Below are positions 1 to 64,000 of a stretch of DNA of 64,000 nucleotides, in pieces. The stretch spans positions 190,647 to 254,646 of the forward strand of contig CAYYSI010000001.1 of NCBI GenBank assembly GCA_964474435.1, in the 5' to 3' direction. The notes below the pieces were generated by a model. The model was not told the origin of the DNA, ran no database searches, and saw nothing but the letters and a program-made list of their open reading frames with translations. Each line of letters starts with the position of its first letter. Position 1 is the first letter of the stretch. The position numbers were made by a program, and so were the translations under genes. This DNA is from an uncultured Candidatus Saccharibacteria bacterium (GTDB lineage Bacteria > Patescibacteriota > Minisyncoccia > Phycocordibacterales > UBA9973).

Positions 1-235
1 ATTCAGAGGAGCGATACCAGCAAAATATACTCTTAAATATTAAAACTGCCCTTGAAATGATAGGGGAGACAGATTTGCCACAAACATTTGCTGAGTGTGC
101 AGAAGCAGTCAAGCGACTGGAGGGCAAAATCATTATGCGTGAAGTTGCAGAAGAATTTCATACACTCTATTTAAAAAATAAGAACAAATAAAAAAGCGGA
201 ACAATTGTTCCGCTTTAACCGTACTAAAGAACTAT

Positions 236-1552
236 TTATACCTTACACTCCATTTCATAACTTAGATCATAACCAGCTGCCTTTTTATATCTTGCGATGG
301 CACCAGAGTCCCCAGTTGCTTTCAAAACATTATCAGAAAGCTTCACACAGGGAAGATCGTTTACAGTATACGGCTTACATACAATTGAGAGCTGTTTGAG
401 CCCCATATCATTAGTAAGGTTTGTTCCGAGACCATGACTGATAATGCCTTGTCCTAAGAATTTTGAACTTATTTCGATCATTGGGTCAACATCCATCCCG
501 TCGCTTGGAATAAATAACCGATCTCTGAAATCAACATTAGCCTTTACATACCGTTCCTGTTGAAGCAAAATTGCTTTTATAGGATCCATAGAATCAATAC
601 GGAAACCTTTTAGGTCTCGAACTGTTTCATCAGAATATGCTTTTAGACAAAACTCAGTACCAAATGTATCAGGCAATGAGATATTCAATCCATACCCATA
701 TTGAGCAAGCCATTCTTTTTGAATAAATTCCTGGATTGCCGCAAGGTTCATATCGCTGTTTTGCAACAATAGCGCAGATGCAGCCATGCTGATTTCGTGC
801 GCACAGGTGCCGATTGGCATCAGAGCGTATTTCATCGCAAGGCTAGTTGAAGAAGTACCCTTAAATTGATTTGGAAGTTCTTCAGCAACCCTGGCAACTA
901 CATATTCGTGCCATGCCGGACTGAAACTTCTTCTGTTTCCAAAGTCAGAAAACTGAACATAGGGATGCGCTTTGAGTTTAGTAACTCGTGCAAGAAGACG
1001 TTTTATACCTTCAGCATATACTGCTTCGCGTTCCAACCTGCTCATCTTTGATAAGATCGAACGGTAATAAAGCACATTAATAATCTTGAGCATAGAAATT
1101 TCTCCATGAGTTGAATTATTCCAACCTCCTTCTTTACCCCACCTAATGTCCAGTTGATGATCATCGGTTTTAGAGAAATGTACAGCCGGTAATTTAAAAT
1201 TACGAAGATGTTGCAAATAGGGGTCACTAAACATTCGGCGCTCTCCATACTCAAACGTTCCTGCTAAGTAGTGATGTTCACTACCATCAAGTTGTATTTG
1301 CTGCAATAAATCGATTTGGTCACCAAATGCTTTTTCTGTGATATGGTCACCAAGTGGTACGCTGAGCGTACGGTTCTTGAAATGCCATTCTACATTGGCA
1401 GATTTATACAAGTTATGGTCAAAAATAAATTGTCCCATTGAAAACTTATAAAAATCATCATCTAGTAAAGAAGAAACAATTGGTCCCTCCATAGTTTCTT
1501 CATCGATGCGACGAAGATCCATATTACTACCATTTCTTTTATTGTTTTTCAT
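236..1552 (-). CDS. pncB: Nicotinate phosphoribosyltransferase (NAPRTase family)
   Basis: N-terminal LLDDDFYKFSMGQ signature and overall NAPRTase-like sequence. AGGAGG Shine-Dalgarno 8 nt upstream of the ATG at 1552. Overlaps and is co-oriented with the upstream nicotinamidase gene. The full ORF extends to 1585. Confidence 0.8.
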   Translation of the reverse strand: MKNNKRNGSNMDLRRIDEETMEGPIVSSLLDDDFYKFSMGQFIFDHNLYKSANVEWHFKNRTLSVPLGDHITEKAFGDQIDLLQQIQLDGSEHHYLAGTFEYGERRMFSDPYLQHLRNFKLPAVHFSKTDDHQLDIRWGKEGGWNNSTHGEISMLKIINVLYYRSILSKMSRLEREAVYAEGIKRLLARVTKLKAHPYVQFSDFGNRRSFSPAWHEYVVARVAEELPNQFKGTSSTSLAMKYALMPIGTCAHEISMAASALLLQNSDMNLAAIQEFIQKEWLAQYGYGLNISLPDTFGTEFCLKAYSDETVRDLKGFRIDSMDPIKAILLQQERYVKANVDFRDRLFIPSDGMDVDPMIEISSKFLGQGIISHGLGTNLTNDMGLKQLSIVCKPYTVNDLPCVKLSDNVLKATGDSGAIARYKKAAGYDLSYEMECKV

Positions 1553-2129
1553 TGCATACCTCCTGTGTTTTTGTGACATGGGCATGGGCAGCTCTCATCA
1601 AGAGCTCTGCTTCAAAGCCATCTGTCGGGTGAATGTTTACAGCTCGCACAGCATCATTCAAAAGAACGGTGTCGTAGCCAAATTTCTGTGAATCAAGGAC
1701 ACACGCCTTTACGCAGTAGTCTTTTGCAAGACCAGCTACATAGAGGGTGGTGATACCATGTTCTTTGAGAACAGCATCGAGCGGTCTTCCTTTAATATCA
1801 ACCCCTTCGAAAGGGGAGTAACCGTCGTCTACAGTACTCATACCTTTCGATATGAGTACATAGTGCTCCGGCATCTTGATATCAGGATGGAACTTAGCTC
1901 CATTAGTATTTTTAACACAATGTGTTTCCCATGTACCACCATCCTTTTTAAAGTGTTTGGTTTTCCTAGGATGCCAATCACGAGTGAAAATGATCAGCCA
2001 GTCTAGCTTGACCGCATGTGCGATCAGCAGGTTAATGTAGGGAATGATCTCATCTCCAAATGGAACACCAAGTGCTCCGCCAGGAAAGAAATCGTTCTGT
2101 CCATCGACGATTATCAAAGCTTTTTTCAT
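1539..2129 (-). CDS. pncA: Nicotinamidase/pyrazinamidase (isochorismatase family)
   Basis: IVDGQNDF motif at the N-terminus and a conserved Cys in the YVAGLAKDYCV segment. 196 aa. NrtR-like operator in its promoter. Confidence 0.8.
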   Translation of the reverse strand: MKKALIIVDGQNDFFPGGALGVPFGDEIIPYINLLIAHAVKLDWLIIFTRDWHPRKTKHFKKDGGTWETHCVKNTNGAKFHPDIKMPEHYVLISKGMSTVDDGYSPFEGVDIKGRPLDAVLKEHGITTLYVAGLAKDYCVKACVLDSQKFGYDTVLLNDAVRAVNIHPTDGFEAELLMRAAHAHVTKTQEVCNEKQ

Positions 2130-2162
2130 GCGTTATGATTTTATGTAAGTTGTGAATGTAAA

Positions 2163-2183
2163 TTAGTGTATTTATTACACTAT
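2163..2183. promoter_or_regulatory. Putative NrtR operator (TTAGTGT-N7-ACACTAT palindrome) upstream of pncA-pncB
   Basis: Palindrome with a GT-N7-AC core, 34-54 nt upstream of the pncA start. Near-identical copies occur at 6600-6620 and 9364-9384. Confidence 0.6.
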
Positions 2184-2288
2184 ATACCTATTTTTACTAT
2201 ATAGGTACTTTGTCTTCACTATAACATATTATTTAGTATAAGTCAATAAATAAAAGGAGTACTTGTGTACTCCTTTTCATAAGAATAA

Positions 2289-4037
2289 TTATGGCTTCAT
2301 GGTCATAGACCATACCTTGTTTTGATAGGTCACTATGACTTTATTTTGCCAATTTGAAAGAACAAAAGCGCTTTTTACTTGAGGATCAAGAACCTCGCGA
2401 ACTTGGCCATTCGTTGGTACAGCAATCATTAGTTTGCCATCATCTATAATGCTTGCACGGACACCTTTCGGTAGAAGTGCGACATTTAATTCAGGTGTAT
2501 CAACTTCTCTTATATCTACTTGATAATCAGTATAGGAACTATTGAAAGTGTATTGATATGCACTATACCTTCCTGACTTTGGATCAAGTGCGGTAACAAT
2601 GATATGTCTGAAACCGGCTACTGCATCAACTACTTTTTGGTCCTTTAGTGAAGGAGCGCTGATATAGGTACATGCATTTGTACCAAATGGTACTACCAGA
2701 TGAACGGCACCGAGCGACTGCTGGATACCAAGTCCTCGATACCACGTCGTTGCATTTCCGAGTACTTGCCAGGTATTCACCGTAACGAGTATTGGTTTCC
2801 CAAAATCTTTTACTGTTATTTCCGTTAATCCTGCATCAGTAACTACAAAGAGTCTGTCCTGAAATCTGAGCAATGATTTTCCTTTAAGATGCGACTGCAG
2901 CTCTGTGATTCCTCCATGCCCCACAAGAAGTGTGAATCGAATATTTTCTCCAGGCACTAATTCAGCAAGTAGATACCCCGATTCAACAGGAATTACTTCA
3001 GCTGTATACTCAATGCATGTTTTCCATATCATCCCAGTTGCGACATGTCGAAGTGTTCCTGATGCAAGCCTCATGACACCGCTCGGGTATATAGTAATGG
3101 CTTCATCAGTGATTCCGTCATAGAGTAGTGAGAACACAATACTACCAGCACCAGAGGTAAATAGTACAGGTGCGTGCTTAATAGCCTGCATTTTCTTTTG
3201 CTGAAGCGGAGATGGCGGCATAGAGCGTTCTCCGTTCTGAAACACCGCCTCATACCATTCCAAAAGATTTGGAGGAATGCATGAGAAATCTCTCACCGCA
3301 CTGTTGAGACGTACACCTGTGGTAAAAACAGATTTATTGTCCTTCATTCGTTTTTCCATATCATTCCCGGTATATCCGCTAAGCATACCTTTATATGGAT
3401 GAATGCCGGTAAATACTTGAAATGAGACGATACCGAATGAAAACCAATCCGTCTCTCGGGTAAACCCATGTGTGTGCCAATCCCGAATGGAAGGCATAAT
3501 AACTGACGCCTTCCATTTCCCGATAGCCCATGAGTCAACATCAATGATACGAGGCTCAGGAATCTTGTTTGATCGATTGACGAGCCAGTTGAATTCATTT
3601 GCATCAACAACAATCGCGTTATGCTGATGGGCTGCCTCAATTGTAGTTCGCATACCATCGACAAGTGCAATTGCGTCTTTGTCTTTAAAGTTCTCTCTCT
3701 GACGATACGTACTCGTAAATACTCTTGCCAACGGTTCTGCGTCAACAAAATCCATATAATACCCAATAGGTTTTTTCCCTTGAAGTACTACTCCTTTAGG
3801 CGAAACAATAAACGGATGCTTGATACGAGAGAGGAGTTGTATCTTATCTTGCATATCGAGCGTACTCATTTTATAAGGATCGCTATAGAGTTTCACAATG
3901 GTCTTGCTTGAAGGTTTATAGATAGAGCCTTCACCACCAGTTGCGATATGATGCGATGGGTGAAGTGCGATATCTCCTCGACCAACAAGTGTAACGATTG
4001 TTTCTTTTTTGAGTATTCCTTGTTGTGTTGTTATCAT
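2289..4037 (-). CDS. Ser/Thr protein kinase with a ~300-aa C-terminal extension (kinase component of a TerY-P-like triad)
   Basis: Gly-rich loop GGEGSIY, catalytic loop HNAIVVDANEFNWLV, a DVDSW (DFG-like) segment, and an activation segment ending FSFGIVSFQVFTGIHPY. The start overlaps the PP2C stop (ATGA). Confidence 0.75.
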   Translation of the reverse strand: MITTQQGILKKETIVTLVGRGDIALHPSHHIATGGEGSIYKPSSKTIVKLYSDPYKMSTLDMQDKIQLLSRIKHPFIVSPKGVVLQGKKPIGYYMDFVDAEPLARVFTSTYRQRENFKDKDAIALVDGMRTTIEAAHQHNAIVVDANEFNWLVNRSNKIPEPRIIDVDSWAIGKWKASVIMPSIRDWHTHGFTRETDWFSFGIVSFQVFTGIHPYKGMLSGYTGNDMEKRMKDNKSVFTTGVRLNSAVRDFSCIPPNLLEWYEAVFQNGERSMPPSPLQQKKMQAIKHAPVLFTSGAGSIVFSLLYDGITDEAITIYPSGVMRLASGTLRHVATGMIWKTCIEYTAEVIPVESGYLLAELVPGENIRFTLLVGHGGITELQSHLKGKSLLRFQDRLFVVTDAGLTEITVKDFGKPILVTVNTWQVLGNATTWYRGLGIQQSLGAVHLVVPFGTNACTYISAPSLKDQKVVDAVAGFRHIIVTALDPKSGRYSAYQYTFNSSYTDYQVDIREVDTPELNVALLPKGVRASIIDDGKLMIAVPTNGQVREVLDPQVKSAFVLSNWQNKVIVTYQNKVWSMTMKP

Positions 4038-4903
4038 GATACTTCATGTTGTGCATCTATATGTATTGCTGCTACAGAAAAATCATCAGAAGGAAATATT
4101 TCTTCCTTTGAAAATACGTGTAGCATTCTACTGAGACGCCTTTTTACAAATTCTCCCTGCCACTGTTTGATCGAGGTAAGTTCTTGTATGATCGTACCTG
4201 GTTCAATAAGTGCAGCGTGAGCTTTAAAATTTTCAACCCCATCAGAGCAAAGAATAATACTTTTCAATCCCAGTAATTCTTCTTGAGAGAATGTAATACT
4301 GTATCCCTGTACCATTTCTTTGGCTGGATATGTAGATTCTTCAATCTGTAGATCTTGTCCAGCATGAGTCGTGGTTTTGATGACCACAAAGCTTTCAGGA
4401 TCATCACTTGCGTGTCGAGATAGGAATCCATCCAATACCTTTCCGCTATAGGAAATATACAAGGGCATATTTTGCTTCCATATGAAGCGATACGTTACTA
4501 TCTTTCCATCTGTATAGATCAATGTGACGCACCCATCTCCAAATACATGAACGAAACCACGATCTGGTGTCGTAACTGCATACAGCAGTGTTGCTTGTAA
4601 ATCATGAAGCATGAGTCCCATACTGCTCATAATGGCAGTACTGGTAGATCTAATTTTTTTCGATATGATCTCTGGTGAATTATCACTCTCTGGGTTTGAT
4701 AAACACTCCTTAAGCACCATAATTGCTGCATAATTGAGTATTCTCGCACCAGTATCTGTTTCTCCTCCAGTAGAGCATCCATCTGAAAGTGATATGTATG
4801 CAGATGTCCCAGACATGCCCGATAAGGCATGATCCTGACATGGCATATTTTGACGAATGTGCAGTCCGCCAATGACGAAATGCGAATCTCCATTGAATTT
4901 CAT
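4034..4903 (-). CDS. PP2C-family protein Ser/Thr phosphatase (TerY-P triad phosphatase)
   Basis: PP2C motifs (MPCQDHA, FGDGCVTL, LCSDGV). The start is trimmed to the ATG at 4903 because the full ORF (to 5104) would run through the hairpin and the upstream vWA gene. Confidence 0.7.
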   Translation of the reverse strand: MKFNGDSHFVIGGLHIRQNMPCQDHALSGMSGTSAYISLSDGCSTGGETDTGARILNYAAIMVLKECLSNPESDNSPEIISKKIRSTSTAIMSSMGLMLHDLQATLLYAVTTPDRGFVHVFGDGCVTLIYTDGKIVTYRFIWKQNMPLYISYSGKVLDGFLSRHASDDPESFVVIKTTTHAGQDLQIEESTYPAKEMVQGYSITFSQEELLGLKSIILCSDGVENFKAHAALIEPGTIIQELTSIKQWQGEFVKRRLSRMLHVFSKEEIFPSDDFSVAAIHIDAQHEVS

Positions 4904-4930
4904 TGTAATGAATTTAGTGGTGAAATAATA

Positions 4931-4956
4931 AAAGGTGGAGTAATTGCTCCACCTTT
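4931..4956 (-). terminator. Hairpin (10-bp stem AAAGGTGGAG/CTCCACCTTT) between the vWA and PP2C genes; possible terminator or attenuator
   Basis: Perfect inverted repeat followed on the minus strand by a U-rich stretch, immediately after the vWA stop. Confidence 0.5.
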
Positions 4957-4964
4957 GATACTGA

Positions 4965-5711
4965 TCAGATTGTTGTGCTGATGTTTTGTGACGCACCGCC
5001 AGTACCAACCGCTTGCGATTGGGAACTAACTGATTGACTGACGAAATCTGCAAGCTTTGCAAGTTTTCGTTCAGATACATCTCCTGCATCAATAAATTGA
5101 TCAAGGCCCGCCTCTATTTGAAAGCTTTGTAATTCAGTAAGGTACTGAGCGGCATTAATACCGATTAGTATACTTACCATAGATTCAAGGAATTCTCCCT
5201 TGATACCTTTTTCAATCTCTTTCTTGATGGCTGATGATTTCATTACTGAAGCATTATCATCTCCATCGGTAATGATAAAGACGATAGCGTTGTTACGAAA
5301 ATCATCATCATAAAGCGTCTTTGAATAGGCATTTGTTGCTCCTATCGCAGAATATGTTGCGTCTACCAGAGGTGTACCTCCACCAGGATTGAAGTTCTCG
5401 TAATCATCAGGATTGATTTCAGCTAATGGCTTGAAGCCATGCAATTCTTTAATACCTCCTTGTAGGGAGCTAGAAAAGAGAATGACGCGGATCAGAAGAT
5501 TGTCTGAGCGAGGTGATTTTTTGCAAGAATTTACTGCAGTAATCAGACACTGGCGCAGTTGATCTTCGAATCCATCAACAGATCCAGTGATATCAACGGC
5601 AATTGTAACGAGTGTATACTCTGAAGCACCAAGATGCTCAGTGCGTATAGCGGAGAAGGTGAAGTTTCCACCAGGAATCTTACCATCTTCCATTTGATCT
5701 AAACGTGGCAT
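4965..5711 (-). CDS. von Willebrand factor A domain protein, TerY-like
   Basis: MIDAS motif DITGS, plus GGGTP and ITDGDDN segments. ~248 aa. First gene of the vWA-PP2C-kinase order typical of TerY-P triads. Confidence 0.75.
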   Translation of the reverse strand: MPRLDQMEDGKIPGGNFTFSAIRTEHLGASEYTLVTIAVDITGSVDGFEDQLRQCLITAVNSCKKSPRSDNLLIRVILFSSSLQGGIKELHGFKPLAEINPDDYENFNPGGGTPLVDATYSAIGATNAYSKTLYDDDFRNNAIVFIITDGDDNASVMKSSAIKKEIEKGIKGEFLESMVSILIGINAAQYLTELQSFQIEAGLDQFIDAGDVSERKLAKLADFVSQSVSSQSQAVGTGGASQNISTTI

Positions 5712-5724
5712 AAGTGTAAGTTTT

Positions 5725-6570
5725 TTAGTTGAAGAATGTTGTTGATGTTGTTAGCTGAACTCCTTTTTTCTGGATATCTTTTATCCAGGCTGCAGTAAGA
5801 GCAGGGAAGTCAATGACATTTGGAATAGCAGCGATAGAGCTTGAGCAATCAGTCATGATGTGAATCTTGCTCAAATGTTGTGTGCCGATGTTATCAATAA
5901 TTTGATTTACTGTTTCCATCACGCAGTGGCTCAATGCCTCTCCAGCAACCAATACCACATCGGCTTTTTCCAATGTTTCAAGGAGCTTAGTATTTAGTAG
6001 AGTGGTTGGATCAGTTGGATCTTCTACTTCTGCCATAAGGCCACCATAGTGCTCTGTGTAAGGATTAGTACCCTTGGTCACAACATCGAGCATTGCATAT
6101 TCGTTCCGCTGCCAATCAAGAAGGGCCTTCATAAGGTCTGCCTGTATTGCATGTCCAGGTGTTCCAATAATACAATGTTCAGTCCAAACTGTGTGACGTT
6201 TCTTTTTATTCTGTTCCAACGTGCGCAAGTACTGAAGAGAACGTGTACGAACCCCTGGGTCTCTCGTAGTCCAGATACCCGCTTCAACATCGTCAGCAAT
6301 GATTTGTGTGAAGGGTGGGGGAGGATTACCTTTTGCATCCTTCCACCACATCGGGTGCGAAATATCGATGACCTGATGTGAGTCCATGGTCACATGGATG
6401 TCTTCCAATTTTTCACCATTACCGGCAATAAATGCTGCGAGTCGCTGCATATCGGCCGTGGCGCCAGGGACGGGAAGTGCCGGAATAAACCCTACAATAC
6501 CGTCTACGCGATCCATGAAATCATTCTGAGGATCGATGATAACTAAGTGGATTTTTTGTGTTGTTTTCAT
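5725..6570 (-). CDS. Isochorismatase-family cysteine hydrolase (second nicotinamidase-like enzyme, 281 aa)
   Basis: IIDPQNDF motif and a conserved Cys in VLVAGEALSHCV. Directly downstream of an NrtR-like operator, with only a 13-nt gap before the vWA gene. Confidence 0.7.
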   Translation of the reverse strand: MKTTQKIHLVIIDPQNDFMDRVDGIVGFIPALPVPGATADMQRLAAFIAGNGEKLEDIHVTMDSHQVIDISHPMWWKDAKGNPPPPFTQIIADDVEAGIWTTRDPGVRTRSLQYLRTLEQNKKKRHTVWTEHCIIGTPGHAIQADLMKALLDWQRNEYAMLDVVTKGTNPYTEHYGGLMAEVEDPTDPTTLLNTKLLETLEKADVVLVAGEALSHCVMETVNQIIDNIGTQHLSKIHIMTDCSSSIAAIPNVIDFPALTAAWIKDIQKKGVQLTTSTTFFN

Positions 6571-6599
6571 CTTTTTGTTTTTTATTGTTAAGGAATTAA

Positions 6600-6620
6600 T
6601 TAGTGTTCTTTTTACACTAT
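6600..6620. promoter_or_regulatory. Putative NrtR operator (TTAGTGT-N7-ACACTAT) upstream of the isochorismatase-vWA operon
   Basis: Same palindrome as at 2163 and 9364. A second half-site-like TTAGTGT follows at 6625-6631. Confidence 0.6.
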
Positions 6621-6697
6621 ATACTTAGTGTAAAAAATACGCAAAGTAGTTATGCGTTAGAATACACAATTAGTATGTTGTCAAATAATCCTTATTT

Positions 6698-7411
6698 TTA
6701 GAGAAACTGCCTTGTATCAACAAGAGCTGTTTTCTTGAACTCGTAGAGAATAGCGGGACGCTGCTTTTTGCCTGTAAGTTTTTTCTTGGTTGCCTTTATG
6801 ATATCGAGCTGATCAATCAATTTTCGAAAGTTCCGTTTATCCATAGATTGCTGGAGAATAATCTCATAGGTTTGTTGAAGCATACTAAAGGTAAAATATT
6901 TCGGCATTGCCGCAAATGCAACATTGGTATATTTTAATTTTGACTGCACACGCTTGTACGCATACTTGATAATATCCTTGTGATCAAATGCAACCTTTGC
7001 AGGTAATTCATGTACATCAAAGAGTGTTGGCTGTTGTCCGTGAATAAGGTCAATATGCTTGTACACCTCTTCAGAGATAAGTGCAAAATAGGTAACAGAG
7101 AACACAACATCACGTGGATCTCGGCCTGGTGTATCAAATGTATACAATTGCTCAATATACAGCGGATCACTTAATCCGACTTTTTCTTTGAGTACTCGAA
7201 CAGCGGTGTCTTTAGTTGATTCTTCCTTTCGAGGAAATGCTCCCGGAAGCGCCCATAGACCCCTAAACGGTTCTCCATCACGGTTAATGAGAAGTACCTT
7301 AAGCTTGTCCTCATGAACCATAAAAAGGACTACGTCTACTGAAACGTATGGGTTGAGGAAGTTTGTATTTGAACGGTCGATATTATTTGTTTTCATAGGT
7401 ATCAAGAGCAT
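6698..7411 (-). CDS. nrtR: NrtR, Nudix-related transcriptional regulator of NAD metabolism
   Basis: N-terminal Nudix-like fold and a C-terminal winged-helix signature FTFSMLQQTYEIIL...DKRNFRK. Overlaps the end of nadE, so both are likely in one operon. Confidence 0.75.
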   Translation of the reverse strand: MLLIPMKTNNIDRSNTNFLNPYVSVDVVLFMVHEDKLKVLLINRDGEPFRGLWALPGAFPRKEESTKDTAVRVLKEKVGLSDPLYIEQLYTFDTPGRDPRDVVFSVTYFALISEEVYKHIDLIHGQQPTLFDVHELPAKVAFDHKDIIKYAYKRVQSKLKYTNVAFAAMPKYFTFSMLQQTYEIILQQSMDKRNFRKLIDQLDIIKATKKKLTGKKQRPAILYEFKKTALVDTRQFL

Positions 7412-9353
7412 TCATCCATAATGTCATTTCTGCGTCTGATGGCATTCTCCAGTCTGCACGAGGGGAGAGCGATACAGATCCAACCTTTGGCCCATCCGGC
7501 ATAATAGAACGCTTCCATTGCATCATAAAGAATCGCTTCATGAATACCTTGAGCCATTTCATTATCTCAGAGCCATCGTATTTACCTTCAAAGGCAAGTA
7601 CTGCTAGTTCATAGATTTTGACCGGATGACTTGCCCAGCGAATAAAATGATAGAGAAAGAAATCATGCAGTTCATATGGTCCTACCAATTCTTCTGTTTT
7701 TTGAGCAATCTGCCCGTCTTTTGTTGCAGTGAGCTCAGGTGAGATTGGTGTATCTAAAATAGACTGAATAACATCTTGAACAGTGGTGTCATAGTGTTTC
7801 TTTGCCATCCACGCAACAACATGCTGCACAAGCGTTTTTGGAACACCTGCATTTACATTATAGGGAGCAGTATGATCTCCGGTAAACGTATTCCATCCAA
7901 GCGCAATCTCAGAGAGATCTCCGGTACCCATAACAAATCCTTTTAATTCATTTGCCTTATCCATAAGAATCATCGTTCGGTAGCGCGCTTGTGCATTCTC
8001 ATACGTGTTATTTTCTGTAACACCATCATGCCCAATATCAGCAAGGTGCTGCGTCACTGCGGGCACAATACTGATCTCCTCAACTGGTAATTTGAATGCC
8101 CCAGCAAGTGTATATGTATTTGATTTTGTGTGATCTGTTGTACCAAACCCAGGCATCGTAATGATATGCATATTGGTAGCAGGAAGAGAAAGCTTTTCCA
8201 ATGCTTTGATACCGACCAATAGCGCAAGTGTTGAATCAAGTCCTCCCGACAGACCAAGTACGAGATGCTGAATTCCTGACTGCTTCATTCGTTTTGTCAG
8301 TCCTGCAACTTGAATATTAAATACCTCCTCAGCAACTTCCTGCTTTAGTGCATCACTTTCTGGAATAAAATTACTCTGTGGAACCTTTCGTTCAAGACCA
8401 GAAACACTCGTAGCTGAAGACCCTGGTAGAGAAATGGTGCGCCATGACTGAGTATTGATTTCTCGAGTTGCATCTCCAAAACTCGTTGTTCGGATACGAT
8501 CAATCATACAGTGGGCAATATCAATATCTGCATACATGATGTATGGATCTTGCTGATATCGTACTGATTCAGCAATCATGCTTCCATTTTCTGCGACTAT
8601 GCAATGCCCTGAAAAAACAGTGTCAGTCGTTGATTCACCTATACCAGAAGAAACGTATACATACGCACTGATAGTTCGAGCACTTTGCTGAAGTACAAGA
8701 TTGCGACGGTAGTGTGCTTTTCCAACAAGTTCGTTTGAGGCAGACAGGTTTACAAGTACAGTCGCACCAGCAACAGCGAGCTTTGAGCTTGGCGGAAGCG
8801 GTGTCCACACGTCTTCACAAATTTCTACACCAAGTACTACTTGTGTATTATCAGAGGATGCAAAAAGGAGGTCAGTTCCAACAGGAATATCATACCCGAA
8901 AAACTTAATTGAGTTGCTGATTAAATCTCGTCCTGACGCAAACCAGCGCTTCTCATAAAATTCTTTGTATTCAGGAAGATTTGTTTTTGGAATAATCCCA
9001 ACAACTTTTCCTTCGGCACATACTGCCGCAACATTAAAAAGCTTTGATTCAATCCGAAGGGGAAGTCCCACAATGCATACACCACCATCGATAGTCGCCT
9101 TAGCAATCAGAGAAAGACCCTTGGAAGCAGCTTCTAATAAAATATCCTGCTGCAATAGATCTCCAAGGGTATACCCGGTAATGCAAAGCTCTGGGAAAGC
9201 AACAATAGACGCACCGTTTTTTCGAGCGTCCCTAAAAAGTGTAATAATCGCATCAGTATTAGCGACACAGTCACCGAGGAGTACTGATGGCACCGCTGTT
9301 GCAATACGAATCATTCCTAGAGAACCGAGATCAATGGTCTTGTGTTTTGTCAT
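7383..9353 (-). CDS. nadE: Glutamine-dependent NAD+ synthetase (CN-hydrolase + NAD synthetase domains)
   Basis: N-terminal nitrilase-like domain, and the PP-loop GLSGGLDS in the synthetase domain. 656 aa. Confidence 0.9.
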   Translation of the reverse strand: MTKHKTIDLGSLGMIRIATAVPSVLLGDCVANTDAIITLFRDARKNGASIVAFPELCITGYTLGDLLQQDILLEAASKGLSLIAKATIDGGVCIVGLPLRIESKLFNVAAVCAEGKVVGIIPKTNLPEYKEFYEKRWFASGRDLISNSIKFFGYDIPVGTDLLFASSDNTQVVLGVEICEDVWTPLPPSSKLAVAGATVLVNLSASNELVGKAHYRRNLVLQQSARTISAYVYVSSGIGESTTDTVFSGHCIVAENGSMIAESVRYQQDPYIMYADIDIAHCMIDRIRTTSFGDATREINTQSWRTISLPGSSATSVSGLERKVPQSNFIPESDALKQEVAEEVFNIQVAGLTKRMKQSGIQHLVLGLSGGLDSTLALLVGIKALEKLSLPATNMHIITMPGFGTTDHTKSNTYTLAGAFKLPVEEISIVPAVTQHLADIGHDGVTENNTYENAQARYRTMILMDKANELKGFVMGTGDLSEIALGWNTFTGDHTAPYNVNAGVPKTLVQHVVAWMAKKHYDTTVQDVIQSILDTPISPELTATKDGQIAQKTEELVGPYELHDFFLYHFIRWASHPVKIYELAVLAFEGKYDGSEIMKWLKVFMKRFFMMQWKRSIMPDGPKVGSVSLSPRADWRMPSDAEMTLWMNALDTYENK

Positions 9354-9363
9354 AGTATTGTTT

Positions 9364-9384
9364 ATAGTGTTAGTCGTACACTAT
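9364..9384. promoter_or_regulatory. Putative NrtR operator (ATAGTGT-N7-ACACTAT) in the divergent nadE / Nudix intergenic region
   Basis: Third copy of the palindrome, 11-31 nt upstream of the nadE start. Implies autoregulation of the nadE-nrtR operon and control of the divergent Nudix gene. Confidence 0.6.
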
Positions 9385-9419
9385 GTAAATTACTACAATC
9401 CCAATTTATTGTCAATACC

Positions 9420-10157
9420 ATGTTTAAATCTCACACTCCAAATCTCCATATTAATCTTGAAAAGCCGGCCGGTTATCCGGATCGATTCGTCACTCCCGAA
9501 CCCAACCGCTCATGGGAAGTACGCTATCCAGAATATATTCCACCATACTATATTGACCCAAAAGTCCTTATACAAGGCATAGAGAAAGGATGGGCTGATC
9601 CAGAAGATATCTCAGCAATTGAAAAAAGGGGCTGGAGCAGAAATTATGAAGTAAACATAGATGAAGAAGGGTTTCCGCTTAACCCAAAAGGAAGAACAGG
9701 TATTAAGGGTCGAGGCCTTTTGGGAAAATGGGGAGCAAATTATGCAGTAGATATTCTTGTCTCAAGAACTACAGATAAGGGGAGGGAATACCTACTTATT
9801 AAGCGAACAGACAATCATCAATATGCATTTGTTGGAGGAATGGTTGATGGTGATGAATCAGATATCAGAGCAGCAGAGCGAGAGCTCGGAGAAGAAGTAC
9901 ATTTAGATATTCCACTTGAAAAAGCTGAGGTTATTGAGAAGGGATATGCAAATGATTTTAGGAATACTGACAATGCATGGATAGAAACAACAGTCTTTCA
10001 TATGGACGTAACTAATACTAACTATGTAACCCCTCGAGCAGATGATGATGCAGAATCTCTCGAATGGGTACCCGAAGAAAGCATACCTACCCTCAAAATG
10101 CATAGTAATCATCATCAAGTACTTGAGTCATTTATAAAAAATCATGCAAGAAATTAA
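9420..10157 (+). CDS. Nudix hydrolase, NUDT9-like ADP-ribose pyrophosphatase
   Basis: Nudix box ...GGMVDGDESDIRAAERELGEEV, and a NUDT9-type N-terminal segment GRTGIKGRGLLGKWGAN. The start is trimmed to the ATG at 9420 to avoid overlapping the nadE start. Confidence 0.75.
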   Translation: MFKSHTPNLHINLEKPAGYPDRFVTPEPNRSWEVRYPEYIPPYYIDPKVLIQGIEKGWADPEDISAIEKRGWSRNYEVNIDEEGFPLNPKGRTGIKGRGLLGKWGANYAVDILVSRTTDKGREYLLIKRTDNHQYAFVGGMVDGDESDIRAAERELGEEVHLDIPLEKAEVIEKGYANDFRNTDNAWIETTVFHMDVTNTNYVTPRADDDAESLEWVPEESIPTLKMHSNHHQVLESFIKNHARN

Positions 10158-10614
10158 AGCCCCAAACAACATTCCAGAGTCACCTAATATGAAAATATTT
10201 CTCGCAGGAAGTATTGAGATGGGTACAGCAGATAATTGGCAAAACATTGTAAGTGAAAAACTTAAAGATGAGGCAGTACTACTTCTAAATCCTCGAAGAG
10301 ATATATGGGATACCACATGGGAACAATCGAAACAGAATCCTGCATTCCGTGAACAAGTTGAGTGGGAACTTGATGCGCTGACAAGAAGTGATTACATCAT
10401 TTTATACTTCGATAAAAATACAAAGTCCCCGATCTCGCTCCTTGAGATGGGACTATTCGCACAAAGCGGAAAACTGCTCATTATCTGTCCAGAGGGGTTT
10501 TGGCGGAAAGGGAATGTTGATATTGTCTCTGAAAAATACGGGGCTCTGCAGTTTCGGACACTTGATGATGCACTCGAATATCTTACTCCTTTCATTCGGA
10601 CCTTCCAGATATAG
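10144..10614 (+). CDS. Nucleoside 2-deoxyribosyltransferase-like (NDT/Rcl fold) protein
   Basis: KIFLAGSI...NPRRD...DALTRSDYII...E.G.A..GK pattern typical of the NDT/Rcl family. The true start may instead be the ATG at 10189 (MKIFLAG). Overlaps the Nudix stop. Confidence 0.55.
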   Translation: MQEIKAPNNIPESPNMKIFLAGSIEMGTADNWQNIVSEKLKDEAVLLLNPRRDIWDTTWEQSKQNPAFREQVEWELDALTRSDYIILYFDKNTKSPISLLEMGLFAQSGKLLIICPEGFWRKGNVDIVSEKYGALQFRTLDDALEYLTPFIRTFQI

Positions 10615-10680
10615 AGATATATTTGACTTTTAGATAAAATTATGGTACTATTACCATAATGCCTTTGCTCTTTTACAGAG

Positions 10681-10731
10681 TATAGATTGGTTTCCACAGC
10701 ATCTTTACGGGATTGTGGTAACCAATCTATA
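10681..10731. repeat. 18-bp inverted repeat (TATAGATTGGTTTCCACA / TGTGGTAACCAATCTATA, 1 mismatch) with a 15-nt loop, ending 7 nt before the mqo start
   Basis: Seen directly in the sequence. Not followed by a T-run, so it is more likely an operator or RNA structure than a terminator. Confidence 0.6.
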
Positions 10732-10737
10732 CACACA

Positions 10738-12129
10738 ATGCAAAACAACACATATGACGTACTCATTATCGGAGTCGGCGCCAGTGGAAGCGCACTTGCT
10801 TATACACTATGCCGATATACCAATATCAAGCGCATAGTTGTTGTAGAAAAATACGATAAACCAGGACAGGTTAATACCAAAGCATCAAATAATAGTCAAA
10901 CACTGCACGTTGGAGATATCGAAACAAACTACACTATCGACAAGGTACGCACGGTCAAACCGGCGTCCATGATGACAGTAGCGTATGCAAACATGCTTCC
11001 ATCTGCAGAACGAAACAAGATTCTTAAGGTATTACCTAAGATGGTTCTTGGGATCGGCACTGAAGTACCCTTACTCGAACAACGCTTTAATGAATTGCGA
11101 CCACTGTTTCCTGAATTACAAAAATTGTATGGGCCTGATATTGCCAAGATTGAACCAAACATAATGAATGGTCGCAATCCTGATGAAAAAATCATCGCGC
11201 TCTACAATCCAATTGGGTACGCAGTTGATTTTGAGTACCTATCTCAATCATTTATAACTGAAGCACAAAAGTGCAATTCGGAGATTGATATACGGTACCA
11301 AAGCGAAGTACAGCAAATTGAGAAATGTGATGATGGTCTCTATATGGTGCATATTAAAGGAGATATATCTCTTCGTGCAAAAGTTGTAATAGTTGATGCA
11401 GATTCATATAGCCTCCTTTTTGCAAAACAATTAGGATACGGCATGGAGTATTCACTCATTCCTATTGGAGGAACATTCTATTTCACAGAGCAGTTACTTC
11501 AAAGCAAAGTCTATACAGTGCAAAAACCAGGATTACCTTTTGCAGCAGCACACGGCGATCCTGATTTACATCATCCAAATCTGACACGATGGGGACCAAC
11601 TGCACGGTTTTATCCTGCGCTTGAGAGTCACAAGTTCGGCACGAGCGGAGATTATTTCCGTTCTTCTGGACTAAATCGAATGCGTACCTGGAAAAGTTTT
11701 TTCTCTATCTTACTTAAAAAGGTTATGCGAAAGTATCTCTTTGCAAATATGCTCTACGAATTGCCTGTATTGGGGAAGTGGATGTTTGTTTCAAAAAACA
11801 TTCGTAAGATTATTCCTACCATACGCAACAAAGACGTACGCATTGCAAAAGGATACGGTGGCATGCGATTGCAACGAGTAGATACTCGAACCCATGAATT
11901 ACAGCTTGGGGAAGGGAAGATTGTTGGAAATAATATTATCTTCAACATGACTCCGTCACCTGGTGCAAGTGTCGCACTCTACAATGCGTATCGTGATGCT
12001 GAACAAATTACCACTTTCCTCGGAGAACAGTTTCTGTTTTCTAAAGAGGATATGGAGCATGACCTGATTACAAGCCAGACTATCGATCATTCAATCTCAG
12101 TTTCGCTTCCTGTAGGGTATGCGTCATAA
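10738..12129 (+). CDS. mqo: FAD-dependent malate:quinone oxidoreductase-like protein
   Basis: Dinucleotide-binding YDVLIIGVGASGSALAY motif near the N-terminus. ~464 aa, resembling the Mqo family. Start trimmed to M18 (ATG at 10738). Confidence 0.65.
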   Translation: MQNNTYDVLIIGVGASGSALAYTLCRYTNIKRIVVVEKYDKPGQVNTKASNNSQTLHVGDIETNYTIDKVRTVKPASMMTVAYANMLPSAERNKILKVLPKMVLGIGTEVPLLEQRFNELRPLFPELQKLYGPDIAKIEPNIMNGRNPDEKIIALYNPIGYAVDFEYLSQSFITEAQKCNSEIDIRYQSEVQQIEKCDDGLYMVHIKGDISLRAKVVIVDADSYSLLFAKQLGYGMEYSLIPIGGTFYFTEQLLQSKVYTVQKPGLPFAAAHGDPDLHHPNLTRWGPTARFYPALESHKFGTSGDYFRSSGLNRMRTWKSFFSILLKKVMRKYLFANMLYELPVLGKWMFVSKNIRKIIPTIRNKDVRIAKGYGGMRLQRVDTRTHELQLGEGKIVGNNIIFNMTPSPGASVALYNAYRDAEQITTFLGEQFLFSKEDMEHDLITSQTIDHSISVSLPVGYAS

Positions 12130-12138
12130 AAAAACTAC

Positions 12139-12168
12139 AATACCAACCTTCTGGGTTGGTATTTTTTA
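12139..12168 (+). terminator. Rho-independent terminator for mqo
   Basis: AATACCAACC / GGTTGGTATT stem followed by TTTTT. Confidence 0.7.
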
Positions 12169-12171
12169 TAC

Positions 12172-12204
12172 ATAAATAAAAAAGCTCATCATAAAGATGA
12201 GCTT
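12172..12204 (-). terminator. Rho-independent terminator for the ADP-ribosylglycohydrolase gene
   Basis: AAGCTCATC / GATGAGCTT stem with a U-run on the minus strand. Confidence 0.7.
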
Positions 12205-12226
12205 CAGTATTAATTAGTTACTACTT

Positions 12227-13216
12227 TCAATGAGCATACTCTGCTGAAAACTTTTCATACAGTTTTGCTCCAAGTATTTCCATCCGCGCCAATCCCTCTG
12301 TTTTTTCCAATAAAAACTGTGGAAGAGAATCGAGTCCGTATTTTCCTGCCGCAATACCAGTTGATACAGCTGCGAGTGAGTCCACGTCACCACCCATATT
12401 GATACTGTTTTGAAGAGCTTCAAATGCTGATGAACTATGCTTTAACACATAGACGATATTGAGCGCCGTCTTCATTGCTGCACAAGGCAAACCATAGACA
12501 TTTGGGTCCCATTTAACATACGGAATCGGCTGTGTTCCATGAAGAACTAGGTAGTCCTCTTCGGTGAGTTTTTTAGGCGCAGGCAGTGCATCGATTTTTT
12601 CGAGGCTTTCTCTAGTATTAGAATCCTCAAGATAACACTTCAAAAAAGGGATGAGTTCATTAGCAGCACTATTATCTCTTAGGAAATGCCAGGCTACTAA
12701 TACTGTCAGCAGACTTGCTCTTCTTCCCATATCATTTGGATGAGTAGCATTTGCATTGATCTCAGCGTACCTATGAACGTCATGACGTCGTATGAATGCA
12801 AAAGGAAGCGCTCTCATTACAGGAGCATTACCTGGATCATCGCGTTCAGCTTGAGCTTTCCGGATCTCATCAATTTTTTTCTTGCCCGTATACCAATCCT
12901 CAATTGAACCATGTCCTTCACGTGGATAACCCTTTGCTTGCTTGTCAGTTTCGTACTCCTGCTTAAACTTTCTCAATAAAAGTTCAGCAGAAAATTTTTC
13001 TTCGGCAAGCAATGCTTCTACCACTGCTATAGTGTGCTCAGTGTCGTCTGAGTAAGTTCCCGGAAGTATCTTATTTTTTCCTCCCTTCCATTCATTTACA
13101 TATGTATCGAAATGAACGTTTTCTTTAATCCATGGACGACTTTTGAATTCAATACCAACACCAAATGCATCGCCAATGGCCACACCTTTTAAACTATTGA
13201 TAATACTTTGTTTCAT
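12227..13216 (-). CDS. ADP-ribosylglycohydrolase (ARH/DraG family)
   Basis: GVAIGDAFG, YSDDTEH and GGDVDSLAAVSTGIAAG motifs. Confidence 0.8.
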   Translation of the reverse strand: MKQSIINSLKGVAIGDAFGVGIEFKSRPWIKENVHFDTYVNEWKGGKNKILPGTYSDDTEHTIAVVEALLAEEKFSAELLLRKFKQEYETDKQAKGYPREGHGSIEDWYTGKKKIDEIRKAQAERDDPGNAPVMRALPFAFIRRHDVHRYAEINANATHPNDMGRRASLLTVLVAWHFLRDNSAANELIPFLKCYLEDSNTRESLEKIDALPAPKKLTEEDYLVLHGTQPIPYVKWDPNVYGLPCAAMKTALNIVYVLKHSSSAFEALQNSINMGGDVDSLAAVSTGIAAGKYGLDSLPQFLLEKTEGLARMEILGAKLYEKFSAEYAH

Positions 13217-13230
13217 TTTATTAAAGTTTT

Positions 13231-13259
13231 ATTTGTGTAAATACTACAACTTATTCTTG
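13231..13259 (-). promoter_or_regulatory. Putative sigma-70-like promoter (TTGACA-17-TAGTAT) for the ARH gene, overlapping a TTGAC-N3-GTCAA palindrome
   Basis: Hexamers read on the minus strand with 17-nt spacing. The leader would be very short. Confidence 0.4.
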
Positions 13260-13300
13260 ACTTTGTCAAAGAAAAAAGGTAGGGTTAAGAAAAAAATAAT

Positions 13301-13759
13301 ATGGAAGCAAAACTTACGGTACATTCAAGAAAATCAGAAAAAAGGTATGACTTTTCATTCAGAATTTATAAATCTGAAAAGGTAGACGATTTACAAATTG
13401 AACCAGGGTTTTATGAGCAACATTCTTCACTTCCTGAGGGTATACACTACGAAATAGAGATTATTTCTCCTGACATTAAAAGTTTTCCGTATGCTAAAAA
13501 GATTCATTATCACACTTCAGCAAAGAGTTCAAAAGACTTTATTTGCTGGACTGGGAGTATATCTTCGACACAACAAGTGGTAGGACTAGTTAGCATGTGG
13601 GCCGCAGGTTCTGTACATACCATAGAAACAGGGGAGGATTTTGCGAAGCTTTATAAAAGGCATAATATAAACCTCACAGACCATAGAACTCTTGTGTATT
13701 TACTGAAGAGTGAGCAGTATGGGATCGACATCCCAAAGAGCTCATATAGATTTTTATAA
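13301..13759 (+). CDS. Hypothetical protein (152 aa)
   Basis: ORF followed by a strong terminator. No family recognised. AT-rich. Confidence 0.45.
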   Translation: MEAKLTVHSRKSEKRYDFSFRIYKSEKVDDLQIEPGFYEQHSSLPEGIHYEIEIISPDIKSFPYAKKIHYHTSAKSSKDFICWTGSISSTQQVVGLVSMWAAGSVHTIETGEDFAKLYKRHNINLTDHRTLVYLLKSEQYGIDIPKSSYRFL

Positions 13760-13770
13760 GTAAATATAAA

Positions 13771-13806
13771 AAAGGCTATCGATATTACGATAGCCTTTGT
13801 TTTTTA
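13771..13806 (+). terminator. Rho-independent terminator
   Basis: AAGGCTATCG / CGATAGCCTT stem followed by TGTTTTTTATT. Confidence 0.7.
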
Positions 13807-13855
13807 TTCAACTTCTTTTTCAATAGCTTCAGAAAACTTTTGGGGTGCGTATTTT

Positions 13856-14302
13856 GTGAGTATACCTACTAGTGCTGACTTCACAAATCATTATCGTGAA
13901 CTAGATACGATGAATCGTTTTAGCGCATTTCATGGGTATTTTTCAATTTATGAATCAACAATAAGAGTGTTGGTAAATATTATAGATCCACTAGCTTGTA
14001 ATAACGGTAAGGCAAATTTTAATAGTGTTCTAAACTGGCTTGTTGCCAGAACCAGATTTAATCAAAGATATAATGACTTTCTTGAGTTATTACGTTTAAC
14101 GAGAAACACTGTTCATCATAATGGAGTTTATAGGCCAGAAAGGGGAGGTGACAAAGTCATTCCTTATAAAGGAGGAGTATATGAATTCAATATAGGACAA
14201 CCTATCATTTTTGCTGGCTGGGAATTTATGATAATGCTACAAAATGATCTCATTGAATTCTTTTTAGAACTAGTGGAAGAACCTGTAATCACTAATATTT
14301 AG
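13856..14302 (+). CDS. Hypothetical small protein with a possible HEPN-like Rx4H motif (RNTVHH)
   Basis: ORF only. The motif LRLTRNTVHHNG resembles a HEPN Rx4-6H signature. The start may be the ATG at 13910 (MNRFSAF). Confidence 0.4.
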   Translation: MSIPTSADFTNHYRELDTMNRFSAFHGYFSIYESTIRVLVNIIDPLACNNGKANFNSVLNWLVARTRFNQRYNDFLELLRLTRNTVHHNGVYRPERGGDKVIPYKGGVYEFNIGQPIIFAGWEFMIMLQNDLIEFFLELVEEPVITNI

Positions 14303-14448
14303 AAGATTTAGCTAAGAGAAACCTCCGGCTTTTGTTGTCTTCGTTATTCTCCCTATACAGTGTCGTAAAAGATATATTGTGCGACGTTACTATATTTTAG
14401 AGGATAGACCGACAAGGCCCTTCTCCCTCTCGATATTGGGGTTGAAAT

Positions 14449-15381
14449 CTACTTGGCTTGATACCACACCAAACATGCATTGAACGCTGCAACTTGTGCG
14501 TTATACTGTTTAATTTTTTCTTGAGAAATAACGAGTGCCGTGTTGTACTCGGCAACCATGGCATTGAACGCTGTGACACGAGCCTTGTACTCGTTCCCTC
14601 GTGGTCGATCAGGACCTTCGAGAATAGCCTTTTCGGTAGCGATAGTTGCTTGGCGTTGTTTGAGGTCTTTGTTGATACTATCAATCGATACCTTGAGTGA
14701 TGTACTGATCACAGGGCATGCGCTGCGCGTCGTGCCGAAATGCTGTACCGCAAACCACACGTCGCGACCTTGGTATGTACCTTTGGCAGCGTAGACACCG
14801 ATCTCTTGGTAGTTAGGGTTCAAAATATTTGCACGATGGCCGGCACTGTTCATCCATGCTTCAACAACATCATCGCCGTCCACGAAGTTGCCCAGCGCAA
14901 GATTCTCACCCATGACGACATAACTGTATCCAACCTTTGCCCCAAGATCTGACACCCCTTCACCGGTTGGTGAAATGTGTTCAAAGTATTGGCGCGTGAT
15001 CATGTCATTGGTTTTGATTGTCGCAGAGCTTACGAGTTTGGGATTGAGTGTCAGTGGTGGTAGGCCTGCCGCGATACGTTCGCGATTTGTTGCATCCACG
15101 ATGTTGTTGGTCGAGAGTGCAGTACTCATTTCTGTGGACTGACTTCCCTTGTCTGCTGGCGGTTTGACCCCGCTGAAATACTCTATGATGCTCGATGGTG
15201 TCAGTGGATCTGCTTTGTTGGTGTCTTGTACCAACGCAGGGGTTGGTGCTGTTTCTATGAACATGCCGAGCACGCGATCAGTAACCCTATTTGCAAGGTC
15301 GGGTTTTGCAATCGTGATGACCAAGAGGCCGATGGCGACGCTAATGAAAATGTTACTGAAAAATGATCGCATAGTTAGCAC
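14449..15381 (-). CDS. Membrane-anchored CAP/SCP/PR-1 domain protein with a C-terminal coiled coil
   Basis: N-terminal TM helix. CAP-domain segment NRERIAAGLPPLTLN...HFGTTRSAC...AWMNSAGHRANILNPNYQEIG. Confidence 0.65.
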   Translation of the reverse strand: MLTMRSFFSNIFISVAIGLLVITIAKPDLANRVTDRVLGMFIETAPTPALVQDTNKADPLTPSSIIEYFSGVKPPADKGSQSTEMSTALSTNNIVDATNRERIAAGLPPLTLNPKLVSSATIKTNDMITRQYFEHISPTGEGVSDLGAKVGYSYVVMGENLALGNFVDGDDVVEAWMNSAGHRANILNPNYQEIGVYAAKGTYQGRDVWFAVQHFGTTRSACPVISTSLKVSIDSINKDLKQRQATIATEKAILEGPDRPRGNEYKARVTAFNAMVAEYNTALVISQEKIKQYNAQVAAFNACLVWYQAK

Positions 15382-15785
15382 TGAGCTGGCGTGTACCCCT
15401 GCAGCGTAGCATCTTCGGCTGTTTGAAACCAGATGAGATTTTCGGGTTTGATGCGATCGAGCCCGGCACAGCCTGGCGTGTAGTATTTGGTGCCATTTTT
15501 TGAGCCTGCAAATGCGCCTTGTGTACCTGGAGAGGTATCGGGAGTAGTAGTATCTGCACTTGTAGAAACTCCTGCTACAGCTGGTACTGATGCCTCCTTT
15601 CCAGCAGCAAGCGTCTGGGTAGGAATGGCAAGTCGAGAAAGGACTCTCTCATTACAAGCCAGTGTCACACCTCCCCCACCCTCTTGTTTGCCGTATAACA
15701 TTCCAACATAAAAAGACAATCCGGCAATAGCTACAATACAGATCACAAAAAATGTCCTATAGTATTTGGTCAGAAATTGAGCCAT
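15375..15785 (-). CDS. Membrane-anchored hypothetical protein with a C-terminal Cys-containing domain
   Basis: N-terminal TM helix. C-terminal YYTPGC...WFQTAEDATLQGYTPAQC motif. Confidence 0.45.
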   Translation of the reverse strand: MAQFLTKYYRTFFVICIVAIAGLSFYVGMLYGKQEGGGGVTLACNERVLSRLAIPTQTLAAGKEASVPAVAGVSTSADTTTPDTSPGTQGAFAGSKNGTKYYTPGCAGLDRIKPENLIWFQTAEDATLQGYTPAQC

Positions 15786-15865
15786 ATACCTACAGTATAT
15801 CCTAGCTCTTCCCCTACCCCCAAACGCGTTGACAGAGAGCCTGCTCTAGGCTATGATATGCGTCT

Positions 15866-16141
15866 ATGGCACATAAGAAAGCCCAAGGAGCGGCTAAAAA
15901 CCTCACGGATTCAAATCCACAATATCTCGGTACCAAGCTCTATGATGGTCAATTTGCGACCTCAGGATCTATTATCGTGCGCCAGCGCGGCACCAAGATC
16001 CTCGCAGGCACCTCAGTCGGTATCGGCAAGGACCACACTCTCTACGCACTCAAGGACGGCACGGTGAAGTTCACGAGTAAGCGCAAGCAAAACTTCGATG
16101 GAACAACATCTGTTCGCAAGCAAGCAAACATTCTCGGATAA
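15866..16141 (+). CDS. rpmA: 50S ribosomal protein L27
   Basis: MAHKKAQG...[19 protein letters not shown]...[14 protein letters not shown] matches L27. Confidence 0.9.
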
Positions 16142-16146
16142 TACAT

Positions 16147-16177
16147 AAAAAACTTCTCGATCTGAGAAGTTTTTTAT
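16147..16177. terminator. Bidirectional rho-independent terminator between rpmA and rplI
   Basis: AACTTCTC / GAGAAGTT stem with A-run and T-run flanks. Confidence 0.7.
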
Positions 16178-16620
16178 TGTTTAACCAATTCGATGGTGAA
16201 GTCTGCGGTGTATCCATCATCGGCAACATGGATCGTATGCATCCCGAGCGTTTTGATCGGACCATCAGTTAGTTTAAGGATTGCTGGATCAATACTGATG
16301 CGATGTTTCTCTGACAAGTATGCTGCAATGTCGGCTTCATGAATTTTGGAAAAGAGACTTCCCTGCTCATTTGCACGGACGAGCATGGTGAGCTGCACAC
16401 CATTGAGATCCTTGATCGCAGCATCGAGCAAGTGATGTCGTACCTGCTTTTCGGCAACGACGTTTTGTTTGCGACGTGCGACTGACTCGAGTGCGGCAGG
16501 AGTAGCAAGTATGGCGAGCTTTTTAGGAAAGAGTGAGTGTTGTGCAAAGCCAGCGGCAACTTCAACCACTTGATCTTTGGTACCAACTTTTGGGACTGAC
16601 TTGAGGAGAATAACTTTCAT
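16174..16620 (-). CDS. rplI: 50S ribosomal protein L9
   Basis: MKVILLKSVPKVGTKDQVVEVAAGFA...LFPKKLA matches L9. Confidence 0.85.
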   Translation of the reverse strand: MKVILLKSVPKVGTKDQVVEVAAGFAQHSLFPKKLAILATPAALESVARRKQNVVAEKQVRHHLLDAAIKDLNGVQLTMLVRANEQGSLFSKIHEADIAAYLSEKHRISIDPAILKLTDGPIKTLGMHTIHVADDGYTADFTIELVKQ

Positions 16621-16622
16621 AA

Positions 16623-17876
16623 TTACTTATTGAACAATCCGATTGCAGTTTCGAGCTGGGCATCTTTGCCGTCTTTGAGTTCGGTAAACGGGATTTTCAC
16701 GGTCGGTGTGAGTCCACTATCTGAGATAGACGTTCCTTTTGGCGTGTACCATTTTGCAATCGTTACCTTCAATGATGTGTCCCTTGTGAGCTTGATGACT
16801 TCTTGGACGGAGCCCTTGCCATATGTTTGCTCGCCAACAAGCACGCCGATCCCCTGCTCTGACAATGCACCAGCAAGAATTTCTGATGCTGAAGCAGAGC
16901 CTTTGTCTGCAAGAATGATGAGTTTTGATTTCTTGGGGAATAAGAGTGGACCACTACTCGTGTGCACACTAACGTCCTTGGGATCTTTGCCTATTTCTTT
17001 GACGATCGTTTCGCCTTCCGGAATGAACCACCCGCCAATCGTCACTGCCGCATCGAGATATCCGCCAGGATTGCCACGCAGGTCAAGAAGGAGGTTTGGG
17101 TACCCAGAAGCAACGTATTCTTGGAGTGCCTGATGGAAGAGTTGTGGTGATTGTGCCGAAAAATTATAGAGATGAATGATGAAAGTCTTTTGATCAGGAC
17201 GACTTTCGGTGTCGACTGTTGGGAGGTCGATTTGTTCACGGACGACGTCATACTTTTTGGGTGCTGCAAGTCCTTCTCGAACAACAGTGATTGCAACACT
17301 GGTACCTGCCTTGCCGCGAATAAGCGTGATCGCCTTGTCGATCGTAAGGTCGTTGGTTGTAGTGTCATCGATTTTTACGATCTTGTCGCCACTTTTGATA
17401 CCAGCTCGATCCGCAGGAGTATTCTTGAGTGGTGCGATGACGGTCAGCACACCATCCTTTTGGCCGATCTCGATTCCGATACCGTTAAATGTACCAGAAA
17501 TTTCACTTTCAAAAATAGAATTTTCTGATGGTGGGAAGAAGGTCGTATACGGATCATTGAATGAGCCAAGCATGCCCTTGATCGCGCCGTACATGCGGTC
17601 TTGGCTACTTATTTTATCTGCACCAGCAAATTTCTCATCAACGATTGCCCATGCCTTCCAAAACGGATCAAAGTCAGTCGTCGCAGTGACCGCTGATTCT
17701 TTGTGAATGACTCCCGTGATCTTGTCAGTAGCAGGACGGTTTTGATAGCCGATGTACACTCCACCAAAAAAGATCCCAACGACGACAATGATGCCGACAA
17801 ATAGTTTGACCCCCGTTGTCACATGTCCGCCGCGTTGTGTTGTTTCAATGTTATCCATGGAGTGTTGTTGGTTCAT
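16623..17876 (-). CDS. ctpA: Carboxyl-terminal processing protease (S41 family, PDZ domain)
   Basis: PDZ segment GIGIEIG...GDKIVKIDD and S41 core LLLDLRGNPGGYL. N-terminal TM helix. Confidence 0.85.
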   Translation of the reverse strand: MNQQHSMDNIETTQRGGHVTTGVKLFVGIIVVVGIFFGGVYIGYQNRPATDKITGVIHKESAVTATTDFDPFWKAWAIVDEKFAGADKISSQDRMYGAIKGMLGSFNDPYTTFFPPSENSIFESEISGTFNGIGIEIGQKDGVLTVIAPLKNTPADRAGIKSGDKIVKIDDTTTNDLTIDKAITLIRGKAGTSVAITVVREGLAAPKKYDVVREQIDLPTVDTESRPDQKTFIIHLYNFSAQSPQLFHQALQEYVASGYPNLLLDLRGNPGGYLDAAVTIGGWFIPEGETIVKEIGKDPKDVSVHTSSGPLLFPKKSKLIILADKGSASASEILAGALSEQGIGVLVGEQTYGKGSVQEVIKLTRDTSLKVTIAKWYTPKGTSISDSGLTPTVKIPFTELKDGKDAQLETAIGLFNK

Positions 17877-18069
17877 CTACCGGTGCCGTTGTATTGCGAG
17901 ATTCAAATTTCATTTTCTTGTACGCATAGCGCAATCGAAATACGATATAGACAATACCGCACCCGATCAGGACTGTGAGGACGGTCTTCCAACTGCGTGG
18001 AATCCCCAAAAGCGGCATACAAATGAGCACAATGCCCGTCCAAAATAATAGTCGTAGTTTGCCTACCAT
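17851..18069 (-). CDS. Small hypothetical membrane protein (72 aa)
   Basis: Two predicted TM helices. Overlaps the ctp start, between rsmI and ctp. Confidence 0.35.
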   Translation of the reverse strand: MVGKLRLLFWTGIVLICMPLLGIPRSWKTVLTVLIGCGIVYIVFRLRYAYKKMKFESRNTTAPVDEPTTLHG

Positions 18070-18073
18070 GAGG

Positions 18074-18790
18074 CTATTGTACCAAAGATTCCCGGTGATG
18101 TCTTGGTGCTACAACGATCACAAATTCACCTCGAACCTTGTCAGCGTGCTCGGTATAATATGCAAGATGTGCTGCAGCCGTTGCCACAGGATATTCCTCA
18201 AATGCCTTGGTCATTTCGCGTCCGATCATGATAGGTCGCTCTCCGAGATACTCTGCAAGTGACTCTAGTGCCTTGAGAATACGATGCGGGGATTCGTACA
18301 TCACAACTGTGTGCTCTGTATCTCGTATCTTTTCAAAAAGTGTTTGACGACCCTTTTTGTGTGGCAAAAATCCAAGGAATTCAAAATGATTGCCAGGGAA
18401 TCCTGATACCGACAACGCTGCCACAACTGCTGCTGGCCCTGGGATCGGTACGACACTTGCCTCTGGGTACATAGCCCGGAATTCGTGTATAAAAAGTGAT
18501 CCTGGGTCTGAAATAGCCGGAGTCCCTGCATCGGTCACGAGGACAATATGCTCGTGCTCTCTACAGCGCTCCAGAGCCTTGGTGAGGGCTGTGTCGCTGC
18601 TCTGGGCATGACTTGATACGAACTCCTTCTTCGCTGCCTGATTCTCTTGAATAGCGAGCAATTTGAGCAACTGCCCCGTCGTGCGAGTATCCTCTGCCAC
18701 AACCAATGTCGCCTCTGTGAGCACTTCCCTCGCCCGTTCGGAGATGTCCTTGAGATTGCCTATAGGAGTTGCGAGGACTGATAACATCAT
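18074..18790 (-). CDS. rsmI: 16S rRNA (cytidine1402-2'-O)-methyltransferase
   Basis: N-terminal LSVLATPIGNLKDIS, typical of RsmI tetrapyrrole-methylase-like proteins. Confidence 0.8.
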   Translation of the reverse strand: MMLSVLATPIGNLKDISERAREVLTEATLVVAEDTRTTGQLLKLLAIQENQAAKKEFVSSHAQSSDTALTKALERCREHEHIVLVTDAGTPAISDPGSLFIHEFRAMYPEASVVPIPGPAAVVAALSVSGFPGNHFEFLGFLPHKKGRQTLFEKIRDTEHTVVMYESPHRILKALESLAEYLGERPIMIGREMTKAFEEYPVATAAAHLAYYTEHADKVRGEFVIVVAPRHHRESLVQ

Positions 18791-18792
18791 AT

Positions 18793-19134
18793 TTACGCGG
18801 CTAAGCTTATATCTTCATTTCTCTCTCCCATTTTGACAACCCTGGATTGCCCTACTGTCTGCAACTTTTCGATATATGCATCAACTCGTTCAAATACGTG
18901 ATCTTTTTCTTGGGCCAAGAGCGGAACGAGTTTCCCTTCCTTTAATATTTCAAGCTTACGAATATATTCTTGTGCTTCCTCAGTTGTTGCAGGTATTTCA
19001 ATAGTATCGACATCATCAAGCCCTCGTAGCTCTGTAAATAACCGCAACACTTTTTCGGCCTCCAATTTCGCAGCTTCCGCCTTTTGTGCGACTTCTAGAT
19101 CTGGCTGCAATTCCCCTCTTTCCCTCGGATTCAT
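18793..19134 (-). CDS. Hypothetical acidic coiled-coil protein (113 aa)
   Basis: ORF trimmed to the first ATG downstream of the tRNA-Ile. No family recognised. Confidence 0.3.
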   Translation of the reverse strand: MNPRERGELQPDLEVAQKAEAAKLEAEKVLRLFTELRGLDDVDTIEIPATTEEAQEYIRKLEILKEGKLVPLLAQEKDHVFERVDAYIEKLQTVGQSRVVKMGERNEDISLAA

Positions 19135-19136
19135 AG

Positions 19137-19208
19137 TGCGTGTACATGGAATCGAACCATGGACCTCTGTCTTATCAGGACAGCGTTCTACCACTGAACT
19201 ATACACGC
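19137..19208 (-). tRNA. tRNA-Ile (anticodon GAT)
   Basis: Cloverleaf with a 7-bp acceptor stem (GCGTGTA/TACACGC), anticodon loop CTGATAA and TTCGATT T-loop. No encoded CCA. Confidence 0.8.
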
Positions 19209-19340
19209 GTGGTGGGATTATTATACTTATTTAGCCCAATTTTTCAAGTTGAATTAAGCCGAGAAGTACATATTGTTTTTGGAGCACTTGTCTGAGGCAA
19301 AGCCGAGTCTGCGGAAAAAATAATATGTACTTTGAGGCGA

Positions 19341-20291
19341 TTATTCAGAATCTTCAGCCTCGCCTACTTCCCCAATCTGCATCGCATCAATAATCTTATC
19401 AATCTTGCCAAGCATGATACCTTCGATATTCGAGAAGTTTTGGCGGATCCGATGATCGGTGACACGGTCTTGTGGGAAGTTGTAGGTGCGGATCTTTTCA
19501 CTACGATCTGCAGTCCCAATCTGGTTTTTGCGGTCACCTGAGTATTTTGCAGCCTCTTCTTCTTCTTTGAGTTGTTGAAGTTTGGCTGTGAGGATCATGA
19601 GTGCCTTTTCGCGGTTGGCGAGCTGGCTGCGTTCACTTGTACTGCGCACATCGATACCTGTCGGCTTGTGGATGAGTCGAACTGCCGTTTCAACTTTGTT
19701 GACGTTTTGGCCGCCCGCTCCACCCGAGCGTGAGTATTCCATATCGAGATCGACTGGGTTGATCTCAAATTTCACTTTCTTGCGGATCGGAAGGATGGCA
19801 ACTGATGCAGTGGATGTGTGGATACGTCCATTCTTTTCAGTAACAGGTACACGCTGGACACGGTGCACTCCTGTCTCAAACCGCAGAAGTCTATAGACAT
19901 CCTTGCCACGGATTTCAAGTGTATATTCATCAAGCTTTTTCACTGCCCATTTGCGAGTCTCGGCAAAGCGCTCGTACATTTCAACTAGCTGCAATGCAAA
20001 GAGTGCAGCTTCATCCCCTCCTGCCCCTGCGCGAGCTTCAAGAATGATTTCGTTTGGGAATTCTTCTTCCTCTTTTTCGCTTTCTTCGATCGCTTTGACC
20101 TGCTCTTCGATTGCACGCTGTTGTGTTTCGATTGCAGCGACTTCGTCGTGTGCCATGTCAGCCATACTTGGATCAGATTCGATCATTGCCTGGACTTCGA
20201 CGAGCTCACGCGAAAGACGCTCGTATTCACTCGCGAGGTATTGGGTCTTGGGATTCTTTTTGAGGGTTTCTATATCCATATACCTAAGCAT
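19341..20291 (-). CDS. prfA: Peptide chain release factor 1 (short form)
   Basis: GGQ motif ([17 protein letters not shown]) and a PVT tripeptide (RF1-type PxT). 316 aa. Confidence 0.85.
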
Positions 20292-20327
20292 ACAAAAATC
20301 GCTCCAAAAGAGCGACTGTTGTGTGAG

Positions 20328-20579
20328 TTATTTCTTTGCTGCCGCAGCGCGCTTCTTGAAGCGGTCCACTCGTCCTGCAGTGTCGATAACCTTTTCATTA
20401 CCAGTAAAGAATGGGTGTGAAGCACTTGAGATTTCAACGCGGTAGAGGTCGTATTCTTTGCCCTTGTAAGTCCCCTTTTCGGTCGTCTTGACGGTAGAAC
20501 CAATCAAAAACTGCGCATCAGAAGAGTTGTCAACAAAGATGACGTCGCGGAAGTTCTTTGGGTGGGTGTCCTTTTTCAT
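20328..20579 (-). CDS. rpmE: 50S ribosomal protein L31
   Basis: MKKDTHPK...HPFFTG matches L31. Start trimmed to M13. Confidence 0.8.
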
Positions 20580-20584
20580 AGGCT

Positions 20585-20720
20585 GAGAGTATAGCACAGT
20601 CTCCAAAATGCTCAAGCTGGTGGCCAGGACGAGCCGGATACCGATTTGTGAGCGTCTGGTGAACTAGGCCTAGGACCGAACAAATCGGTGTACGGCGAGA
20701 ACCGGACGCCCACGTACCTT
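20585..20720 (-). ncRNA. Candidate structured RNA or 5' leader (GC-rich, multiple internal stems) upstream of rpmE
   Basis: ~57% GC segment in a ~42% GC context. Nested inverted repeats (ACCGATTTGT/ACAAATCGGT, CTAGGCCTAGG). No ORF. Confidence 0.3.
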
Positions 20721-20722
20721 AT

Positions 20723-22093
20723 TTACCTTCTCGAAACACCATACTGGTTGAGGTAGTCAATATCTGCCTGAACAGTACGAGCCAGTGCCATTACAGAGTT
20801 ACCATAGAAACTATTGAGTGGCTTCTTGCCATCACATGAGCGGCCTGAATAGTAGCGGCATGCAGCGTTTCGCTCAGCTGCTTCGCCTCCTGTGGCCCCA
20901 TTTGCCTTCATGAGCATACCTGTCGCCATGATCGCATCACGCGCAATCCATGGATTTGCACTACTCTTGCCGAGCGCTGCAGCAACCTTGCCTTGGTACA
21001 TTTCCCAAGTTGACGGAATGAACTGTGAAGGACCCATCGCTCCACCATAACCACCTCCATACGGACATGAGACTGGGGTGGTATCAATATTGAGCCCAAG
21101 CGCTGTCGTAATGCGTTTGAACGCTGGTTGATCACGTGTTGGGTGCATAACATTTACCCAGCTCTTTGATGGCGGATCCCCTGCACGGTTACAAGTACCG
21201 ACGTTTGCTCCGAGATTTGATTCTTGGGTCAAGATAGCGAGGATGAGTGCTGGGCGCACACCAGTTGCAGCAGAAGCATCCTTTGCATACATATACGCGT
21301 CCTTGAACTGGATCGCCTTGGTGTTACCTCCCGCGAAGCTAAAGAGTTTGCTTTCGATTGCAGAGACCTTTTTCTGCTGCTCGGCTACTGTTGATGCAAC
21401 ACGCTGTTCTTCAGTTTTACTTGTATCGAGGAGTACTTTTGCTTCCTTTTGGGTTGCGGCGAGTTTACTCTTTTCGCTCTCAAGTGCATTTTTTGCATCC
21501 TTTGCCTGCTCTTGTTTGTCTTCGAGTGTTTCCTTTTGATCTTCGGTCAAACCTTTGATCTCTTTGATATGGTTGACTGATGCATAGAGCGACTGCTTCA
21601 CGGCAAGGAAGTCATCGAGGTCTTGATAAAAGTCCGTGACTGATTGCGCAGACAACACGACATAGGCCGCACCTTTTTGGTCGAGCTCGTTGGTGCGCTT
21701 CACGAGTTGTGCCAGTGAGTCATGTTCACGATCGAGCTCTCCTGAAAGGCTCATGATGGCTTTTTGCTTTTCACCGATTTCTTTGGAGAGTTTGCCAATA
21801 GAAGCGATCTTGTCCTTGAGTTTAGTCTGGGTCGTATTTATTTGAGAGATGATCTTGTTGACGTTGGATTGGAGTGTGCCACTCTTTGATTTCTGGGCGG
21901 CAAGCTGGCCTTGGAGTACTTTGAGCTTGGCAGTTTCTTCGGCATAGTCACGACATGCTTGTGCAATGTCTTCGGAGCTCGGATTTGCACAGACTGCAGG
22001 CTGAGTATCGGCAGCAGTTGCCGTAAGGTATCGCACTCCTGATACGAGTACTACGACAGCAACAAGGACTGGAACTATGTATTTGATACGCAT
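20723..22093 (-). CDS. Secreted coiled-coil protein with a C-terminal lysozyme-like/transglycosylase-like domain (peptidoglycan hydrolase candidate)
   Basis: Signal/TM N-terminus, a long coiled coil, and a C-terminal segment ILTQESNLG...GPSQFIPSTWEMY. Confidence 0.5.
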   Translation of the reverse strand: MRIKYIVPVLVAVVVLVSGVRYLTATAADTQPAVCANPSSEDIAQACRDYAEETAKLKVLQGQLAAQKSKSGTLQSNVNKIISQINTTQTKLKDKIASIGKLSKEIGEKQKAIMSLSGELDREHDSLAQLVKRTNELDQKGAAYVVLSAQSVTDFYQDLDDFLAVKQSLYASVNHIKEIKGLTEDQKETLEDKQEQAKDAKNALESEKSKLAATQKEAKVLLDTSKTEEQRVASTVAEQQKKVSAIESKLFSFAGGNTKAIQFKDAYMYAKDASAATGVRPALILAILTQESNLGANVGTCNRAGDPPSKSWVNVMHPTRDQPAFKRITTALGLNIDTTPVSCPYGGGYGGAMGPSQFIPSTWEMYQGKVAAALGKSSANPWIARDAIMATGMLMKANGATGGEAAERNAACRYYSGRSCDGKKPLNSFYGNSVMALARTVQADIDYLNQYGVSRR

Positions 22094-22174
22094 AACAATA
22101 AGACTCCTAGTATACCAGGAGTCTTACATGCAAATCTATTGATTTCTAAAAGTTTTGTTGTGTGTTTCTGTAGA

Positions 22175-22831
22175 TTACTCTGCAGCAGCGTCACCATCCT
22201 CTTCTTTCTTACCTTTTTCTTCTACTTGGATTGCGTCAAAGTCGATTGCAGCTGGCGCTTCTTCTACTTCTTCTTTGAATGCTGCGATGAGTGCAACTAC
22301 TTCTTCGCCGTCAGTGATCATTGTCACACCCTTTGGAAGCTTGATGTCTTTGACGTGGATTTGTGCATCAACTTCTCCAAGTGGGGTAACGTCAACTTCA
22401 AAGTTGTGTGGCAGTTCTGCAGGAAGCGCACGAACCTGTACTTCGTGAAGCACCTTCACCAGTGTTCCAAGGTTGCCCTTTTCTGCTTCTGCAAGACCAA
22501 TGAATTCGATCGGTACTGCGACTTCGATCTCCTTTTTCATGTCGATGACGAGGAAGTCCACATGTGTTGGGATGTTGCGGATCGGGTCATGCTGCATATC
22601 GTGGATAAGGGTTGTGACCTTTTCACCTCCGAAATCAAGTGCAACAGTTCCTGTTTCCCCTGCTTCCTTCCATACCTTTACGAAATCCTTCATTGGGACC
22701 GCGATAGACACGGCGTCCTTGCCCATACCGTAGTAGACGGCTGGGATTTTGTCCTCTGCACGCAATATTGCAGGGGTTTCTGTTGTTCTCTTGGTTGCAG
22801 CTAATGTAATCATAGTGGCAGTACTATACAC
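22175..22831 (-). CDS. rplY: 50S ribosomal protein L25 / general stress protein Ctc
   Basis: L25/Ctc-like N-terminal domain and an acidic C-terminal tail. Confidence 0.75.
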   Translation of the reverse strand: MYSTATMITLAATKRTTETPAILRAEDKIPAVYYGMGKDAVSIAVPMKDFVKVWKEAGETGTVALDFGGEKVTTLIHDMQHDPIRNIPTHVDFLVIDMKKEIEVAVPIEFIGLAEAEKGNLGTLVKVLHEVQVRALPAELPHNFEVDVTPLGEVDAQIHVKDIKLPKGVTMITDGEEVVALIAAFKEEVEEAPAAIDFDAIQVEEKGKKEEDGDAAAE

Positions 22832-22907
22832 AAAAAGACCTTACTTGTAAAATACTAGATACTTGACATATATTAATATCAGTGTTATTTTTGATAAAAA
22901 TAACTTT

Positions 22908-23114
22908 ATGAAGAAAATAACAGTTTTCTACATGTATCGCACAACCCCGAGTACAGTAGGTGAATTTAAGAGCGGGCATAAAGTCTTGGACTATGAAGGT
23001 CTGCTCGATGAGAAAAAAGTTACTGAACTTAAAAGTGAAGTTACAAAATTCCTTCGCAGTGACAAGCATGAAAGTAAATTCAATATTCATGTAACAGGAA
23101 TGTTACCTTTGTAA
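22908..23114 (+). CDS. Small hypothetical protein (68 aa)
   Basis: ORF followed by a strong terminator. Start chosen at MKKITVF. Confidence 0.3.
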   Translation: MKKITVFYMYRTTPSTVGEFKSGHKVLDYEGLLDEKKVTELKSEVTKFLRSDKHESKFNIHVTGMLPL

Positions 23115-23128
23115 AACACAAAAATAAT

Positions 23129-23160
23129 AAATCATGAGAGCTGCATTAAAAAATGCAGCT
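23129..23160. terminator. Bidirectional rho-independent terminator
   Basis: AGCTGCATT / AATGCAGCT stem with A-run and T-run flanks. Confidence 0.7.
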
Positions 23161-23164
23161 TTTC

Positions 23165-24838
23165 TTATTTCTTACTCGCCTCCCCATAATCCCCCTTACT
23201 CAAATATTTCGCAATATCATCTTTCGTAACTCCCACTTTCTTATGTGGGTTGAATATATAGAGCGGATCAAAGAGTTCTTTGGTTTGCTCAAAGAGTCCG
23301 ATGACAATTGAGCCGTATTGCTTTTCGAGGTATGGCGAGCGGATTATGCCATCATTGTGCTCGGCAGTGATCGAGCCTTTGTATTCCAAAACCAAGTCAT
23401 ACACTTCATCAGAGAGTGTGAGAATGATATCGCGAGTGCGTGGATCGGTAAGCTTCATGAGTGGAATGATATGGAAGTTGCCATCGCCCGGATGTCCTGC
23501 AACTGTGTACGTGAGATCATATTTTTTCAAAATCGTATCAAGCTTGGGCAAGAACTCTGGCAAATACTCGGGCTTCACCACGAAGTCATCGATGAATGGC
23601 GCAGTGTGTTTGCCTTGCACATGTTTGCGGAGCAGATTGAAGCTCTCGTGACGTACATCCCAATACTTTGATTCTTCTGCTTCGGAGTGTGTCACATGGG
23701 TCAGCACATGGAACTGATCTTTGAGTGCACGAGAAAGTGATGTTGCCTTTTGCTGGATCACTTCATGATCATCCCCTGCAAATTCAATAAGCAAAATCAT
23801 TTTTGGAATGCCGCCTGCGAGCGTCATGAAAAATTCGGGGATGAACGAAAACATAAATTTCATCATGCCGATGATTTTTTTCTTTTTCAAAAAGTCTCCA
23901 AAGAATTTCACTGCCACCTTGAGTGTGTTGTCATCATAGCTTTCGATACTCTCTGGGTGTTGTGCAAGTGCGACGTTCACAATACGCCCGATGTCTTGCA
24001 TGTCCTTGAGGAATACAACACAGAGTGTTGAGAATTTCTTTACTGGTACGAGACCAAACGTGATCTCAGTCACAATACCAAGTGTCCCCTGACTTCCCAC
24101 GATGAGTTTGCACAGGTCAAATGTTTCAGTTGTCGCATCCCATACATTCCACAAATAATATCCGGCACTATTTTTAGATACGTCGGGTTTTGCAAGCGTG
24201 ATCGTCTTTTGGTTGTCAGTGATGAGCTTATAGAGCTCGCGATACATGTCTGCCTCAAATCCGACTTCGGCGATCTTACCCATGAGTTCTTTGCGTGTCA
24301 GCGGTCGCACGACGTATTCGTATCCATCTCTGAACACTACTTTGAGCTCCTTTATATAGTTCTCAGTTTTTCCATACTGAATAGATTTCTCTCCGCCTGA
24401 GTTGTTGGCAACCATGCCGCCCACTGTGCAGATCTCACGTGATGCAGTGTATGCAGGCATGATGAGTCCGACTTTTTTTGTTTTAGTATCAAAATCTCGA
24501 TAGTACGTACCTGGCAGCACTCGGGCCCATGCACCTTCAGCATTAACCTCGAGTGTGCCCGCCATGTAGCGCGTCGTATCCATAATGATGCTCTCTCCAA
24601 GCGCACCTCCTGACATGTCCGTCCCTGCAGCACGCATTGTTATAGATAATGATGGATCATTTTTCTTTTGTTCTGCCACATACTTCACCACTGCTTGGAT
24701 ATCGGCACTATCTTTCGGGAATACTACAACCTGCGGCCGCATCTCAAAGAGTGATGCATCGCGCGAAGCCTTATCAAGTGCCGCACTACTCGTATCGACA
24801 TCTCCTTTGATTATTTTTTTGAGGTCTTCTGCAAGCAT
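23165..24838 (-). CDS. FAD-linked oxidase (D-lactate dehydrogenase / GlcD-like)
   Basis: N-terminal FAD_binding_4-like segment (MRAAGTDMSGGALG) and a C-terminal oxidase domain. 557 aa. Confidence 0.75.
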   Translation of the reverse strand: MLAEDLKKIIKGDVDTSSAALDKASRDASLFEMRPQVVVFPKDSADIQAVVKYVAEQKKNDPSLSITMRAAGTDMSGGALGESIIMDTTRYMAGTLEVNAEGAWARVLPGTYYRDFDTKTKKVGLIMPAYTASREICTVGGMVANNSGGEKSIQYGKTENYIKELKVVFRDGYEYVVRPLTRKELMGKIAEVGFEADMYRELYKLITDNQKTITLAKPDVSKNSAGYYLWNVWDATTETFDLCKLIVGSQGTLGIVTEITFGLVPVKKFSTLCVVFLKDMQDIGRIVNVALAQHPESIESYDDNTLKVAVKFFGDFLKKKKIIGMMKFMFSFIPEFFMTLAGGIPKMILLIEFAGDDHEVIQQKATSLSRALKDQFHVLTHVTHSEAEESKYWDVRHESFNLLRKHVQGKHTAPFIDDFVVKPEYLPEFLPKLDTILKKYDLTYTVAGHPGDGNFHIIPLMKLTDPRTRDIILTLSDEVYDLVLEYKGSITAEHNDGIIRSPYLEKQYGSIVIGLFEQTKELFDPLYIFNPHKKVGVTKDDIAKYLSKGDYGEASKK

Positions 24839-24846
24839 GCTAAATA

Positions 24847-25716
24847 TTATTTCATTCTATTAAAAATCTTGAGCTTCTCGGTAACGACTGCCTCCATCGC
24901 AAGCGATGCATTGGTGCCGTATTTGTATGGTGCGATGTCATCAGGGTTTTTCTGCATATAATCCTTGAGTGCTTGTGTGTATGCACGACGGAGTTCAGTG
25001 TTCACATGAATGATCGAAATGCCAGCTTCTATAGCTGCATCAAAGTCTGCGTCTTCGCCACTGCCACCATGGAGTACGAGTGGAGTATTGGGAAGTGTTG
25101 CCGCAATATTTCGGATGCATTCGATATCAAGTCGTGGCTTTGCGGCATTGCGGAGCATGCCATGGAAGTTGCCAACTGCAGGAGCGAGCATGTCTGCGCC
25201 AGTTGCTTCAATAAAGCTTTTTGCTTCATCAGTACTCGTCGTCACTGCCACACCTTCGGGGATCTCGTCGCGCATCTTTGAACCTTCACCGATGTATCCG
25301 AGCTCGATCTCGACAGTAATATCGCGACCGGTCATTGTCGACATAGATCGCGCGTATTCGACACATTGTTTGCACACATCAATATTTTCTTGGATCGGGT
25401 GTGCTGCGCCATCGTAGATCACACTATCAAAACCTGCATCAATCGCGTCTTTGACGGTTGCGAAACTGTAGTGATGATCGGCGTTCAGATATATCTCGAT
25501 CCCCCAGTGTTCGCGAATCGTCTTGACCAATGCAACTGCTTGATGTGTTCCGACTGCTTCCTGTTCACCTTCGGACAGTCCGACGATGACTGGGACGTTC
25601 AGGGTCTTGGCAGCGCGAGCGATAGCATAGAGACCTTCGATGTTGGAGAAGTTGAAGTGGCCGACAGCTTTTTTGTCGCGACGTGCCTCAGTCACTACTT
25701 CCCGAAGGGTTTTCAT
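24847..25716 (-). CDS. fba: Class II fructose-bisphosphate aldolase family protein
   Basis: VLHGGSG and other class II aldolase segments. 289 aa. Confidence 0.75.
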   Translation of the reverse strand: MKTLREVVTEARRDKKAVGHFNFSNIEGLYAIARAAKTLNVPVIVGLSEGEQEAVGTHQAVALVKTIREHWGIEIYLNADHHYSFATVKDAIDAGFDSVIYDGAAHPIQENIDVCKQCVEYARSMSTMTGRDITVEIELGYIGEGSKMRDEIPEGVAVTTSTDEAKSFIEATGADMLAPAVGNFHGMLRNAAKPRLDIECIRNIAATLPNTPLVLHGGSGEDADFDAAIEAGISIIHVNTELRRAYTQALKDYMQKNPDDIAPYKYGTNASLAMEAVVTEKLKIFNRMK

Positions 25717-25784
25717 GGGTAAATTGTAGCATAAAAAAATGGACCAGTTTTTAACTGATCCATCGATTGTGTAATTTCTTTTAC

Positions 25785-26150
25785 TTAGAATGACATTAAT
25801 TTTGCTCTTTTGTACGTGCTGGTTTTGCTACTATAATTTGGAATAACCTCCTCAATTACAATAGTATCTTTACCATACCTATTGGTTTCTGTAACTCTCC
25901 AGTCAGACGCCTTGCCCATCGTACCATCATAGTATTGATAGACCCAAACATCTTGTCCTTCTCTAAGTTTACTTAGCGTTCCTTTTCTAACCTTAACTTC
26001 CATCATTTTACGAACGATTTCACTCTTATCATTTATCCGCATAACCTGATATGTGTCGTACATTTGTACCATACAGGTAGTATCACCAGAAGATGAGCTA
26101 CATGAAGAAATTGCTACTGCGAAAAACAAAATAATAATTACATTTTTCAT
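25785..26150 (-). CDS. Hypothetical lipoprotein
   Basis: Signal peptide with a lipobox-like AISSC. Confidence 0.45.
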   Translation of the reverse strand: MKNVIIILFFAVAISSCSSSSGDTTCMVQMYDTYQVMRINDKSEIVRKMMEVKVRKGTLSKLREGQDVWVYQYYDGTMGKASDWRVTETNRYGKDTIVIEEVIPNYSSKTSTYKRAKLMSF

Positions 26151-26257
26151 TATCGTTTGATTTAGTTGTTTACAAAGAATTTATACTATAATAATAGCAC
26201 ATATTATATGAAAAGTCAATATGCGATAAACCCTTCATTTTCCTATATAATTATCGA

Positions 26258-27250
26258 ATGGAAAACCAGATAGACTTCCTCGCCATCGGGGACATTGTGA
26301 CTGACGCCTTTATTAAACTCAAAGACGCAGAAGCCACCTGCGACCTCGATCATGCCAACTGTAAACTTTGCGTGCGCTTTGGTGACAAGGTTCCATATGA
26401 ATCAATGACTGAGCTTCGCGCTGTGGGCAACTCTGCAAACGCAGCAGTCGCAGCGGCACGACTTGGAGTAAAAAGTTCACTTCTCTCTCACCTGGGCAAA
26501 GACCTCAATGGAGAAAATTGCATTGCCGAGCTCAAGAAAAATAATGTCGACACCCACTACGTCTACGCGCACGAAGGCATGAAGACCAACTATCACTACG
26601 TCCTCTGGTATGACGTCGAACGCACGATCCTGATCAAACACGAGGCGTACCCAGTGCTCATGCCCAACATTCCAACTCCTCCCAAAATGCTCTATCTCTC
26701 CTCTCTCGGCGACCACACCGAGAAATACCATGGAGAAATCGCCGACTACATCAAGGCGCATCCTGATATGAAGGTTGTATTCCAGCCAGGGACATTTCAG
26801 ATGAAGCTCGGCACAGAGGTATTGAAAGATATTTATGCGAACACCTATGCATTCTTTTGCAACCTCGAAGAAGCGAAACGCATATTAACTACTGATGAAC
26901 ATGAGATCCCGATGCTCATCAAGGCGCTCCACAAGCTTGGACCAAAGATCGTCGTCATCACAGACGGTATGAATGGTGCGTATGCCTCTGACGGCGTGGA
27001 AGCATGGTTTATGCCGGTGTATCCACATGACGCGTATGAACGCACGGGTGCAGGAGATGCATTTGCGTCGACTGTGTCTGTGGCACTACTTATGGGCAAG
27101 ACGCTCCAAGAAGCGCTCATGTGGGGACCGATCAACTCAATGTCAGTTGTGCAGTACGTCGGTGCTCAAGAAGGACTGCTCTCTCCCGACAAGATCGAAA
27201 AGTATATATCAGAAGCTCCGAGCAATTACGCTCCGCAGCCGTTGTTTTAA
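26258..27250 (+). CDS. PfkB-family carbohydrate kinase
   Basis: N-terminal GD/GG-like motif (AIGDIVTDAF) and C-terminal GAGDAFAS. Confidence 0.8.
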   Translation: MENQIDFLAIGDIVTDAFIKLKDAEATCDLDHANCKLCVRFGDKVPYESMTELRAVGNSANAAVAAARLGVKSSLLSHLGKDLNGENCIAELKKNNVDTHYVYAHEGMKTNYHYVLWYDVERTILIKHEAYPVLMPNIPTPPKMLYLSSLGDHTEKYHGEIADYIKAHPDMKVVFQPGTFQMKLGTEVLKDIYANTYAFFCNLEEAKRILTTDEHEIPMLIKALHKLGPKIVVITDGMNGAYASDGVEAWFMPVYPHDAYERTGAGDAFASTVSVALLMGKTLQEALMWGPINSMSVVQYVGAQEGLLSPDKIEKYISEAPSNYAPQPLF

Positions 27251-27252
27251 AT

Positions 27253-27789
27253 ATGGAAAACGAAAAAATTTGGTTTAATAAGGACTTAAGAGATGCCGAA
27301 AACGCCCCTGACCAAAACGAAAAGATAGAAAAGAAAAAAGGTGCATTAAAAGAACTTATTACTGACAGTATTGGAGAATACGAGGGTATGCATGGAAATG
27401 CAGAGGAAGTTCTTATAAAAACACAACTATTGAAAGATCAGATAGAAAATCTTGATAACGATTTTCATGTATCAGTAGATTCAAAACCACCACAAAGACA
27501 ACGATTTGAGGAAAAGAAAACTCAATTTATCACCTCAATGTCTGATCTTAATCAAAAGATTAAAAATCTTTCAGAATTTAATCCTTCTATACAATCTCAG
27601 ATGATTAAATTTGATAGAGTTTCTAATGTAGTAATAAAATTTTTGGGCTCAATTCTCAAAGAAGGAGACATCAACCAAACTATGGGCCTACTCTGGGATG
27701 AAAATAAAAAAGTGCTTTTCAATACTATATCTGAAATTGAGACAATGCTAATGGCCGATAAACCATTAGCAGAAAATAATCTTAACTAA
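27253..27789 (+). CDS. Hypothetical coiled-coil protein (178 aa)
   Basis: ORF trimmed to the ATG at 27253, directly after the pfkB stop. Lys/Glu-rich. Confidence 0.4.
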   Translation: MENEKIWFNKDLRDAENAPDQNEKIEKKKGALKELITDSIGEYEGMHGNAEEVLIKTQLLKDQIENLDNDFHVSVDSKPPQRQRFEEKKTQFITSMSDLNQKIKNLSEFNPSIQSQMIKFDRVSNVVIKFLGSILKEGDINQTMGLLWDENKKVLFNTISEIETMLMADKPLAENNLN

Positions 27790-28781
27790 CCCTTCTTCTC
27801 TATCACCTTCATCACAGCAGTAGCAATCGCATCGCGACCCATGCCGTAATGTTCGATGAGCTGGTTTGGTGTACCTGACTGACCATAGACATCTCGTACT
27901 CCGATGAACTCTATTGGTACTGGAAATATTTGTGCGAGTGTTTCTGCTACAGCACTTCCAAGTCCTCCTGCGATCTGGTGCTCCTCGACAGTGACAATCG
28001 CTTTGGTTTCGCGCGCGCATGTGACCAACAAATCTTTATCAATTGGCTTGATCGTGTGGATGTTTACAACGATCGCCTTGATATGTTTCTCTGCCAAATC
28101 TTTGGCGACCTTGAGCGCGTTTGCCACAAGTCCACCTGTTGCAACGATCGTCACATGAGCGATGCCTTCTGGTCGAAAAAGTACTTGACCCTTTCCTATT
28201 TCAAACGGAGTGTCCTCGGTCGTGATGATCGGAGTCTTTTCTCGTGCGAGACGCAGATATGCAATGCGAGGATTTGCAGAGAGTGCAAGTGTCGCCTTTT
28301 TGGCCTGGATTGCGTCACAGGGCGAGATCACTGTCATACGTGGGAGTACTCGCATGAGTGCGATGTCCTCGATCGCCTGGTGGGTGCCACCGTCTGGTCC
28401 GACAGAGATGCCTGCGTGACTGCCTACCACAACAGCTGGGCGATCATTGTACGTGATAGTAGTGCGGATCTGCTCCCAATTGCGTCCAGGGCTAAACATT
28501 GCGTATGACGAAAAGAATGGATACTTCCCCATTGCTGCCATACCACTTGCTACTGTTGCAAGGTTTTGTTCGGCAACACCGATCTCAACAAAGCGTTCTG
28601 GGTATTTCGCTTTGAACAAATGCATTTGTGTAGACTCTGTGAGGTCTGCGCACAGCGCGACAATTTGTTTGTTGGTCTCCCCCGCCTGTGCCAAGCCTTC
28701 ACCAAATCCTTTACGAATAGGAATTTGCTCGACATCATCGGCAAATACTTTGGGGTTTAGTTTTAGGTCGGGATTGAGCAC
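27786..28781 (-). CDS. Transketolase, C-terminal subunit (pyrimidine-binding + C-terminal domains)
   Basis: Matches the C-terminal half of transketolase (split-gene form). Confidence 0.85.
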   Translation of the reverse strand: MLNPDLKLNPKVFADDVEQIPIRKGFGEGLAQAGETNKQIVALCADLTESTQMHLFKAKYPERFVEIGVAEQNLATVASGMAAMGKYPFFSSYAMFSPGRNWEQIRTTITYNDRPAVVVGSHAGISVGPDGGTHQAIEDIALMRVLPRMTVISPCDAIQAKKATLALSANPRIAYLRLAREKTPIITTEDTPFEIGKGQVLFRPEGIAHVTIVATGGLVANALKVAKDLAEKHIKAIVVNIHTIKPIDKDLLVTCARETKAIVTVEEHQIAGGLGSAVAETLAQIFPVPIEFIGVRDVYGQSGTPNQLIEHYGMGRDAIATAVMKVIEKKG

Positions 28782-28783
28782 GA

Positions 28784-29047
28784 TTATCGTCTCGCTTTTT
28801 CTTCTAATTTGGAGACACGAAGTGAGAGCTGGTCGAATTCTCGACGATGAATAAATTTGTCGTGGAGTTCTAGAATATCCGCTTTTGTCGCTATTGTTTT
28901 TTCAATATGGTCGATTCGTTTCGTAAATCTATCCTCAAGAGAAGAGAAGCCGTTTGCCATAGCAATAGCCAAAGTATCTACAACTGTTGCCAAGTCATCA
29001 ATTTTGTCTTCCAGTGTCTTTGGTTGTTTTTTGACCACTTTTTTCAT
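28784..29047 (-). CDS. Hypothetical protein (87 aa)
   Basis: ORF in the operon between the transketolase halves. Confidence 0.35.
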   Translation of the reverse strand: MKKVVKKQPKTLEDKIDDLATVVDTLAIAMANGFSSLEDRFTKRIDHIEKTIATKADILELHDKFIHRREFDQLSLRVSKLEEKARR

Positions 29048-29062
29048 ACCCTTAGTATACTC

Positions 29063-29275
29063 CTATTCCGATACGAGCGTAAAGCGAGGGACTATTTCGC
29101 CTTCCCATTCTACTTCATCAAAAAATAAATTCATTGGTCGAATATAAATTCGACCGCTATGAACTTGTTCGTACACAACCATATCTTCTGCTGTTTCAGA
29201 ATGTTTACCTAAAATAATGATTTTGTAATCATGTCCTTTGTAGTGTTTCCAAATTTGTCCGGGTTTTAGTTCCAT
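29063..29275 (-). CDS. DUF1653-like small protein
   Basis: GQIWKHYKGHDYKII...HSETAEDMVVYEQ...IYIRPMNLFF pattern. Confidence 0.55.
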   Translation of the reverse strand: MELKPGQIWKHYKGHDYKIIILGKHSETAEDMVVYEQVHSGRIYIRPMNLFFDEVEWEGEIVPRFTLVSE

Positions 29276-29276
29276 A

Positions 29277-29480
29277 CTACTGTTTTTTGCTTTTAGTAAA
29301 ATATTTTATTGCTAAGACAAGAAATATAATAGAAATCAATAGCAAAAATCCTCCTATAGATAATACTCCTATCAAAAAACAATTATATGAATCAGTTAAT
29401 TTGCAATATATATCTGGCATAAACCAAATTGATGTAAAAGATAAAATAGCTAGCAGTAAATAAATCAAACTTTTTTTCAT
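29277..29480 (-). CDS. Small membrane protein (67 aa)
   Basis: Trimmed from a long ORF that would overlap transketolase-N. Two TM helices. Confidence 0.35.
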   Translation of the reverse strand: MKKSLIYLLLAILSFTSIWFMPDIYCKLTDSYNCFLIGVLSIGGFLLLISIIFLVLAIKYFTKSKKQ

Positions 29481-29481
29481 A

Positions 29482-30348
29482 TTAGTTATGCTCACTCTTA
29501 ATCTTCCCGCCCAACGTTCGCAACTCATCAAGCGCCATATTCGCCTCTTCTTTATTTGGCGCCTTGCCATGCCATTCAAATTTGCGTTCGAATTCTCGGA
29601 CGCCACGGCCTGGGATCGTGCGCGCAATGATGACTGATGGCTTTTCGAATACTGCCTTTGATTTGTGTACGGCGTTGATGATGTCGTCGATGTTGTTGCC
29701 ATCGATTTCTTGAACATGCCAGTTGAATGCTTCCCATTTTTTCGTAAGGCTGTCGAGCGGCATGATGTCCTCGGTATAGCCATCGATCTGGATGTTGTTG
29801 CGATCAACGATGGCGATGAGGTTGTGGAGCTTTTCTTTGCCGGCAAGCATCATTGCCTCCCAGTTGTTGCCTTCGTTGAGCTCGCCGTCTCCGAGTAAAC
29901 AATAGATGTATTTCTGACTCGTGATGCCATGATCCATGCGGTCTGCGATCGCCATTCCTACTGCTTGTGACAGCCCTGACCCCAGAGGACCAGACGACGT
30001 CTCGAGCATTGGGAGCCATTCACGATGTGGGTGACCCTGGAGACGTGAGCCGAATTTGCGAAGGGTTTGGAGTTCTTCTATAGGGAAATACCCGGCATGC
30101 GCCATCGTTGCATAGAGGACGGGGTTGATGTGGCCGTTTGAGAGCACGAGTCGATCACGGTCTGCCCATGAAGGATCCTCGGGCTTGTGACGCAGGAGTT
30201 CAAAGTAGAGTGCAGTGAACACATCTGCCATACCAAGTGGTCCTGCAGTATGTCCACTCCCCGCTTCGAGCAACATCGAAATAATCGATTCGCGAATATC
30301 GTTTGCTTTGATTTCTAATTCTCTTGTGTTGAACTCGCCTGCTGACAT
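29482..30348 (-). CDS. Transketolase, N-terminal subunit (TPP-binding)
   Basis: TPP-binding segments of the transketolase N-terminal half (GHPH...GPLGSG...LLGDGELNEG). Confidence 0.85.
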   Translation of the reverse strand: MSAGEFNTRELEIKANDIRESIISMLLEAGSGHTAGPLGMADVFTALYFELLRHKPEDPSWADRDRLVLSNGHINPVLYATMAHAGYFPIEELQTLRKFGSRLQGHPHREWLPMLETSSGPLGSGLSQAVGMAIADRMDHGITSQKYIYCLLGDGELNEGNNWEAMMLAGKEKLHNLIAIVDRNNIQIDGYTEDIMPLDSLTKKWEAFNWHVQEIDGNNIDDIINAVHKSKAVFEKPSVIIARTIPGRGVREFERKFEWHGKAPNKEEANMALDELRTLGGKIKSEHN

Positions 30349-31028
30349 ATGTGTTTGAGTTCTTTTATTGTACCGTGTATGTCGTTTGATTGAAATACTG
30401 CAGAACCCACAACGAGTGCGGTTGCCCCAGCTTTCGCAAGATCTGCTGCAGTATTGAGATTTACTCCACCATCAACAGAGATAGTTTTGTCTGGAAACAA
30501 TGCCTTTACTTTTTTTACTTGTTCAATAGCGCGCAGATCAAATGTCTGTCCTTGAAATCCAACATTTGCAATGCCCATGCATTGGATGGTGTCGATGTAC
30601 TCGAGATATGGACGCACAAGCTCCGCATCAGTATCAACCCCGATCGCAATACCAAACGTCATGACGTCTTTGTATATAAGTGGCATGTTTTCAAAATATG
30701 GAAGCATCACATCCTCACGCATACTTTCAATATGAAAAATAATTTTTGACGGTCCAAGTGTCATGAATGTATCCATATGCTCAAGCGGATCTTTGACCAT
30801 GAGATCGAATTCGTAGTTTATATTTTCCCATTCGGGTAGACCTTCGTCTTGATTTAAAATAGATGCGAGTTTGTCTTCGTTTTTATTATTGAATGGCCAG
30901 GTGCGATTGGTTGCAAAACTCCCATCCACGAAATCAATCTGCACAGTATCTGCCGCACCACCAAGTTTCTCGATCCCGTTTGGGATATCGTAGTAGCGAA
31001 GTGGAAGGATGGCAGGAATTATTTTCAT
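30315..31028 (-). CDS. rpe: Ribulose-phosphate 3-epimerase-like protein
   Basis: TIM-barrel Rpe-like motifs (QIDFVDGSF, DLMV, SVDGG). Confidence 0.65.
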   Translation of the reverse strand: MKIIPAILPLRYYDIPNGIEKLGGAADTVQIDFVDGSFATNRTWPFNNKNEDKLASILNQDEGLPEWENINYEFDLMVKDPLEHMDTFMTLGPSKIIFHIESMREDVMLPYFENMPLIYKDVMTFGIAIGVDTDAELVRPYLEYIDTIQCMGIANVGFQGQTFDLRAIEQVKKVKALFPDKTISVDGGVNLNTAADLAKAGATALVVGSAVFQSNDIHGTIKELKHICQQASSTQEN

Positions 31029-31029
31029 A

Positions 31030-31467
31030 CTAAAACTTACTCAATCTCCGCACATGCCGCTCATCATTACTAAATGGTGTTGCGAGCCAGATGCGGACTG
31101 CTTCTATTACTTCCTCTGGTGAAAGGTATCGCGCTGCGAGCGAGAGCACATTGGATGCATTGTGTTCACGCGACAGTGTAAGTATGTCAGTTGTACCACC
31201 ATAAAATACTGCAGCTCTGATGCCTGGCACGCGGTTCGCACACATTGCCTCCCCTTGGCCACTTCCACCAAAGATCACACCCATAGAGTTGTCTGGGTCT
31301 TCTGCAACCGCTTGTGCACATGACAGGATGTAATCTGGGTAATCATCGCCATCCATGAGCTCCATTGCACCATGATCAACAACATCTATCCCTTGCTCCA
31401 ACAAATACGCCTTCAAGGCTTCCTTGTGTGAGACTCCAGTATGGTCTGTGGCGAGGTGAATTTTCAT
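31030..31467 (-). CDS. rpiB: Ribose-5-phosphate isomerase B
   Basis: MKIHLATDHTG...RpiB/LacAB family. Confidence 0.8.
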   Translation of the reverse strand: MKIHLATDHTGVSHKEALKAYLLEQGIDVVDHGAMELMDGDDYPDYILSCAQAVAEDPDNSMGVIFGGSGQGEAMCANRVPGIRAAVFYGGTTDILTLSREHNASNVLSLAARYLSPEEVIEAVRIWLATPFSNDERHVRRLSKF

Positions 31468-32493
31468 TTATTTAATCGTCTTCCCTGTCTTGATCACGTG
31501 GTCAACAAGTGTATACGTATACCCCATTTCGTTGTCGTACCAGCCCATGACTTTCACAAGGTTGCCTCCGACGACGCGAGTCATTTCGAGGTCTGCTATA
31601 GATGCATGACGATTGCCGAGGATGTCACTAGAAACCAGCGGTTCATTGGTCACTGCAAATACTCCAGCCCAACGTGGATCACTAGCTGCTTTGGTGAGGA
31701 TTGCGTTTACTTCCTCAGCAGTTGTATTTTTCTTGGAGATGAATGTCACATCAACGATTGATCCTGCAGGAACTGGTACACGGATAGAGATCCCATCAAA
31801 GAGTCCTTCGAGTTGCGGATACGCCTTGGTCACCGCGATTGCAGCACCGGTAGATGAAGGCACAATGTTTTGCGCAGCAGCGCGGCCTTCACGGAGGTCC
31901 TTTTTACTTGGACCATCGACGAGGGATTGTGATGCAGTGTAGCCATGCACAGTGTTGAGGATTGCCTTTTCGATACCAAGTGCTTCGTCCATGATACCGA
32001 TGAGTGGAGATGAAGCGTTGGTTGTACATGATGCATTAGACGTTATGTCACATGTACCAAACTTTTCTTCGTTTACTCCAAGCAATATTGTCTCGCCTGG
32101 GAATGATCCATCGCCCTTGGATGGTGCAGAGATCACTACCTTCTTTGCGCCTTGGTCGAGGTGGGACTTCGCCTTCTCGTACGCCGTGAAGAGTCCAGTT
32201 GATTCAACAACAACATCAACTCCGAGATCCTTCCATGGAAGCTTCGTTGTGTCTTTTTCAGAAATAAACTTCACAACCTTGCCATCAATGGTGAGATCAG
32301 TGCCAGAGACTTGAACATCATGTCCCCAATCGCGATACACCGTGTCATGACGGAGGAGATATGCGAGTGAATCAATACTGCCGAGGTCGTTGACTGCCAC
32401 TATCTCGATCTCAGGTCGCGCCCATGCAACCTTGAGAAATGCTCGACCAATACGTCCAAATCCATTAATAGCTACTTTGATTGTTTTATCCAT
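31468..32493 (-). CDS. gap: Glyceraldehyde-3-phosphate dehydrogenase
   Basis: KVAINGFGRIGR NAD-binding motif and a catalytic Cys region (SNASCTTN). Confidence 0.9.
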   Translation of the reverse strand: MDKTIKVAINGFGRIGRAFLKVAWARPEIEIVAVNDLGSIDSLAYLLRHDTVYRDWGHDVQVSGTDLTIDGKVVKFISEKDTTKLPWKDLGVDVVVESTGLFTAYEKAKSHLDQGAKKVVISAPSKGDGSFPGETILLGVNEEKFGTCDITSNASCTTNASSPLIGIMDEALGIEKAILNTVHGYTASQSLVDGPSKKDLREGRAAAQNIVPSSTGAAIAVTKAYPQLEGLFDGISIRVPVPAGSIVDVTFISKKNTTAEEVNAILTKAASDPRWAGVFAVTNEPLVSSDILGNRHASIADLEMTRVVGGNLVKVMGWYDNEMGYTYTLVDHVIKTGKTIK

Positions 32494-32599
32494 ATGGGGA
32501 AAGTATAGCAGAAAATAAATAAATTCCTCCCCAAGACTAGGGAGGAATTCTCTTTAACCCTTAAAACAACCAACATGAAAATCAGTTGAGATAATATTG

Positions 32600-34021
32600 C
32601 TACGATACCATATCCTTGATCAATTGCAAGGCAAGGGCCGGATTTGCACTTCCCTTCGTCTCTTTCATCACTTGTCCTACCAGTCCTTGCAATGCAGCTT
32701 CCTTGCCTGACTTGTAGTCAGCCACAATCTTTTCATTTGCAGCTATGATTTGCGCAACGACTGCCTTTAGTGCTTCGGGGTCGTTTTGTTGGAGAAGGCC
32801 TTTTTCTTGCGCCATAGCACGAGGAGCATAGGATTCAGTAACTGAAATAGCAGTAAGAAGATCTTTTGCTGTTCGAGAAGTTATTTCATTTCCAACAACC
32901 ATTTCTATAAGTTCAACAAAATGTTTTACTTCTGGAATTTTACCTCCGATTTTTATACGACTCATTAAATCAGACACAATATAGTTTGCAGCAGTTTGTG
33001 CAAATGTAGCGTCTTTATCTGCAATGACAGCTTCAAAGAAATCAGCAAGTGCTTTGTCATATACAAATATTTCTGCATCAGCAGCTTTTACTCCCAGTGC
33101 TTCAAATCGCGCGCGTTTCTCCCATGGAAGTTCCGGCAACTCCTTTTTCATTGTTTCGAGATCAAATGCACTATGGAGCTGCATTTTTGGGAGGTCGGGG
33201 TCTGGGAAATAGCGATAGTCGTTGGCATTCTCCTTGGATCGCTGACTAAAGGTGCTCTGTTTGTTTTCATCCCACCCACGAGTTTCTTGCACAATCTCGT
33301 CTTGACGGCCGGCTTCGTAGAGTGCTTGCATGCGTGCAAGCTCGTATTGGATCGCCTTTTCTACAGACTTGAATGAGTTTAGGTTTTTGACTTCTACCTT
33401 GGTCCCAAACTTCCCTTCCTCATCAGAGATAGAAATGTTTGGCTCGACACGCATCTCTCCTTTTTCGAGGTTTGCTTCTGATACTCCAAGTGTACGGAGC
33501 AAGAGCTGAAGCTCTCTCGCAAAGTTTGCAGCATCTGTTGCGGTGTGGATCACCGGTTCAGTCACCAGCTCCATGAGTGGCACTCCGGCACGGTTGTAGT
33601 CGACGAGTGTGAAGTCACCACGATCATGTTTGGATAGCCCTGTGTCTTCTTCGAGGTGAATGCGGGTAATCGCAAAACCATTCAGTGTGCCACCTGAAAC
33701 AATCGGATATTTGTACTGCGAGATCTGATATCCCTTTGGGATGTCTGGATAAAAGTAGTTTTTGCGATCGAACTCTGAAAAGTCTGCGATGTTTGAGCCA
33801 AGCGCGAGGCCAACCTCTATCACTTTGCGGATCGCGTCCTTGTTTGGCACTGGCAATGTCCCCGGATGAGCCATGCAAATCGGGCAAATATTGGTGTTCG
33901 GACGCGTTTCGTCGGGGTCATTTTTGCATGCGCAAAACATTTTGCTCTTGGTCGACAGTTCGGCGTGGATTTCGAGCCCGATCACTGGGTAGTACGTCTT
34001 CATAAAGACCCAGTATAGCAT
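32600..34021 (-). CDS. gatB: Asp-tRNA(Asn)/Glu-tRNA(Gln) amidotransferase subunit B
   Basis: YYPVIGLEIHAEL N-terminus and a GatB/YqeY C-terminal domain. The start may be the internal ATG at 34003. Confidence 0.85.
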   Translation of the reverse strand: MLYWVFMKTYYPVIGLEIHAELSTKSKMFCACKNDPDETRPNTNICPICMAHPGTLPVPNKDAIRKVIEVGLALGSNIADFSEFDRKNYFYPDIPKGYQISQYKYPIVSGGTLNGFAITRIHLEEDTGLSKHDRGDFTLVDYNRAGVPLMELVTEPVIHTATDAANFARELQLLLRTLGVSEANLEKGEMRVEPNISISDEEGKFGTKVEVKNLNSFKSVEKAIQYELARMQALYEAGRQDEIVQETRGWDENKQSTFSQRSKENANDYRYFPDPDLPKMQLHSAFDLETMKKELPELPWEKRARFEALGVKAADAEIFVYDKALADFFEAVIADKDATFAQTAANYIVSDLMSRIKIGGKIPEVKHFVELIEMVVGNEITSRTAKDLLTAISVTESYAPRAMAQEKGLLQQNDPEALKAVVAQIIAANEKIVADYKSGKEAALQGLVGQVMKETKGSANPALALQLIKDMVS

Positions 34022-34100
34022 ACCTGTAAACCACTTGACATTTAAAGGAATGGATGTAGTATGAAAGAAAAATTCTTAAACAATTTAAATTAATACAACT

Positions 34101-34922
34101 ATGACAGTCGCACCCACATCAACCGACATGCGCCCCACCGACGACACCTTTATGAACACCCGCCTTGTTAATATCCATCATAAAAGGGCGTTTACAAATC
34201 TCTTAAATCAAAAGCAGCGAGATATTGTAATGAAACTTGAAGCAATTGAAATTACGAACCTTCTGGGACTTTCTGAAAAGGAGCTGGGTAAGCGTATGGT
34301 GGAGCTTGAGTTAGAAGATTCCAAAAATGTTATTACACCTGTAGCAAGTCCACCCGCAAAAGCAGTAGCCTCCACTGAGACAGCAAAACCGGTAAAAGAC
34401 ATTGCTATTACAGATCCAAACGAACGCAGGTTGCTGATCAATATAATCAGTATGATCTATAACGTTCAACAAGGAACAGGTGGTTTACCTGGAATGCTCA
34501 GCAAAGCCAAGGAAAGACATGATGCGTTGGTAGAAAAATCATCGAGCTTTCTAAAAGAAATTGCACCGGGCAGTACAACAGTACGTGGTGCTGTGGAAGG
34601 ACATGGTACCATACGAGCACTTTCATCCCTTTTTGGCCTTCACCAATCATCAGGGGAAGTTAACGGATCGAGTGAAATAGATGCATTGGTAACAGTTTGG
34701 GCCCACCAGTACAAAAAAGAATACCTGGGTACCCATCCTGAGATGACTGACATTGATCGCCAGGAAAAGTTTGAATCAAAGAAAAAAGATTTGATTAAGC
34801 GTACGGCCTCCCAGATTGCTGAATTTGGTGCATATACCGAAACTGATTCTTTGGAAGATAGACTGTTTTCCGTGTTTGAAGAAGTAGTTATTGTATTAAA
34901 AGGAGGTATGATGGCACCCTAA
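34101..34922 (+). CDS. Hypothetical protein (273 aa)
   Basis: ORF with a downstream imperfect hairpin and T-run. No family recognised. Confidence 0.4.
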   Translation: MTVAPTSTDMRPTDDTFMNTRLVNIHHKRAFTNLLNQKQRDIVMKLEAIEITNLLGLSEKELGKRMVELELEDSKNVITPVASPPAKAVASTETAKPVKDIAITDPNERRLLINIISMIYNVQQGTGGLPGMLSKAKERHDALVEKSSSFLKEIAPGSTTVRGAVEGHGTIRALSSLFGLHQSSGEVNGSSEIDALVTVWAHQYKKEYLGTHPEMTDIDRQEKFESKKKDLIKRTASQIAEFGAYTETDSLEDRLFSVFEEVVIVLKGGMMAP

Positions 34923-35261
34923 AAGCCATTTAAAATGTTACAAGCCGATCCATATATTTGGGTCGGTTTTTTTATTTGACATATTTTTTGGAAGTAGTAG
35001 AGTGGTAGAGAACCAACTAGTTGTTTAATTTTTAAAAACCCCATTATTTTTATGGCTAAGAAATCCCCAATCTTTACCTGGGACAACCTAGGACCCCTTT
35101 GTCGTCAATTAATTTTAACTGCAGCAGGCGCAAAACATCGTCGGCAGTCAAATGAGAGAACGCATGAAATACCTCATCGACTCCTCGAAATTCGCCCACA
35201 CCCCCTTCCTGGTAGATTAAAATTACTTGCTACGCATTAACAGATTAGCCCACTAAAAAAG

Positions 35262-35292
35262 ATTTAGCCCCGATGTTGTCGGGGCTTTATTG
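35262..35292 (-). terminator. Rho-independent terminator immediately after the obg stop
   Basis: AGCCCCGA / TCGGGGCT stem, U-rich on the minus strand. Confidence 0.65.
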
Positions 35293-36255
35293 TTTCAAAA
35301 TCTTGACCAACTCATCCTTAAACTCCTTCACTCCCCCTTCATCAAACAGTGTCATTGTGAAAATTTGTTTGCCGAGTTTTTCGAATTTCTTTTTTGTAAC
35401 AGCAATGGTTGCCTCATCTACGACGTCAGTTTTGGTAAGCAAAATAATCTCATCTTTTTGGGCGAGGTTGGTGTCGTATTTTTCAAGCTCTTCGCGGATC
35501 GTTTCGTAGCTTTTCATCATATTGGGCTGTTCAAATGACACGAGGTGGACGAGGACCTTGGTCTTTGCAATGTGTTTGAGGAATTTGTGCCCGAGGCCCT
35601 TGCCGTCACTTGCACCTTCGATGAGTCCCGGGATATCTGCAAGGATAAATCCATAGAGATCGCCGAGATTGGGATCAAGGGTCGTGAATGGATAGTCGCC
35701 GACTTTTGCAGTGGCATTGGTCATGGCGTTCAGCAGGCTTGATTTACCCGCATTTGGGAATCCGATGAGTCCAACATCCGCGATGAGCGTCACTTCAATA
35801 TGGAGCTCTGCTTCCTCGCCTGGTTTGCCCAGTGTTGCCTTGTCGGGTGCTTGGTTGGTCGATGACTTGAAGTGTTCGTTACCCTTGCCACCAAAGCCCC
35901 CCTCGAGAATCTTGATCTCCTGCCCTTCTTTGGTCAGCTCGTACGACATACCAGTCGTGGTATTGGTGATCGTTGAACCTATCGGGAACTCGAGATAGAG
36001 GTCTTCGCCATTTGCACCCTTGAAACTGCGGCTGCCTCCAGCTTCGCCATCCGGAGCTGCGTATTCCTTCTTGCCTTTGTAGATGTCGAGCACGCGCAAG
36101 CTGCGGATCGCTCTGATGTACACATCGCCGCCCTGTCCGCCATCACCACCGTTTGGTCCACCTTTGGCAATGAACTTCTCGCGTCTCCAACGCACGACGC
36201 CATCGCCGCCCTTACCTGCCTTTGCACTAATTGTAATCTCATCGAGAAATGCCAT
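35287..36255 (-). CDS. obg: GTPase Obg (short form lacking a C-terminal extension)
   Basis: Obg fold with a Gly-rich N-terminus (GGDGGQGGDV) and G-domain motifs (GFPNAGKS, DIPG). Confidence 0.9.
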   Translation of the reverse strand: MAFLDEITISAKAGKGGDGVVRWRREKFIAKGGPNGGDGGQGGDVYIRAIRSLRVLDIYKGKKEYAAPDGEAGGSRSFKGANGEDLYLEFPIGSTITNTTTGMSYELTKEGQEIKILEGGFGGKGNEHFKSSTNQAPDKATLGKPGEEAELHIEVTLIADVGLIGFPNAGKSSLLNAMTNATAKVGDYPFTTLDPNLGDLYGFILADIPGLIEGASDGKGLGHKFLKHIAKTKVLVHLVSFEQPNMMKSYETIREELEKYDTNLAQKDEIILLTKTDVVDEATIAVTKKKFEKLGKQIFTMTLFDEGGVKEFKDELVKILKQ

Positions 36256-36275
36256 AGACTATGGTTATACCACAC

Positions 36276-37313
36276 TTAACCGATAAGTGGCGTATTTGAC
36301 TTCATCCACTCCAACACATTTTTAATACACACAGATGGATCCGATTCTGAGAAATATCCACCAGAAGCTCGATCATGTCCCCCGCCCACTCCAAGTCGCT
36401 CATGCAAATCACGCACGTTCACACTACCCGGAAGAGATCGTCCTGACATACGACAGGTCTTATCTGTACGTGGAGTGATCACAAATCCCCATCCGTATCC
36501 TTCGACACGCGGCAGGTACTGCCCCATATAGATATGACTTGCTGCAGACACATCTTCATCAGAAAAATTTTCAGCTTCTAGTATTGGCCGAGGTATAAAA
36601 CTGTACTGAACATCAGGCCATCCTGATACGCTTTCATAGCTTGTATTTTTTACCAATTCTTGGAGCAATGGAATAATGCGCTTTGGGATACCGGCGTATC
36701 GGGAGCGAAATGCGTCGATAGAAATACCAACCGTTTCTACAAGATGCTTTGCGATAATAAAAATCTGACTTTGAGCTGGTTTTACATGAGAGAAATTATT
36801 GGTGTCCCCCAAAATACCAAGAAGTATCGTTTCTGCAATATCTTTATCAATATTTTTTTCTACATCGAATGCATAATAGATAAGCTCACACGTAGAGGTC
36901 ATTGTTGGTTCAACAAGCAACAATGTGAACTCGTCGGGGGTAGATGCATGATGGTCAATACAAATAGTTTTTGATACTACTTTCAAATTTTCTGGAGATC
37001 GTGAGAACCTCCCGTATTGGCTTGCATCAAGCATGATGAGGAGATCTATACCTGTGAGATGATTGGCAACATCATCAACCCACTCGATTTTTTCAAATGC
37101 TTCAAACGATTTGTGTCTTTCAGATGGAATCCCTGTGTAGATAATCCGACTACTTTTAGTAGGATATTTATTTGCGAGAATCTGATACACAGATAGTACT
37201 GACCCTATTGAATCATCGTCCGGAGAATAGTGCGATGTGATAGCGATACTATTTGCTCCTTCTACGAGCTGATAAAAGCTTTCTCTAAATGACGTAAAAG
37301 TATTGCTATCCAT
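36276..37313 (-). CDS. DHH-family phosphoesterase (NrnA-like oligoribonuclease / pAp phosphatase)
   Basis: DHH motif ICIDHH and DHHA1 motif GGGHDRASG. Confidence 0.75.
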   Translation of the reverse strand: MDSNTFTSFRESFYQLVEGANSIAITSHYSPDDDSIGSVLSVYQILANKYPTKSSRIIYTGIPSERHKSFEAFEKIEWVDDVANHLTGIDLLIMLDASQYGRFSRSPENLKVVSKTICIDHHASTPDEFTLLLVEPTMTSTCELIYYAFDVEKNIDKDIAETILLGILGDTNNFSHVKPAQSQIFIIAKHLVETVGISIDAFRSRYAGIPKRIIPLLQELVKNTSYESVSGWPDVQYSFIPRPILEAENFSDEDVSAASHIYMGQYLPRVEGYGWGFVITPRTDKTCRMSGRSLPGSVNVRDLHERLGVGGGHDRASGGYFSESDPSVCIKNVLEWMKSNTPLIG

Positions 37314-37315
37314 GA

Positions 37316-37651
37316 TTATTCAGAAACGAAATGACTAACGATCCAGTTGATTATGGAGATGACGAGTGCGCCGATGATTGCTGCGGTAAATGATGCAACC
37401 GTGAACCCTGTGATGATCTGTGCCACAAACCAGAAAAAGATGCCGTTGAGGATCAGTGAAAAAAGTCCGAGTGTGAGTATGTTGATCGGCAATGTGAGGA
37501 TCGTCACGATCGGTTTGATCACCATGTTGATGAACACAAGACATGCTGCAACGATGAGCGCAGTGAGTACGCTATTGACGGTCACACCTGCCACAAAGTA
37601 TGGGAGTGCAAAGACTGCGAGTGTTGTAATAAACCAGCGAAGTAAAATCAT
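37316..37651 (-). CDS. Phage-holin-like small membrane protein
   Basis: 111 aa with four TM helices, resembling the holin-family proteins common in small genomes. Confidence 0.45.
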   Translation of the reverse strand: MILLRWFITTLAVFALPYFVAGVTVNSVLTALIVAACLVFINMVIKPIVTILTLPINILTLGLFSLILNGIFFWFVAQIITGFTVASFTAAIIGALVISIINWIVSHFVSE

Positions 37652-37663
37652 AGCTATAGTATA

Positions 37664-38116
37664 TTACACAAACAACTCTTCGACTATCTTTTTCACTACT
37701 TGCCCGTCCGCATTGCCCGCAGTTTCTTTCATCACAGCACCGACGAGAATGCCGAGCTTGGATTTGTCTTCGATCTTGAGATCTGCTTTCTTGGTTTTCG
37801 CAATAGCGCGAATGTCGTCCTCAGACATTTGTGCCGGTTGGAAATACTCAAGGAGTGCGAGCTGTGCCTTGTCATCATCAGCGAGGTCTTGTCTGCCTCC
37901 TGCTTCAAATTGTGAGATCGCATCTTTGCGCTGCTTGATAGTCTTCTTGATCACTGCGACTGCAATGTCGTCAGTGACTTCGTCCTGAGGAGTCTTGCCT
38001 GCTGCGACAAGTTCATTGGTGAACGCAGAAAGAATTCCTCGATAGGTATCGAGCGCCACCTGGTCCTTGGCACGCATTGCGTCCTTTAGCTTTTCGCGAA
38101 TATCTGTTGAGATCAT
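37664..38116 (-). CDS. GatB/YqeY domain protein
   Basis: 150 aa, YqeY-like pattern. Confidence 0.65.
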   Translation of the reverse strand: MISTDIREKLKDAMRAKDQVALDTYRGILSAFTNELVAAGKTPQDEVTDDIAVAVIKKTIKQRKDAISQFEAGGRQDLADDDKAQLALLEYFQPAQMSEDDIRAIAKTKKADLKIEDKSKLGILVGAVMKETAGNADGQVVKKIVEELFV

Positions 38117-38138
38117 GAGTCGAGTATACCATGCTACA

Positions 38139-38864
38139 ATGATCGGTATGAAAATCTACTTTTTCGATACTGAAACGACTGGAAATACTCCAGATAGTCG
38201 GATTGTGCAACTCGCCATCAAAGAACGTAGCAACGCTACACCTCTTATTAACGAACTCTTCAAGGCGCCAATGCCGATCCCCTTTGAGGCAAGTGCCGTG
38301 CATCACATCTCAAACAAGATGGTTGCCGACAAGCCTCTTTTCAAAGAATCCCCTCGCTATGCCGAGATCAAAGAGCTTTTTGAAAGTCCGGATACGATCG
38401 TGGTTGCACACAACAGTGCCTTTGATGTGGCAATGCTCTCCGCGGAGGATATTCATCCGACCAATATCATTTGTACCTACAAGACCGTCCGACACATCGA
38501 CACCGATACGACATTTACAAACTACAAACTCCAATACTTGCGCTATGCACTCGACATGGAGCTCGACGTTGGGGCGCATGATGCATTTGCCGATGTACTC
38601 GTCCTGGAAAACGTATTTGAGTATTTGCTCAAAAAAATTATGGATGGCGGCATGAGTGAAGCTGATGCCTTGGCAGAAATGCAACGCATCACCAAGGAAC
38701 CTGCATTTATGCGTGAGTTCACCTTTGGCAAACACAAAGGTATGCGTATCGAAGAAGTCGCCAAAATCGACCTCGGCTACCTCTCCTGGCTCCTCTCCGA
38801 AAAGCTCAAGAATCCTATTGGCGAAGAAGATTGGATTTATACTCTGAAACAGTATTTGAAATAA
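38139..38864 (+). CDS. DEDDh 3'-5' exonuclease (DnaQ-like) with a C-terminal ExoX-type domain
   Basis: Exo motifs YFFDTETTG, AHNSAFD and HDAFADV. C-terminal FGKHKGMRIEEVAKIDLGYLSWLL. Confidence 0.75.
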   Translation: MIGMKIYFFDTETTGNTPDSRIVQLAIKERSNATPLINELFKAPMPIPFEASAVHHISNKMVADKPLFKESPRYAEIKELFESPDTIVVAHNSAFDVAMLSAEDIHPTNIICTYKTVRHIDTDTTFTNYKLQYLRYALDMELDVGAHDAFADVLVLENVFEYLLKKIMDGGMSEADALAEMQRITKEPAFMREFTFGKHKGMRIEEVAKIDLGYLSWLLSEKLKNPIGEEDWIYTLKQYLK

Positions 38865-38912
38865 GTTGACGAAATAGAAAAATAGTGTAGAATAGAGAAA
38901 AACTATTTTACA

Positions 38913-39380
38913 ATGATATGCACAATAACGTATGACAAAGATCGAGTAGTTGAGTGGACTCAGGAAGAAACAGATCATAGTGTTGATATATGGAGGAAAT
39001 CGCCAAGTATCGACAAGATCGTAGTCGAATCAGTTGGGAGGAATATACATGCATCAAATTACAATAAATTTAAGTATGATGTTATTCACAGACTGTTTGA
39101 TTACAGAGGTGACAAAAAACCAAGGGCTCCTTTGGAGATCGTCATAGCATGTGACCACCATGTTCCGATGGGAGAAGCGCTTGATGTTGTTATTTCCCCA
39201 TTAAAAGCTTGGCAGTATCGACGTCGTCACGAATTACAAGAAACCTATGACGCAATCTGGTTTGCCGATCGTATCTATGCAATGTTTACAGGAGGTATTT
39301 TATATTCTGAAGCCCCTCTGTATCAAAACTTAGACCTCTTAAAAAAACTGATCGATCAACTTATCGAGATTAAATGTTAA
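38913..39380 (+). CDS. Hypothetical protein (155 aa)
   Basis: ORF followed by a terminator hairpin at 39396-39427. Confidence 0.4.
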   Translation: MICTITYDKDRVVEWTQEETDHSVDIWRKSPSIDKIVVESVGRNIHASNYNKFKYDVIHRLFDYRGDKKPRAPLEIVIACDHHVPMGEALDVVISPLKAWQYRRRHELQETYDAIWFADRIYAMFTGGILYSEAPLYQNLDLLKKLIDQLIEIKC

Positions 39381-39448
39381 AAATTGTTTGACCTTAAGAG
39401 CCGCCCCGTAGCGGCTCTTTTCATTTCCCCTCGTGTTACAATTGCCCT

Positions 39449-40504
39449 ATGCAAAGCATTTTCATTATTATCGGCCTCGTTATCGGGGGCGCAGTCGTCT
39501 ATTTCATCACCAAAGGCAAGAAGTCACCGGTTGATGCCGAATCAACAACGGGCTTTTCGCTCCTCATGCAACAAGTCTCCGACCTCCAAAAGACTGTCGA
39601 TGCCAAACTTTCCGAAAGTGAACGGAGTATGCGCGAGAGCATGCAGCATCAGAGCTCACAATCTGCGAGAATCATTGGCGACATCACGGAACGCCTTGTC
39701 AGACTTGATGAGGGCAACAAACAAGTCATTGGCTTTGCCGAAGGACTCCAGCAACTCCAAGATATTTTGAAAAACCCAAAACAACGCGGCGTGCTTGGTG
39801 AATACTACCTCGAGACACTTTTGAAAAACATCATGCCGCCAAGCAGCTACGAAATGCAGTACAGCTTCCCTGACGGCACGATCGTCGACGCCGCAGTGTT
39901 TGTGAAAGACAAAGTGATCCCCGTCGACTCCAAGTTCTCCCTTGAAAACTACAATCGCATGATCGAAGAAAAAGAGCCGATGCGCAAAAAGGATCTCGCA
40001 AAGATATTTGAAAATGACCTCAAGAACCGCATTGCTGAGACAAGTAAATATATTCAACCCGAAAACAATACGATGGACTTCGCCTTTATGTTCATCCCCC
40101 ACGAAGCAATCTACTATGATCTCTTGGTGGGTACCGTCGGCACAGGAGATGAAGCCGAGAACTTGATCCAGCGGGCAGCAAGCAAGTATCGCGTTATCAT
40201 TGTGTCCCCTACCTCATTCCTTGCCTATCTGCAGACAGTGCTCCAAGGACTCAAGGCAATGCAGATCGAAGAGTCAGCCAAAGAGATCCGCAAGCGCGTC
40301 GATGAGCTGGGGCGACACCTCATGGCGTATGAGGAATACCACAACAAACTCGGCACCACCCTCAAGACCGTCGTGAACCATTACAACAGTGCTTCCAAAG
40401 AGCTCAAGAAGGTAGACAAAGATGTCATGCGCATCGCACAAACCGAAAGCGCGCTTGAACCTTTGGTCCTTGGGGATAGTGAGATCGAACGCACTACAGA
40501 ATAA
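39449..40504 (+). CDS. rmuC: DNA recombination protein RmuC
   Basis: N-terminal TM helix and coiled coil, RmuC family pattern. 351 aa. Confidence 0.75.
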   Translation: MQSIFIIIGLVIGGAVVYFITKGKKSPVDAESTTGFSLLMQQVSDLQKTVDAKLSESERSMRESMQHQSSQSARIIGDITERLVRLDEGNKQVIGFAEGLQQLQDILKNPKQRGVLGEYYLETLLKNIMPPSSYEMQYSFPDGTIVDAAVFVKDKVIPVDSKFSLENYNRMIEEKEPMRKKDLAKIFENDLKNRIAETSKYIQPENNTMDFAFMFIPHEAIYYDLLVGTVGTGDEAENLIQRAASKYRVIIVSPTSFLAYLQTVLQGLKAMQIEESAKEIRKRVDELGRHLMAYEEYHNKLGTTLKTVVNHYNSASKELKKVDKDVMRIAQTESALEPLVLGDSEIERTTE

Positions 40505-40509
40505 TCCAT

Positions 40510-40618
40510 CATAAATAAAAAATACCTTTTTGGAGTCGCGTATTTTTCTGCTGAAAAATCGCTGCTGCTCGGACCAGTCGTCCTGCGCAACACTCCAAAA
40601 AGGTATTTTTTATTTATT
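40510..40618. repeat. 26-bp perfect inverted repeat (ATAAATAAAAAATACCTTTTTGGAGT ... ACTCCAAAAAGGTATTTTTTATTTAT) with a ~57-nt structured loop; likely a bidirectional terminator
   Basis: Seen directly in the sequence, between the convergent rmuC and DUF3298 genes. Confidence 0.7.
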
Positions 40619-40628
40619 CAGCCAACAT

Positions 40629-41393
40629 TTACTTAAAGATTGCAGGATTTGCGATACCCTTGAACACTGATGTCGGTACCAAGATACTTTGCGTACCTGC
40701 TGCGTATGGCGCAACCTGGTATGCGTCAAAGATAAAGGTTACACCTGTATCGCTAATTACAAAGTTTTGATAATTTTCTGTCGTGCCTGCTGCGCCATCC
40801 TTAATCCATTCTGCATCACTGATATTTTTCTTGGTGATTTCTTTTTGGACAAATGTTGCGATTGTCTTGAGACCTGCTTCGCCGTTGGTAAACAGATCCT
40901 TGATACCTATCGCCTTGCCATTTTGGTCAAAGGCAAATGTGCGAGTTACTTGCAGGCCATGGGCGCCTCCAGTGTACGTCACAATGCTAAAGATGTACGT
41001 GTCGGCGTTGGTTGAACGGTCTTCGCGATAATCGACGTCGAGCGAGAGCGAGCCTTCAGATGCAGAATCAATACTAGGATCCATTGCCCATGAAGTGTCG
41101 TCTTTGAATGTTGCGATTTGGTCTTGGGCAAATGTTTTGAACTGGGCGTTGATGCGCTCATCGTTGGTCACCGGATACGCCACACTGATACTGTAGTATT
41201 GGTTTTCTTCTGCAATTGTTTCCTTTTTTACTTCAACTGACTGCCATGTGTCTCCAGTAGGGGTTGTCGTATCTGGTTGCTGTACAGTATCGACTGGTGG
41301 ATGCTGTTTGCTGTACCAGAAAAACCACGCAAGTGCTGCGACAATGACGATAGTGATGACGATGTATGCTTTTGAAGGTTTGTTGTTTTCCAT
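40629..41393 (-). CDS. DUF3298/DUF4163 (RsiV/PdaC-like) domain membrane-anchored protein
   Basis: N-terminal TM helix and a DUF4163-like pattern (YYSISVAYPV...YTGGAHG). Confidence 0.6.
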   Translation of the reverse strand: MENNKPSKAYIVITIVIVAALAWFFWYSKQHPPVDTVQQPDTTTPTGDTWQSVEVKKETIAEENQYYSISVAYPVTNDERINAQFKTFAQDQIATFKDDTSWAMDPSIDSASEGSLSLDVDYREDRSTNADTYIFSIVTYTGGAHGLQVTRTFAFDQNGKAIGIKDLFTNGEAGLKTIATFVQKEITKKNISDAEWIKDGAAGTTENYQNFVISDTGVTFIFDAYQVAPYAAGTQSILVPTSVFKGIANPAIFK

Positions 41394-41399
41394 ATGAAT

Positions 41400-41864
41400 T
41401 TAAAAGGTTATTGGTATCGAAAGTGAGTTATCAAACTGCGGCTCTCCACTGGCATTATCTTTTTGGAGGATGAGGTAGCCAGTACTACCTGCTGGCTGCG
41501 GAGCGTAGTTGAGCGTCACGGCAAATGGGACATAGTTTGCTGTCATCCAGTCCCCTTGTGCAGTCGCCGGAGCTTCTACGAGCACATTGCCCACACTATC
41601 GACAAGTCGCACTGGAAACGATGCCTCAAAGTACCATCCACCACGAGCCTTGCCTTTGACCACCAATGGTGACCCGATCTTGCTCTGCGGCAGTGGCGTG
41701 TCGACAATGATGAGGTCATCCTTTTGTGCAGGTGCACTTTCGGGGGCAAGCGTGGCAGGACTTGCTGGACCCGTAACCATCGGTGCAGTCGCATACTTGA
41801 ACAAGAGCCAGAACAAAAGCCCAAAAATGATAACAAAAAAGACTACGGCATATCGTTTCTTCAT
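41400..41864 (-). CDS. Gmad2 immunoglobulin-like domain protein
   Basis: N-terminal TM helix and the Gmad2 pattern (GKARGGWYFEASFPVRL...YVPF...GYLIL). Confidence 0.65.
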   Translation of the reverse strand: MKKRYAVVFFVIIFGLLFWLLFKYATAPMVTGPASPATLAPESAPAQKDDLIIVDTPLPQSKIGSPLVVKGKARGGWYFEASFPVRLVDSVGNVLVEAPATAQGDWMTANYVPFAVTLNYAPQPAGSTGYLILQKDNASGEPQFDNSLSIPITF

Positions 41865-41985
41865 ATGCTTGAATTATACACCCTCACAAGCTATAGTATG
41901 CAAGCACGACACACACTGGCCCTATCGTCCCCGCCTGCTCCCGACCATCGGGAGGGCGGGCAGGTATCGGTTAGGACAAATCCGC

Positions 41986-42249
41986 ATGTATTATATATAC
42001 GTTTTGAAAAGTAAGAAGGATCTGAAATATTATTATGGTCTTACTGTTGACTTAGGTAAAAGAGTAAGAGAACATAATAATGGTTCTGTAAAGTCGACCA
42101 AACCAAGAGCACCTTTTGAGTTGATATATTTTGAAACAACAGAAACGTTGCCAGATGCACGTAAGCGTGAAAAATATTTCAAAAGTGGTTTTGGAAGAAA
42201 ATACGTGCAGGGTAAAATTAAAGACATGGCCCCATCGTCTAACGGTTAG
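41986..42249 (+). CDS. GIY-YIG nuclease superfamily small protein
   Basis: MYYIYVLKS...YYYGLT...R...EHN motif. The 3' end overlaps tRNA-Glu by 22 nt. Confidence 0.65.
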   Translation: MYYIYVLKSKKDLKYYYGLTVDLGKRVREHNNGSVKSTKPRAPFELIYFETTETLPDARKREKYFKSGFGRKYVQGKIKDMAPSSNG

Positions 42250-42299
42250 GACGAATCCTTCTCAAGGATTAAATCGGAGTTCGATTCTCCGTGGGGTCA
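42228..42299 (+). tRNA. tRNA-Glu (anticodon CTC)
   Basis: Cloverleaf with acceptor stem GGCCCCA/TGGGGTC, D-arm TCGTCTAACGGTTAGGAC, anticodon loop TTCTCAA and T-loop TTCGATT. Confidence 0.8.
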
Positions 42300-42308
42300 C
42301 AGCAACAA

Positions 42309-42349
42309 GAAAACACGCCATCATGCGTGTTTTCTCTAAGTTGTTTTCA
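42309..42349 (+). terminator. Rho-independent terminator after tRNA-Glu
   Basis: GAAAACACGC / GCGTGTTTTC stem with a T-rich tail. Confidence 0.65.
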
Positions 42350-42358
42350 TATTGAATA

Positions 42359-42520
42359 ATTAGAGTACAGTAATCCCCATTGCCCCAAGGACTGAACGTA
42401 CCTTGGTGAGACCTTTGGTCATTGAACCCTTTTTGTAGCCGAGTCGCCGGGCTACTGCGATCAGATTGAGCTTCCCCGTCATCCATCGACGCTGGAGAAG
42501 CTTTTGTTGTTTGGTAAGCA
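42359..42520 (-). pseudogene. Possible remnant of an HTH-containing protein (53 aa ORF: MLTKQQKLLQRRWMTGKLNLIAVARRLGYKKGS...)
   Basis: Short ORF below the 60-aa cutoff with an HTH-like segment, next to a tRNA. Possible transposase or regulator fragment. Confidence 0.2.
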
Positions 42521-42706
42521 TTGTGTAGATAGATAGTTACTAATAATGTAAGTACTAGTACCGTTCATACCTAGCCAAATAGCTATGTGTACCAACTGAT
42601 GTTGATAATTTCTCCTCTTATTTTCATTAATGTACCGATGTTATCTCTAGTATTTCATACTGATTTTCCCGCGCAACCACACGCTGGGGAAAAATGAAAA
42701 TAATGC

Positions 42707-43450
42707 TTGTATATCAAGGGACTTTCTATTTTTTATTTTCGTGGTATGCTGCAGAAAAATGATCTTTATATGAAACAAACACAACTCTTTTTCCCTCAGT
42801 ATGCAATACCGACCTCTACACAACTACATGGCAATGTACTGTATTACCTCACCGGACTCTTGGATGCTGACTGGTATATCGATGGTATAGATATGATCAA
42901 TACCTACGATCCAGGCTGCTCTATTGCTTCTTTCAAGGATTATCCCGAAGACCATGCCCGACTACAAAGGTATGTCGTCCGAAAAAACACTTTTATTCCT
43001 TATGCCAATAAAAACGAATGGGATACGATCACGACCAGTTTAGCTGCGCAACATGGCGTAGTGCTCGTATGGATTCATAAGGATACTGATCAGTACAAAG
43101 CTGTTGCCGAACTTACGACATTGATCAGCTCACTCGTTGAGCAAAAGCGTACTCAGAAAAAAGATTTGGAGATTTCGTCACTACCAGTATTTCAAATAAA
43201 TATTGTTATTGGTATCGAAGACTCTCGTCAGGCCAAGGCGTTGGAACAACAGTTAAGTTTCAAGTATGGCAAAAGGTTCCCAGTACACACAACCCTGACA
43301 GCTACCGTATCTCACACTATCAATCTCCAAAAACTACAGCGCTTAAAAGCTATTGAGCGATCTATCTCTTTGGAGAAATTTGAACGATTTAATGCATTTG
43401 TCACTCGGTACAAACTTAAAAGAAAAATTGCTGGCACTACCATACGGTAG
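42707..43450 (+). CDS. Hypothetical protein (247 aa)
   Basis: ORF in an AT-rich stretch. A 14-bp direct repeat (GGTAGTGCTTTTTA) occurs twice at 43445-43492, just downstream. Confidence 0.4.
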   Translation: MYIKGLSIFYFRGMLQKNDLYMKQTQLFFPQYAIPTSTQLHGNVLYYLTGLLDADWYIDGIDMINTYDPGCSIASFKDYPEDHARLQRYVVRKNTFIPYANKNEWDTITTSLAAQHGVVLVWIHKDTDQYKAVAELTTLISSLVEQKRTQKKDLEISSLPVFQINIVIGIEDSRQAKALEQQLSFKYGKRFPVHTTLTATVSHTINLQKLQRLKAIERSISLEKFERFNAFVTRYKLKRKIAGTTIR

Positions 43451-43489
43451 TGCTTTTTAATTAAAAAAACACTACGTGGGTAGTGCTTT

Positions 43490-43738
43490 TTATACTAGTA
43501 CTATGCAAGCATGTTTGGGAAATCCAAGTAACCCTCCTTTTATTTTTTCTTCATAGTACTCTACGGCTTTTATTTTTCCTGCATATTTTAATGCAAGCAT
43601 TCCTGATGAAAATGCTATCTGACGATTATATGTTTCAACACAAGGAATAGTGTATTGAATATCTACATTAATCCATGCAGTTTTTATATATTCTGGAAAT
43701 GGACCGTACAGTGCTTGAGTAATTCGAAGCTTTGCCAT
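43490..43738 (-). CDS. Hypothetical protein (82 aa)
   Basis: ORF only. Confidence 0.3.
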   Translation of the reverse strand: MAKLRITQALYGPFPEYIKTAWINVDIQYTIPCVETYNRQIAFSSGMLALKYAGKIKAVEYYEEKIKGGLLGFPKHACIVLV

Positions 43739-43788
43739 GTTGTATCAATTTTGATTCGATACTACCTATTTAAGAGGGATAAGTCAAT

Positions 43789-44454
43789 TTAGAGCTCTGC
43801 AGGAATCTCAACTGGTTGTTCAACGATTGCTTGGGGTGCAGCAGTTTGGTACTGGGCAAGAAGTATGACATAGAGCTTGGCGACGAGAATACTTGCAAGC
43901 GGGTATGCAATGAGAATACCGATACCGAGCGCAATAAATCCGAGAATGTAGAGTCCCACAGCAATCAGCATCACCCAAAATATTTTCCAGAAATGACCTT
44001 TTGTCATATTCCATGAAAACCGAAGTGATGCGCGAACACCTTCTTTGCGATCAAGGTAGGAAAAGTTGCTAAATGATAACCGAACTGCGACATAGATTCC
44101 TGGAAGAATAAGGAGAATAAATCCGCACAATGTAAGAAGGCCACCAAGAATAGCGATGCCGATAATCGTCAAAAACTCTCGCACACTTGGAAGCATGTCT
44201 TGGATTGAACCAATGAGGAGTTTGCCTTCATCATTGCGTGCGGCCGCGAGCGACACCTTCATCCATACGATCGCCCACACCATTGATGCAATACCAATAA
44301 CACACGAAAGGAGCCATGGGATATGTGTGCTGTTGCCTGTAATACCCAAAGCGATAGATATAGTAGAAACCGTCAGGAAGAATTTGAGATGTTTCTTAAA
44401 GAGTGCCCAAGCCTCTCTGAGTGTGCTGCCAATAGAAAAAGTGAATGTGTTCAT
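43789..44454 (-). CDS. Polytopic membrane protein (DUF975-like)
   Basis: Six predicted TM helices. Sits downstream of ftsI. Confidence 0.45.
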   Translation of the reverse strand: MNTFTFSIGSTLREAWALFKKHLKFFLTVSTISIALGITGNSTHIPWLLSCVIGIASMVWAIVWMKVSLAAARNDEGKLLIGSIQDMLPSVREFLTIIGIAILGGLLTLCGFILLILPGIYVAVRLSFSNFSYLDRKEGVRASLRFSWNMTKGHFWKIFWVMLIAVGLYILGFIALGIGILIAYPLASILVAKLYVILLAQYQTAAPQAIVEQPVEIPAEL

Positions 44455-44459
44455 AAGAT

Positions 44460-46202
44460 TTAGCGATCTGGCGCAATGCCGTAATAATTGTTCATGAACT
44501 GTACCATATTGAAGAATGGGTCAGCAAGCGTCTGGATCGCAAAGAGTGCGCCCTTGGGGTAGACGTTAAAGAGGTAGAGCACGTAGCGTGGCTTGCTTGC
44601 TGGGAAGAATCCGATGAGCGAGTGCAGGTTGCGATCAGTGTAGTACCCACTGCCATCAGTACGCGCGATCTGGGCCGTACCAGTCTTGGCGGCGACAGTG
44701 TAGTGCGGCAGGCCTTTGTGGTAGCCATCGTCGACGACGTGCACGAGCATGTTGGTGATCGTCGAGACGGTTTCTGGTTTGAGTACGCGCACACCTTCGG
44801 GGTACTCGATGTCAGTAATCGTGCCATTTGCTTCAATGATCTTTGAGGCAATGTGAGGGGTCACGAGTGTCCCCCCGTTTGCGATCGACGCAAAGCCGCG
44901 CACGATGTTGATCGGACTCGTCGCAATACCTTGTCCAAAGGATGCGGCTGCATAGTTGATGTCGTTGCTGTCCTTGAGACTGCCGACTGCCCCATTGACC
45001 TCGCCCGGCAGATCGATGCCAGTCTTTTCACCAAGTTTGTATTTGTTCACGAGATACTCCTTAAACGTTGCCTTGCCCATTTTCTGCTCCACAAAGATCA
45101 TGCCCGTGTTGAGGGATTCATTGAGCACGCGCTGCATGGTCACGTTGTTGCCGCGGCCGACCTTGTCGAAGTTGTTGAGGGTCTTGCCATCTATCGTGAT
45201 CGATCCTTTGTCGTTGTAGGTCGTCGCTGGAGTCACGGCGCCCACATCGATCGCACCTGCCATCACGAGAGGCTTCACAATAGATCCCATTTCGTATCGA
45301 CTTTGTGCAAAGGGGTTGTTGTAGGTGCTTGGATCTTTGACGGAGCCATAGGCATTGAGGTCAAAGTTGGGCGCTGCTGCCATCGCAATGATGTCACCAG
45401 TGTATGGATCCATGATCACTCCACCCACTGAGTCACTGCCCCATTTCTGCTGTACCTCAGATACTGCTTGCTCGAGCTGGGATTGTACCGTGGGCTCGAT
45501 GGTGGTCACGATGTCGCCGGTGGACGCAGTATTTTTGAAAATAGTCGACTGCATATTGGCAAAGATTTCTGCAAAGAAGTTTACATAAAAGTTGCCTGCA
45601 TCACGCGAGAGGACGTCGTTGTAGTATTCTTCGAGTCCATAACTTCCCGAAAGTGAGCTGCCTTTAAATGAGACGAACCCGATCGTGCGTGCCGCAAGAG
45701 TCCCGCCTGGATAAAATCTCCATTTTTCTCGCACGAGACTCACCCCTGCAAGTTTCTTGGCGGTGATGGCCGCTGCTGCTTTTTCGGATACATGGACTGC
45801 GACTTCTTCGTATGGGTCTTTTTTCTTTGCGGCCTTTTCAAAAAACGTCTCGCGCTCTATCGGTGTTATGGCATTGATCGCATCAAATGTTGCTTGTTCG
45901 TCCTTGATGAGGTTTGGGACAATGGCGATCTTGAACCCATTGGCAACGGTGGCTGCAGCAACCGTCGTACCGTCCTTGCTGGTGAAATACACATTGCCGC
46001 GATCAAAGCTGTCAGCGGATGGCGTCACGTACTGATGCTCTGCTCGATCTTTATAAAAACTTGCGTTGATGATCTGTAATGAAAAAAGCCGTCCGATCAC
46101 CAAAAGGCCAATCGCGATAACAATCCCGATGATGATGCGAATCCGGCGTCGATGTATCTTAGCGTCCAACATTCCACGCAAAGGCTTTTTGCGGTGCAGC
46201 AA
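44460..46202 (-). CDS. ftsI: Penicillin-binding protein (FtsI-type transpeptidase)
   Basis: TM anchor, SxxK (GSIVKP) and KTGT motifs. Lies in the mraZ-rsmH-ftsL-ftsI order. Confidence 0.85.
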   Translation of the reverse strand: MLHRKKPLRGMLDAKIHRRRIRIIIGIVIAIGLLVIGRLFSLQIINASFYKDRAEHQYVTPSADSFDRGNVYFTSKDGTTVAAATVANGFKIAIVPNLIKDEQATFDAINAITPIERETFFEKAAKKKDPYEEVAVHVSEKAAAAITAKKLAGVSLVREKWRFYPGGTLAARTIGFVSFKGSSLSGSYGLEEYYNDVLSRDAGNFYVNFFAEIFANMQSTIFKNTASTGDIVTTIEPTVQSQLEQAVSEVQQKWGSDSVGGVIMDPYTGDIIAMAAAPNFDLNAYGSVKDPSTYNNPFAQSRYEMGSIVKPLVMAGAIDVGAVTPATTYNDKGSITIDGKTLNNFDKVGRGNNVTMQRVLNESLNTGMIFVEQKMGKATFKEYLVNKYKLGEKTGIDLPGEVNGAVGSLKDSNDINYAAASFGQGIATSPINIVRGFASIANGGTLVTPHIASKIIEANGTITDIEYPEGVRVLKPETVSTITNMLVHVVDDGYHKGLPHYTVAAKTGTAQIARTDGSGYYTDRNLHSLIGFFPASKPRYVLYLFNVYPKGALFAIQTLADPFFNMVQFMNNYYGIAPDR

Positions 46203-46500
46203 ATGACACCGAGTCAGTAGTAATGAAGCCCGTGCTGTGTGCGTATTCTTTGGTCAGACTTTTTTGTGAAGAAAGGAACTCAAGCTCCTGCTGTCCCATC
46301 GTCGAGATCAATGATTTGGTGTCTTGTTCAAGTCCTCGTTCCTTGATGACAGAGAATGTAATTGCACCGACGAAATACAAATAGCATGCAAAGAATACTC
46401 CTGCACTCATCCAACTATATACGGCGATTGATTTCAATGTCTTGTTTATATCAAGGGTACTTGCGGCGTCGATGGTCTTTTTGGTAATAGTGTTGATCAT
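46159..46500 (-). CDS. ftsL: Cell division protein FtsL-like
   Basis: Small bitopic protein between rsmH and ftsI. Confidence 0.55.
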   Translation of the reverse strand: MINTITKKTIDAASTLDINKTLKSIAVYSWMSAGVFFACYLYFVGAITFSVIKERGLEQDTKSLISTMGQQELEFLSSQKSLTKEYAHSTGFITTDSVSFAAPQKAFAWNVGR

Positions 46501-47390
46501 TTCTCTATTGTTTTTTCGAGTATCCGGAGCTTGGCGCTACGACTTCGAGGGTTAGCTTGTAATTCGACAGTACTTGCGACGATAGGTTTCTTGGTGATAA
46601 CGCGTTCATGCGTTTGGGTTTTCATCCATTGCTTCACAATGCGATCTTCGAGAGAGTGAAAGGTAATGACGGCGATGCGACCTCCGGGGAGTATTCGACT
46701 CCACCATGCGTCCAGGGCCTCTTTGAGGACTCCGAGCTCATCGTTTACGGCGATGCGGAATGCTTGGAAGGTCTTGGTTGCTGGGTGAATGCGCCCTCGA
46801 CTTTTGAATGCTGCCTTGATGATGTCGGCAAGCTGAAGCGAGGTTTTGATCTCGCCCAACTCTCGTGCTTCGACAATTGCACGAGCAATCTTGCGACTGC
46901 TTCGGTCTTCGCCATAGGCGTAGATGATGTCGGCGATTGATTCTTCTTCCCAACTGTTTACGATATCTGAGGCAGTAAACCCCGTATGTGAACCGTTTTC
47001 TGAGAACGCCATGGATAATGGTGCATCAGATTGGAATGAAAATCCGCGAGTGTCAGCGAGCAGCTGAAATGTGCTCGTCCCGAGATCAAGCAATACTTTG
47101 TTGACTGCTTTTTTGCCGGTAACAGCCAGTATCGTATCTGCATCTTTGAAGTTGGCATGGACAAACATCGCGTGCTTATTAAATCCGATGACTTCTTTGT
47201 AGCGCTCTTGTGCCGCTTCATCGAGGTCAACACAGATGAGCGCAATGTCGTCATGCTCGTCGAGCATCGTGCGTGAATGTCCGCCTCCACCAAATGTCCC
47301 GTCGACAATGATGTCGCCTGGTGCAATGGCGAGGCCGTCAATACTTTCGTGTAAAAGGACAGGTATATGCAGTGACGTATGTGTGCTCAT
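46497..47390 (-). CDS. rsmH: 16S rRNA (cytosine1402-N4)-methyltransferase RsmH/MraW
   Basis: HIPVLLHESIDGL...DGTFGGGGHS N-terminal signature. Confidence 0.9.
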   Translation of the reverse strand: MSTHTSLHIPVLLHESIDGLAIAPGDIIVDGTFGGGGHSRTMLDEHDDIALICVDLDEAAQERYKEVIGFNKHAMFVHANFKDADTILAVTGKKAVNKVLLDLGTSTFQLLADTRGFSFQSDAPLSMAFSENGSHTGFTASDIVNSWEEESIADIIYAYGEDRSSRKIARAIVEARELGEIKTSLQLADIIKAAFKSRGRIHPATKTFQAFRIAVNDELGVLKEALDAWWSRILPGGRIAVITFHSLEDRIVKQWMKTQTHERVITKKPIVASTVELQANPRSRSAKLRILEKTIEK

Positions 47391-47392
47391 AG

Positions 47393-47836
47393 CTAGAGAA
47401 CTCCGATTGTGCCGAGATGGTTGGCGAGCTTGTCAGCCTTGGTCTCCACATCGCGCTTGTACGCCTTCCATGTTGTCTCTTCCCACAGTTCAACACGGGT
47501 GTACAAGCCGACGATCGCGACCTTGTCTTTGATGCCGAGCTTCTCCTTGAGTACTTCGGGGATCAAGATGCGGCCATTGGCGTCCACTGCGACTTCGGAC
47601 GCCCCTCCAATGAGGTAGCGACTGAAGCTTCGGTTTTCTTCTTGCAATGAGCCTTCGGCGAGCCGATCCACGGTCTTTTTCCATTGAGCAGGTGTAAACA
47701 CAAAGAGAGATTTCTCAATCCCAGGTGCTATCACAACCGACTTGCCCATTTCCTTGCGGAACTTGATGGGAAAGGATAGTCGGTTTTTGTCGTCGATGGA
47801 ATGGATATATTCGCCAATTAACATTTCGTAACTCAC
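47393..47836 (-). CDS. mraZ: Transcriptional regulator MraZ
   Basis: Duplicated MraZ motif (DDKNRLSFP and DANGRILIP). Confidence 0.85.
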   Translation of the reverse strand: MSYEMLIGEYIHSIDDKNRLSFPIKFRKEMGKSVVIAPGIEKSLFVFTPAQWKKTVDRLAEGSLQEENRSFSRYLIGGASEVAVDANGRILIPEVLKEKLGIKDKVAIVGLYTRVELWEETTWKAYKRDVETKADKLANHLGTIGVL

Positions 47837-48034
47837 TTTCTCTATTTACCACTTCTTCCCACTTGTACCCATTATACCCCACCTTGCTCCCCTGCTGCAA
47901 AGGAATGGGTGTGGATAAAGGAGGTGTCAAAGTGATTATTGACAAATATATAAAATATGCTAAAATAATATCAGTTAGAGAGATTCTAACTTTGGTAGTG
48001 GGTTTTCCCTATCAATATTCAAAAACTGAATAAA

Positions 48035-48457
48035 ATGTTCTCTAAAAAGAAAAAAGTGAGAGAAGTTTTCCTCACAAAGTCATCAATCGCTGTTTTGGAT
48101 ATTGCAAAACAGATCCTTACATTTATATTGAAACGTAAAAAATTTGAATTAATTCATATTCATGTGAATTTTTTTGAAAAAGAATCTCAAAATCAAAAAG
48201 TTGAAGCTGCCGTATATTTTAAGTACGCTTCATGTAGTATAGAATTCACACTTACTTTCTGGATCAAAGAAAGCTATAACATGTGGAAATCTTTACCGAA
48301 TGGTTCAGTGCTCGTTGAGCATTACAACAAGACCGACAGCTTCTATTTAGCTTTCATGGATGAAGATGGGTCTGTTACCTTTAGTGATCTTGAGGATGAG
48401 AAAAAACTTAAAGATTTACAGCGTAGATTAGCTGAAATCTATCCTCAATCTCCTTAA
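48035..48457 (+). CDS. Hypothetical protein (140 aa)
   Basis: ORF followed by a terminator. Confidence 0.4.
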   Translation: MFSKKKKVREVFLTKSSIAVLDIAKQILTFILKRKKFELIHIHVNFFEKESQNQKVEAAVYFKYASCSIEFTLTFWIKESYNMWKSLPNGSVLVEHYNKTDSFYLAFMDEDGSVTFSDLEDEKKLKDLQRRLAEIYPQSP

Positions 48458-48483
48458 GATTAGGGAGTAAAAATTAGAATTGA

Positions 48484-48516
48484 AAAACCCCGACCATAAA
48501 TCGGGGTTTTATTTAT
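48484..48516. terminator. Bidirectional rho-independent terminator
   Basis: AAAACCCCGA / TCGGGGTTTT stem with flanking T/A runs. Serves the hypothetical gene (+) and greA (-). Confidence 0.75.
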
Positions 48517-48521
48517 TCAAT

Positions 48522-48980
48522 CTAACTCACACTCACAATCTCATACGTCACCTCTCCTTTTGGGGTTGCAACGTTGACGCGATCGCCTTGTTTCTTTTGG
48601 TAGAGCGATTGGCCCAGTGGTGACTTGTACGAGATCTTGCCTGACAACATATCCGTCTCTTCACTCCCTACCATCGTCAGTGTGCGCGTATTTGATTCCC
48701 CTTCTTTTTGAATGACGACTATTGATCCTACATTGATCGTGCCGTCAGTTGAGTGCTTTACGACTTCGGCATTTTTGAGGACATTTTCGATGATAGAAAT
48801 ACGCTCTTGGAGTTTGCCCTGTTCTTCGCGGGCGATATGATACTCGGCATTTTCAGAAAGGTCGCCAAGTGACTTGGCGTATTCGATCGCAGAGACGATT
48901 TCTTTGCGCTTCACAGTCGTGAGGTATTTGTACTCAGCTTCGAGCGCTTCCTTGTTTTCTTTGGTGATAAATTCCTTCAT
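48522..48980 (-). CDS. greA: Transcription elongation factor GreA
   Basis: N-terminal coiled coil and a C-terminal FKBP-like domain. 152 aa. Confidence 0.85.
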   Translation of the reverse strand: MKEFITKENKEALEAEYKYLTTVKRKEIVSAIEYAKSLGDLSENAEYHIAREEQGKLQERISIIENVLKNAEVVKHSTDGTINVGSIVVIQKEGESNTRTLTMVGSEETDMLSGKISYKSPLGQSLYQKKQGDRVNVATPKGEVTYEIVSVS

Positions 48981-49006
48981 AAAGCAGATACTATACAGTA
49001 TATGTA

Positions 49007-50677
49007 CTACTCGGTCAAAAGCCCAGGTGTATCAGCGAATAGTTGTACGACCGGCTTGAATGCGTTGCTTGCGCCACTCGATACTTTGGGGCCATTTTCC
49101 ATGAGCACGGTGAATGCATAGCGAGGGTTTTCGTACGGGAAGAATCCGATCGCCCATGAGTTGACGCGAGTGTTGTTTTTGATCTGCGCAGTACCGGTCT
49201 TTGCGGCGACATGGATAGTCGGGTTGTTGAGCGATTGCGCCGTACCCTCAGTCACCACCATGCGCATGCCGGCATAGACCGTGTCGTATTGCGATGTACT
49301 AAACGGAAGCTTTGCGGTGGGCAATGTACTGTCAGTGACAATCGTGGGGGTGACGAGCGTGCCGCGTGACGCAATGCTTGCTACTGCACGCAACATTTGG
49401 ATGGGAGTAACCTGAAATCCATATTGTCCAATGGACGTGTTGTACGTGTCTCCGATGCGCCAAGGGTCACCAGGGAAATGTTTTTGCTTCCATGCAATAC
49501 TTGGGATAGTACCTTCGAGCTCGCTTGCGACATTGGTGCCTGTTTTCTTGCCGATGCCAAACATGCCGATGTATTTTTCGATGTTTGCAATGCCGAGACC
49601 TTTTTGGTCACCAAACCCGCCTCCTATTTCATAAAAGTAGACGTTGGACGATACTGCGATCGCCTTTTTCATATCGACTGCACCGTGGTCTGCATTGTCT
49701 CTAAATATAGTGAAGTTGTTTGGGTTGTATGGATTGGGAATGCGCAGTGAGCCAGTCGTGTAGAGCACTTTTTCTGGAGTGATGACACCTTCTTGGAGTG
49801 CTGCGAGTGCAAGGAATGGTTTGACGATAGATCCGGGTGTGTAGAGACCATCGGTCATGCGATTGAGAAACGGCCTGCTCTCGCTATGGAGATAGCCGTT
49901 GATCGTCGCATGGTCACTTCCGTCCGAGAGAATGTGCTGGTTGTATTCGGGATATGTCGTCACTGCGAGGAGCTCGCCCGTGTGCACATCCATGACTGCG
50001 CCTGCGCCACCGATGTAGCCCGACTGTTCTGCAAGTCCTTTGATCCCCTGCGCAAGCGCTTCTTGGACACGTGCATCGATCGTGAGAGTGAGGTTGTCAC
50101 CTTGGAGTGGTGCTTCGATCGTATTTTCTGCAGTGACATTGCCTGCGACATCGGTCTCGATCAGATTGGTGCCGTTGGTGCCGGCAAGCGAATCATTGAA
50201 TACTTGCTCCACGCCGTCCTTGCCCACGGTTTGCGGCTGCCAAAATCTCCCACTCTTGTCCTTGGTTGGGTATGAGACATAGCCGAGGATGTTGGCAAAG
50301 CCGGGCTGCTCTATATAGGTGCGGATTGTGGGGCCGTTGTCAGGAGCGATGGTGTTCCATGCGAGCTCGACGCCATTCTTGTCATAGACAACTCCACGAT
50401 CGGCAATGATGGGTGTATGGTCAAGTCTGTTTTGCTCAGCCTTTACGACATAATAGTCATTGCGTCCGATTTGCAAATACGCGAGCCGTCCACCGAAACA
50501 CACTGCAACGACGACCATCACGACAAACAATGTTGCAAGTGATGTCTTTTTGATAGGACGCTCAAGTCGCCCTTCAAACTGCTGCCGATCAAATGCGGGC
50601 AGATTGTGCACGTCCAGCAGTATTTCATCCGGATGCAGCTCGACGATTCGTTTTTTCTTATTTCGAAATCCAATCAT
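49007..50677 (-). CDS. mrdA: Penicillin-binding protein 2 (elongasome transpeptidase)
   Basis: SxxK (GSIVKPF) and KTGTAQ motifs. Located downstream of mreD. Confidence 0.85.
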   Translation of the reverse strand: MIGFRNKKKRIVELHPDEILLDVHNLPAFDRQQFEGRLERPIKKTSLATLFVVMVVVAVCFGGRLAYLQIGRNDYYVVKAEQNRLDHTPIIADRGVVYDKNGVELAWNTIAPDNGPTIRTYIEQPGFANILGYVSYPTKDKSGRFWQPQTVGKDGVEQVFNDSLAGTNGTNLIETDVAGNVTAENTIEAPLQGDNLTLTIDARVQEALAQGIKGLAEQSGYIGGAGAVMDVHTGELLAVTTYPEYNQHILSDGSDHATINGYLHSESRPFLNRMTDGLYTPGSIVKPFLALAALQEGVITPEKVLYTTGSLRIPNPYNPNNFTIFRDNADHGAVDMKKAIAVSSNVYFYEIGGGFGDQKGLGIANIEKYIGMFGIGKKTGTNVASELEGTIPSIAWKQKHFPGDPWRIGDTYNTSIGQYGFQVTPIQMLRAVASIASRGTLVTPTIVTDSTLPTAKLPFSTSQYDTVYAGMRMVVTEGTAQSLNNPTIHVAAKTGTAQIKNNTRVNSWAIGFFPYENPRYAFTVLMENGPKVSSGASNAFKPVVQLFADTPGLLTE

Positions 50678-50939
50678 ACTGTGTCCCTAGTCGGGTCTGT
50701 GTCGCCACAATATACCAAATAACCAATAGTGCTGCTACGACCATCGTCACCTTGAAATGCCCTACAGAGAGCGTGCTCGTCGGAGCATACAGCGCATCAG
50801 CAAATACTGCCGGCACGATGAGGAGCGTCCGATATCTCACAACCAAAACCGCGACTACAAACAACCCAATCTGTACCCATAGAGGTAACCAGAGTATAGA
50901 AATGATGAGTAGTATGAGTGCGATAATGGTCCGGATCAT
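50658..50939 (-). CDS. mreD: Rod shape-determining protein MreD-like (short)
   Basis: 93-aa polytopic membrane protein immediately upstream of mrdA. Confidence 0.45.
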   Translation of the reverse strand: MIRTIIALILLIISILWLPLWVQIGLFVVAVLVVRYRTLLIVPAVFADALYAPTSTLSVGHFKVTMVVAALLVIWYIVATQTRLGTQYDWISK

Positions 50940-51002
50940 GAGGTGATTTTAGCATATAAAAAACCCGCTTAGATAAGCGGGTTTAAAAGAACATATTTAA
51001 TA

Positions 51003-51812
51003 CTATCCTACTTCATTTGCTTCGTCGTACTCAGTATAGGCACTCTCTTTATAAGAGTACGTCCATGCAAAACAACTGATTAATAGCCCCAAAGCTGGTA
51101 CAAGGAGAAGAGATCCTAATTCGATAACATTTTGTGAAAACACTGGAGTGTTACAGGTATCAATATTAAGAGTTGCAATCAAAACTACAGCTAATAATAT
51201 CCCCATAAGAAAACCAACATCCCAATCAAACACCTTATCGATTATATTGGAAATAACAATAGATATCCCGATCACTTCAAGTAACGCTATACCAACTCGA
51301 ATCCATTGATCTGTAAATAAGGATGGTCGTATTATCAATCCAACAATTATAGCTGCGCTTAAAAAAAGTAGCCATTTATATTTCTTCCTTTTGAAGGCAG
51401 CAATATAAAAACAAATAAATGCTGCATTGAATATCAGAAACAAAATATTCATTTTCCAGGAAAATCTCTCATTTTCAGAAATAAAAATAGTTGGTTCAGG
51501 TTTTTGTTTCTGCTCCCGGTTAATCAGATATATTTCGCTCTTTTCTCTATAATATACAAAAGGTCCATGGAAAGCGTATTCATCAGAGTACGCTTTTTCA
51601 GTTCCCTTAATACTTTTTCCTTCTACTAGGATCTCTTTAATTTGATCATTAGTAAGACCCATGTCTCTGTACCAAAGAGGGATCGAGATAGTTTTTCCAG
51701 AACATAGGGTTTGTTTTAGCTGAGAGTTCTGTATGTCAACCGTCCAACAATCTTGCGTGTACCCATATGCAATACTAAAGATTGCTACTAAGGCAATTAT
51801 AATTTTTTTCAT
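51003..51812 (-). CDS. Hypothetical membrane protein with a signal peptide (269 aa)
   Basis: AT-rich ORF with an N-terminal signal and C-terminal TM helices. Confidence 0.4.
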   Translation of the reverse strand: MKKIIIALVAIFSIAYGYTQDCWTVDIQNSQLKQTLCSGKTISIPLWYRDMGLTNDQIKEILVEGKSIKGTEKAYSDEYAFHGPFVYYREKSEIYLINREQKQKPEPTIFISENERFSWKMNILFLIFNAAFICFYIAAFKRKKYKWLLFLSAAIIVGLIIRPSLFTDQWIRVGIALLEVIGISIVISNIIDKVFDWDVGFLMGILLAVVLIATLNIDTCNTPVFSQNVIELGSLLLVPALGLLISCFAWTYSYKESAYTEYDEANEVG

Positions 51813-51876
51813 TGTAAATGTTTTTAGTTTTTCAAAACATTACCAGAAAATATTTTATTGTCAATACTATGCTTTC

Positions 51877-52632
51877 TTATGCAAACCGTCTGATGATGAA
51901 CCGAATGACGAAAAATGCGAGGAGTATTGAGACGATATAGAAGAGTGCCTTGTGGGCAAAGAATGACTCGCCTGCAGTTGCGTAGATAAAGACGACGTAT
52001 CGTGTCGTGTTTCGGTCTTCGACTTGGGTTGCAGGTGCGGTCTGACCTGGAGCTACGGTCGTTTCGGTGCGGATGAGTGAGCTGACTTGGTCGATCGTCA
52101 CACCTCCGAGTTCTTGGCGTACCTTTGTCTTGAGTGCAGTGAAATACGCAAGGTTTTTAAGGCGGAAGTTTTCGATATAATTGAGGCCCTTGCCGATGAA
52201 TCCTTTGACGGCGACCTTGGGCATTTCGAGTGCTGGCGCAACAGTGACTGTACCGATAGTTGCCTTCAGCGATACAATTTCTTTTTTATTTTTATCAACT
52301 GCTTTGGTGATTGCGACACTCACAGGCGTGCTTGCTTTTGGCATGGTCCACTGGATCGATACGGCTTGCTGCGTATATCCTGCAACAGTTGTAGTTTTGG
52401 TATCGATCACTTTTTCATTTGCAACAAATGAGAGCGTGTACGTGATCGGATCTTTTGTCGTATTTTTCAAGTTCGCATAAATGAGGATCGGATCCCCAAT
52501 TTTTGCAGCAAGCTCTTCCCCGCTCGCAGTCGGCACTGACGTGAACCAGACTGATTGATTTGCTTCAAGTGCGTGTGCACTAGTTGGAATAAAGAGTGCA
52601 AGTGCGAGAAATAGTGCAAGAATTTTTTTCAT
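51877..52632 (-). CDS. Secreted hypothetical protein with a C-terminal TM anchor
   Basis: Signal peptide, a Thr/Val-rich beta-like region, and a C-terminal hydrophobic helix. Confidence 0.4.
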   Translation of the reverse strand: MKKILALFLALALFIPTSAHALEANQSVWFTSVPTASGEELAAKIGDPILIYANLKNTTKDPITYTLSFVANEKVIDTKTTTVAGYTQQAVSIQWTMPKASTPVSVAITKAVDKNKKEIVSLKATIGTVTVAPALEMPKVAVKGFIGKGLNYIENFRLKNLAYFTALKTKVRQELGGVTIDQVSSLIRTETTVAPGQTAPATQVEDRNTTRYVVFIYATAGESFFAHKALFYIVSILLAFFVIRFIIRRFA

Positions 52633-52633
52633 A

Positions 52634-53362
52634 TTATTTGAGACTAAATGAGGCCTTAACAGTCACTGTGATTTGTTTTTCAATCTGGGACGTATCATAG
52701 CTACCATAGTCAGAGACATCGGTAGAATTGCGAGATTGTACCTGGACAACACCGCTGGTCGCACTTTTGAGTGATCCTACGCCGCGACCAGTATTTTTGG
52801 CGAGCTCGGTGGCGCGAGCCTTGGCATCGTCGATCGCCTGTGAGAGAAGCTGGATGCGTGCTTCGGGAAGTTTGGAATAGTAGTACTCGAGCGAGAGACT
52901 TGAGAAAATAACGCCTTGGTTAATGATGGATGAGAGGTTGTTTGACGCTTTAGTCATTTTTTCAACATCGCTTGATTGGACAGTGAATGTCTGGGTAAGG
53001 TTGTAAAGCTTTTCTGCAACTTGGTTCTGTTGATAGATTTCGTTCATTGATACAGGGGTGACTGAGAGCTCAGTTTCAGTAATACCTTGTGCAAGGAGAA
53101 ATGCCTTTGCTTTTGCGGTATCACTTGCGATTTGGCTGTACCCAGACTGCAGCCCGCTCTCACGCACTGTACGAGAGACTTGTGTTGTCCACTTTGCTTC
53201 GTCCGCGGTGACTTCCATCTTTGCTGATCCTGTGACTGCAACGACGTCACTAAATGATCGCAAATGAAAGATCGTCATCATACTAATACCAACCGCAACG
53301 ATAAAACTTGCGCCAAGAATGATACCAAGTGTGACGAGTGGATGTAGTTTTTTATTTTCCAT
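52634..53362 (-). CDS. SIMPL (DUF541) domain protein
   Basis: N-terminal TM helix and the SIMPL pattern. Confidence 0.6.
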   Translation of the reverse strand: MENKKLHPLVTLGIILGASFIVAVGISMMTIFHLRSFSDVVAVTGSAKMEVTADEAKWTTQVSRTVRESGLQSGYSQIASDTAKAKAFLLAQGITETELSVTPVSMNEIYQQNQVAEKLYNLTQTFTVQSSDVEKMTKASNNLSSIINQGVIFSSLSLEYYYSKLPEARIQLLSQAIDDAKARATELAKNTGRGVGSLKSATSGVVQVQSRNSTDVSDYGSYDTSQIEKQITVTVKASFSLK

Positions 53363-53631
53363 TATTTCAGTATAGCACCTTCACTAATAAGGAGTTTGCG
53401 TTTTGCAGAGGGGCCTCCACGATTGTATTCCCCTATTTTTCCATCACTGCGGATCACGCGATGACATGGGACTGTGGGATCATAGTTCTCTTTCATAATC
53501 CCACCCACTGCCCGCGCAGCTCCTGCATGCCCAGCGGCCTTGGCCACAGCACCATAGGTCATCATTTGTCCTTTCGGGATCTTGCGTACGACCGCTCGTA
53601 CCTTGTCTGCGAATGAGATTTCTTTTTTCAT
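53362..53631 (-). CDS. MGMT-family (methylated-DNA-protein-cysteine methyltransferase DNA-binding domain) protein
   Basis: PCHRVI active-site motif. Start trimmed to MKKEISF. Confidence 0.7.
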   Translation of the reverse strand: MKKEISFADKVRAVVRKIPKGQMMTYGAVAKAAGHAGAARAVGGIMKENYDPTVPCHRVIRSDGKIGEYNRGGPSAKRKLLISEGAILK

Positions 53632-53694
53632 AGTTGTAGTATAGCAAATGAAAAAGCCTGTCACACACATGACAAGCTTTTTAACAACTTAGAA

Positions 53695-54015
53695 TTATTT
53701 CGTTTTTACAATCTTGAACACCATTGGAGGTTTCTGTGCAAATGTCACCTTCAAAAAATACAGCCCTGATGCAAACCCTTTCATGTTTATAGACCTTGTC
53801 CCGGAAACATATCCACTGTTTCCAATGGGATACCCTTTTGCATCGCAGAGTTGGACAGCAAATTCGTGAGGTGTGTTTGGATAAAGATTTAAAAGTTCCT
53901 GGGTCGGATTTGGCCCAACTTTCATACACACTGTATCAGCAGGGATAGTAGCCGCAAAAACGAATTCTGTGCACACAATGAGTATGCAGAGAAAAAAGAG
54001 CGTAAACTTTTTCAT
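53695..54015 (-). CDS. Small secreted protein with a C-terminal sorting-tail-like segment
   Basis: Signal peptide. C-terminus GLYFLKVTF...KIVKTK resembles Por/T9SS-type C-terminal target domains. Confidence 0.35.
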   Translation of the reverse strand: MKKFTLFFLCILIVCTEFVFAATIPADTVCMKVGPNPTQELLNLYPNTPHEFAVQLCDAKGYPIGNSGYVSGTRSINMKGFASGLYFLKVTFAQKPPMVFKIVKTK

Positions 54016-54093
54016 GACGATTTTGATTTAGAGTGAAGGAAAATAATTACTTTCTTTAACTATAGATCTGGTGATACGAGAAGTCAACGAAAC

Positions 54094-54414
54094 CTATTTG
54101 ATGACTGGGTGCGGGACGTTGATGACTTCCTTAAAGAATGTTACAAATACAGTATTTTTGCCTTCCGTCACAAAGTCACCGTTGAGTGAGCAGGTATATG
54201 CAACGGTCTCTCGGTAGCCAAACGGGATCTTTTCAAGACTGGTTGTTTCGATCGAGAGATTGCAGCCTTCTTGGAGCTTTTGCTGGTTTTCATACACACG
54301 TGCATAGATGAGTTGCTTCGCCTCAGTCATTTCAAACCATGGGCACCATGCGAGAACGACGAGCCCTACAAATATGAGAAATAAAAATCCTTTCATAGGG
54401 TAAGTATAGCGCAT
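54094..54414 (-). CDS. Hypothetical small membrane protein (106 aa)
   Basis: ORF with an N-terminal TM helix. Confidence 0.35.
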   Translation of the reverse strand: MRYTYPMKGFLFLIFVGLVVLAWCPWFEMTEAKQLIYARVYENQQKLQEGCNLSIETTSLEKIPFGYRETVAYTCSLNGDFVTEGKNTVFVTFFKEVINVPHPVIK

Positions 54415-54419
54415 CTACA

Positions 54420-54665
54420 AAATAGCAACAGCTTTTTATTGTGGTCAGGGATTACTAAATCTAGGACCCTAGGAATTCGCCCGCGAGTCAAAGTCTGCGG
54501 ACTTTGCTCTGATAAATAGGTTTTTTGTTGTGGTCAGGGATATTTTGCTCGTCAGTCACTCACAAAATTCCACGACCCTGCCTCGATCGTTTTGCCTGCT
54601 GGCAAAACATATCTCCGGCTTCCCCATGTAAGAAAAAACCACGAGCAGTCGTGGTTTTTTCTTCA
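54420..54665 (+). ncRNA. Candidate small structured RNA / repeat-containing non-coding element ending in a rho-independent terminator
   Basis: Two copies of TTGTGGTCAGGGA (54439, 54519). Hairpins CAAAGTC-TGCG-GACTTTG and GTTTTGCC-TGCT-GGCAAAAC. Terminator AACCACGAG-CAG-TCGTGGTT plus T-run at 54632-54663. No plausible ORF. Confidence 0.35.
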
Positions 54666-54814
54666 TGTGGACTTGGGAACTCATTTCTGGAACCGATTTG
54701 CTACAGAATGTGATTACTTAATGATGATTATGCGAGAATATAACGCTGATAAGATAAAATAAAAAGGACCCATCACGAATGACAGGTCCTTGAGATAATT
54801 TGTTGCTAAAAATA

Positions 54815-54850
54815 GAAAACCCACCGAAGTAGATTTTCTACTGGGTGGGT
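54815..54850 (-). terminator. Rho-independent terminator for the 163-aa gene
   Basis: CCCACC...GGTGGG extended hairpin followed by a U-run on the minus strand. Confidence 0.6.
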
Positions 54851-54857
54851 TAAATGA

Positions 54858-55349
54858 TTAAGCCCAAGAACCATTTCCTGTTGAAGTTAAAAGAGCAATT
54901 CTATCTGACTCAACTTGCATTGCTTCCTCATAAGAATTGTCCAAACAATCAGTGTTTTCCATATTTACTCTATAGATACACACATCATCGTTTTCAACAA
55001 CATAATTGTCATAAAAGTCTTGATACTTTCTTTTGTTTATTACAATGATGTGAGATGGTTTTGTAAGATAATCTTTATAAATTGCTTTGTATAAATTATC
55101 TTCATTTTCAATGTTCACATCACGAATACCCAATTCAATGCTCCAAACTTTATACTGAACAGAAAGTGTAATTTTCCCTGTCTCCGTATCCTCTGGTTCA
55201 TAATGAGGGATTTCTAAACTCCCATTATCTTGCATAAATCTTACAGTTCTTTCAAACTGATAATTTGCACCAGATTGAACGTCTCCTTTTTGTTCAGCCT
55301 TAAAAATGCGTGAAAGTGCTGACTTTCCAATTTGCGAAATAGTTTTCAT
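54858..55349 (-). CDS. Hypothetical protein (163 aa), first gene of the low-GC island
   Basis: ORF only. ~32% GC. Confidence 0.4.
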   Translation of the reverse strand: MKTISQIGKSALSRIFKAEQKGDVQSGANYQFERTVRFMQDNGSLEIPHYEPEDTETGKITLSVQYKVWSIELGIRDVNIENEDNLYKAIYKDYLTKPSHIIVINKRKYQDFYDNYVVENDDVCIYRVNMENTDCLDNSYEEAMQVESDRIALLTSTGNGSWA

Positions 55350-55485
55350 TTTTCAAAGAATTATACCGCAACGTGCGATGCCGAAATAATTTGTTTCCTT
55401 TGTGGCATTCAGGGAGTTTCTCCATTCACCCCATATCTACTAATCAAGGAAGTAGAATAACCTTATGGGTAGTATAGCACAATCG

Positions 55486-55520
55486 CTTGACAATGTCAAG
55501 TATTTGTGATACACTATTCC
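55486..55520 (+). promoter_or_regulatory. Putative promoter/operator: perfect palindrome CTTGACA-a-TGTCAAG overlapping a -35-like TTGACA, followed by TACACT
   Basis: Seen directly in the sequence, upstream of the 92-aa ORF. Confidence 0.35.
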
Positions 55521-55599
55521 TAATGGTGCGTTATGCCCGTTCGTATATGAGGGGTCGTAATCCTCAATAGTTCTTCAAAACAATTTAATACTAATCGTT

Positions 55600-55878
55600 A
55601 TGATTATTACTTATCGTATTACCGAAGGTCCGTCAAAGTTTGACTTAATGTCTAGTTTGTTTGATGGAAAAGTTGTTCAGTTTACTCAAGAAATTGAGTC
55701 AAATAAAAAGACAATCAAAGCTACCATTACCGCAATTGAAATGGAAGATGGAAGCCACGACTCTTGGAACATAAAAATGTTAGTAAGGGAAAGCAATACA
55801 ACTTCAATCCAAGTTGGAAGAAGTTTATCGGCTTATTACAGTAGCCGAAACAGACAAGGCAACATCAGGCTGAGTTAA
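55600..55878 (+). CDS. Hypothetical protein (92 aa)
   Basis: ORF only. Confidence 0.35.
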   Translation: MIITYRITEGPSKFDLMSSLFDGKVVQFTQEIESNKKTIKATITAIEMEDGSHDSWNIKMLVRESNTTSIQVGRSLSAYYSSRNRQGNIRLS

Positions 55879-56035
55879 TAATAATTTTTATAACTACTGG
55901 CATCTCTCCAGTAATTGTCATAGACAAGAGAAAATATAACTCAAGACCCTTATCTTTATAGATAAGGGCTTGTTTATTTTTACCCCACACTATGCATCAC
56001 TATTCTTTAGGAGTTTCCCGACATTATAGGAATAT

Positions 56036-56227
56036 CTATTTATCCAGTTTATCACTGTTATCCTTATTGATTTCGGTGATATTTTTGTTTTTTATTTCAT
56101 CTAACCACATATTGAAAAATATATCAGCCGTTTGTTCCATATTGTCTTTAAGTTTGATTATCTGTTCTTCCGTAAGCTCCTTTGCTTCATCTCCCAAACT
56201 ATTTTTGAACTCTTGAAGTGTCATCAT
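56036..56227 (-). CDS. Small hypothetical protein (63 aa) downstream of res
   Basis: ORF only. A second ~53-aa ORF (56197-56357, minus strand) starts with a TAATG overlap on the res stop codon. Confidence 0.3.
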   Translation of the reverse strand: MMTLQEFKNSLGDEAKELTEEQIIKLKDNMEQTADIFFNMWLDEIKNKNITEINKDNSDKLDK

Positions 56228-56356
56228 TTTCTTTTATAGGTTTATTATAATTCTCTGGGTTTTGTTTCCTGTCTTCTTTTAGGAGCCAAGAAAAAACATT
56301 GACGACATTTTGTCTTTCTTCTTCGGTCCAAACCTTAGGTTTTCTTAGGTTGTCCA

Positions 56357-58900
56357 TTAGAGAGTTTTAATCATCTCAAATAGTTCTCTCTGTCTTTCTT
56401 GCAGATGAGCATCAAATACAATCTTGTATTCAAAATCTTTATTTACTTTCTGAAAATCTAAGAAGCCAAGCTCTTTTGCAAACACTTCATTAAATAATGA
56501 TGTGTTAGTTCCATCGTAGCGTGTCTTATTTGCTTCATATTCTGTTTTCTCGGACCCAGATTTTACCTCTACTACTAAGAACCTCCCCTTATCTGTTTCT
56601 ATAAGAAAATCTGGGAAATACTTTGATATACGCTGTTCGGCAGGGTTCCAGTATTCAACATAGAAATCGTTATGTGCATCAGTCGTAATACCACCAGTAA
56701 AATAAACATCTTTAATTATTTCATTTTTATCCAAAAGCTGTCGCATATTCTTGAACAAATCTCGTTCATCACTACTATCAAAATTGTAAGGATTGATATG
56801 AAAACCAATACGGCTAGTAGCTCCGCTTGCTTCTTCTTTTTCTTTGAAGACAACAAGAGCTTTTTTGCCCTCCTCTCTGCTCATCTTGAATGGGTATTCC
56901 TTTGTGAGTTCAATTTCTTCTTCGGTGGTTGTCTCTGTCTCCGTATACTGATAAACAGTCTCAAGAACAGTTTGAATAATAAAAGGCAAGAACCCCACAC
57001 TTGTATTCACTTTATTTACCAGTTCACTCCTAGATAATCCTATATTTTCTGATAATTGTCCTACTGCCAAACAAGATAAATGAGTATAGCGATTTATAAG
57101 TTCTACGATTTCATAGTAGGTGTATGAGTTTGTCTCCTTGAGTTTCTTTGAACCGACTGTGTCTTGCTTGAGCACTGCTTTACCAGAAGCATCCATCACA
57201 AGCTCTGAACCCAAGATATAGTGCTCATATTTTTCTGCTTTGTATTTCTTAATATCAATCTTGATGTCGTTTATATTTCTTGCCTCTGTGGCGATAATAT
57301 CTCGGATAAGTTTTTTTACTTTAATGGTTTTTTTCTTTTCAACTTTGATTTCAAACTCAAAACTCTCTTGCTCTTGATTGTTGATGTCTTGAATACTTGA
57401 GGCAAAGTTATTCTTGAGTTCTTTATCTAGGACCTTATAATTTTCTCGTGATAGGAATATGTGAGCTCGTGTAGAATTGTCTCCAATAGAACGCATACAG
57501 CGGGTGGATGCTTGAAGCACGAAGATTGAACTAGATGGTTTACGATATAAAGCACACGCAACGAGAGAGCGACAGTTCCATCCCTCTGTCCCTTTACCAA
57601 CAAGAAGCACAAATTGCTTTTCACTTTCTATTGTATCCAACATCCGAAACTCATCTTTATTATTTTCAGCTTCGGTGTGATATTCAAGAACTTTATCAAT
57701 CGGTATACCCATCTCGGTAAGAACTCTCTCAATACGGGGCTTGAGTTCGTTTCGTAGATTTTCAATGTTTGGAGCATAAAAAGCCATTTTAGGTAGACGA
57801 CCCTCAAGACGATTTTCTTTATATTCGGACCAAAAAGTAGAGAGAACTTCTTCAATAAAAACATTTGAACGGACCTCTCCGAAATCTAGTATTTTCACTT
57901 GCTTCAAGATACCTTTCTCTATTCCTTGCTTGAGCCCGAAATGGTAAACAACATCATCTATCATTCTATTGTTTATATAAGGCGTTCCTGTAAGGTTTAC
58001 AACGCCCACGAGTGGAGTATTGCCGTGTAAATAATCAATCGTCTGGCGTGTTTTCTTCAATGCACCCTCAAGATTTACACCATAGGAATGGTGGGCTTCA
58101 TCAACAAATATGACAAGGTTATTGAGCTCTCGGATGGCACGGAGACGAGCATTTTCTACTTCACGCTTTGCGAGTTCATTTTTATCACCAAATAGTTTTT
58201 TTACCCCACCATCCGTATCACTATTTCTTGTCTTGAGTATTATCTTTTGTGAGTTTGAGACGATGACATTGTAATTACCAATCGGAGAGAGCCCAGTTTC
58301 AGTGCTCTCTAAATAATGATACTTAATGTTAAGTAAAATGTTTTGATATTCTTTTGGTAGGACCTTTGAGTAATCAAAAGTTTTTATTTCTTTCAAACTT
58401 TCTATAATAGTCGTATCGGGAGCAAACACGAGAGCGTTCTTAGCGAAGCGTTTATCATCAGAATGATAATAAGAAAGCACAAAATCGTATATTAAAAATG
58501 TCGCCATTAAAATGGTTTTACCAGAACCCATCGTCAGTGCATATACTTGGTTCGCATAATTTTGAGCACCAAACTTTTCTTTAATGATTTCGGATATTTG
58601 CTCATCACGATTATTGGCTTCCATAATGTCAGAAATTGTTCTCTCTGGCACACCTAAAGAGCGGAGTAAATCAGATTTCTTTGTGAAAGCATCTTGAAAA
58701 ATCTCGCTTGTTGGTTTATTTTTCAAAATCTCTTTTATGTAGATATAAGTTTCAAGAGCTTCAATTTGTGGTTCGTGTAAAAAGCCGACACGCTTTACAT
58801 AATTCAAAATGTTTACACTCTCTTTGAATGCTTCTTTATAGCCGTTTTCTTTCCACTCGGATACTTTACCTTTTATATTTTCAAGAAATGTATTCTCCAT
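56357..58900 (-). CDS. res: Type III restriction enzyme, Res subunit (SF2 helicase + PD-(D/E)xK nuclease)
   Basis: Walker A TMGSGKT and DEAH-like FVDEAHH. C-terminal PDFLIETD...EVK nuclease motif. 847 aa. Confidence 0.8.
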   Translation of the reverse strand: MENTFLENIKGKVSEWKENGYKEAFKESVNILNYVKRVGFLHEPQIEALETYIYIKEILKNKPTSEIFQDAFTKKSDLLRSLGVPERTISDIMEANNRDEQISEIIKEKFGAQNYANQVYALTMGSGKTILMATFLIYDFVLSYYHSDDKRFAKNALVFAPDTTIIESLKEIKTFDYSKVLPKEYQNILLNIKYHYLESTETGLSPIGNYNVIVSNSQKIILKTRNSDTDGGVKKLFGDKNELAKREVENARLRAIRELNNLVIFVDEAHHSYGVNLEGALKKTRQTIDYLHGNTPLVGVVNLTGTPYINNRMIDDVVYHFGLKQGIEKGILKQVKILDFGEVRSNVFIEEVLSTFWSEYKENRLEGRLPKMAFYAPNIENLRNELKPRIERVLTEMGIPIDKVLEYHTEAENNKDEFRMLDTIESEKQFVLLVGKGTEGWNCRSLVACALYRKPSSSIFVLQASTRCMRSIGDNSTRAHIFLSRENYKVLDKELKNNFASSIQDINNQEQESFEFEIKVEKKKTIKVKKLIRDIIATEARNINDIKIDIKKYKAEKYEHYILGSELVMDASGKAVLKQDTVGSKKLKETNSYTYYEIVELINRYTHLSCLAVGQLSENIGLSRSELVNKVNTSVGFLPFIIQTVLETVYQYTETETTTEEEIELTKEYPFKMSREEGKKALVVFKEKEEASGATSRIGFHINPYNFDSSDERDLFKNMRQLLDKNEIIKDVYFTGGITTDAHNDFYVEYWNPAEQRISKYFPDFLIETDKGRFLVVEVKSGSEKTEYEANKTRYDGTNTSLFNEVFAKELGFLDFQKVNKDFEYKIVFDAHLQERQRELFEMIKTL

Positions 58901-58904
58901 AGCG

Positions 58905-60668
58905 TTATGCGGTTATTTCAAAAGTTTCAAAACATTCTTCTCCGAGAACATCTACAATTTTGACTGCTACGGTATATTTGCCTTTCTTTGAATACTCCCA
59001 AGTGTAGTCAGCTTTGACGAGCTCACGCTTTGTTGGTAGGTCCATAATCTCCGCATTGAATAGGTCGCCAGTATAATCTACATCAATCGCCACACTATCA
59101 ATAATCTGACGGAAATCTTCTACTTTCGCTTGGTATTCTTTCTTGATGGCTTTACTATTTTCAATCTCTAATTTTCGCATCAGTATCGGTGAATAGAACT
59201 CTTTGAGTGATACAGAAAGTTTTTTATCTTTAGCTTTGACTGTAATCATCGCTTCTGGTGGCTTCTTGAATACAAGATTTTTCTTGTCTGTGGTAATATC
59301 TCGGACATCAATTTTTACTCCTGTTTTATTTTCCTTTTTAAGATAATCAGCGACTTCAAGGTCCATACCAGAACAGATAACAAGGACACCCTCGTCATAT
59401 ACTGGCTCGCCAGATTTTGATTTCTTTTTTACTGTAAAATCAGCGAGTTTATCACTAACATTTTTTAGTAAAGTTTTCATATCTAGCTTATTGAGAACTC
59501 TGTTCATAGGCATTACCTTTACATAGGAAGTATCAAGCACACCATCAAAATAGCTTCGCTTCATTGGTTCTACTCCATACATCTCCATTACTATTTCTTT
59601 CGCTTCAAGCTCGTTCTTAAACGCCGTATATTCATTCACATTAAGAACCTTGAAACCAGTGGCACCTTTTTGCTCATCAATAATCTGATTAAGTCGTTTT
59701 GTAGAAGTTTGTATTGCTCCGAGATTTATGTCGCATCCAATCCATCTGCGACCTAGCTTTTGAGATACAGCACAAGTGGTCCCAGAACCAACAAAACAAT
59801 CAAGAACTAAATCACCCTCATTTGATGCGATGTTTATAAGTAGTTCTAGTAGTCCCTCTGGTTTTTGTGTAGGATAATCTGTTCTTTCGCTTGATAGGTT
59901 TAATACAGGTCTAGTATTAAAAGTTATAATCTTACCATCTTTATTTACTGTATTTATCAATCCCTCAAAAACATCTCTCAAGATTGTGTCTACATAAAAA
60001 CGACCCTGTTCATCTTGTAAACTACCCATAAATGATTTCTCAAGATACTGTCTTTCACCTTGACTGTGAACTTCAAAGGTATTATTTTTTCTATAAAAAA
60101 GAATTGTGTCGTGCTTTTTAGGTAAGCTCTCTTTTCTTGAAGCACCACCAGAGCGATATGACCAAACTATCTCATTTACAAAATTATCTTCACCAAAAAC
60201 TTCGTCCATAGTTAAACGTAAATGTGAGTTTTTATGCCAATCGCAATGTAAATAAATTGCTCCTTTATCAGAGAGTAATTCTTTCAGAATTAAAAGGCGT
60301 TCATACATAAATTGAAGATACTCATCTTTTTCCCAAATATCTCCATATTGCTTTTCTTCAAGCAAACTATGATTTTCTCCCTCAACTTTTTCTCCCTTAA
60401 ATTGTATTTTGCGAATATAATCAGCTTTACTATCAAACGGAGGGTCTATATATATTAAATCTACTTTGCCACGATACTCTTTGAGTAAATGTGCAAGAAC
60501 TTGGAGATTATCTCCCCAAAATAATTTATTAAAATCTGGCGACTTTTTATTACCATATATTTCTTTTTCTTGAGCAGGATAATACTCAATACTCTCCAAA
60601 GGTTTCTTGCCAGCCCATACGAGCATAGCCCTGCCTTTGGCTTTTTCTATTGATTGTAATTTTTGCAT
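58905..60668 (-). CDS. mod: Type III R-M DNA methyltransferase, Mod subunit
   Basis: VDLIYIDPPF catalytic motif, AdoMet-binding region, and a central target-recognition region. Immediately upstream of res. Confidence 0.8.
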   Translation of the reverse strand: MQKLQSIEKAKGRAMLVWAGKKPLESIEYYPAQEKEIYGNKKSPDFNKLFWGDNLQVLAHLLKEYRGKVDLIYIDPPFDSKADYIRKIQFKGEKVEGENHSLLEEKQYGDIWEKDEYLQFMYERLLILKELLSDKGAIYLHCDWHKNSHLRLTMDEVFGEDNFVNEIVWSYRSGGASRKESLPKKHDTILFYRKNNTFEVHSQGERQYLEKSFMGSLQDEQGRFYVDTILRDVFEGLINTVNKDGKIITFNTRPVLNLSSERTDYPTQKPEGLLELLINIASNEGDLVLDCFVGSGTTCAVSQKLGRRWIGCDINLGAIQTSTKRLNQIIDEQKGATGFKVLNVNEYTAFKNELEAKEIVMEMYGVEPMKRSYFDGVLDTSYVKVMPMNRVLNKLDMKTLLKNVSDKLADFTVKKKSKSGEPVYDEGVLVICSGMDLEVADYLKKENKTGVKIDVRDITTDKKNLVFKKPPEAMITVKAKDKKLSVSLKEFYSPILMRKLEIENSKAIKKEYQAKVEDFRQIIDSVAIDVDYTGDLFNAEIMDLPTKRELVKADYTWEYSKKGKYTVAVKIVDVLGEECFETFEITA

Positions 60669-60729
60669 AGTGTGGGCAACCCTATGACTTGAAGTCCGTT
60701 ATTTATAATAAAAAAACCAAAATGGACAC

Positions 60730-60870
60730 CCCAAGACAGGTGCCCACAAGCTGACAACAAACGTCGCCAATCCTGTATTCCTGCTTAGAATGTCCATTCT
60801 AGACAGGATTAGCGACAAAGAGCTGTCAGCTCTAATTTATATATCAACTTGTGGGCATATAAACTATACC
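60730..60870. repeat. Large nested imperfect palindrome in the mod / 808-aa-gene divergent intergenic region
   Basis: Outer arms GCCCACAAG...CTTGTGGGC, middle arms TCGCCAATCCTGT / ACAGGATTAGCGA, inner CTTAGAATG-t-CCATTCTAG. Confidence 0.55.
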
Positions 60871-60943
60871 AAAAATTACTTAATTTTCATAGTAAAAAAT
60901 GGTAGAATGTTGATGTTTTTAAGATAAATTACAATTACACTAT

Positions 60944-63370
60944 ATGTCTAAAATAAAACCGATAGACGATGAAGACGATAAATCAATTTGGGATGGGATA
61001 GATTTTTCAAATAGCCAGAACAAACTCTGGTTCTCTATTGATTTCTTGGGAAGGATTGGGATTTTGGAAGAAAAGGAAATAACGAAACTCAAAAAAGATG
61101 ATATAGATTATTTGCTTGTTGGGGTTATTAAACAAGAGTATCAGAAAGGCGGAAAGAAAAAGTTTGAAATTATTCACACTACAACAACATTGGACCTTAT
61201 AAGTGGAGATTTCCAAATACAAAAAACAAAAACTATTTCTATTGAAGACATCAAAAAAGATTACGAGGAAACTCTATTTCATATTTATATTGAAAGCATT
61301 CAATCTCCACAATCAGAGATTTTGCGTTTCGTGAAAGGTTCTAATTTTCTCAAAGTTTCAACTCAAAAAATTGAAGGAAATCTTTTGTTTCTTTTAATGA
61401 AGAATAAACTTGATGACATAATCCCGAACTATGATGATGATTACTGGCATAAGTCATTTATTCTACGAAAAATCTTGGACCTTTATGATGAAAAGCCAGA
61501 GAAATTGATGCTTGCAAAACAAGAATATGTTGAGCTTTATTTTGAGAAAGAAACAAATCTGCTCAAGAGGTTTAATCTTGCAAAAAAAGTGTTGATGAAA
61601 AATCCTAAATACGAGCCAGCATTGAAAGCTACTTTTGATTACTACACAAAGTCAGACAATCAAGAGATTGAGGATTTCAAAAAGTTTTACAATGAGAACT
61701 ACGAAGAATTGAAAAGTGTCCTCCATTCAAACGATTTTATTCGCCTGTCTTTTGTTTTCTTTTTGAAAAGCAAACAGTTTGATATGTGTGAGGAGCTACT
61801 GAAAAGAGAACTTATTATTCATACCCCGTGGAACTATTTGAAAGATAATATCAACTCATACTTGCGAGGTGTTCTATATTACGAACAAGAAAACTATAAC
61901 GATAGTTTGCGTTATTTCAAGGAAACTGTTGAGAATGTTGGGGATACAGAATTGCTCTTAGGATGCCACATCTATATGTTTTCTATCTATTTGAAACTCA
62001 AGGATGGTATTGGTATTGAGAATACTCTATCCCATATGTGCAGACAGATTGAAAGCATAACTATGAACGATTATTTTGTATTTCAAATGGAACTACCAAC
62101 AAAACAATTCTTTCTTGATGAAATCCAATATGCAATCAAAAATAATGTCAGCGACAAAACTAGGTTGACGGCAATTTATCTTTTCAAGAAGTTTCTTTAC
62201 CAAGACGAGACTATATTGTCAGAAAATAATAGAAAAGAGATTGAAGAGCTACTCAATGAAATAAAGAAGAACACAAAAGAAAATCTCTTTGACCTATACC
62301 TACTTGCTCACGGATATTATCGTATAGACCAATATGACAATGCTGTTATCTATAAGCTCAAGTATGTTCTTACTGGTGGAAAAGAATGGATTTTTACTGA
62401 TATTGCAGAATGTAGCGAGGACTTTTTGTATGACTATGCAACAACTATCAGAAATGAAATCACAAAACCACCAAGTCGTGATGTGCGAGTAGAAAGATAT
62501 TTCAAGGAGATGTTCAGCAAAGACATTGAAGAACTTTTCAAGAAAAAACAATACGACACAATTTCTGATATTTACTCTTTGCTTGAGGGTCCAGCATTGG
62601 AACTATTTTTCTGTCCCGAAGAACTTGAGGACGGATATACTTTCTTTGATAGAAGGTTTGAGGTTGCCTATTCTCTCAATGAGGTGGAGAAGACGAATGA
62701 AGCTCAAAAGGTTTACGAGAGCATTGAGGACCCAAGTTCTTCAGTATTGAACAATCTTGCTTTGATATACGAAGGACAAGGAGATATAAAGAAGGCAAGG
62801 GAAACTATCACAAGAGCCATTGAACTAACTGATGGAAAACAAGAACTAATAAACAGAAATAAAGAAAGGATGTTCTCTGTGAAGAAAAGCAATACTCTAA
62901 AAAACAAAAGAGCCGAAGTAGCTCAAAAACCAAAACTGAACTGGTCCGATATTGAAATCAAGTTTACAGATGATAATAACATTGAAATCTATACCAAAGG
63001 AAAACTCTCAACCAAAGGTGATTATGAAACTTTTGGCTTCAAAAAACCGAACAATATATCTTGGGAGATACTACGGGCACTTTCAATCACTAAAACCAAA
63101 ATAAAAGGAAATATGGAGTTTTATTTGACCCCAGATAATATGTTCAGCAAAGATGCTTTCAAATATAAAACTAACAAGAAAAATCTATTCCAAAAATATA
63201 AATCAATTTTATCAAAAGCACTGTGTGAACATTTTGATATAACAGAAGAACCAATACCTTTTGATAAAGCCGTGCAGGGATACAATCCTCTATTAAAAAT
63301 CACTCCAGAGAAGGACTTGAGAAGTCTTGAAATACAAGACACCAGAGCATCAGAATACACTGAAATATAA
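60944..63370 (+). CDS. Large hypothetical protein (808 aa), alpha-helical with TPR-like repeats
   Basis: Long ORF, ~30% GC. TPR-like segment (VLNNLALIYEGQGDIKKARETITRAIEL). No catalytic motif recognised. Divergent from the Type III R-M operon. Confidence 0.5.
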   Translation: MSKIKPIDDEDDKSIWDGIDFSNSQNKLWFSIDFLGRIGILEEKEITKLKKDDIDYLLVGVIKQEYQKGGKKKFEIIHTTTTLDLISGDFQIQKTKTISIEDIKKDYEETLFHIYIESIQSPQSEILRFVKGSNFLKVSTQKIEGNLLFLLMKNKLDDIIPNYDDDYWHKSFILRKILDLYDEKPEKLMLAKQEYVELYFEKETNLLKRFNLAKKVLMKNPKYEPALKATFDYYTKSDNQEIEDFKKFYNENYEELKSVLHSNDFIRLSFVFFLKSKQFDMCEELLKRELIIHTPWNYLKDNINSYLRGVLYYEQENYNDSLRYFKETVENVGDTELLLGCHIYMFSIYLKLKDGIGIENTLSHMCRQIESITMNDYFVFQMELPTKQFFLDEIQYAIKNNVSDKTRLTAIYLFKKFLYQDETILSENNRKEIEELLNEIKKNTKENLFDLYLLAHGYYRIDQYDNAVIYKLKYVLTGGKEWIFTDIAECSEDFLYDYATTIRNEITKPPSRDVRVERYFKEMFSKDIEELFKKKQYDTISDIYSLLEGPALELFFCPEELEDGYTFFDRRFEVAYSLNEVEKTNEAQKVYESIEDPSSSVLNNLALIYEGQGDIKKARETITRAIELTDGKQELINRNKERMFSVKKSNTLKNKRAEVAQKPKLNWSDIEIKFTDDNNIEIYTKGKLSTKGDYETFGFKKPNNISWEILRALSITKTKIKGNMEFYLTPDNMFSKDAFKYKTNKKNLFQKYKSILSKALCEHFDITEEPIPFDKAVQGYNPLLKITPEKDLRSLEIQDTRASEYTEI

Positions 63371-63511
63371 TTGATTGACTGAAGTTTTCAGCGAGATGTA
63401 AAGACAAAAACTACTTGAAATATAGTGGTTTTTTCTTTTGGGCTGATTTTTCAGCATATAAGGTGAGAGCAGGAACACTCTCAACATTATAAATTATTAA
63501 GCAAAAATTAT

Positions 63512-63799
63512 ATGCAAAAAGCACATAAAACAAAAAATGACTTTGAGTATATCCAGTCAGAAAACTCAAAAGAGTTTTTTCAAAGTGCAGATTTAGGTCT
63601 CGCTACCGCACTATGTTGTAGAGGATACAGTCTCATAACATTAGACAAACAAGACCCTCGTAAGGTTTCTTTTATATTCAAACGAGAGGTCGGGATAGAA
63701 GAAGATGCCGATGCTTATTGGTCCAATGAATTGGAAACCAAAGCACGGAATTATTTTGATAATTTGCGAACATTAAAAAATCGCATCTACTCTGAATAA
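63512..63799 (+). CDS. DUF5659-like small protein
   Basis: 95 aa with the LATALCCRGYSL...VSFIFKRE...AYWSNE pattern, typical of small phage/plasmid-associated proteins. Confidence 0.4.
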   Translation: MQKAHKTKNDFEYIQSENSKEFFQSADLGLATALCCRGYSLITLDKQDPRKVSFIFKREVGIEEDADAYWSNELETKARNYFDNLRTLKNRIYSE

Positions 63800-63824
63800 A
63801 TTACTCACCAATAAATTACAATAT

Positions 63825-64000
63825 ATGACTACAAAAATAACTATACAAGAATATCTCTCACAGAAAAGCATTACCTATCGTGAGAGCGGACAGGAACTCA
63901 TTACGAAGTGTATATTCAATGACTGTGATAGAGATAGTGGCGAAAGCGAAGCACATCTTTATTTCAACAAAGATACCTCGCAATATGAGTGTAAAAAATG
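63825..64000 (+). CDS. Primase-like protein, N-terminal CHC2 zinc finger (partial, continues beyond the window)
   Basis: CIFNDCD...EAHLYF...YECKKC resembles the zf-CHC2 motif of DnaG/phage-type primases. Confidence 0.45.
   Translation, partial: MTTKITIQEYLSQKSITYRESGQELITKCIFNDCDRDSGESEAHLYFNKDTSQYECKK

Follow-up and report, generated by a model that had tools for sequence, protein, structure and literature searches.

NrtR-family regulators bind a 21-bp palindrome with a GT-N7-AC core (Rodionov et al. 2008, PMC2330246). Their sites overlap promoters or lie downstream of them, ADP-ribose (ADPR) acts as an anti-repressor and proved to be the effector of the two NAD-type NrtRs that have been tested (PMC2330246), and tandem sites are known for SoNrtR (PMC2330246) and BtAraR (PMC4666351). 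The nearest known systems to the locus presented here are the NrtR regulons of Shewanella (SO1979), Synechocystis (Slr1690) and the Chloroflexi and Pirellula groups, with pncA, pncB and nadE as targets (PMC2330246). Our window, i.e. the whole stretch of 64,000 nucleotides that was analyzed, has in common with them a repressor combining a Nudix domain with a winged helix, the 21-bp palindrome and the pncA-pncB and nadE targets, as well as predicted autoregulation, sites arranged in tandem, operators that coincide with the promoter or follow it, and an nrtR gene inside the NAD cluster. It differs in its Patescibacteria (CPR) host, and no link of NrtR to this group was found in the papers searchable here; the nearest named GatB relatives belong to Pacebacteria, Nomurabacteria and Paceibacterota, at 71–77% identity. 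Two additions also set its regulon apart, a NUDT9-type ADPR pyrophosphatase and a conserved operon of nicotinamidase, vWA, PP2C and kinase genes, the latter referred to below as the cassette.

We consider it likely that the window carries a regulon for NAD salvage controlled by an NrtR-family repressor of this Patescibacteria bacterium, and propose that it provides ADP-ribose-triggered recycling of NAD breakdown products, with a putative phospho-switch encoded by the cassette. The genes for PncB, PncA, the kinase, the PP2C phosphatase, the 248-aa and 281-aa proteins, NrtR and NadE are all located on the minus strand, and the Nudix gene is divergent:

236..1585, minus strand: pncB, nicotinate phosphoribosyltransferase (PF04095 4.6e-30, PF17767; NF003704 9.2e-92, below cut-off); the true start is probably internal to this ORF
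1539..2129, minus strand: pncA, canonical short nicotinamidase, 196 aa (PF00857 7.3e-28; NF008623 1.4e-42, below cut-off)
2163..2183: operator 1, TTAGTGTATTTATTACACTAT (TTAGTGT, spacer ATTTATT, ACACTAT), exact core; pncA ATG 33 nt downstream
2252..2277, minus strand: intrinsic-terminator-like hairpin (11-bp stem and T run) ending the cassette operon
2289..4037, minus strand: eukaryote-like Ser/Thr kinase, 582 aa (Pkinase 1.2e-7, at cut-off)
4034..4903, minus strand: PP2C-type protein phosphatase, 289 aa (PF13672 PP2C_2 1.1e-14)
4965..5711, minus strand: vWA-domain protein, 248 aa, with intact MIDAS motif and conserved Ser-rich C-terminal tail
5725..6570, minus strand: long-form nicotinamidase, 281 aa, first gene of the four-gene cassette
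6600..6620: operator 2a, TTAGTGTTCTTTTTACACTAT, exact core; ATG of the long nicotinamidase (6570) 29 nt downstream
6625..6645: operator 2b, TAGTGTAAAAAATACGCAA, degenerate with 2 mismatches, in tandem with 2a, 4 bp apart
6698..7411, minus strand: nrtR, non-catalytic Nudix domain and C-terminal winged helix (232 aa in the public gene call, with its start at 7396)
7383..9353, minus strand: nadE, glutamine-dependent NAD synthetase (NF002730 7.4e-249, above cut-off), first gene of the nadE-nrtR operon
9364..9384: operator 3, ATAGTGTTAGTCGTACACTAT, exact core, in the 66-bp divergent region between nadE (ATG 9353, minus) and the Nudix gene (ATG 9420, plus)
9420..10157, plus strand: NUDT9-type ADPR pyrophosphatase, divergent from nadE
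10144..10614, plus strand: nucleoside 2-deoxyribosyltransferase-like (PF15891 2e-34)
10687..12129, plus strand: Mqo-like FAD oxidoreductase (PF06039 3.2e-23) with a separate promoter-like site; terminator at 12139-12163

The three exact palindromes, already noted in a first-pass annotation as NrtR-type operators, stand out clearly against the background of the window. TAGTGT-N7-ACACTA was matched three times without mismatch in 64 kb, compared to none in any of 100 dinucleotide-preserving shuffles (mean 0.00, maximum 0) and about 0.006 matches expected from base composition by our own estimate; length and core agree with the family site of Rodionov et al. 2008 (PMC2330246). A position weight matrix derived from the sites of unrelated loci gave 28.8, 28.1 and 21.4 bits for sites 1, 2 and 3, and added site 2b (core 6626-6644, 19.0 bits), with the next best match in the window at 9.9 bits. 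Operator 2b was absent from the earlier list. The motif is thus not scattered at random, but confined within the window to the promoters of the NAD genes and the cassette, and the three exact palindromes and the degenerate one are very probably NrtR binding sites. The scan covered 64 kb of the genome, and the regulon may be larger. Start codons follow 10–35 nt 3' of all three exact operators, and promoter-like hexamers are adjacent. Operator 1 lies downstream of TTGACT-17-TATAGT (2246-2218, minus strand). At operator 3, TTGACA (9415-9410, minus strand) and, after a 17-nt spacer, a TAATTT directly before the operator can be read from the sequence, but a promoter-consensus scan returned none at this site, and the promoters described here are putative. 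Since the operators are situated on or just downstream of promoter elements, binding should repress, including nrtR itself.

The association of this motif with NrtR extends far beyond the window. The comparison set consisted of about 82 further loci (1.25 Mb) fetched only for an NrtR homologue. Here, the exact motif occurred 54 times versus about 0.1 expected, a several-hundred-fold enrichment, and was present in 36/81 loci fetched by NrtR homology only. Together with 42 one-mismatch sites, 60/96 sites had a recognised NAD-related gene no more than 350 bp downstream (nrtR 20, pncA 11, nadE 9, nadK 6, long nicotinamidase 6, pncB 4 and pnuC 3). Motif and nrtR gene occur together in CPR, DPANN archaea, Acidobacteria, Chloroflexi, Planctomycetes and Myxococcota. 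This enrichment in NrtR loci, 5' of NAD genes, argues for an ordinary NrtR regulon in a Patescibacteria genome.

The protein encoded at 6698-7411 carries the DNA-binding winged helix that the first-pass annotation had proposed: it matched NrtR_WHD (PF21906, 1.8e-19) and NUDIX (PF00293, 2.8e-11), and aligned over its full length with BtAraR (5bs6, 7e-39) and Shewanella NrtR (SoNrtR, 3gz5, 7.5e-31), including the FTFSMLQQ...DKRNFRK stretch. Its Nudix box reads as degenerate, with RVLKEK replacing REUXEE. The match to NCBIfam TransRepNtr (3.3e-44) reached 151 bits, far under the equivalog cut-off of 400, and the nearest solved relative by E-value is BtAraR; we therefore infer the effector from context only. 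Autoregulation, also proposed before, is predicted because nadE and nrtR overlap (by 14–29 nt) as an operon behind site 3, an arrangement recurring in loci L003, L082, L083, L043 and L076.

Could another ligand or another factor account for these sites? A regulator of this family responding to an effector other than ADP-ribose, be it a sugar, as in the case of BtAraR, or a different metabolite related to NAD, would fit the sub-threshold equivalog score and the ranking of BtAraR ahead of SoNrtR. We regard this as improbable, as no pentose-utilisation genes were found near any site, the targets are all NAD genes, an ADPR pyrophosphatase recurs in the regulon with an ADP-ribosylglycohydrolase alongside, and ADPR was the ligand in the NAD-type regulators tested so far (PMC2330246). 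It is highly improbable that a transcription factor encoded elsewhere binds the palindromes with nrtR as a bystander. Just 64 kb of the genome is in view and NrtR binding is predicted, but the motif follows nrtR over many phyla and through the NrtR-homology loci, stands directly 5' of nrtR at 20 sites and has the shape of the family palindrome. RNA hairpins acting as attenuators, terminators or processing sites seem the least probable explanation. Each palindrome can form a 6–8-bp stem with a 5–7-nt loop, and a folding energy of -14.1 kcal/mol (z = -4.1) was obtained for the tandem region, but hairpins of single sites have little stability (-5.8 to -8.9 kcal/mol, z -1.4 to -2.9) and are not accompanied by U tracts, and an Rfam scan of positions 1-14000 gave no match at E <= 0.1. 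Moreover, one site serves two divergent genes, and the stem sequence itself, not just its pairing, is conserved across phyla and co-occurs with a DNA-binding protein.

The earlier gene assignments behind the palindromes (pncA-pncB, the cassette, and nadE-nrtR opposite the Nudix gene) were upheld by Pfam and NCBIfam, with two details revised: the Nudix ATG is at 9420, and the PP2C coding sequence spans 4034-4903 (289 aa), as called in L088. The Nudix protein matched human NUDT9 (1q33, 4.9e-23) and TRPM2 NUDT9-H domains in the PDB. Homologues occur in pncA-pncB-NUDT9 operons behind NrtR sites (L037, L043, L076), and L083 shows the same divergent nadE/Nudix layout with one site. The deoxyribosyltransferase-like gene is probably co-transcribed with the Nudix gene, which it overlaps; a homologue comes after the kinase in L097. 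The Mqo-like gene is a possible distal member of this unit. NadD was not found within the 64-kb window.

The second nicotinamidase-like hydrolase of the first-pass annotation, the 281-aa protein, is most probably a real nicotinamidase, judging from its predicted fold and invariant catalytic residues. It falls under the Pfam Isochorismatase threshold (21 vs 27 bits). Sequence matches in the PDB were nicotinamidases only, and the top 11 Foldseek PDB matches of its AF2 model (pLDDT 92.5) were all nicotinamidases (2wta, 6e-14). D13, K166 and C216 as well as D63, H65 and H132 are invariant among 28 homologues. With PncA/Pnc1 of A. baumannii (2wta), yeast (3v8e) and M. tuberculosis (3pl1) it has in common the isochorismatase-like fold, the Asp-Lys-Cys triad, the Asp/His metal site and the link to pncB. 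It differs by being about 70–90 residues longer, with insertions and 12–21% identity to solved nicotinamidases, by always being co-encoded with vWA, PP2C and kinase genes, and by its occasional fusion to an unknown 240-aa N-terminal domain. The commonest neighbour of the cassette is pncB, and short pncA is present in just 4/26 of these pncB neighbourhoods.

Downstream of the long nicotinamidase, gene order is strictly conserved (vWA in 59/59 loci, PP2C in 54/54, kinase in 45/45). The 248-aa protein had no vWA match in Pfam, and its fold emerged from structure prediction (AF2 pLDDT 90.4; top Foldseek matches vWA/integrin I domains); the MIDAS residues D40-x-S/T-G43-S44, T113 and D149 are conserved, and the family comprises 967 representatives at the 50% level. 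In the kinase (MLK1 at 2.4e-5 in a profile search of the PDB), the G-loop, K49, D145-x4-N150 and D166-V-D168 are invariant, and a conserved C-terminal domain of about 300 aa, of unknown fold, follows; no conserved Cys was seen. In 38/75 metagenome loci, the 300 bp preceding the cassette contain an NrtR site, orthologous to operator 2a, as in L003, L082 and L084-L086, and 23 metagenome loci have tandem sites 5' of the long-nicotinamidase gene. Within 1.5 kb upstream, a site occurs in 36/52 loci, versus 5/40 inside the cassette. Membership of this operon in the regulon is thus supported, but it is not the oddity it had been taken for, being a strictly conserved four-gene cassette, often with tandem sites. 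The earlier TerY-P label holds as a resemblance: like the TerY-P triad (Anantharaman et al. 2012; stand-alone defence variant Gao et al. 2020), which is linked to defence systems (PMC11090510), the cassette encodes a MIDAS vWA protein, a PP2C_2 phosphatase and a Ser/Thr kinase consecutively and in the same order. The likeness goes no further: the kinase carries neither a zinc ribbon nor an OB fold at its C-terminus but the Cys-poor domain, the vWA protein fits no Pfam vWA model, no PADLOC model matches the vWA or PP2C protein (the kinase gave weak mad6/PD-T4-6 matches only), and the triad invariably stands behind a nicotinamidase, embedded among NAD genes.

This resemblance raises the possibility that the cassette is a TerY-P-like module for signalling or conflict, autonomous and mobile, with anti-phage or phage counter-defence functions, and was simply inserted into the NAD cluster, with the nicotinamidase-fold protein as effector or sensor and NrtR control being secondary and lineage-specific. 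The complete cassette was found in 61/80 IMG/VR loci (GC 0.23-0.64), where no NrtR-type site precedes the nicotinamidase gene and nrtR occurs in only 7. L186 is a true phage region (primase, ligase, phrog_1735 at 1e-281), and GenBank huge phages of 460–595 kb carry the cassette as well. The phage copies, together with about one third of metagenome cassettes lacking a recognisable NrtR site, indicate that the cassette does not need NrtR. In the window, the GC content of the cluster is 0.40, versus 0.45-0.49 in adjoining DNA. However, the invariant catalytic and metal residues, the preference for pncB where canonical pncA is usually absent, and the PADLOC result speak against a conflict module, and phage copies, too, are accompanied by pncB, Nudix, prs, nadE and NADAR genes. 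We therefore view it as a rather unlikely account, and one compatible with a salvage function of the cassette. The phage-borne NAD pathways NARP1 (Adps/Namat), NARP2 (nicotinamide-to-NMN ligation) and NARP3 (PnuC/NadR) (PMC13464706) are alike in that their genes would rebuild NAD from cleavage products; the cassette differs in its chemistry, proposed as the Preiss-Handler route through nicotinate, and in its additional phospho-signalling triad.

As an NrtR regulon for NAD salvage, the locus would operate as follows. A dimer of the 6698-7411 protein would bind wTAGTGT-N7-ACACTAw at four operators, one in front of pncA-pncB, a tandem pair in front of the cassette operon and one serving nadE-nrtR on one side and, on the other, the NUDT9-type Nudix gene with, probably, its deoxyribosyltransferase-like neighbour. 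By analogy to characterised NrtRs, ADP-ribose, a cleavage product of NAD, would release the repressor, and the derepressed genes would allow both cleavage fragments of NAD to be recycled. ADP-ribose would be degraded by the Nudix enzyme, thereby also resetting the signal, while the two nicotinamidases would convert nicotinamide to nicotinate, from which PncB would make NaMN and NadE would complete NAD. The 281-aa enzyme would then be the characteristic nicotinamidase of this lineage, forming a unit with a vWA/PP2C/kinase phospho-switch.

The genes of the NAD cluster that lie between 236 and 9353 are all encoded on the minus strand, and the divergent genes begin at 9420.

Gene content of the NAD cluster and of the region adjoining it
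minus strand: pncB (NAPRTase), then pncA (nicotinamidase)
2277-2252, minus strand: hairpin resembling an intrinsic terminator
minus strand: kinase (582 aa), PP2C (true CDS 4034-4903), 248-aa protein and 281-aa isochorismatase-like protein
6698-7411, minus strand: nrtR, overlapping the end of nadE
minus strand: nadE, glutamine-dependent (NF002730, 7.4e-249)
from 9420, plus strand: NUDT9-type ADP-ribose pyrophosphatase (human NUDT9 1q33, 4.9e-23)
10144-10614, plus strand: nucleoside 2-deoxyribosyltransferase-like gene (PF15891; phrog_30579, 4e-44), overlapping the Nudix gene
10687-12129, plus strand: Mqo-like FAD oxidoreductase, following the deoxyribosyltransferase-like gene, then a terminator
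12227-13216, minus strand: ADP-ribosylglycohydrolase (PF03747, 2.6e-36), adjoining the cluster
13301-13759, plus strand: 152-aa ORF with no family match, divergent from the ADP-ribosylglycohydrolase gene

The common upstream region of the ADP-ribosylglycohydrolase gene and the 152-aa ORF contains no NrtR operator, and no NadD gene was found within the window. The GC content of the NAD cluster (1-14000) is 0.37-0.42 compared with 0.42-0.50 in the next 40 kb (14000-54000), and this lower value is compatible with horizontal acquisition. The closest named relatives of the GatB protein (71-77% identity) come from Pacebacteria, Nomurabacteria and Paceibacterota and, together with genes for PBPs, SLT, CtpB and a release factor in the window, they identify the sequence as part of a cellular Patescibacteria (CPR) genome. 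The window also encodes a tRNA-Glu with anticodon CTC (42228-42300, plus strand) and, in the low-GC stretch at its end (0.33-0.36), a type III restriction-modification pair consisting of a ResIII helicase (847 aa) and an N6/N4 DNA methylase (587 aa; 56357-60668, minus strand).

The three 21-bp palindromes reported in the first-pass annotation are present at 2163-2183 (TTAGTGTATTTATTACACTAT), 6600-6620 (TTAGTGTTCTTTTTACACTAT) and 9364-9384 (ATAGTGTTAGTCGTACACTAT). The pattern TAGTGT-N7-ACACTA, with 12 specified bases, has 3 exact matches in 64 kb and zero across 100 dinucleotide-preserving shuffles; its 8-base core, GTGT-N7-ACAC, occurs within the window only at the same three places. Scored with a weight matrix built from sites of other genomes, the three operators reach 28.8, 28.1 and 21.4 bits. 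The matrix also extends the earlier set by a fourth operator (core 6626-6644, 19.0 bits), which is separated from the second by 4 bp; the best remaining position in the window scores 9.9 bits. Motif matches with two mismatches at 3121, 3126, 48235 and 55498 score at most 9.9 bits and were dismissed as chance occurrences.

The operators are found close to the genes they precede. The distance is 33 nt for pncA and 29 nt for the 281-aa gene, and the divergent site at 9364-9384 is separated from nadE by 10 nt and from the Nudix gene by 35 nt. The pncA operator is located downstream of a promoter-like TTGACT-17-TATAGT element, and on the nadE side a perfect TTGACA, a 17-nt spacer and TAATTT, as read from the sequence, end just before the operator. 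Since the operators are placed at or after promoter-like elements, binding of a dimer is expected to prevent initiation or stop early elongation. Positions at which the bound protein hinders transcription are also described for operators of the NrtR family (PMC2330246).

The regulator itself (6698-7411) comprises an N-terminal Nudix-fold domain (PF00293, 2.8e-11, residues 27-149), which aligns with the Nudix domain of 3gz5/3gz8, and the NrtR-type wHTH that had been proposed for it is recovered over the full length of the model (PF21906 NrtR_WHD, 1.8e-19, residues 165-225). Over its whole length the protein aligns with the arabinose-responsive NrtR relative BtAraR (5bs6, 7e-39) and with Shewanella NrtR (3gz5, 7.5e-31), and its motif DKRNFRK aligns with BtAraR, a protein with a solved DNA complex. 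The Nudix box reads G-x5-E-x8-RVLKEKVGL against the signature G-x5-E-x7-REUXEEXGU, with 2/3 of the box glutamates replaced, so the signature is altered and the domain is predicted to be non-catalytic. The degenerate box is a feature shared with sy/soNrtR, characterised NrtRs that are non-catalytic and for which altered signatures have been reported (PMC2330246). The NCBIfam NrtR equivalog cut-off (NF050029) is not reached by the protein (151 bits vs 400), which is therefore a divergent member of the NrtR family and no equivalog of the curated set.

To link motif and regulator across genomes, we analyzed 80 genome loci chosen solely because they encode a homologue of the regulator (42-54% identity), spanning CPR bacteria, DPANN archaea, Acidobacteria, Chloroflexi, Planctomycetes, Myxococcota and others. 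The exact motif is present in 36/81 NrtR-homologue loci. Within 1.25 Mb of such sequence we counted 54 exact and 42 one-mismatch sites, where about 0.1 exact sites are expected, and for 60/96 sites a recognisable NAD-related gene begins no more than 350 bp downstream. The target genes are nrtR (20), pncA (11), nadE (9), nadK (6), the 281-aa gene (6), pncB (4), pnuC (3) and nadD-like genes (2). The resulting clade consensus, wTAGTGT-(A/T-rich N7)-ACACTAw, and the location of the sites upstream of NAD genes and nrtR bear out the NrtR-type assignment originally made from the GT-N7-AC core, as the family operator is a 21-bp palindrome with this core that precedes NAD (or pentose) genes and nrtR (PMC2330246). 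For example, locus L083 shows the same divergent arrangement of Nudix gene and nadE-nrtR with a single site in between as the window, and nadE-nrtR operons downstream of a site are also found in L003, L082, L043 and L076.

Two other readings of the palindromes were considered, namely that they form RNA hairpins instead of DNA operators, or that they are bound by a regulator other than NrtR. The enrichment of the motif at loci selected for the NrtR homologue, and its position before NAD genes, make both improbable. The hairpin reading is further weakened by the absence of any Rfam match at E <= 0.1 in 1-14000, and by single-site hairpins that fold weakly and carry no U tracts. We conclude that the motif most probably belongs to this NrtR regulator, for which the support is as strong as comparative genomics gives. 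By operator, domain and Nudix-signature features the regulon is of the NrtR kind, and its regulator and motif are ordinary.

Several genes recur in the neighbourhood of these sites. Mqo-like FAD oxidoreductases are found in further NrtR clusters (L075, 7563-9068; L155, 7934-10950), as part of a nadE-nrtR-Mqo operon in L155 and, in a DPANN archaeon, with a site about 80 bp upstream; such an enzyme might serve as an NAD-independent substitute for an NAD-dependent dehydrogenase. A homologue of the nucleoside 2-deoxyribosyltransferase-like gene lies directly 3' of the kinase gene in L097 (6115-6573). In addition, a pair of pnuC and AAA_28 (NadR-kinase-like) genes follows NrtR sites in the CPR loci L083 (11361-12991), L084 (12445-14164), L102, L104 and L133. 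This pair is absent from the window and has the same two functions as the phage pathway NARP3.

We further looked into the proteins of the four-gene cassette. The 281-aa protein falls below the Pfam Isochorismatase threshold, and its PDB sequence matches are nicotinamidases only. Its AlphaFold model (pLDDT 92.5) retrieves nicotinamidases at all Foldseek ranks 1-11 (2wta, 6e-14; yeast Pnc1; 3pl1), with target-normalised TM values of 0.77-0.83 except for rank 9, a longer Drosophila enzyme (0.49). Across 28 homologues the catalytic triad Asp13-Lys166-Cys216 does not vary, and neither do Asp63, His65 and His132, which would bind the metal (residue roles as established for 3pl1). H72 is conserved in at least 90% of homologues, and in an alignment with M. 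tuberculosis PncA the residues D13, H132, K166 and C216 fall on the equivalent motifs. By modelled fold, triad and metal site the protein is a putative nicotinamidase, predicted to hydrolyse nicotinamide to nicotinate. The most common neighbour of the cassette is pncB, accompanied by a short canonical pncA in only 4/26 loci; as the short enzyme is missing from the other 22 neighbourhoods, the long enzyme is probably the working nicotinamidase of these genomes. In some metagenome loci (L095, 6254-7825; L112, 6275-7810) the long nicotinamidase is fused to an N-terminal domain of about 240 aa with no Pfam or PDB match, and the fusion ORF has two to four NrtR sites in tandem ahead of it.

For the 248-aa protein Pfam gives no match, and profile searches of its family against Pfam and PDB were uninformative; its AF2 model (pLDDT 90.4) corresponds in Foldseek to a vWA/integrin-I-type domain, and its MIDAS motif and Ser-rich tail (SQSVSSQSQ) are conserved. 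The kinase retains the G-loop, the β3 Lys, D-x4-N and a DVD motif. Its conserved C-terminal domain of about 300 aa is free of conserved cysteines or Cys/His pairs, and this half of the protein gave no Pfam or PDB sequence match.

To assess the conservation of the cassette, 80 metagenome loci were retrieved with the nicotinamidase alone (49-64% identity), and downstream genes were counted where the DNA sufficed. The gene order is kept throughout, with vWA in 59/59, PP2C in 54/54 and the kinase in 45/45 loci. The 300 bp ahead of the nicotinamidase gene contain an NrtR site with no more than one mismatch in 38/75 loci, 23 of which have tandem sites, and the best-mismatch distribution is bimodal, with peaks at 0-1 and at the background level of 4-5 mismatches. 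Allowing 1.5 kb upstream, sites are found in 36/52 loci vs 5/40 inside the 4.5-kb cassette, the extra loci being operons that start with nrtR or with the nicotinamidase-N-terminal-domain fusion. Examples are the Nomurabacteria MAG L003, with two exact tandem sites, and the Parcubacteria MAG L086. Taken together, synteny and upstream sites indicate that membership of the operon in the NrtR regulon is conserved and not accidental: the first-pass annotation was right to place the vWA operon in the regulon, and this placement, which it called unusual, is not peculiar to this genome. A distant pair of nicotinamidase-like (27-32% identity) and vWA-like (25-29%) genes, at times with a kinase upstream, is likewise found near nrtR in Saccharibacteria/Patescibacteria (L004, L005, L008, L011, L025) and Myxococcota (L060, L081), with an upstream site in L060 and L025, suggesting that the association of nicotinamidase and vWA with NrtR is old.

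The cassette is also borne by bona fide phages. All four genes are present, in unchanged order, in 61/80 IMG/VR loci with a GC content from 0.23 to 0.64; the nicotinamidase gene of these loci is never preceded by an NrtR-type site, and nrtR is missing from most of them. In the phage region L186 (1-14783) the cassette is flanked by a primase, an ATP-dependent ligase and the phage-specific phrog_1735 (1e-281). Huge phages of 460-595 kb in GenBank carry it as well (L249, LR756511.1 124618-139403; L250, LR756500.1), again with no NrtR site upstream of the nicotinamidase gene. Phage cassettes (among L169-L248) often stand beside pncB, a Nudix gene, prs, nadE or NADAR.

Comparison with known systems ruled out the phage NAD+ reconstitution pathways NARP1, NARP2 and NARP3, the last of which consists of PnuC and a NadR-like protein. 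The triad of vWA (MIDAS), PP2C and Ser/Thr kinase, encoded consecutively, has the composition and order of TerY-P. However, TerY-P kinases carry a C-terminal zinc ribbon, and those of the defence variant an OB fold, and the C-terminus found here does not agree with this; the triad thus resembles TerY-P in its working but is not classed as TerY-P. PADLOC returned no match for the vWA, PP2C or nicotinamidase proteins and only weak mad6/PD-T4-6 matches for the kinase. In the literature searched, no paper connects a nicotinamidase with vWA/PP2C/TerY, none connects NrtR with CPR bacteria, and we found no description of a NAD-salvage nicotinamidase joined to a vWA/PP2C/kinase switch.

The analysis establishes the operator sites and their specificity, the modelled folds and the synteny. 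With regard to mechanism, family knowledge suggests that NrtR dimers would repress the three promoter regions and be released by ADP-ribose arising from NAD cleavage. In characterised NrtRs, ADP-ribose frees the protein from DNA (PMC2330246), and by analogy we predict that it relieves specific DNA binding by the regulator described here. The NUDT9-type ADP-ribose pyrophosphatase is itself among the predicted regulon genes; once induced, it would remove ADP-ribose and thereby provide negative feedback, and nrtR would be co-induced with its regulon. The two nicotinamidases and PncB would convert nicotinamide to NaMN, from which NadE would complete NAD. More speculatively, the vWA/PP2C/kinase trio could be a phosphorylation switch that has the nicotinamidase as its target or its partner.

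One possible, and at present rather doubtful, explanation for the cassette is that it represents an undescribed mobile NAD-recycling module of CPR bacteria and huge phages, gated by the vWA phosphoswitch. Its route would be of Preiss-Handler type, leading from nicotinamide via nicotinate to NaMN and fed by ADP-ribose breakdown. In phages, the module would then be a fourth NAD+ reconstitution pathway against NAD-depleting immunity, and in CPR bacteria it would be wired to the ADP-ribose sensor NrtR. For the cassette, the main rival reading is a possible mobile conflict or signalling module with the nicotinamidase-fold enzyme as its effector, which fits the phage distribution of the cassette.

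As for the regulon, it extends textbook NrtR biology to an uncultured lineage. This is of some value, since CPR bacteria rely on the salvage of cofactors and, to our knowledge, almost nothing is known of their transcriptional regulation. The cassette is the more valuable lead, being 100% syntenic where this can be checked, with hundreds of family members and predicted ADP-ribose-sensor control in CPR bacteria. Should the cassette serve to recycle NAD following attack by NADases, this would have a direct bearing on the NAD-centred arms race between phages and bacteria, and the enigmatic TerY-P-like triads would gain a concrete partner enzyme that can be assayed.

Follow-up and report, generated by a model that had tools for sequence, protein, structure and literature searches.

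The 64-kb stretch of DNA analysed here, which we call the window, carries a four-gene unit, isoL-vWA-PP2C-kinase, that lies inside NrtR-controlled vitamin-B3 (NAD) recycling operons in many ultra-small bacteria. This arrangement suggests that NAD salvage is controlled by phosphorylation in a way not yet described. The cassette lies on the minus strand across positions 2289-6632 and runs, in sequence, from an NrtR-type operator through isoL, vWA, a hairpin, PP2C and a kinase gene to a terminator. In the searchable literature, we found no description of a four-gene isoL-vWA-PP2C-kinase unit.

Architecture and conservation of the cassette

A sequence-only reading of this DNA had proposed a vWA, PP2C phosphatase and Ser/Thr kinase triad in TerY-P order. 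Comparisons using hhalign bore this out, showing homology of the kinase to E. coli YegI and of PP2C to E. coli PphC. The same reading had considered the isochorismatase-family gene to be an extra. Instead, isoL belongs to the nicotinamidase branch and is an invariable fourth component: the gene order was unchanged in each of the 71 related loci with sufficient upstream sequence, the only loci counted. Because the adjacency of isoL and vWA was kept in all of these, isoL is best viewed as a functional partner rather than a passenger. Where insertions split the cassette (loci L083 and L088), the pairs isoL-vWA and PP2C-kinase were unbroken, and isoL-vWA adjacency held even in loci without nearby NAD genes or NrtR (Bradyrhizobium, L083, L088). 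The proteins are 40-67% identical across classes, with no sign of fast evolution.

The boundary between these two sub-units coincides with a terminator-like hairpin identified between vWA and PP2C by a terminator scan (4923-4956, minus strand). It comprises a 10-bp stem, AAAGGUGGAG/CUCCACCUUU, a 6-nt loop and a U-rich tail, with a folding energy of -15.7 kcal/mol (z = -3.4). Among 73 related loci, 54 had a GC-rich hairpin with a T-run at this joint, the sequence itself not being conserved. The cassette had been said to be co-transcribed, but since the hairpin divides it into two sub-units, a single transcript of all four genes is not assured. The terminator scan and the sequence also placed an intrinsic terminator 3' of the kinase gene (2252-2277, minus strand). 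At the other end, direct reading of the sequence revealed a possible sigma-70-type promoter (6616-6644, minus strand), with a candidate -35 hexamer TTGCGT (6644-6639), a 17-nt spacer and a candidate -10 hexamer TATAGT (6621-6616) that overlaps the operator by 4 nt. The -35 hexamer has only three of six consensus matches and was therefore absent from the list of the consensus scan.

NrtR-type operators and NAD genes

The putative NrtR operator noticed earlier ahead of the cassette was substantiated as a 19-bp palindrome, TAGTGT-N7-ACACTA, upstream of isoL (6601-6619). An additional overlapping half-site generates a second inverted repeat at 6613-6632, such that the operator region spans 6601-6632. 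A motif scan located two further NrtR-type operators, one upstream of pncA-pncB (2164-2182) and one in the divergent nadE/Nudix intergenic region (9365-9383). The motif thus occurs three times in 64 kb versus 0.02 expected, each time in an intergenic region at NAD genes. Related loci have it as well: 38 of 69 had the motif upstream of isoL, versus ~0.05 expected.

The window operators match the GT-N7-AC core of the published NrtR consensus, and in vitro NrtR comes off DNA in response to ADP-ribose (PMC2330246). The NrtR regulon described by Rodionov et al. 2008 (PMC2330246) likewise has a regulator with a Nudix domain and a winged helix, a GT-N7-AC palindrome as operator, ADP-ribose as effector, and targets that, as here, include pncA-pncB and nadE. 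By contrast, kinase, phosphatase and vWA genes and a second nicotinamidase-like gene are all missing from its published list of members.

Profile searches confirmed all of the flanking genes that had been named. On the minus strand are pncB, encoding nicotinate phosphoribosyltransferase (236-1585), the nicotinamidase gene pncA (1539-2129), nrtR, with a Nudix domain and NrtR winged helix (6698-7411), nadE, encoding glutamine-dependent NAD synthetase (7383-9353), and a PF03747 ADP-ribosylglycohydrolase gene (12227-13216). On the plus strand, a NUDT9-like ADP-ribose pyrophosphatase gene (9420-10157; human NUDT9 1q33, E 5e-23, plus TRPM2 NUDT9-H domains) overlaps by 14 nt a gene for an NDT-like PF15891 protein (10144-10614; Pfam and 4mcj).

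Similar neighbourhoods recur. Among the 43 related loci flanked on each side by 4 kb or more, 36 contained NAD genes (pncB, nrtR, nadE, nadD-like, pnuC or nadR). In the full set of 80 loci, pncB was found in 40, nrtR in 37 and nadE in 25 plus 6 short forms, while 21 had a nadD/NMNAT-like gene. Instances of pnuC and nadR were also seen. The usual string was nrtR>isoL>vWA>PP2C>kinase>(NMNAT)>pncB>nadE.

The four proteins and their closest relatives

According to profile comparison with the PDB and invariant residues, isoL (5725-6570, minus strand; 281 aa) encodes an isochorismatase-like cysteine hydrolase of the nicotinamidase (PncA) branch. Nicotinamidases were the top six matches of the family profile and the only ones with E <0.04: 29iv and yeast Pnc1 (2h0r) at ~1e-8, Mtb PncA (3pl1) at 4.5e-6, then 1ilw, 9u8m and 2wt9 at 1e-3 to 0.04. 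The predicted catalytic triad (D13, K166, C216), the predicted metal site (D63-x-H65, H72, H132) and the WPxHC motif are invariant in the family alignment. IsoL thus shares with the nicotinamidases yeast Pnc1, M. tuberculosis PncA and A. baumannii PncA an Asp-Lys-Cys triad, an Asp/His metal site, and WPxHC, KG and xHCV motifs. In contrast to these enzymes, it is ~80 aa longer and its gene is always followed directly by vWA. An insertion of ~55 aa relative to PncA lies near the active site, between the D-x-H and WPxHC motifs; in an alignment with the window's own PncA, 28% of residues are identical. The Pfam score was under threshold (21.1 vs 27 bits). Some of the 2465 isoL homologues carry the JGI name nicotinamidase/pyrazinamidase. 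The reaction most probable for isoL is turnover of nicotinamide, or of a close nicotinamide derivative, into the corresponding nicotinate form for use by PncB, NadD and NadE.

The vWA protein (4965-5711, minus strand; 248 aa) had no sequence match in Pfam, NCBIfam or the PDB. In Foldseek, its AF2 model (pLDDT 87.6) had integrin I and vWA domains as matches (E 1e-9 to 1e-6), and alignments revealed a complete, invariant MIDAS (D40-x-T-x-S44, T113, D149). Conservation within the protein peaks in the Ser-rich helix and tail at its C-terminus, which are invariant (FVSQSVSSQSQAxGTGGxSQ, residues 223-242). Homologues bear the JGI name YegL. The hhalign match to E. coli YegL was weak (probability 20%, E 1e-3), with the TDG motif and the Ser-rich helix aligned.

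PP2C (4034-4903, minus strand) encodes a PphC-like Ser/Thr phosphatase of 289 aa (PF13672 at 1.1e-14; E. coli PphC by hhalign, 88.6%, E 2.7e-6). A 356-aa ORF was rejected as the gene: the start is at 4903, and an independent gene call also yielded 289 aa. Invariant residues D24, D41-G42, D123-G124, D221-G222 and D273-D274 include the metal-binding Asp. The PP2C stop and the kinase start share the 4-nt sequence ATGA. The YegI-like, Hanks-type Ser/Thr kinase domain (3198-4037, minus strand) comprises residues 1-280 of a 582-aa protein and contains the motifs GGEGS, K49, VDANExNW (D145, N150) and IDVDSW (D168, S169); hhalign matched it to E. coli YegI at 96.5%. Kinase and PP2C look active, as every catalytic residue is kept.

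The kinase's ~300-aa C-terminal extension, noted earlier as uncharacterised, is indeed present, but can now be assigned by structure prediction to a class, a family-specific all-beta domain. This domain (2292-3146, minus strand; residues 298-582, ~285 residues) follows a disordered linker (residues 281-297). Its 28 predicted strands fall into seven groups of four, with pLDDT mostly 85-95, and are compatible with a candidate beta-propeller. It had no sequence match in the PDB or Pfam, and a search for an internal sequence repeat found none. The domain occurred in 389 representative clusters and was C-terminal in the full-length proteins (~530-700 aa); shorter matches resemble fragments. With this predicted all-beta domain and no predicted long helix, the kinase appears to be soluble.

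The E. coli YegL-PphC (YegK)-YegI set comprises the same protein types in the same order. YegI and the window kinase share the unusual motifs GGEGxxY, D-(A/V)-N-x-x-N and ID-x-DS-(W/F), PphC and the window PP2C share an N-terminal IG..H...PCQD motif, and YegL, like the window vWA, ends in a Ser-rich helix. However, YegI is a 648-aa, two-pass membrane protein, whereas the window kinase is apparently soluble. Moreover, the E. coli locus lacks a nicotinamidase-like gene, an NrtR operator and NAD genes, and yegL and pphC overlap rather than being parted by a terminator-like hairpin.

The TerY-P triad (Anantharaman et al. 2012; anti-phage type, Gao et al. 2020) is also a compact mobile unit of a MIDAS-containing vWA, a PP2C and a Ser/Thr kinase, and is proposed, in the summary in PMC11090510, to act as a metal-dependent phospho-switch. 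The TerY-P kinases described so far end in a zinc ribbon or, in the defence type, have an OB fold; the window kinase has neither. The partners named there are Ter genes, CoCoNuT/McrBC and restriction systems, as opposed to a nicotinamidase-like enzyme in an NrtR regulon.

Proposed function and its alternatives

The explanation that we favour, with moderate confidence, is an accessory NAD salvage module, repressed by NrtR and induced through ADP-ribose, in which isoL supplies a nicotinamidase step and a phospho-switch acts on vWA. Upon NAD breakdown, ADP-ribose would build up and NrtR would leave its operators, so that the module would be transcribed along with pncA-pncB, nadE-nrtR and the ADP-ribose-processing genes. 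IsoL would act as a metal-dependent nicotinamidase-type amidase whose product feeds PncB, NadD and NadE to yield NAD. The vWA, PP2C and kinase would together act as a TerY-P-like phospho-switch of the YegL-PphC-YegI type; experiments have shown YegI to be active as a Ser kinase (bioRxiv 10.1101/819920). The apparently soluble Hanks-type kinase would phosphorylate serines of the Ser-rich helix and tail of vWA, and PP2C would strip these phosphates. Phosphorylation could decide partner binding at the MIDAS, as an analogy with the alpha7 C-terminal helix of integrin I domains suggests. The most plausible partner is isoL, because its gene is always directly 5' of vWA. The all-beta domain of the kinase may provide an input signal or a docking site, and the hairpin may hold isoL and vWA abundant and the modifying enzymes scarce. 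Counting against this explanation are isoL's score below the Pfam gathering value, its ~55-aa insertion, the weak vWA-YegL similarity, the presence of a canonical pncA in the window and the copies that lie away from NAD genes and NrtR.

Alternatively, though this is unlikely, the cassette could be a conflict system in which a TerY-P-like sensor triad controls a nicotinamidase-type effector that alters the nicotinamide/NAD pool upon infection. In anti-phage defence, removal of nicotinamide could starve phage NAD-reconstitution enzymes; in phage counter-defence, nicotinamide could be pushed back to NAD via host PncB. Recovery would then be the purpose of the NAD operon context. Gao 2020, cited in PMC11090510 and PMC7699616, reported TerY-P-like triads to be stand-alone anti-phage systems. 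The cassette is patchily distributed over phyla (Patescibacteria, Bradyrhizobium, Micavibrio, Bdellovibrionales, Thermosynechococcus, Desulfosudis), and IMG/VR contains copies in Bradyrhizobium provirus calls and phage-like contigs, with neighbours such as Dam methylases, a LAGLIDADG endonuclease, a HerA-like ATPase and an exonuclease. NAD genes and NrtR are absent near the Bradyrhizobium and phage-like copies, so the cassette can work outside an NAD operon. NrtR-type regulators also govern predicted ADP-ribose-centred conflict systems: the predicted role of the ARG-centred, Nudix- or WYL-regulated systems is reversal of viral ADP-ribosylation (Iyer et al. 2022, PMC9503650). These share with the cassette NrtR-like ADP-ribose sensor control, a coupled phosphatase and a vWA, there a proposed Mg-dependent peptide-binding chaperone. 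However, their core is a glycohydrolase and a rhodanese-type phosphatase (PMC9503650), as opposed to a nicotinamidase-like enzyme, PP2C and kinase; an ADP-ribosylglycohydrolase homologue lies immediately 3' of the kinase in seven related loci and is absent from most surveyed. Further, most loci form one co-directional string with housekeeping NAD biosynthesis genes rather than defence islands, the Patescibacteria cassettes having no defence genes as neighbours, and neither the sequence conservation across classes nor a core free of nucleases and other toxic effectors fits a conflict system. PADLOC models matched none of vWA, PP2C and isoL, a weak test as the control E. coli YegL, PphC and YegI were equally missed. 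Overall, the evidence decides neither for nor against a defence or counter-defence role.

It is also improbable that the triad is a general signalling unit with a target outside the cassette, such as NrtR, PncB, NadE or a transporter, isoL being merely a co-regulated salvage enzyme. Hanks-type kinases usually have several substrates, and the hairpin parts isoL-vWA from PP2C-kinase. In addition, NrtR activity is modulated post-translationally by acetylation (eLife 2019, as listed in PMC9503650). Nevertheless, isoL and vWA remain adjacent even where NAD genes and NrtR are missing, and the conserved Ser-rich segment belongs to vWA, not isoL.

No more probable is that isoL is not a nicotinamidase and hydrolyses another amide or ester, whether in NMN, nicotinamide riboside or NAD deamidation or on a protein-linked group. 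Canonical pncA coexists with isoL in the window and 6-7 other loci; in the window, isoL would be dispensable for plain nicotinamide deamidation and may have another substrate. The insertion beside the active site, the low Pfam score and the ADP-ribosylglycohydrolase and Nudix genes sometimes found immediately 3' of the kinase are consistent with this. By contrast, the nicotinamidase-defining residues are all invariant and the nearest solved relatives are all nicotinamidases. Moreover, 34 of 40 pncB-containing loci had no canonical pncA in their flanks, the part of the genomes searched, so isoL would fill the nicotinamidase step there, as the simplest candidate for this gap.

Chance adjacency of the triad and NAD genes in this genome, favoured only by the prior that adjacent genes need not be related, is refuted by the operators upstream of isoL and by a neighbourhood that recurs across ~80 species-level genomes, in agreement with the NAD tie drawn in the sequence-only reading.

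The cassette would extend the NrtR regulon in Patescibacteria by a four-gene operon. If isoL acts on another substrate, the module would drive a branch of pyridine-nucleotide or ADP-ribose metabolism that has so far gone unrecognised.

Layout of the locus and its predicted operators

According to an ORF map and profile scans of the window, the gene list and coordinates of the sequence-only reading were correct. On the reverse strand, nadE (7383–9353) and nrtR (6698–7411) are followed by an intergenic region of 127 nt (6571–6697) and then by the four genes of the cassette: isoL (5725–6570), our name for an isochorismatase-family gene; a vWA gene encoding 248 aa (4965–5711); a PP2C gene (4034–4903); and a kinase gene encoding 582 aa (2289–4037). 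The PP2C start is at 4903 rather than at the beginning of an ORF of 356 aa, giving 289 aa, a length also obtained in an independent gene call. A gap of 13 nt separates isoL from the vWA gene, a spacer of 61 nt (4904–4964) separates the latter from the PP2C gene, and the PP2C and kinase genes overlap, the kinase start sharing 4 nt with the PP2C stop. A terminator scan placed a strong intrinsic terminator at 2252–2277 on the same strand, beyond which lie pncA (1539–2129, reverse strand) and pncB (236–1585, reverse strand), with an upstream region of their own. The nrtR product combines a winged helix with a Nudix domain (Pfam PF21906 at 1.8e-19, and PF00293) and had a match to NCBIfam NF050029 (3e-44) that fell below the model's cutoff. 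An Rfam scan of the window yielded two tRNAs only.

Divergent from nadE, on the forward strand, is a gene for a NUDT9-like ADP-ribose pyrophosphatase (9420–10157), whose best PDB profile matches were human NUDT9 and the NUDT9-H domain of TRPM2. It shares 14 nt with a gene encoding an NDT-like protein (PF15891; 10144–10614), of which the sole solved relative, 4mcj, is uncharacterized. The two genes have a predicted operator in common (9365–9383), and their products may jointly process ADP-ribose or a nucleoside product. An ADP-ribosylglycohydrolase gene (12227–13216, reverse strand) lies ∼5.7 kb from the cassette. It is followed by two forward-strand ORFs of 152 and 148 aa (13301–14302) in a low-GC patch (34–37%), neither of which had a match in Pfam or PADLOC. 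A perfect bidirectional terminator hairpin (13771–13798) lies between these ORFs, and a gene for a CAP-domain protein of the secreted type (14449–15381) lies downstream of the pair.

The window contains three copies of the palindrome TAGTGT-N7-ACACTA, versus 0.02 expected: upstream of pncA (2164–2182), upstream of isoL (6601–6619) and in the nadE/Nudix intergenic region (9365–9383). At isoL, a further half-site generates a second inverted repeat (6613–6632), and a plausible −10 hexamer, TATAGT (6621–6616), lies partly within the operator. The palindrome has the GT-N7-AC core reported for most NrtR groups (Rodionov et al., PMC2330246). When up to two mismatches were allowed, 38 of 69 related loci drawn from the best 80 of 186 had the motif no more than 300 bp upstream of isoL, against a background of 0.054 per 310 bp. 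The putative NrtR operator of the sequence-only reading is thus strengthened, as a predicted site, by its core and its conservation. No kinase, phosphatase or vWA gene is included in the published NrtR regulon tables (PMC2330246). The nrtX-nrtY pair of the same paper was considered as a counterpart of the cassette and rejected, being an unrelated two-gene unknown.

isoL and the conserved NAD neighbourhood

Single representative genomes of 185,579 species were scanned, which identified 186 relatives of the kinase; the best 80 of these were analyzed with 10-kb flanks. In all 71 of these 80 loci with enough upstream sequence, tblastn and ORF BLAST revealed the same order and orientation, isoL-vWA-PP2C-kinase. 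The nearest species-level relative, from a MAG labelled uncultured Gammaproteobacteria (L002), has identities of 54–67%. Among the best 80 of 186, the best-conserved members are isoL and the vWA protein, at 42–67% identity versus 26–42% for PP2C; in one outlier locus (L078), isoL and vWA identities are 31–34%. The two also have similar numbers of homologues in database searches (2465 for isoL and 2373 for the vWA protein).

When a profile of 30 isoL sequences was compared with the PDB, the top six matches were nicotinamidases: 29iv, a new entry, and yeast Pnc1 (E ∼1e-8), Mycobacterium tuberculosis PncA (4.5e-6), and the P. horikoshii, 9u8m and A. baumannii PncA entries (1e-3 to 0.04). These alignments span the motifs of a predicted Asp-Lys-Cys triad (D13, K166, C216) in an isochorismatase-like fold, all three residues of which are invariant. 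The predicted metal site, D63-x-H65...H132, is likewise invariant, and H72 is present in at least 90% of the sequences. A WPxHC motif is also present, with W129 and C133 invariant, and its residues and those of the metal site align with equivalents in 29iv and yeast Pnc1. The protein contains an insertion of about 55 residues and scored 21.1 bits against Pfam PF00857, the cutoff being 27 bits; several homologues are recorded with PF00857, and some are named nicotinamidase/pyrazinamidase by JGI. Together, the fixed gene order, the PDB profile matches, the invariant residues and the JGI names indicate that isoL, previously regarded as an extra gene, is an integral component of the cassette and, as predicted from its sequence, belongs to the nicotinamidase branch.

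In six loci (L006, L011, L014, L049, L059 and L072), the isoL ORF is 511–535 aa long, the frame extending ∼240–265 codons upstream. This may represent an N-terminal fusion or merely a long upstream frame; the extension in L006 had no match in Pfam.

The flanking ORFs of the best 80 of 186 loci were clustered and the recurrent clusters annotated. The most frequent were pncB (40 of 80 loci), nrtR (37), nadE (25, and a short form in 6) and a nadD/NMNAT-like cytidylyltransferase (21), followed by a TrmB-type regulator (10), a methyltransferase (8), pncA (7), ADP-ribosylglycohydrolase (7, within 10 kb), and pnuC, nadR-like and Nudix genes (5 each). Of the 43 loci flanked on each side by 4 kb or more, 36 contained at least one NAD gene. 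The adjacency to NAD genes on which the sequence-only reading had drawn therefore recurs among the best 80 loci. A common one-strand string is nrtR>isoL>vWA>PP2C>kinase>(NMNAT)>pncB>nadE, which is a complete Preiss–Handler route with isoL at the nicotinamidase position. Consistent with this placement, canonical pncA was absent from the flanks in 34 of the 40 pncB-containing loci among the best 80.

Two further neighbours were observed. A TrmB/IclR-type helix-turn-helix regulator of ∼257 aa is encoded directly upstream of isoL or nrtR in L012, L029, L032, L035, L072 and other loci, and may provide additional or alternative control of the cassette. An ADP-ribosylglycohydrolase gene lies directly 3′ of the kinase gene in seven loci (L015, L022, L045, L051, L053, L054 and L055) from MAGs labelled Saccharibacteria, Kaiserbacteria, Nomurabacteria or Paceibacteria.

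The vWA–PP2C–kinase triad

The vWA protein had no relevant sequence match in Pfam, NCBIfam, PADLOC or a PDB profile search, the last returning only a thioredoxin and a designed repeat protein (E 0.6–0.8). The fold was recognized by structure prediction alone: an AlphaFold (AF2) model based on 37 homologues (pLDDT 87.6) matched, in Foldseek, nearly exclusively vWA and integrin I domains (E 1e-9 to 1e-6). Two independent alignments revealed a complete MIDAS with D40, S44, T113 and D149 invariant. The most conserved segment is a Ser-rich C-terminal helix and tail, in which S225, S227, S230, S232 and S241 are invariant. In hhalign comparisons with the E. coli K-12 yegL-pphC-yegJ-yegI locus, the vWA protein matched YegL with E 1e-3 and a probability of just 19.8%. 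The two have in common a TDG motif and the Ser-rich C-terminal helix (FVSQSVSSQSQ versus SWLSSSLRSVSRS), and homologues of the vWA protein carry the JGI label YegL.

The other two proteins were matched more strongly. PP2C, encoded next to the vWA gene (PF13672 at 1.1e-14), has all its metal-binding Asp residues invariant and aligned with PphC (88.6%, E 2.7e-6), with which it shares an N-terminal IG..H...PCQD motif. The kinase aligned with YegI (96.5%, E 7e-10), sharing the unusual motifs GGEGxxY, D-(A/V)-N-x-x-N and ID-x-DS-(W/F). The profile comparisons thus place the kinase and PP2C in the families of YegI and PphC. Experiments have established YegI as an active Ser kinase, which autophosphorylates at the activation loop (bioRxiv 10.1101/819920). 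A small-molecule kinase was set aside, as the best structural matches were all protein kinases and YegI, the closest homologue, is a proven one.

Beyond a linker predicted to be disordered in the structure model (residues 281–297), the C-terminal 285 residues of the kinase (298–582) were confidently predicted to be all-beta, the 28 strands falling into seven sets of four. This domain had no sequence relative in Pfam or the PDB, and a search for an internal sequence repeat detected none. The modelled strand pattern is compatible with a beta-propeller. Among 1.84 billion representative proteins, the domain occurred in 389 clusters and was confined to this kinase family; it is C-terminal in full-length proteins (∼530–700 aa), and shorter matches were fragment-like.

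Using the feature definition of PMC11090510, described TerY-P kinases have a C-terminal zinc ribbon and those of the anti-phage variety an OB fold; by contrast, the all-beta domain of the cassette kinase is neither. The TerY-P assignment of the sequence-only reading therefore holds in part: a vWA protein with a MIDAS, a PP2C and a YegI-type kinase occur in that order, constant across the related loci (best 80 of 186), and the zinc ribbon or OB fold is absent. With the all-beta domain in its place, the triad is homologous, most clearly in its kinase and PP2C, to the TerY-P/YegL-PphC-YegI class and a distinct architectural variant of it. PADLOC returned no match for the vWA protein, PP2C or isoL, and likewise none for the control proteins YegL, PphC and YegI of E. 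coli, so its negative result is uninformative on TerY-P or defence.

In the spacer between the vWA and PP2C genes, a GC-containing hairpin of 10 bp precedes a U-rich run (4923–4956, reverse strand; −15.7 kcal/mol, z = −3.4). Of 73 related loci (L002–L081, among the best 80 of 186), 54 likewise have a hairpin with a T-run in this spacer. The hairpin sequences are unrelated, indicating that structure rather than sequence is conserved. The element looks like a conserved internal attenuator setting different levels for isoL-vWA and PP2C-kinase. Interrupted cassettes also break at this joint, which contains a LAGLIDADG endonuclease gene and a 302-aa ORF in L083 (cassette at 5818–11707) and ∼5.5 kb of unknown ORFs in L088 (cassette at 2013–11599). 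Based on the hairpin, the tight isoL-vWA and PP2C-kinase junctions and these breaks, the cassette is best viewed as two pairs, isoL with vWA and PP2C with kinase.

Proposed function, alternatives and significance

We are confident that the cassette is a conserved, NrtR-linked, four-gene module associated with NAD salvage. ADP-ribose frees NrtR from DNA (Rodionov et al., PMC2330246); taken with the predicted operator, this suggests that the cassette would be induced during NAD consumption. To judge from its residues, its relatives and the gap in the pathway, the most likely role of isoL is to deamidate nicotinamide, or a compound closely derived from it, and so to feed PncB, with another substrate being possible. 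In integrin I domains, the C-terminal helix is allosterically coupled to the MIDAS site. By analogy, and given that the Ser-rich helix is the most conserved vWA segment, we propose that this helix is the substrate of the kinase, that PP2C would remove the phosphates, and that the phosphorylation state would decide the binding of a MIDAS partner, most likely isoL. The hairpin would keep the kinase and PP2C scarcer than their target. It is also possible that the kinase has its target outside the cassette. We put forward this specific switch acting on the vWA protein and isoL tentatively and would lean somewhat against it; for module and switch combined, the balance of our confidence is even.

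The cassette may instead be a conflict system, serving defence or counter-defence. Its distribution across phyla is patchy. In three Bradyrhizobium isolates it is not accompanied by NAD genes, and its neighbours there are radical SAM, RNase T-like and HerA-like genes. It also occurs in IMG/VR provirus calls from Bradyrhizobium-like isolate genomes, one of which (L086) equals isolate locus L062 almost to the coordinate, and all four genes are present on a 262-kb contig of 34% GC full of unknown small ORFs (L088). However, ordinary NAD operons surround it at most loci, its proteins lack fast evolution and its conserved core has no toxic effector. Iyer et al. (PMC9503650) have predicted Nudix-regulated, ADP-ribosylglycohydrolase-centred systems that include vWA chaperones and are close to the cassette in theme. 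These systems are built around a different core enzyme, however, and a glycohydrolase gene lies near the cassette in only 7 of the best 80 of 186 loci.

The Bradyrhizobium copies (isolates L057, L062 and L063; provirus calls L084–L087) have neither NAD genes nor NrtR nearby and lack the internal hairpin. An extra ORF lies between their PP2C and kinase genes, of ∼128 aa and with no Pfam match in L063. Of their neighbours, the RNase T-like protein is an exonuclease and the HerA-like protein an ATPase. The phage-like contigs L083 and L088 carry all four genes, split exactly between vWA and PP2C, and in L083 two phage-type Dam methylases are encoded downstream. Homologues come mainly from Patescibacteria MAGs. 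The labels of other MAG carriers may reflect binning errors, from which the three Bradyrhizobium isolates are exempt. Several of these carriers belong to lineages with a predatory or host-dependent way of life (Micavibrio, Bdellovibrionales, Pseudobdellovibrionaceae and Rickettsiales MAGs), which, if the bins are clean, hints at a tie to a scavenging lifestyle.

In the full-text literature we found no description of an NrtR- or nicotinamidase-linked vWA-PP2C-kinase unit; subscription papers may contain an earlier mention. TerY-P triads, known since 2012, are widespread, and anti-phage activity has been reported for them. To our knowledge, the cassette is the first case in which concrete candidate partners can be named for a triad of the TerY-P/YegI type, namely a nicotinamidase-like enzyme and, within the triad itself, the Ser-rich helix of the vWA protein. 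Its presence in proviruses and phage-like contigs links it to NAD depletion and reconstitution in phage–host conflicts, a topic of current interest. At the far, improbable end of our proposals, a YegL-PphC-YegI/TerY-P triad would post-translationally gate a nicotinamidase in a portable four-gene unit that, in infection or parasitism, wins the contest for NAD and nicotinamide for host-dependent bacteria, phages and proviruses; pyridine salvage would then be a phospho-regulated checkpoint. Control of bacterial NAD salvage is known at the level of transcription, through NrtR, NiaR and NadR, and a dedicated Ser/Thr kinase/phosphatase switch coupled to an enzyme of salvage would, if true, constitute a new layer. 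Patescibacteria, which live on hosts, are missing many biosynthetic pathways. The cassette sits in what is often their sole visible NAD pathway, and so bears on how these bacteria handle a cofactor that they must scavenge.

What the first reader, a model, noticed from the sequence alone, without database searches (positions are those of the whole stretch)
54700..64000. Low-GC mobile/defence island carrying Type III R-M, orphan small ORFs, DUF5659 and a primase
GC drops to ~30-33% from ~54.7 kb. The cargo includes mod-res (Type III), several hypothetical ORFs, a DUF5659-like protein and the start of a CHC2-zinc-finger primase. Such primases are typical of phage, plasmid and integrative-element replication modules. 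This implies a horizontally acquired element with defence cargo, with the integrase or replication module beyond the window.
Basis: partly seen in the sequence, partly recalled or inferred. Interest (0 to 1): 0.55.

Follow-up and report, generated by a model that had tools for sequence, protein, structure and literature searches.

The report
Serine-integrase defence island in a CPR bacterium
The low-GC stretch is the left two-thirds of a 14.1-kb mobile element that a serine integrase has inserted at the very end of a tRNA-Ala gene of an ultra-small (Patescibacteria/CPR) bacterium. It carries a Type III-like restriction-modification system and belongs to a large family of such elements for which my literature searches found no description.

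Summary

**Composition.** From window 54,673 onward GC is 34.5%, against 45.3% for the 14-54.6 kb background. Tetranucleotide distance is 0.39-0.48, against 0.13-0.18.

**Extent.** A Logan contig identical to the window (L001) continues past 64 kb. It shows the whole element is 14,104 bp and ends in a large serine recombinase (LSR) abutting tRNA-Ala.

**Gene order.** Small ORFs, res, mod, an 808-aa TPR protein, DUF5659, a Toprim primase with a P-loop-like C-terminus, three small ORFs, then the LSR.

**Ends.** Both ends are defined to the base by an 8-bp core, ATGTGGAC (attL 54,665-54,672). Host-flank and element contigs from the same sample break exactly there. An independent JGI contig (L026) joins the right end to the left end, which is the attP junction.

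**Integrase gene.** The LSR gene spans attP. Its last 29 codons lie at the element's left end (54,673-54,762). Integration replaces them with antisense tRNA sequence.

**Host and family.** The host is a Paceibacteria-like CPR bacterium. Relatives in other CPR genomes keep the backbone DUF5659-primase-p191-LSR-tRNA but carry different defence cargo.

**Weak point.** Mod is a good Type III Mod. Res has the right architecture but no detectable similarity to characterised Type III Res.

**Verdict.** A real, probably active integrative element: a new variant of a known kind.

The parts
54633..54660 (-). Host terminator hairpin (A6-CCACGA-GCAG-TCGTGG-T6). In the empty site it would follow tRNA-Ala on the minus strand. 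It is host DNA, not part of the element.
   Evidence: Sequence read directly. It lies in the 30 nt shared by flank contig L018 and element contig L001. Its role as the tRNA terminator is inferred.
54665..54672 (.). attL core ATGTGGAC, the 8-bp identity block shared by attL, attR and attP. TGGAC is the reverse complement of the last 5 nt of tRNA-Ala.
   Evidence: L018 ends at 54,672 and L001 starts at 54,643, a k-1 overlap. The three-way alignment of attP (L026), attL (window) and attR (L001) is. The core occurs only once on the + strand of the window.
54673..54762 (+). Detached 3' end of the serine-recombinase gene: 29 codons plus stop, LGTHFWNRFATECDYLMMIMREYNADKIK*. It is joined to the rest of the gene only in the excised (attP) form.
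   Evidence: Reconstruction. The protein in JGI contig L026/P0076 is identical. The same tail is conserved, with synonymous changes, at L004:869-959 and at the L005 contig end. The motif FWxxFAxExxYLxxIL recurs in intact homologues.
54764..54791 (.). 12-bp-stem hairpin with T-runs, 2 nt after the tail's stop codon. It is a likely bidirectional terminator for the recombinase gene in circular form (+) and for the 163-aa ORF (-).
   Evidence: Terminator scan. The function is inferred.
54858..55349 (-). 163-aa ORF, no family hit.
   Evidence: It is called as a gene in Logan contigs. It is absent from relatives.
55471..55515 (.). Face-to-face sigma-70-like promoters (11/12 and 10/12 matches, both with TG) sharing the palindrome GCTTGACAATGTCAAGT, between the divergent 163-aa and 92-aa ORFs.
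   Evidence: This is a consensus match only, and the total number of promoter-like sites in that region was not above the shuffle mean.
55600..55878 (+). 92-aa ORF, no family hit.
56036..56357 (-). Two small overlapping ORFs (63 aa at 56,036-56,227; 52 aa at 56,199-56,357) directly downstream of res.
   Evidence: Weak homologues occur in relatives: the 52-aa ORF in L004, and the 63-aa ORF after the primase in L006 and L014.
56357..58900 (-). res: 847-aa SF2 helicase-nuclease. It has GSGKT at 125-129, DEAH at 267-270, and a C-terminal PD...EVK motif at 763-780.
   Evidence: Pfam ResIII 1.8e-9. NCBIfam BPTD_3080 restriction endonuclease matches in part, 2e-21. More than 4,500 homologues were found; those that carry an organism name are CPR, and some sources call them 'type III restriction enzyme'. 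There was no PADLOC REase hit and no PDB sequence hit. The structure model was too poor to use.
58905..60668 (-). mod: 587-aa beta-class N6-adenine methyltransferase. DPPF is at 75, FVGSG at 292, with a swappable target-recognition domain at about 161-280.
   Evidence: N6_N4_Mtase 1.4e-46. PADLOC MTase_III 3.2e-73. EcoP15I Mod 4zcf_A 1.7e-22. Motifs are and the TRD mosaic.
60741..60857 (.). 14-nt inverted repeat TGCCCACAAGCTGA / TCAACTTGTGGGCA in the divergent mod/TPR intergenic region. It is a possible operator.
   Evidence: L001 6099-6112 and 6202-6215. The function is not tested.
60944..63370 (+). 808-aa TPR-solenoid protein of unknown function, occupying the variable cargo slot between mod and DUF5659.
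   Evidence: TPR_2 2.4e-10. No PADLOC or PHROG hit. The family is rare: 104 hits at E<=1e-3 among 1.84 billion representatives. AF2 gave pLDDT 70.9 with a helical repeat at 190-645. Foldseek returned only generic TPR proteins. The same slot holds a reverse transcriptase in L011 and other genes elsewhere.
63512..63799 (+). 95-aa DUF5659 protein, the first gene of the conserved backbone. It is always found just upstream of the primase.
   Evidence: PF18903 1.7e-8. It is conserved in L004, L005, L010-L013, L017, L023 and L027.
63825..64000 (+). First 58 codons of a 723-aa primase: a Cys4 zinc ribbon, followed beyond the window by a Toprim domain and a P-loop-like C-terminal domain.
   Evidence: Toprim_2 1.4e-11; phrog_47 and phrog_239, about 1e-23.

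Best explanation
Window 54,673-64,000 is the left 9.3 kb of a 14,104-bp integrative element in a Paceibacteria-like CPR bacterium.

**How it moves.** A large serine recombinase, encoded at the right end beyond the window, recombined attP with the extreme 3' end of a tRNA-Ala(UGC) gene. The crossover lay inside the 8-bp identity ATGTGGAC, so the tRNA stays intact.

**The split integrase gene.** Because attP lies inside the recombinase gene, integration separates the gene's last 29 codons, now at 54,673-54,762. In the integrated copy they are replaced by about 18 codons read from the antisense of the tRNA. Excision restores the full gene on a circle.

**Likely replication (inferred).** The excised circle is probably replicated by the element's own module of DUF5659, a Toprim primase with a P-loop-like C-terminal domain, and the conserved p191 protein.

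**Cargo.** The left arm carries a mod-res operon of Type III architecture. It presumably methylates host and element DNA and cleaves unmodified incoming DNA, giving defence and/or post-segregational stabilisation of the element. A rare TPR protein sits in a slot that holds other defence-type genes in relatives.

**Shown versus inferred.** Shown: the boundaries, the attL/attR/attP relationship, the split recombinase gene, the family distribution and the cargo variability. Inferred: autonomous replication, restriction activity, the function of the TPR protein and small ORFs, and the route of cell-to-cell transfer.
For: **Composition.** GC and tetranucleotide shift at 54.7 kb.

**Extension beyond the window.** L001 is identical to the window from 54,643. 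It continues to a primase, three small ORFs and a Resolvase+Recombinase protein. It ends 27 nt inside a sequence identical to the tRNA-Ala(tgc) of L007.

**Junctions.**
- Host-flank contig L018 from the same sample ends at 54,672. Element contig L001 starts at 54,643. L001's right end stops 30 nt after the first base shared with the predicted empty site. This is the pattern expected from a k=31 graph that holds both occupied and empty sites.
- JGI contig L026 joins the element's right end (829 nt, 11 mismatches) to its left end across ATGTGGAC. Its protein equals the reconstructed circular-form C-terminus.
- The L005 contig ends in the same kind of junction.

**Integrase tails.** Among the 120 best LSR homologues, at least 62 end in tRNA-antisense peptides and at least 13 in the element-coded FWxxF...YL..IL tail.

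**Target sites.** In the twelve related loci scanned, a tRNA gene was found in ten and lies just downstream of the recombinase wherever one was mapped: Ala, His, Met or Asn.

**Host.** The named GatB relatives, at 71-77% identity, are Pacebacteria, Nomurabacteria and Paceibacterota.

**Horizontal movement.** Element proteins are 85-91% identical to those in L005, while GatB on that same contig is 74% identical.

**Restriction-modification.**
- Mod best matches Type III Mod, with a swapped TRD.
- Res has helicase and PD-(D/E)xK motifs and follows mod after a 4-nt gap.
- The pair rides on LSR+primase elements in Uhrbacteria and Nomurabacteria genomes too.

**Cargo in relatives.** An Eco57I-type methylase with an SNF2-PLD helicase, HsdM with an AAA_15 ATPase, a reverse transcriptase, CBASS, and Peptidase_U49.
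Against: **Sequence not seen.**
- The window's own sequence beyond 64 kb could not be retrieved. The right end rests on an identical Logan contig. The identity of the tRNA rests on a 27-nt match plus relatives.
- No contig with the empty site was recovered. An exact 22-mer search of JGI contigs found nothing. The empty site is inferred from contig ends, and that inference assumes Logan contigs come from a k=31 graph (my own knowledge).
- The attP contig is 98.7% identical, not 100%, and comes from another sample. A tandem array would give the same junction as a circle.

**Res.**
- Res shows no sequence similarity to EcoP15I Res or to any PADLOC REase_III model.
- The structure model was unusable: pLDDT 57.8, Foldseek TM about 0.1-0.15.

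**Replication.**
- No iterons or obvious origin were found.
- The Walker A-like motif in the primase is non-canonical.

**Transfer.** No transfer or packaging genes were detected.
Confidence: 0.85

Rival explanations
1. Phage satellite (PICI-, PLE- or P4-like). The element excises and replicates only when a helper phage infects. It hijacks the helper's capsids using functions hidden among the unannotated ORFs, and its defence cargo protects the host population.
For: The size is in the range of known satellites (14.1 kb). The layout is integrase plus primase plus many small unknown ORFs, and the cargo is defence-type. A divergent promoter pair sharing a palindrome between the 163-aa and 92-aa ORFs resembles a repressor switch. 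Vibrio PLEs also use an LSR (own knowledge).
Against: No PHROG hit other than primase and integrase. No terminase small subunit, capsid-remodelling or packaging homologue was found. A scan of IMG/VR with patterns from the primase found only one distant (26%) relative. Known phages share only 22-29% partial primase identity. No helper phage is known.
Confidence: 0.15
2. Integrative mobilisable or conjugative element. After excision it is transferred by a conjugation-type apparatus, either its own or one borrowed from another element.
For: Recombinases 75-76% identical to this LSR sit in elements with TrwB/TraG-like coupling ATPases, ArdC and RadC (L020, L022).
Against: This element has no relaxase, coupling protein or T4SS hit in Pfam, NCBIfam or PHROGs. 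No oriT was identified.
Confidence: 0.15
3. Decayed prophage remnant or fixed, immobile defence island that merely keeps a foreign composition.
For: Low GC and many orphan ORFs. A degenerate tRNA-Ala fragment 190 bp to the left suggests older events at this site.
Against: All ORFs of the backbone are intact and 85-91% identical to copies in other hosts. An attP junction of a 98.7%-identical copy exists in a metagenome. Contig breaks indicate that empty and occupied sites coexist. There are no phage structural genes.
Confidence: 0.03
4. Assembly or binning artefact: a foreign contig wrongly joined to a CPR chromosome.
For: The source is a metagenome-assembled genome. Relatives of the element are also found in bins labelled Chitinophagales, Gammaproteobacteria and Verrucomicrobiales.
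Against: Two independent Logan contigs (L001, L002) carry 30 nt of host flank contiguous with element sequence. The junction has the att structure expected of site-specific recombination. Relatives sit inside long CPR contigs of 80-350 kb next to tRNA genes.
Confidence: 0.02

Closest known systems
tRNA-targeting genomic islands / integrative elements with defence cargo (general class)
   Same: Foreign composition. An integrase at one end next to an intact tRNA gene. A short direct repeat at both ends. Variable defence cargo on a conserved backbone.
   Different: The integrase is a large serine recombinase rather than the tyrosine integrase usual at tRNA sites (own knowledge). The shared core is only 8 bp at the very 3' tip of the tRNA. 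The host is a CPR bacterium.
Staphylococcal cassette chromosome (SCCmec) elements
   Same: LSR-driven, non-phage, non-conjugative islands of 10-60 kb. They insert at the 3' end of a conserved gene, carry their own replication proteins (helicase/primase-type), and have variable cargo. CcrB is the best NCBIfam match of the LSR, 6.7e-23.
   Different: The Ccr score is far below the family cut-off (81 bits against 900). There is a single LSR instead of a CcrA/CcrB pair. The target is a tRNA, not rlmH. The primase is Toprim-type. The integrase gene spans attP.
SSV-type integrases of archaeal fuselloviruses and integrative plasmids
   Same: attP lies inside the integrase gene and the target is a tRNA gene, so integration partitions the int gene (own knowledge of SSV1 and its relatives).
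   Different: Those are tyrosine recombinases split into two large fragments. Here a serine recombinase loses only its last 29 of 526 residues. It keeps the Resolvase and Recombinase regions that Pfam detects, and gains a tRNA-antisense tail.
Type III restriction-modification systems (EcoP15I, EcoP1I)
   Same: The gene order is mod then res. Mod is a beta-class N6-adenine methyltransferase similar to EcoP15I Mod (1.7e-22) with an exchangeable TRD. Res is an SF2 DEAH helicase with a C-terminal PD-(D/E)xK motif.
   Different: Res is not detectably homologous in sequence to characterised Type III Res. It belongs to a separate family whose named members are CPR, partly matching NCBIfam BPTD_3080. 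Two small ORFs follow res.
Phage-inducible chromosomal islands and Vibrio PLE satellites
   Same: 10-18 kb in size. They combine an integrase and a primase/replication module with small ORFs, and often carry defence genes. PLE uses an LSR.
   Different: No packaging or capsid-redirecting genes are recognisable. No helper phage is known. There are no close relatives in the viral collections searched.

Membership tests
Integrative genomic island (site-specific) | Discrete ends with attL/attR sharing a core, and a matching attP (and attB) | tested here: met
   The core ATGTGGAC is present at attL (window 54,665-54,672), attR (L001 14,127-14,134) and attP (L026). attB is inferred from contig ends only and was not recovered.
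Integrative genomic island (site-specific) | Encodes its own integrase adjacent to an end | tested here: met
   The LSR at L001:12,644 onward overlaps attR.
Integrative genomic island (site-specific) | Atypical composition, and patchy distribution relative to host phylogeny | tested here: met
   for composition. Element proteins are 85-91% identical, against 74% for GatB on the same contig as the L005 copy.
Large serine recombinase (integrase) | N-terminal resolvase catalytic domain with the nucleophilic Ser, followed by the recombinase domain | tested here: met
   Resolvase 4e-27 and Recombinase 1.1e-10. The motif is AVIYVRVSTKEQ. phrog_95 integrase scores 4.4e-67.
Large serine recombinase (integrase) | Zinc-ribbon/coiled-coil domain; 2-bp staggered crossover; RDF-dependent excision | not tested
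   Zn_ribbon_recom is on record only for the LSR of relative L027. The crossover can only be placed within the 8-bp core. The conserved 75-94-aa ORF upstream of the LSR is an untested RDF candidate.
Type III R-M | Mod: beta-class N6A methyltransferase (motif IV, then TRD, then motif I) related to EcoP15I/EcoP1I Mod | tested here: met
   DPPF at 75 and FVGSG at 292. PADLOC MTase_III 3.2e-73. 4zcf_A 1.7e-22. TRD mosaicism.
Type III R-M | Res: SF2 helicase motifs plus a C-terminal PD-(D/E)xK nuclease, encoded directly downstream of mod | tested here: met
   GSGKT, DEAH at 267 and PD..EVK at 763-780. Pfam ResIII 1.8e-9. There is a 4-nt gap between mod and res. This is motif-level evidence only.
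Type III R-M | Res homologous to characterised Type III Res subunits | tested here: not met
   No PADLOC REase_III hit. No PDB hit with the sequence or with a 6-sequence profile. The AF2 model was too poor (pLDDT 57.8) and Foldseek returned only generic SF2 helicases at TM 0.1-0.15.
Type III R-M | ATP-dependent cleavage needing two inversely oriented unmethylated sites; hemimethylation by Mod | not testable with these tools
   This needs biochemistry or methylome data.
Prophage | Capsid, tail, terminase, portal and lysis genes | tested here: not met
   PHROGs hit only the primase and the integrase. Pfam found nothing structural. 14.1 kb is too small for a tailed phage.
ICE / IME | Relaxase/oriT, coupling protein, T4SS | tested here: not met
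   None found in this element. TrwB/TraG-like proteins occur only in other elements with related LSRs.
Phage satellite (PICI / PLE / P4-like) | Helper-dependent induction and packaging functions | tested here: inconclusive
   No recognisable packaging genes. Eight ORFs are of unknown function, so absence cannot be shown.
DnaG/zf-CHC2 primase | CHC2 zinc finger (PF01807) plus Toprim catalytic core | tested here: inconclusive
   Toprim_2 1.4e-11 and dnaG domain 5.4e-14. DnaG cores in the PDB match at 7e-6. PF01807 did not hit, and the ribbon is Cys4, as in T7-type primases.
SCC (Ccr) elements | CcrA/B or CcrC recombinases above the family cut-off, with rlmH as target | tested here: not met
   CcrB scores 81 bits against a cut-off of 900. 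The target is a tRNA.

The most novel reading that the evidence does not exclude
The element represents a CPR-wide class of self-replicating serine-recombinase elements for which I found no description. These would be a main vehicle of defence systems in the tiny CPR genomes. Their integrase would be remodelled by its own reaction. Only the excised form makes the full-length enzyme with the conserved C-terminal amphipathic tail (FWxxFAxExxYLxxIL). The integrated form carries a tRNA-antisense tail instead. This swap could act as a built-in sensor of integration state that tunes directionality, stability or expression of the recombinase. A secondary possibility is that the rare 808-aa TPR protein, which sits in the variable cargo slot, is a new antiphage gene.
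Probability: 0.2. Interest if true: 0.75.

Novelty: new variant of a known kind. Interest (0 to 1): 0.55.

Why it matters
**CPR biology.** CPR/Patescibacteria make up a large share of bacterial diversity. They have genomes of about 1 Mb, mostly lack CRISPR, and are thought to rely on restriction-modification (PMC12455944). That study predicted genomic islands in them with IslandViewer4, and its main text never mentions integrases or recombinases. This locus gives a base-precise example with attL, attR and attP. It also anchors a family with more than 1,600 integrase homologues and more than 4,500 Res homologues, in which defence cargo is exchanged on a constant backbone.

**Recombinase mechanism.** Two features are unusual for serine integrases: a tRNA 3' tip as target, and an integrase gene that spans attP. 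Both are directly testable in vitro.

**Tools.** The attP/attB pairs could become genetic tools for CPR bacteria, which currently have almost none.

Tried and rejected
**Retrieving the window's own sequence past 64 kb.** The window's own 353-kb NCBI contig could not be fetched. It is listed, but look-ups return only Logan and ENA contigs.

**Recovering the empty site.**
- An exact-match search for the predicted empty-site 22-mer in JGI contigs found nothing.
- The look-up of the 106-aa flank ORF at 54,094-54,414 failed, probably because the called start differs. The neighbouring ORF worked.

**Showing that Res is a Type III Res.**
- Sequence against the PDB: no hit.
- A 6-sequence profile against the PDB: only UvsW helicase, at 8.5e-4.
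- AF2 with 26 homologues: pLDDT 57.8.
- Foldseek: generic helicases at TM 0.1-0.15.
- All of these are inconclusive.

**Finding a function for the TPR protein.**
- PADLOC, PHROGs and NCBIfam gave nothing useful.
- An exhaustive HMMER search found only a rare family.
- Pfam on ten homologues found TPR repeats only.
- AF2 and Foldseek gave a generic TPR solenoid.

**Looking for an origin of replication.** The search for iterons found no convincing array.

**Other checks.**
- Circularity of contigs L020 and L023: no terminal overlap.
- Rfam on the whole window: only the two tRNAs.
- Prophage reading: rejected.
- Literature searches for CPR serine-recombinase elements and for DUF5659: nothing.
- The weak resemblance between the element's left end and the tRNA body was examined by eye and dropped as unconvincing.

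Full report

Yes. In 1-kb windows GC falls from mostly 0.39-0.51 (14-54 kb) to 0.32-0.365 from 55 kb to the end of the window. There are single dips inside the background, at 51-52 kb (0.348) and 48-49 kb (0.385).

Pooled values are 34.5% for 54,673-64,000 and 45.3% for 14,001-54,600. The tetranucleotide L1 distance to the 14-54.6 kb background is 0.39-0.48 for island windows and 0.13-0.18 for background windows.

- mod at 58,905-60,668(-): N6_N4_Mtase 1.4e-46.
- res at 56,357-58,900(-): ResIII 1.8e-9.
- A DUF5659 protein at 63,512-63,799(+): 1.7e-8.
- The first 58 codons of a primase from 63,825.
- Several ORFs without any family hit.

The genes to the left are ordinary chromosomal genes: mraZ, mraW, two PBPs, greA, a SIMPL protein and an MGMT-type DNA-binding protein.

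**2. Extending beyond the window.**

A look-up of the 808-aa protein returned Logan contig L001 (14,156 bp, sample SRR13208889). L001 is identical to the window from 54,643 and runs 4.8 kb past the window end. Beyond the window it encodes:
- The rest of a 723-aa primase: Toprim_2 1.4e-11, and phrog_47 and phrog_239 at about 1e-23.
- ORFs of 143/153, 191 and 90 aa.
- A large serine recombinase (LSR): Resolvase 4e-27, Recombinase 1.1e-10, phrog_95 'integrase' 4.4e-67.

The LSR's true start is L001:12,644, reading MNAINYSNHKRAVIYVRVSTKEQ.

**3. Boundaries.**

*Right end.* L001 stops 27 nt inside a sequence identical to the 3' part of the tRNA-Ala(tgc) gene of locus L007. In L004 and L007 the same LSR, 86-90% identical, abuts tRNA-Ala(tgc).

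*Left end.* L001 and L002, from two samples, both start at window 54,643. The host-flank contig L018, from the same sample as L001, ends exactly at 54,672.

*Interpretation of the contig ends.* The 30-nt overlap, and the 30 nt at L001's right end, are what a k=31 assembly graph produces when the host flank continues both into the element and into something else. That Logan contigs come from a k=31 graph is my own knowledge. The inferred alternative continuation is the empty site ...CTTCATGTGGAC|CCTAGGAGATTCGAAC....

*The three sites.* The shared block is ATGTGGAC.
- attL is window 54,665-54,672.
- attR is L001 14,127-14,134.
- The element is therefore 14,104 bp at 35.5% GC.

*Direct confirmation.* JGI contig L026 (951 bp, metagenome 3300045429) consists of three parts in order. 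First come 829 nt matching the element's right end with 11 mismatches. Then comes the core. Then comes the element's left end as in window 54,673 onward. This is the attP junction. The L005 contig ends in the same type of junction.

*What was not recovered.* I could not recover an empty-site contig. An exact 22-mer search of JGI contigs found nothing.

**4. The integrase gene spans attP.**

In the integrated state the LSR reading frame runs across attR into the antisense strand of the tRNA. In L004 the ORF is 13,019-14,566 and the tRNA is 14,504-14,577. The resulting tails look like ...VDPRRFELLTFALQKHCSTS.

In the attP form the frame continues into the element's left end, window 54,673-54,762. 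It encodes LGTHFWNRFATECDYLMMIMREYNADKIK followed by a stop. A strong hairpin follows 2 nt later.

Three lines of evidence support this reading:
- The tail is conserved with synonymous substitutions in L004 and L005.
- It is found verbatim in protein P0076, encoded by L026.
- Among the 120 best of more than 1,600 LSR homologues, at least 62 end in tRNA-antisense peptides and at least 13 carry the element-coded motif FWxxFAxExxYLxxIL. By eye the second number is nearer 30.

Integration therefore swaps the last 29 of 526 residues. Whether the swap matters functionally is untested.

In L004 the LSR 3' coding region, read on the tRNA strand, forms a terminator-like hairpin right after the tRNA. 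The equivalent in L001 is weaker and was not detected by the scan.

**5. Host and family.**

*Host.* GatB from the window (32,600-34,021) has as its closest named relatives, at 71-77% identity, proteins from Candidatus Pacebacteria, Nomurabacteria and Paceibacterota. The host is therefore a Paceibacteria-like member of the Patescibacteria/CPR.

*Distribution.* A scan of species-representative genomes with the primase found 14 loci. Eight are in MAGs titled as Patescibacteria lineages, four in 'uncultured bacterium' bins, one in a Chitinophagales bin and one in a Gammaproteobacteria bin.

*Conserved backbone.* The order is DUF5659, primase, (p143), p191, (p90), LSR, tRNA. The LSR subtype and target tRNA vary: Ala, His, Met or Asn. 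In L014 a tRNA-Glu lies downstream of the primase, but no recombinase was mapped there.

*Mobility across hosts.* Element proteins are 85-91% identical between the window and L005. GatB encoded on the very same L005 contig is only 74% identical. The element has therefore moved between lineages more recently than the hosts diverged.

*Not a known phage.* A scan of the IMG/VR viral contigs with patterns from the primase found only one 26%-identical relative. Deposited phages share only 22-29% identity over part of the primase.

**6. Cargo.**

*Mod.* It best matches Type III methyltransferases: PADLOC MTase_III 3.2e-73 and EcoP15I Mod 4zcf_A 1.7e-22. It has the beta-class motif order, with DPPF at 75 and FVGSG at 292. 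Residues about 161-280 are only 10-45% identical to relatives whose flanks are 80-100% identical, which is the signature of TRD exchange. L012 keeps the same TRD.

*Res.* It follows mod after 4 nt. It carries GSGKT, DEAH at 267 and a C-terminal PD...EVK at 763-780.

Res has no hit to PADLOC restriction models, to EcoP15I Res or to any other PDB sequence. It has only a partial match to NCBIfam BPTD_3080. Its AF2 model was too poor to use.

Its family has more than 4,500 members. Those that carry an organism name are CPR, and some sources label them 'type III restriction enzyme'.

I therefore call the system 'Type III-like': the architecture is met, and Res homology is not shown.

*The pair on other elements.* The same pair rides on an identically organised element in Uhrbacteria (L027). 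It also rides on a different LSR/Prim-Pol element in a Nomurabacteria genome (L029, L030). That element splits a Mg-chelatase-family gene, which I take to be ComM-like. It also carries Peptidase_U49 and a CBASS operon.

*Other cargo in relatives.* An Eco57I/TaqI_C methylase with an SNF2-PLD helicase, HsdM with an AAA_15 ATPase, and an ABC-F ATPase. In L011 a reverse transcriptase sits in the slot where the window has the TPR protein.

*The TPR protein.* It belongs to a rare family: 104 hits at E<=1e-3 among 1.84 billion representatives. It is modelled as a TPR solenoid over residues 190-645, with a separable C-terminal alpha/beta domain. Its function is unknown. Its position makes a defence or regulatory role plausible but unproven.

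**7. What kind of element is it?**

- It is not a prophage, because it has no structural genes.
- It is not an ICE or IME by the usual markers.
- Elements with 75-76% identical LSRs do carry TrwB/TraG-like ATPases, ArdC and RadC.
- A satellite lifestyle cannot be excluded.

The closest analogues are listed below.
- *SCC-type cassettes.* They combine an LSR, their own replication proteins, and insertion at the 3' end of a conserved gene. CcrB is the best NCBIfam match of the LSR but far below cut-off.
- *SSV-type archaeal elements.* Their integrase gene is partitioned by integration into a tRNA gene (own knowledge).

Literature searches found general reports of genomic islands and R-M in Patescibacteria (PMC12455944). 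They found nothing on serine-recombinase elements of CPR or on DUF5659.

**8. Verdict.**

It can be sharpened to a 14.1-kb LSR-driven element, probably self-replicating, inserted at tRNA-Ala.

It is a new variant of a well-known kind. The unusual points are the CPR host, a serine integrase that targets a tRNA tip, and an integrase gene remodelled by its own integration.

Interest is moderate (0.55). Confidence in the main explanation is 0.85.

Noticed in passing
window 54,439-54,541: About 190 bp left of attL lies a degenerate copy of the tRNA-Ala 3' end: GGACCCTAGGA-ATTCG at 54,464-54,479, matching 16 of 17 positions. The 14-mer TTGTGGTCAGGGAT occurs twice, at 54,439-54,452 and 54,528-54,541. 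These may be scars of earlier integrations by a different element at the same tRNA.
   Followed up: partly
window 1-14,000: The first 14 kb are also compositionally off: GC 40%, and tetranucleotide distance 0.22-0.30 against 0.13-0.18. They nevertheless encode metabolic genes (NAD synthase, nicotinate phosphoribosyltransferase, an MQO-like oxidoreductase). No mobile-element marker was looked for there.
   Followed up: partly
window 55,471-55,515: Two near-consensus promoters face each other. One is TTGACA-17-TATACT, the other TTGACA-17-TACACT, and both have TG. They share the palindrome GCTTGACAATGTCAAGT. They lie between the divergent 163-aa and 92-aa ORFs and look like a genetic switch.
   Followed up: no
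window 58,905-60,668 (Mod residues ~161-280): The target-recognition domain of Mod is exchanged between otherwise 80-100% identical alleles. It is 10-45% identical to L004, L005, L011 and L027. Only L012 shares the same domain. This implies different methylation specificities in sister elements.
   Followed up: yes
window 53,695-54,015: A 106-aa secreted-looking protein matches the T9SS C-terminal sorting domain, Por_Secre_tail, at 3.8e-7 and above the Pfam cut-off. This is unexpected in a CPR genome, because T9SS is regarded as specific to Bacteroidota.
   Followed up: no
window 60,741-60,857: A 14-nt inverted repeat, TGCCCACAAGCTGA ... TCAACTTGTGGGCA, with arms 89 nt apart, lies in the intergenic region between the divergent mod and TPR genes. 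It may be an operator for controlling R-M expression.
   Followed up: no
L022:9,751-13,117 (JGI contig of 205 kb): A 75%-identical LSR with an intact element-coded tail sits inside a long contig. It lies between TrwB/TraG-like ATPases on one side and RadC and ArdC on the other. Its core is mutated (GTGGAC to GTGCGC), and no tRNA was found in the locus. It may be an immobilised element or one that integrates differently.
   Followed up: partly
L029 / L030:5,747-22,544 (Nomurabacteria GCA_001786145.1): A Mg-chelatase-family gene, which I take to be ComM-like, is split by an element. The element carries a 61%-identical Res with its Mod, Peptidase_U49, a Prim-Pol/PriCT/AAA_25 primase, another LSR, and a CD-NTase + Cap15 CBASS operon.
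   Followed up: partly
L011:7,080-9,335: A 751-aa reverse transcriptase (RVT_1, 5e-19) occupies the slot between mod and DUF5659, where the window has the TPR protein. This suggests the slot is a hotspot for defence genes.
   Followed up: partly
L004:14,472-14,491 (minus strand): A terminator-like hairpin, AAGAGGCA-GAAA-TGCCTCTT followed by TTGCTTTG, lies immediately 3' of tRNA-Ala but inside the LSR coding sequence on the other strand. The element appears to supply a new terminator for the tRNA it has captured. The equivalent in L001 is weaker and was not detected by the scan.
   Followed up: partly
window 42,228-44,000 and L014: The window has a tRNA-Glu(ctc) next to a low-GC patch (39%) near mraW and the PBP gene. 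In L014 a related primase element sits beside tRNA-Glu(ctc) with mraW and PBP homologues nearby (43-47% identical), though the tRNA has a different orientation. I did not examine whether the window's site is empty or holds a remnant.
   Followed up: no
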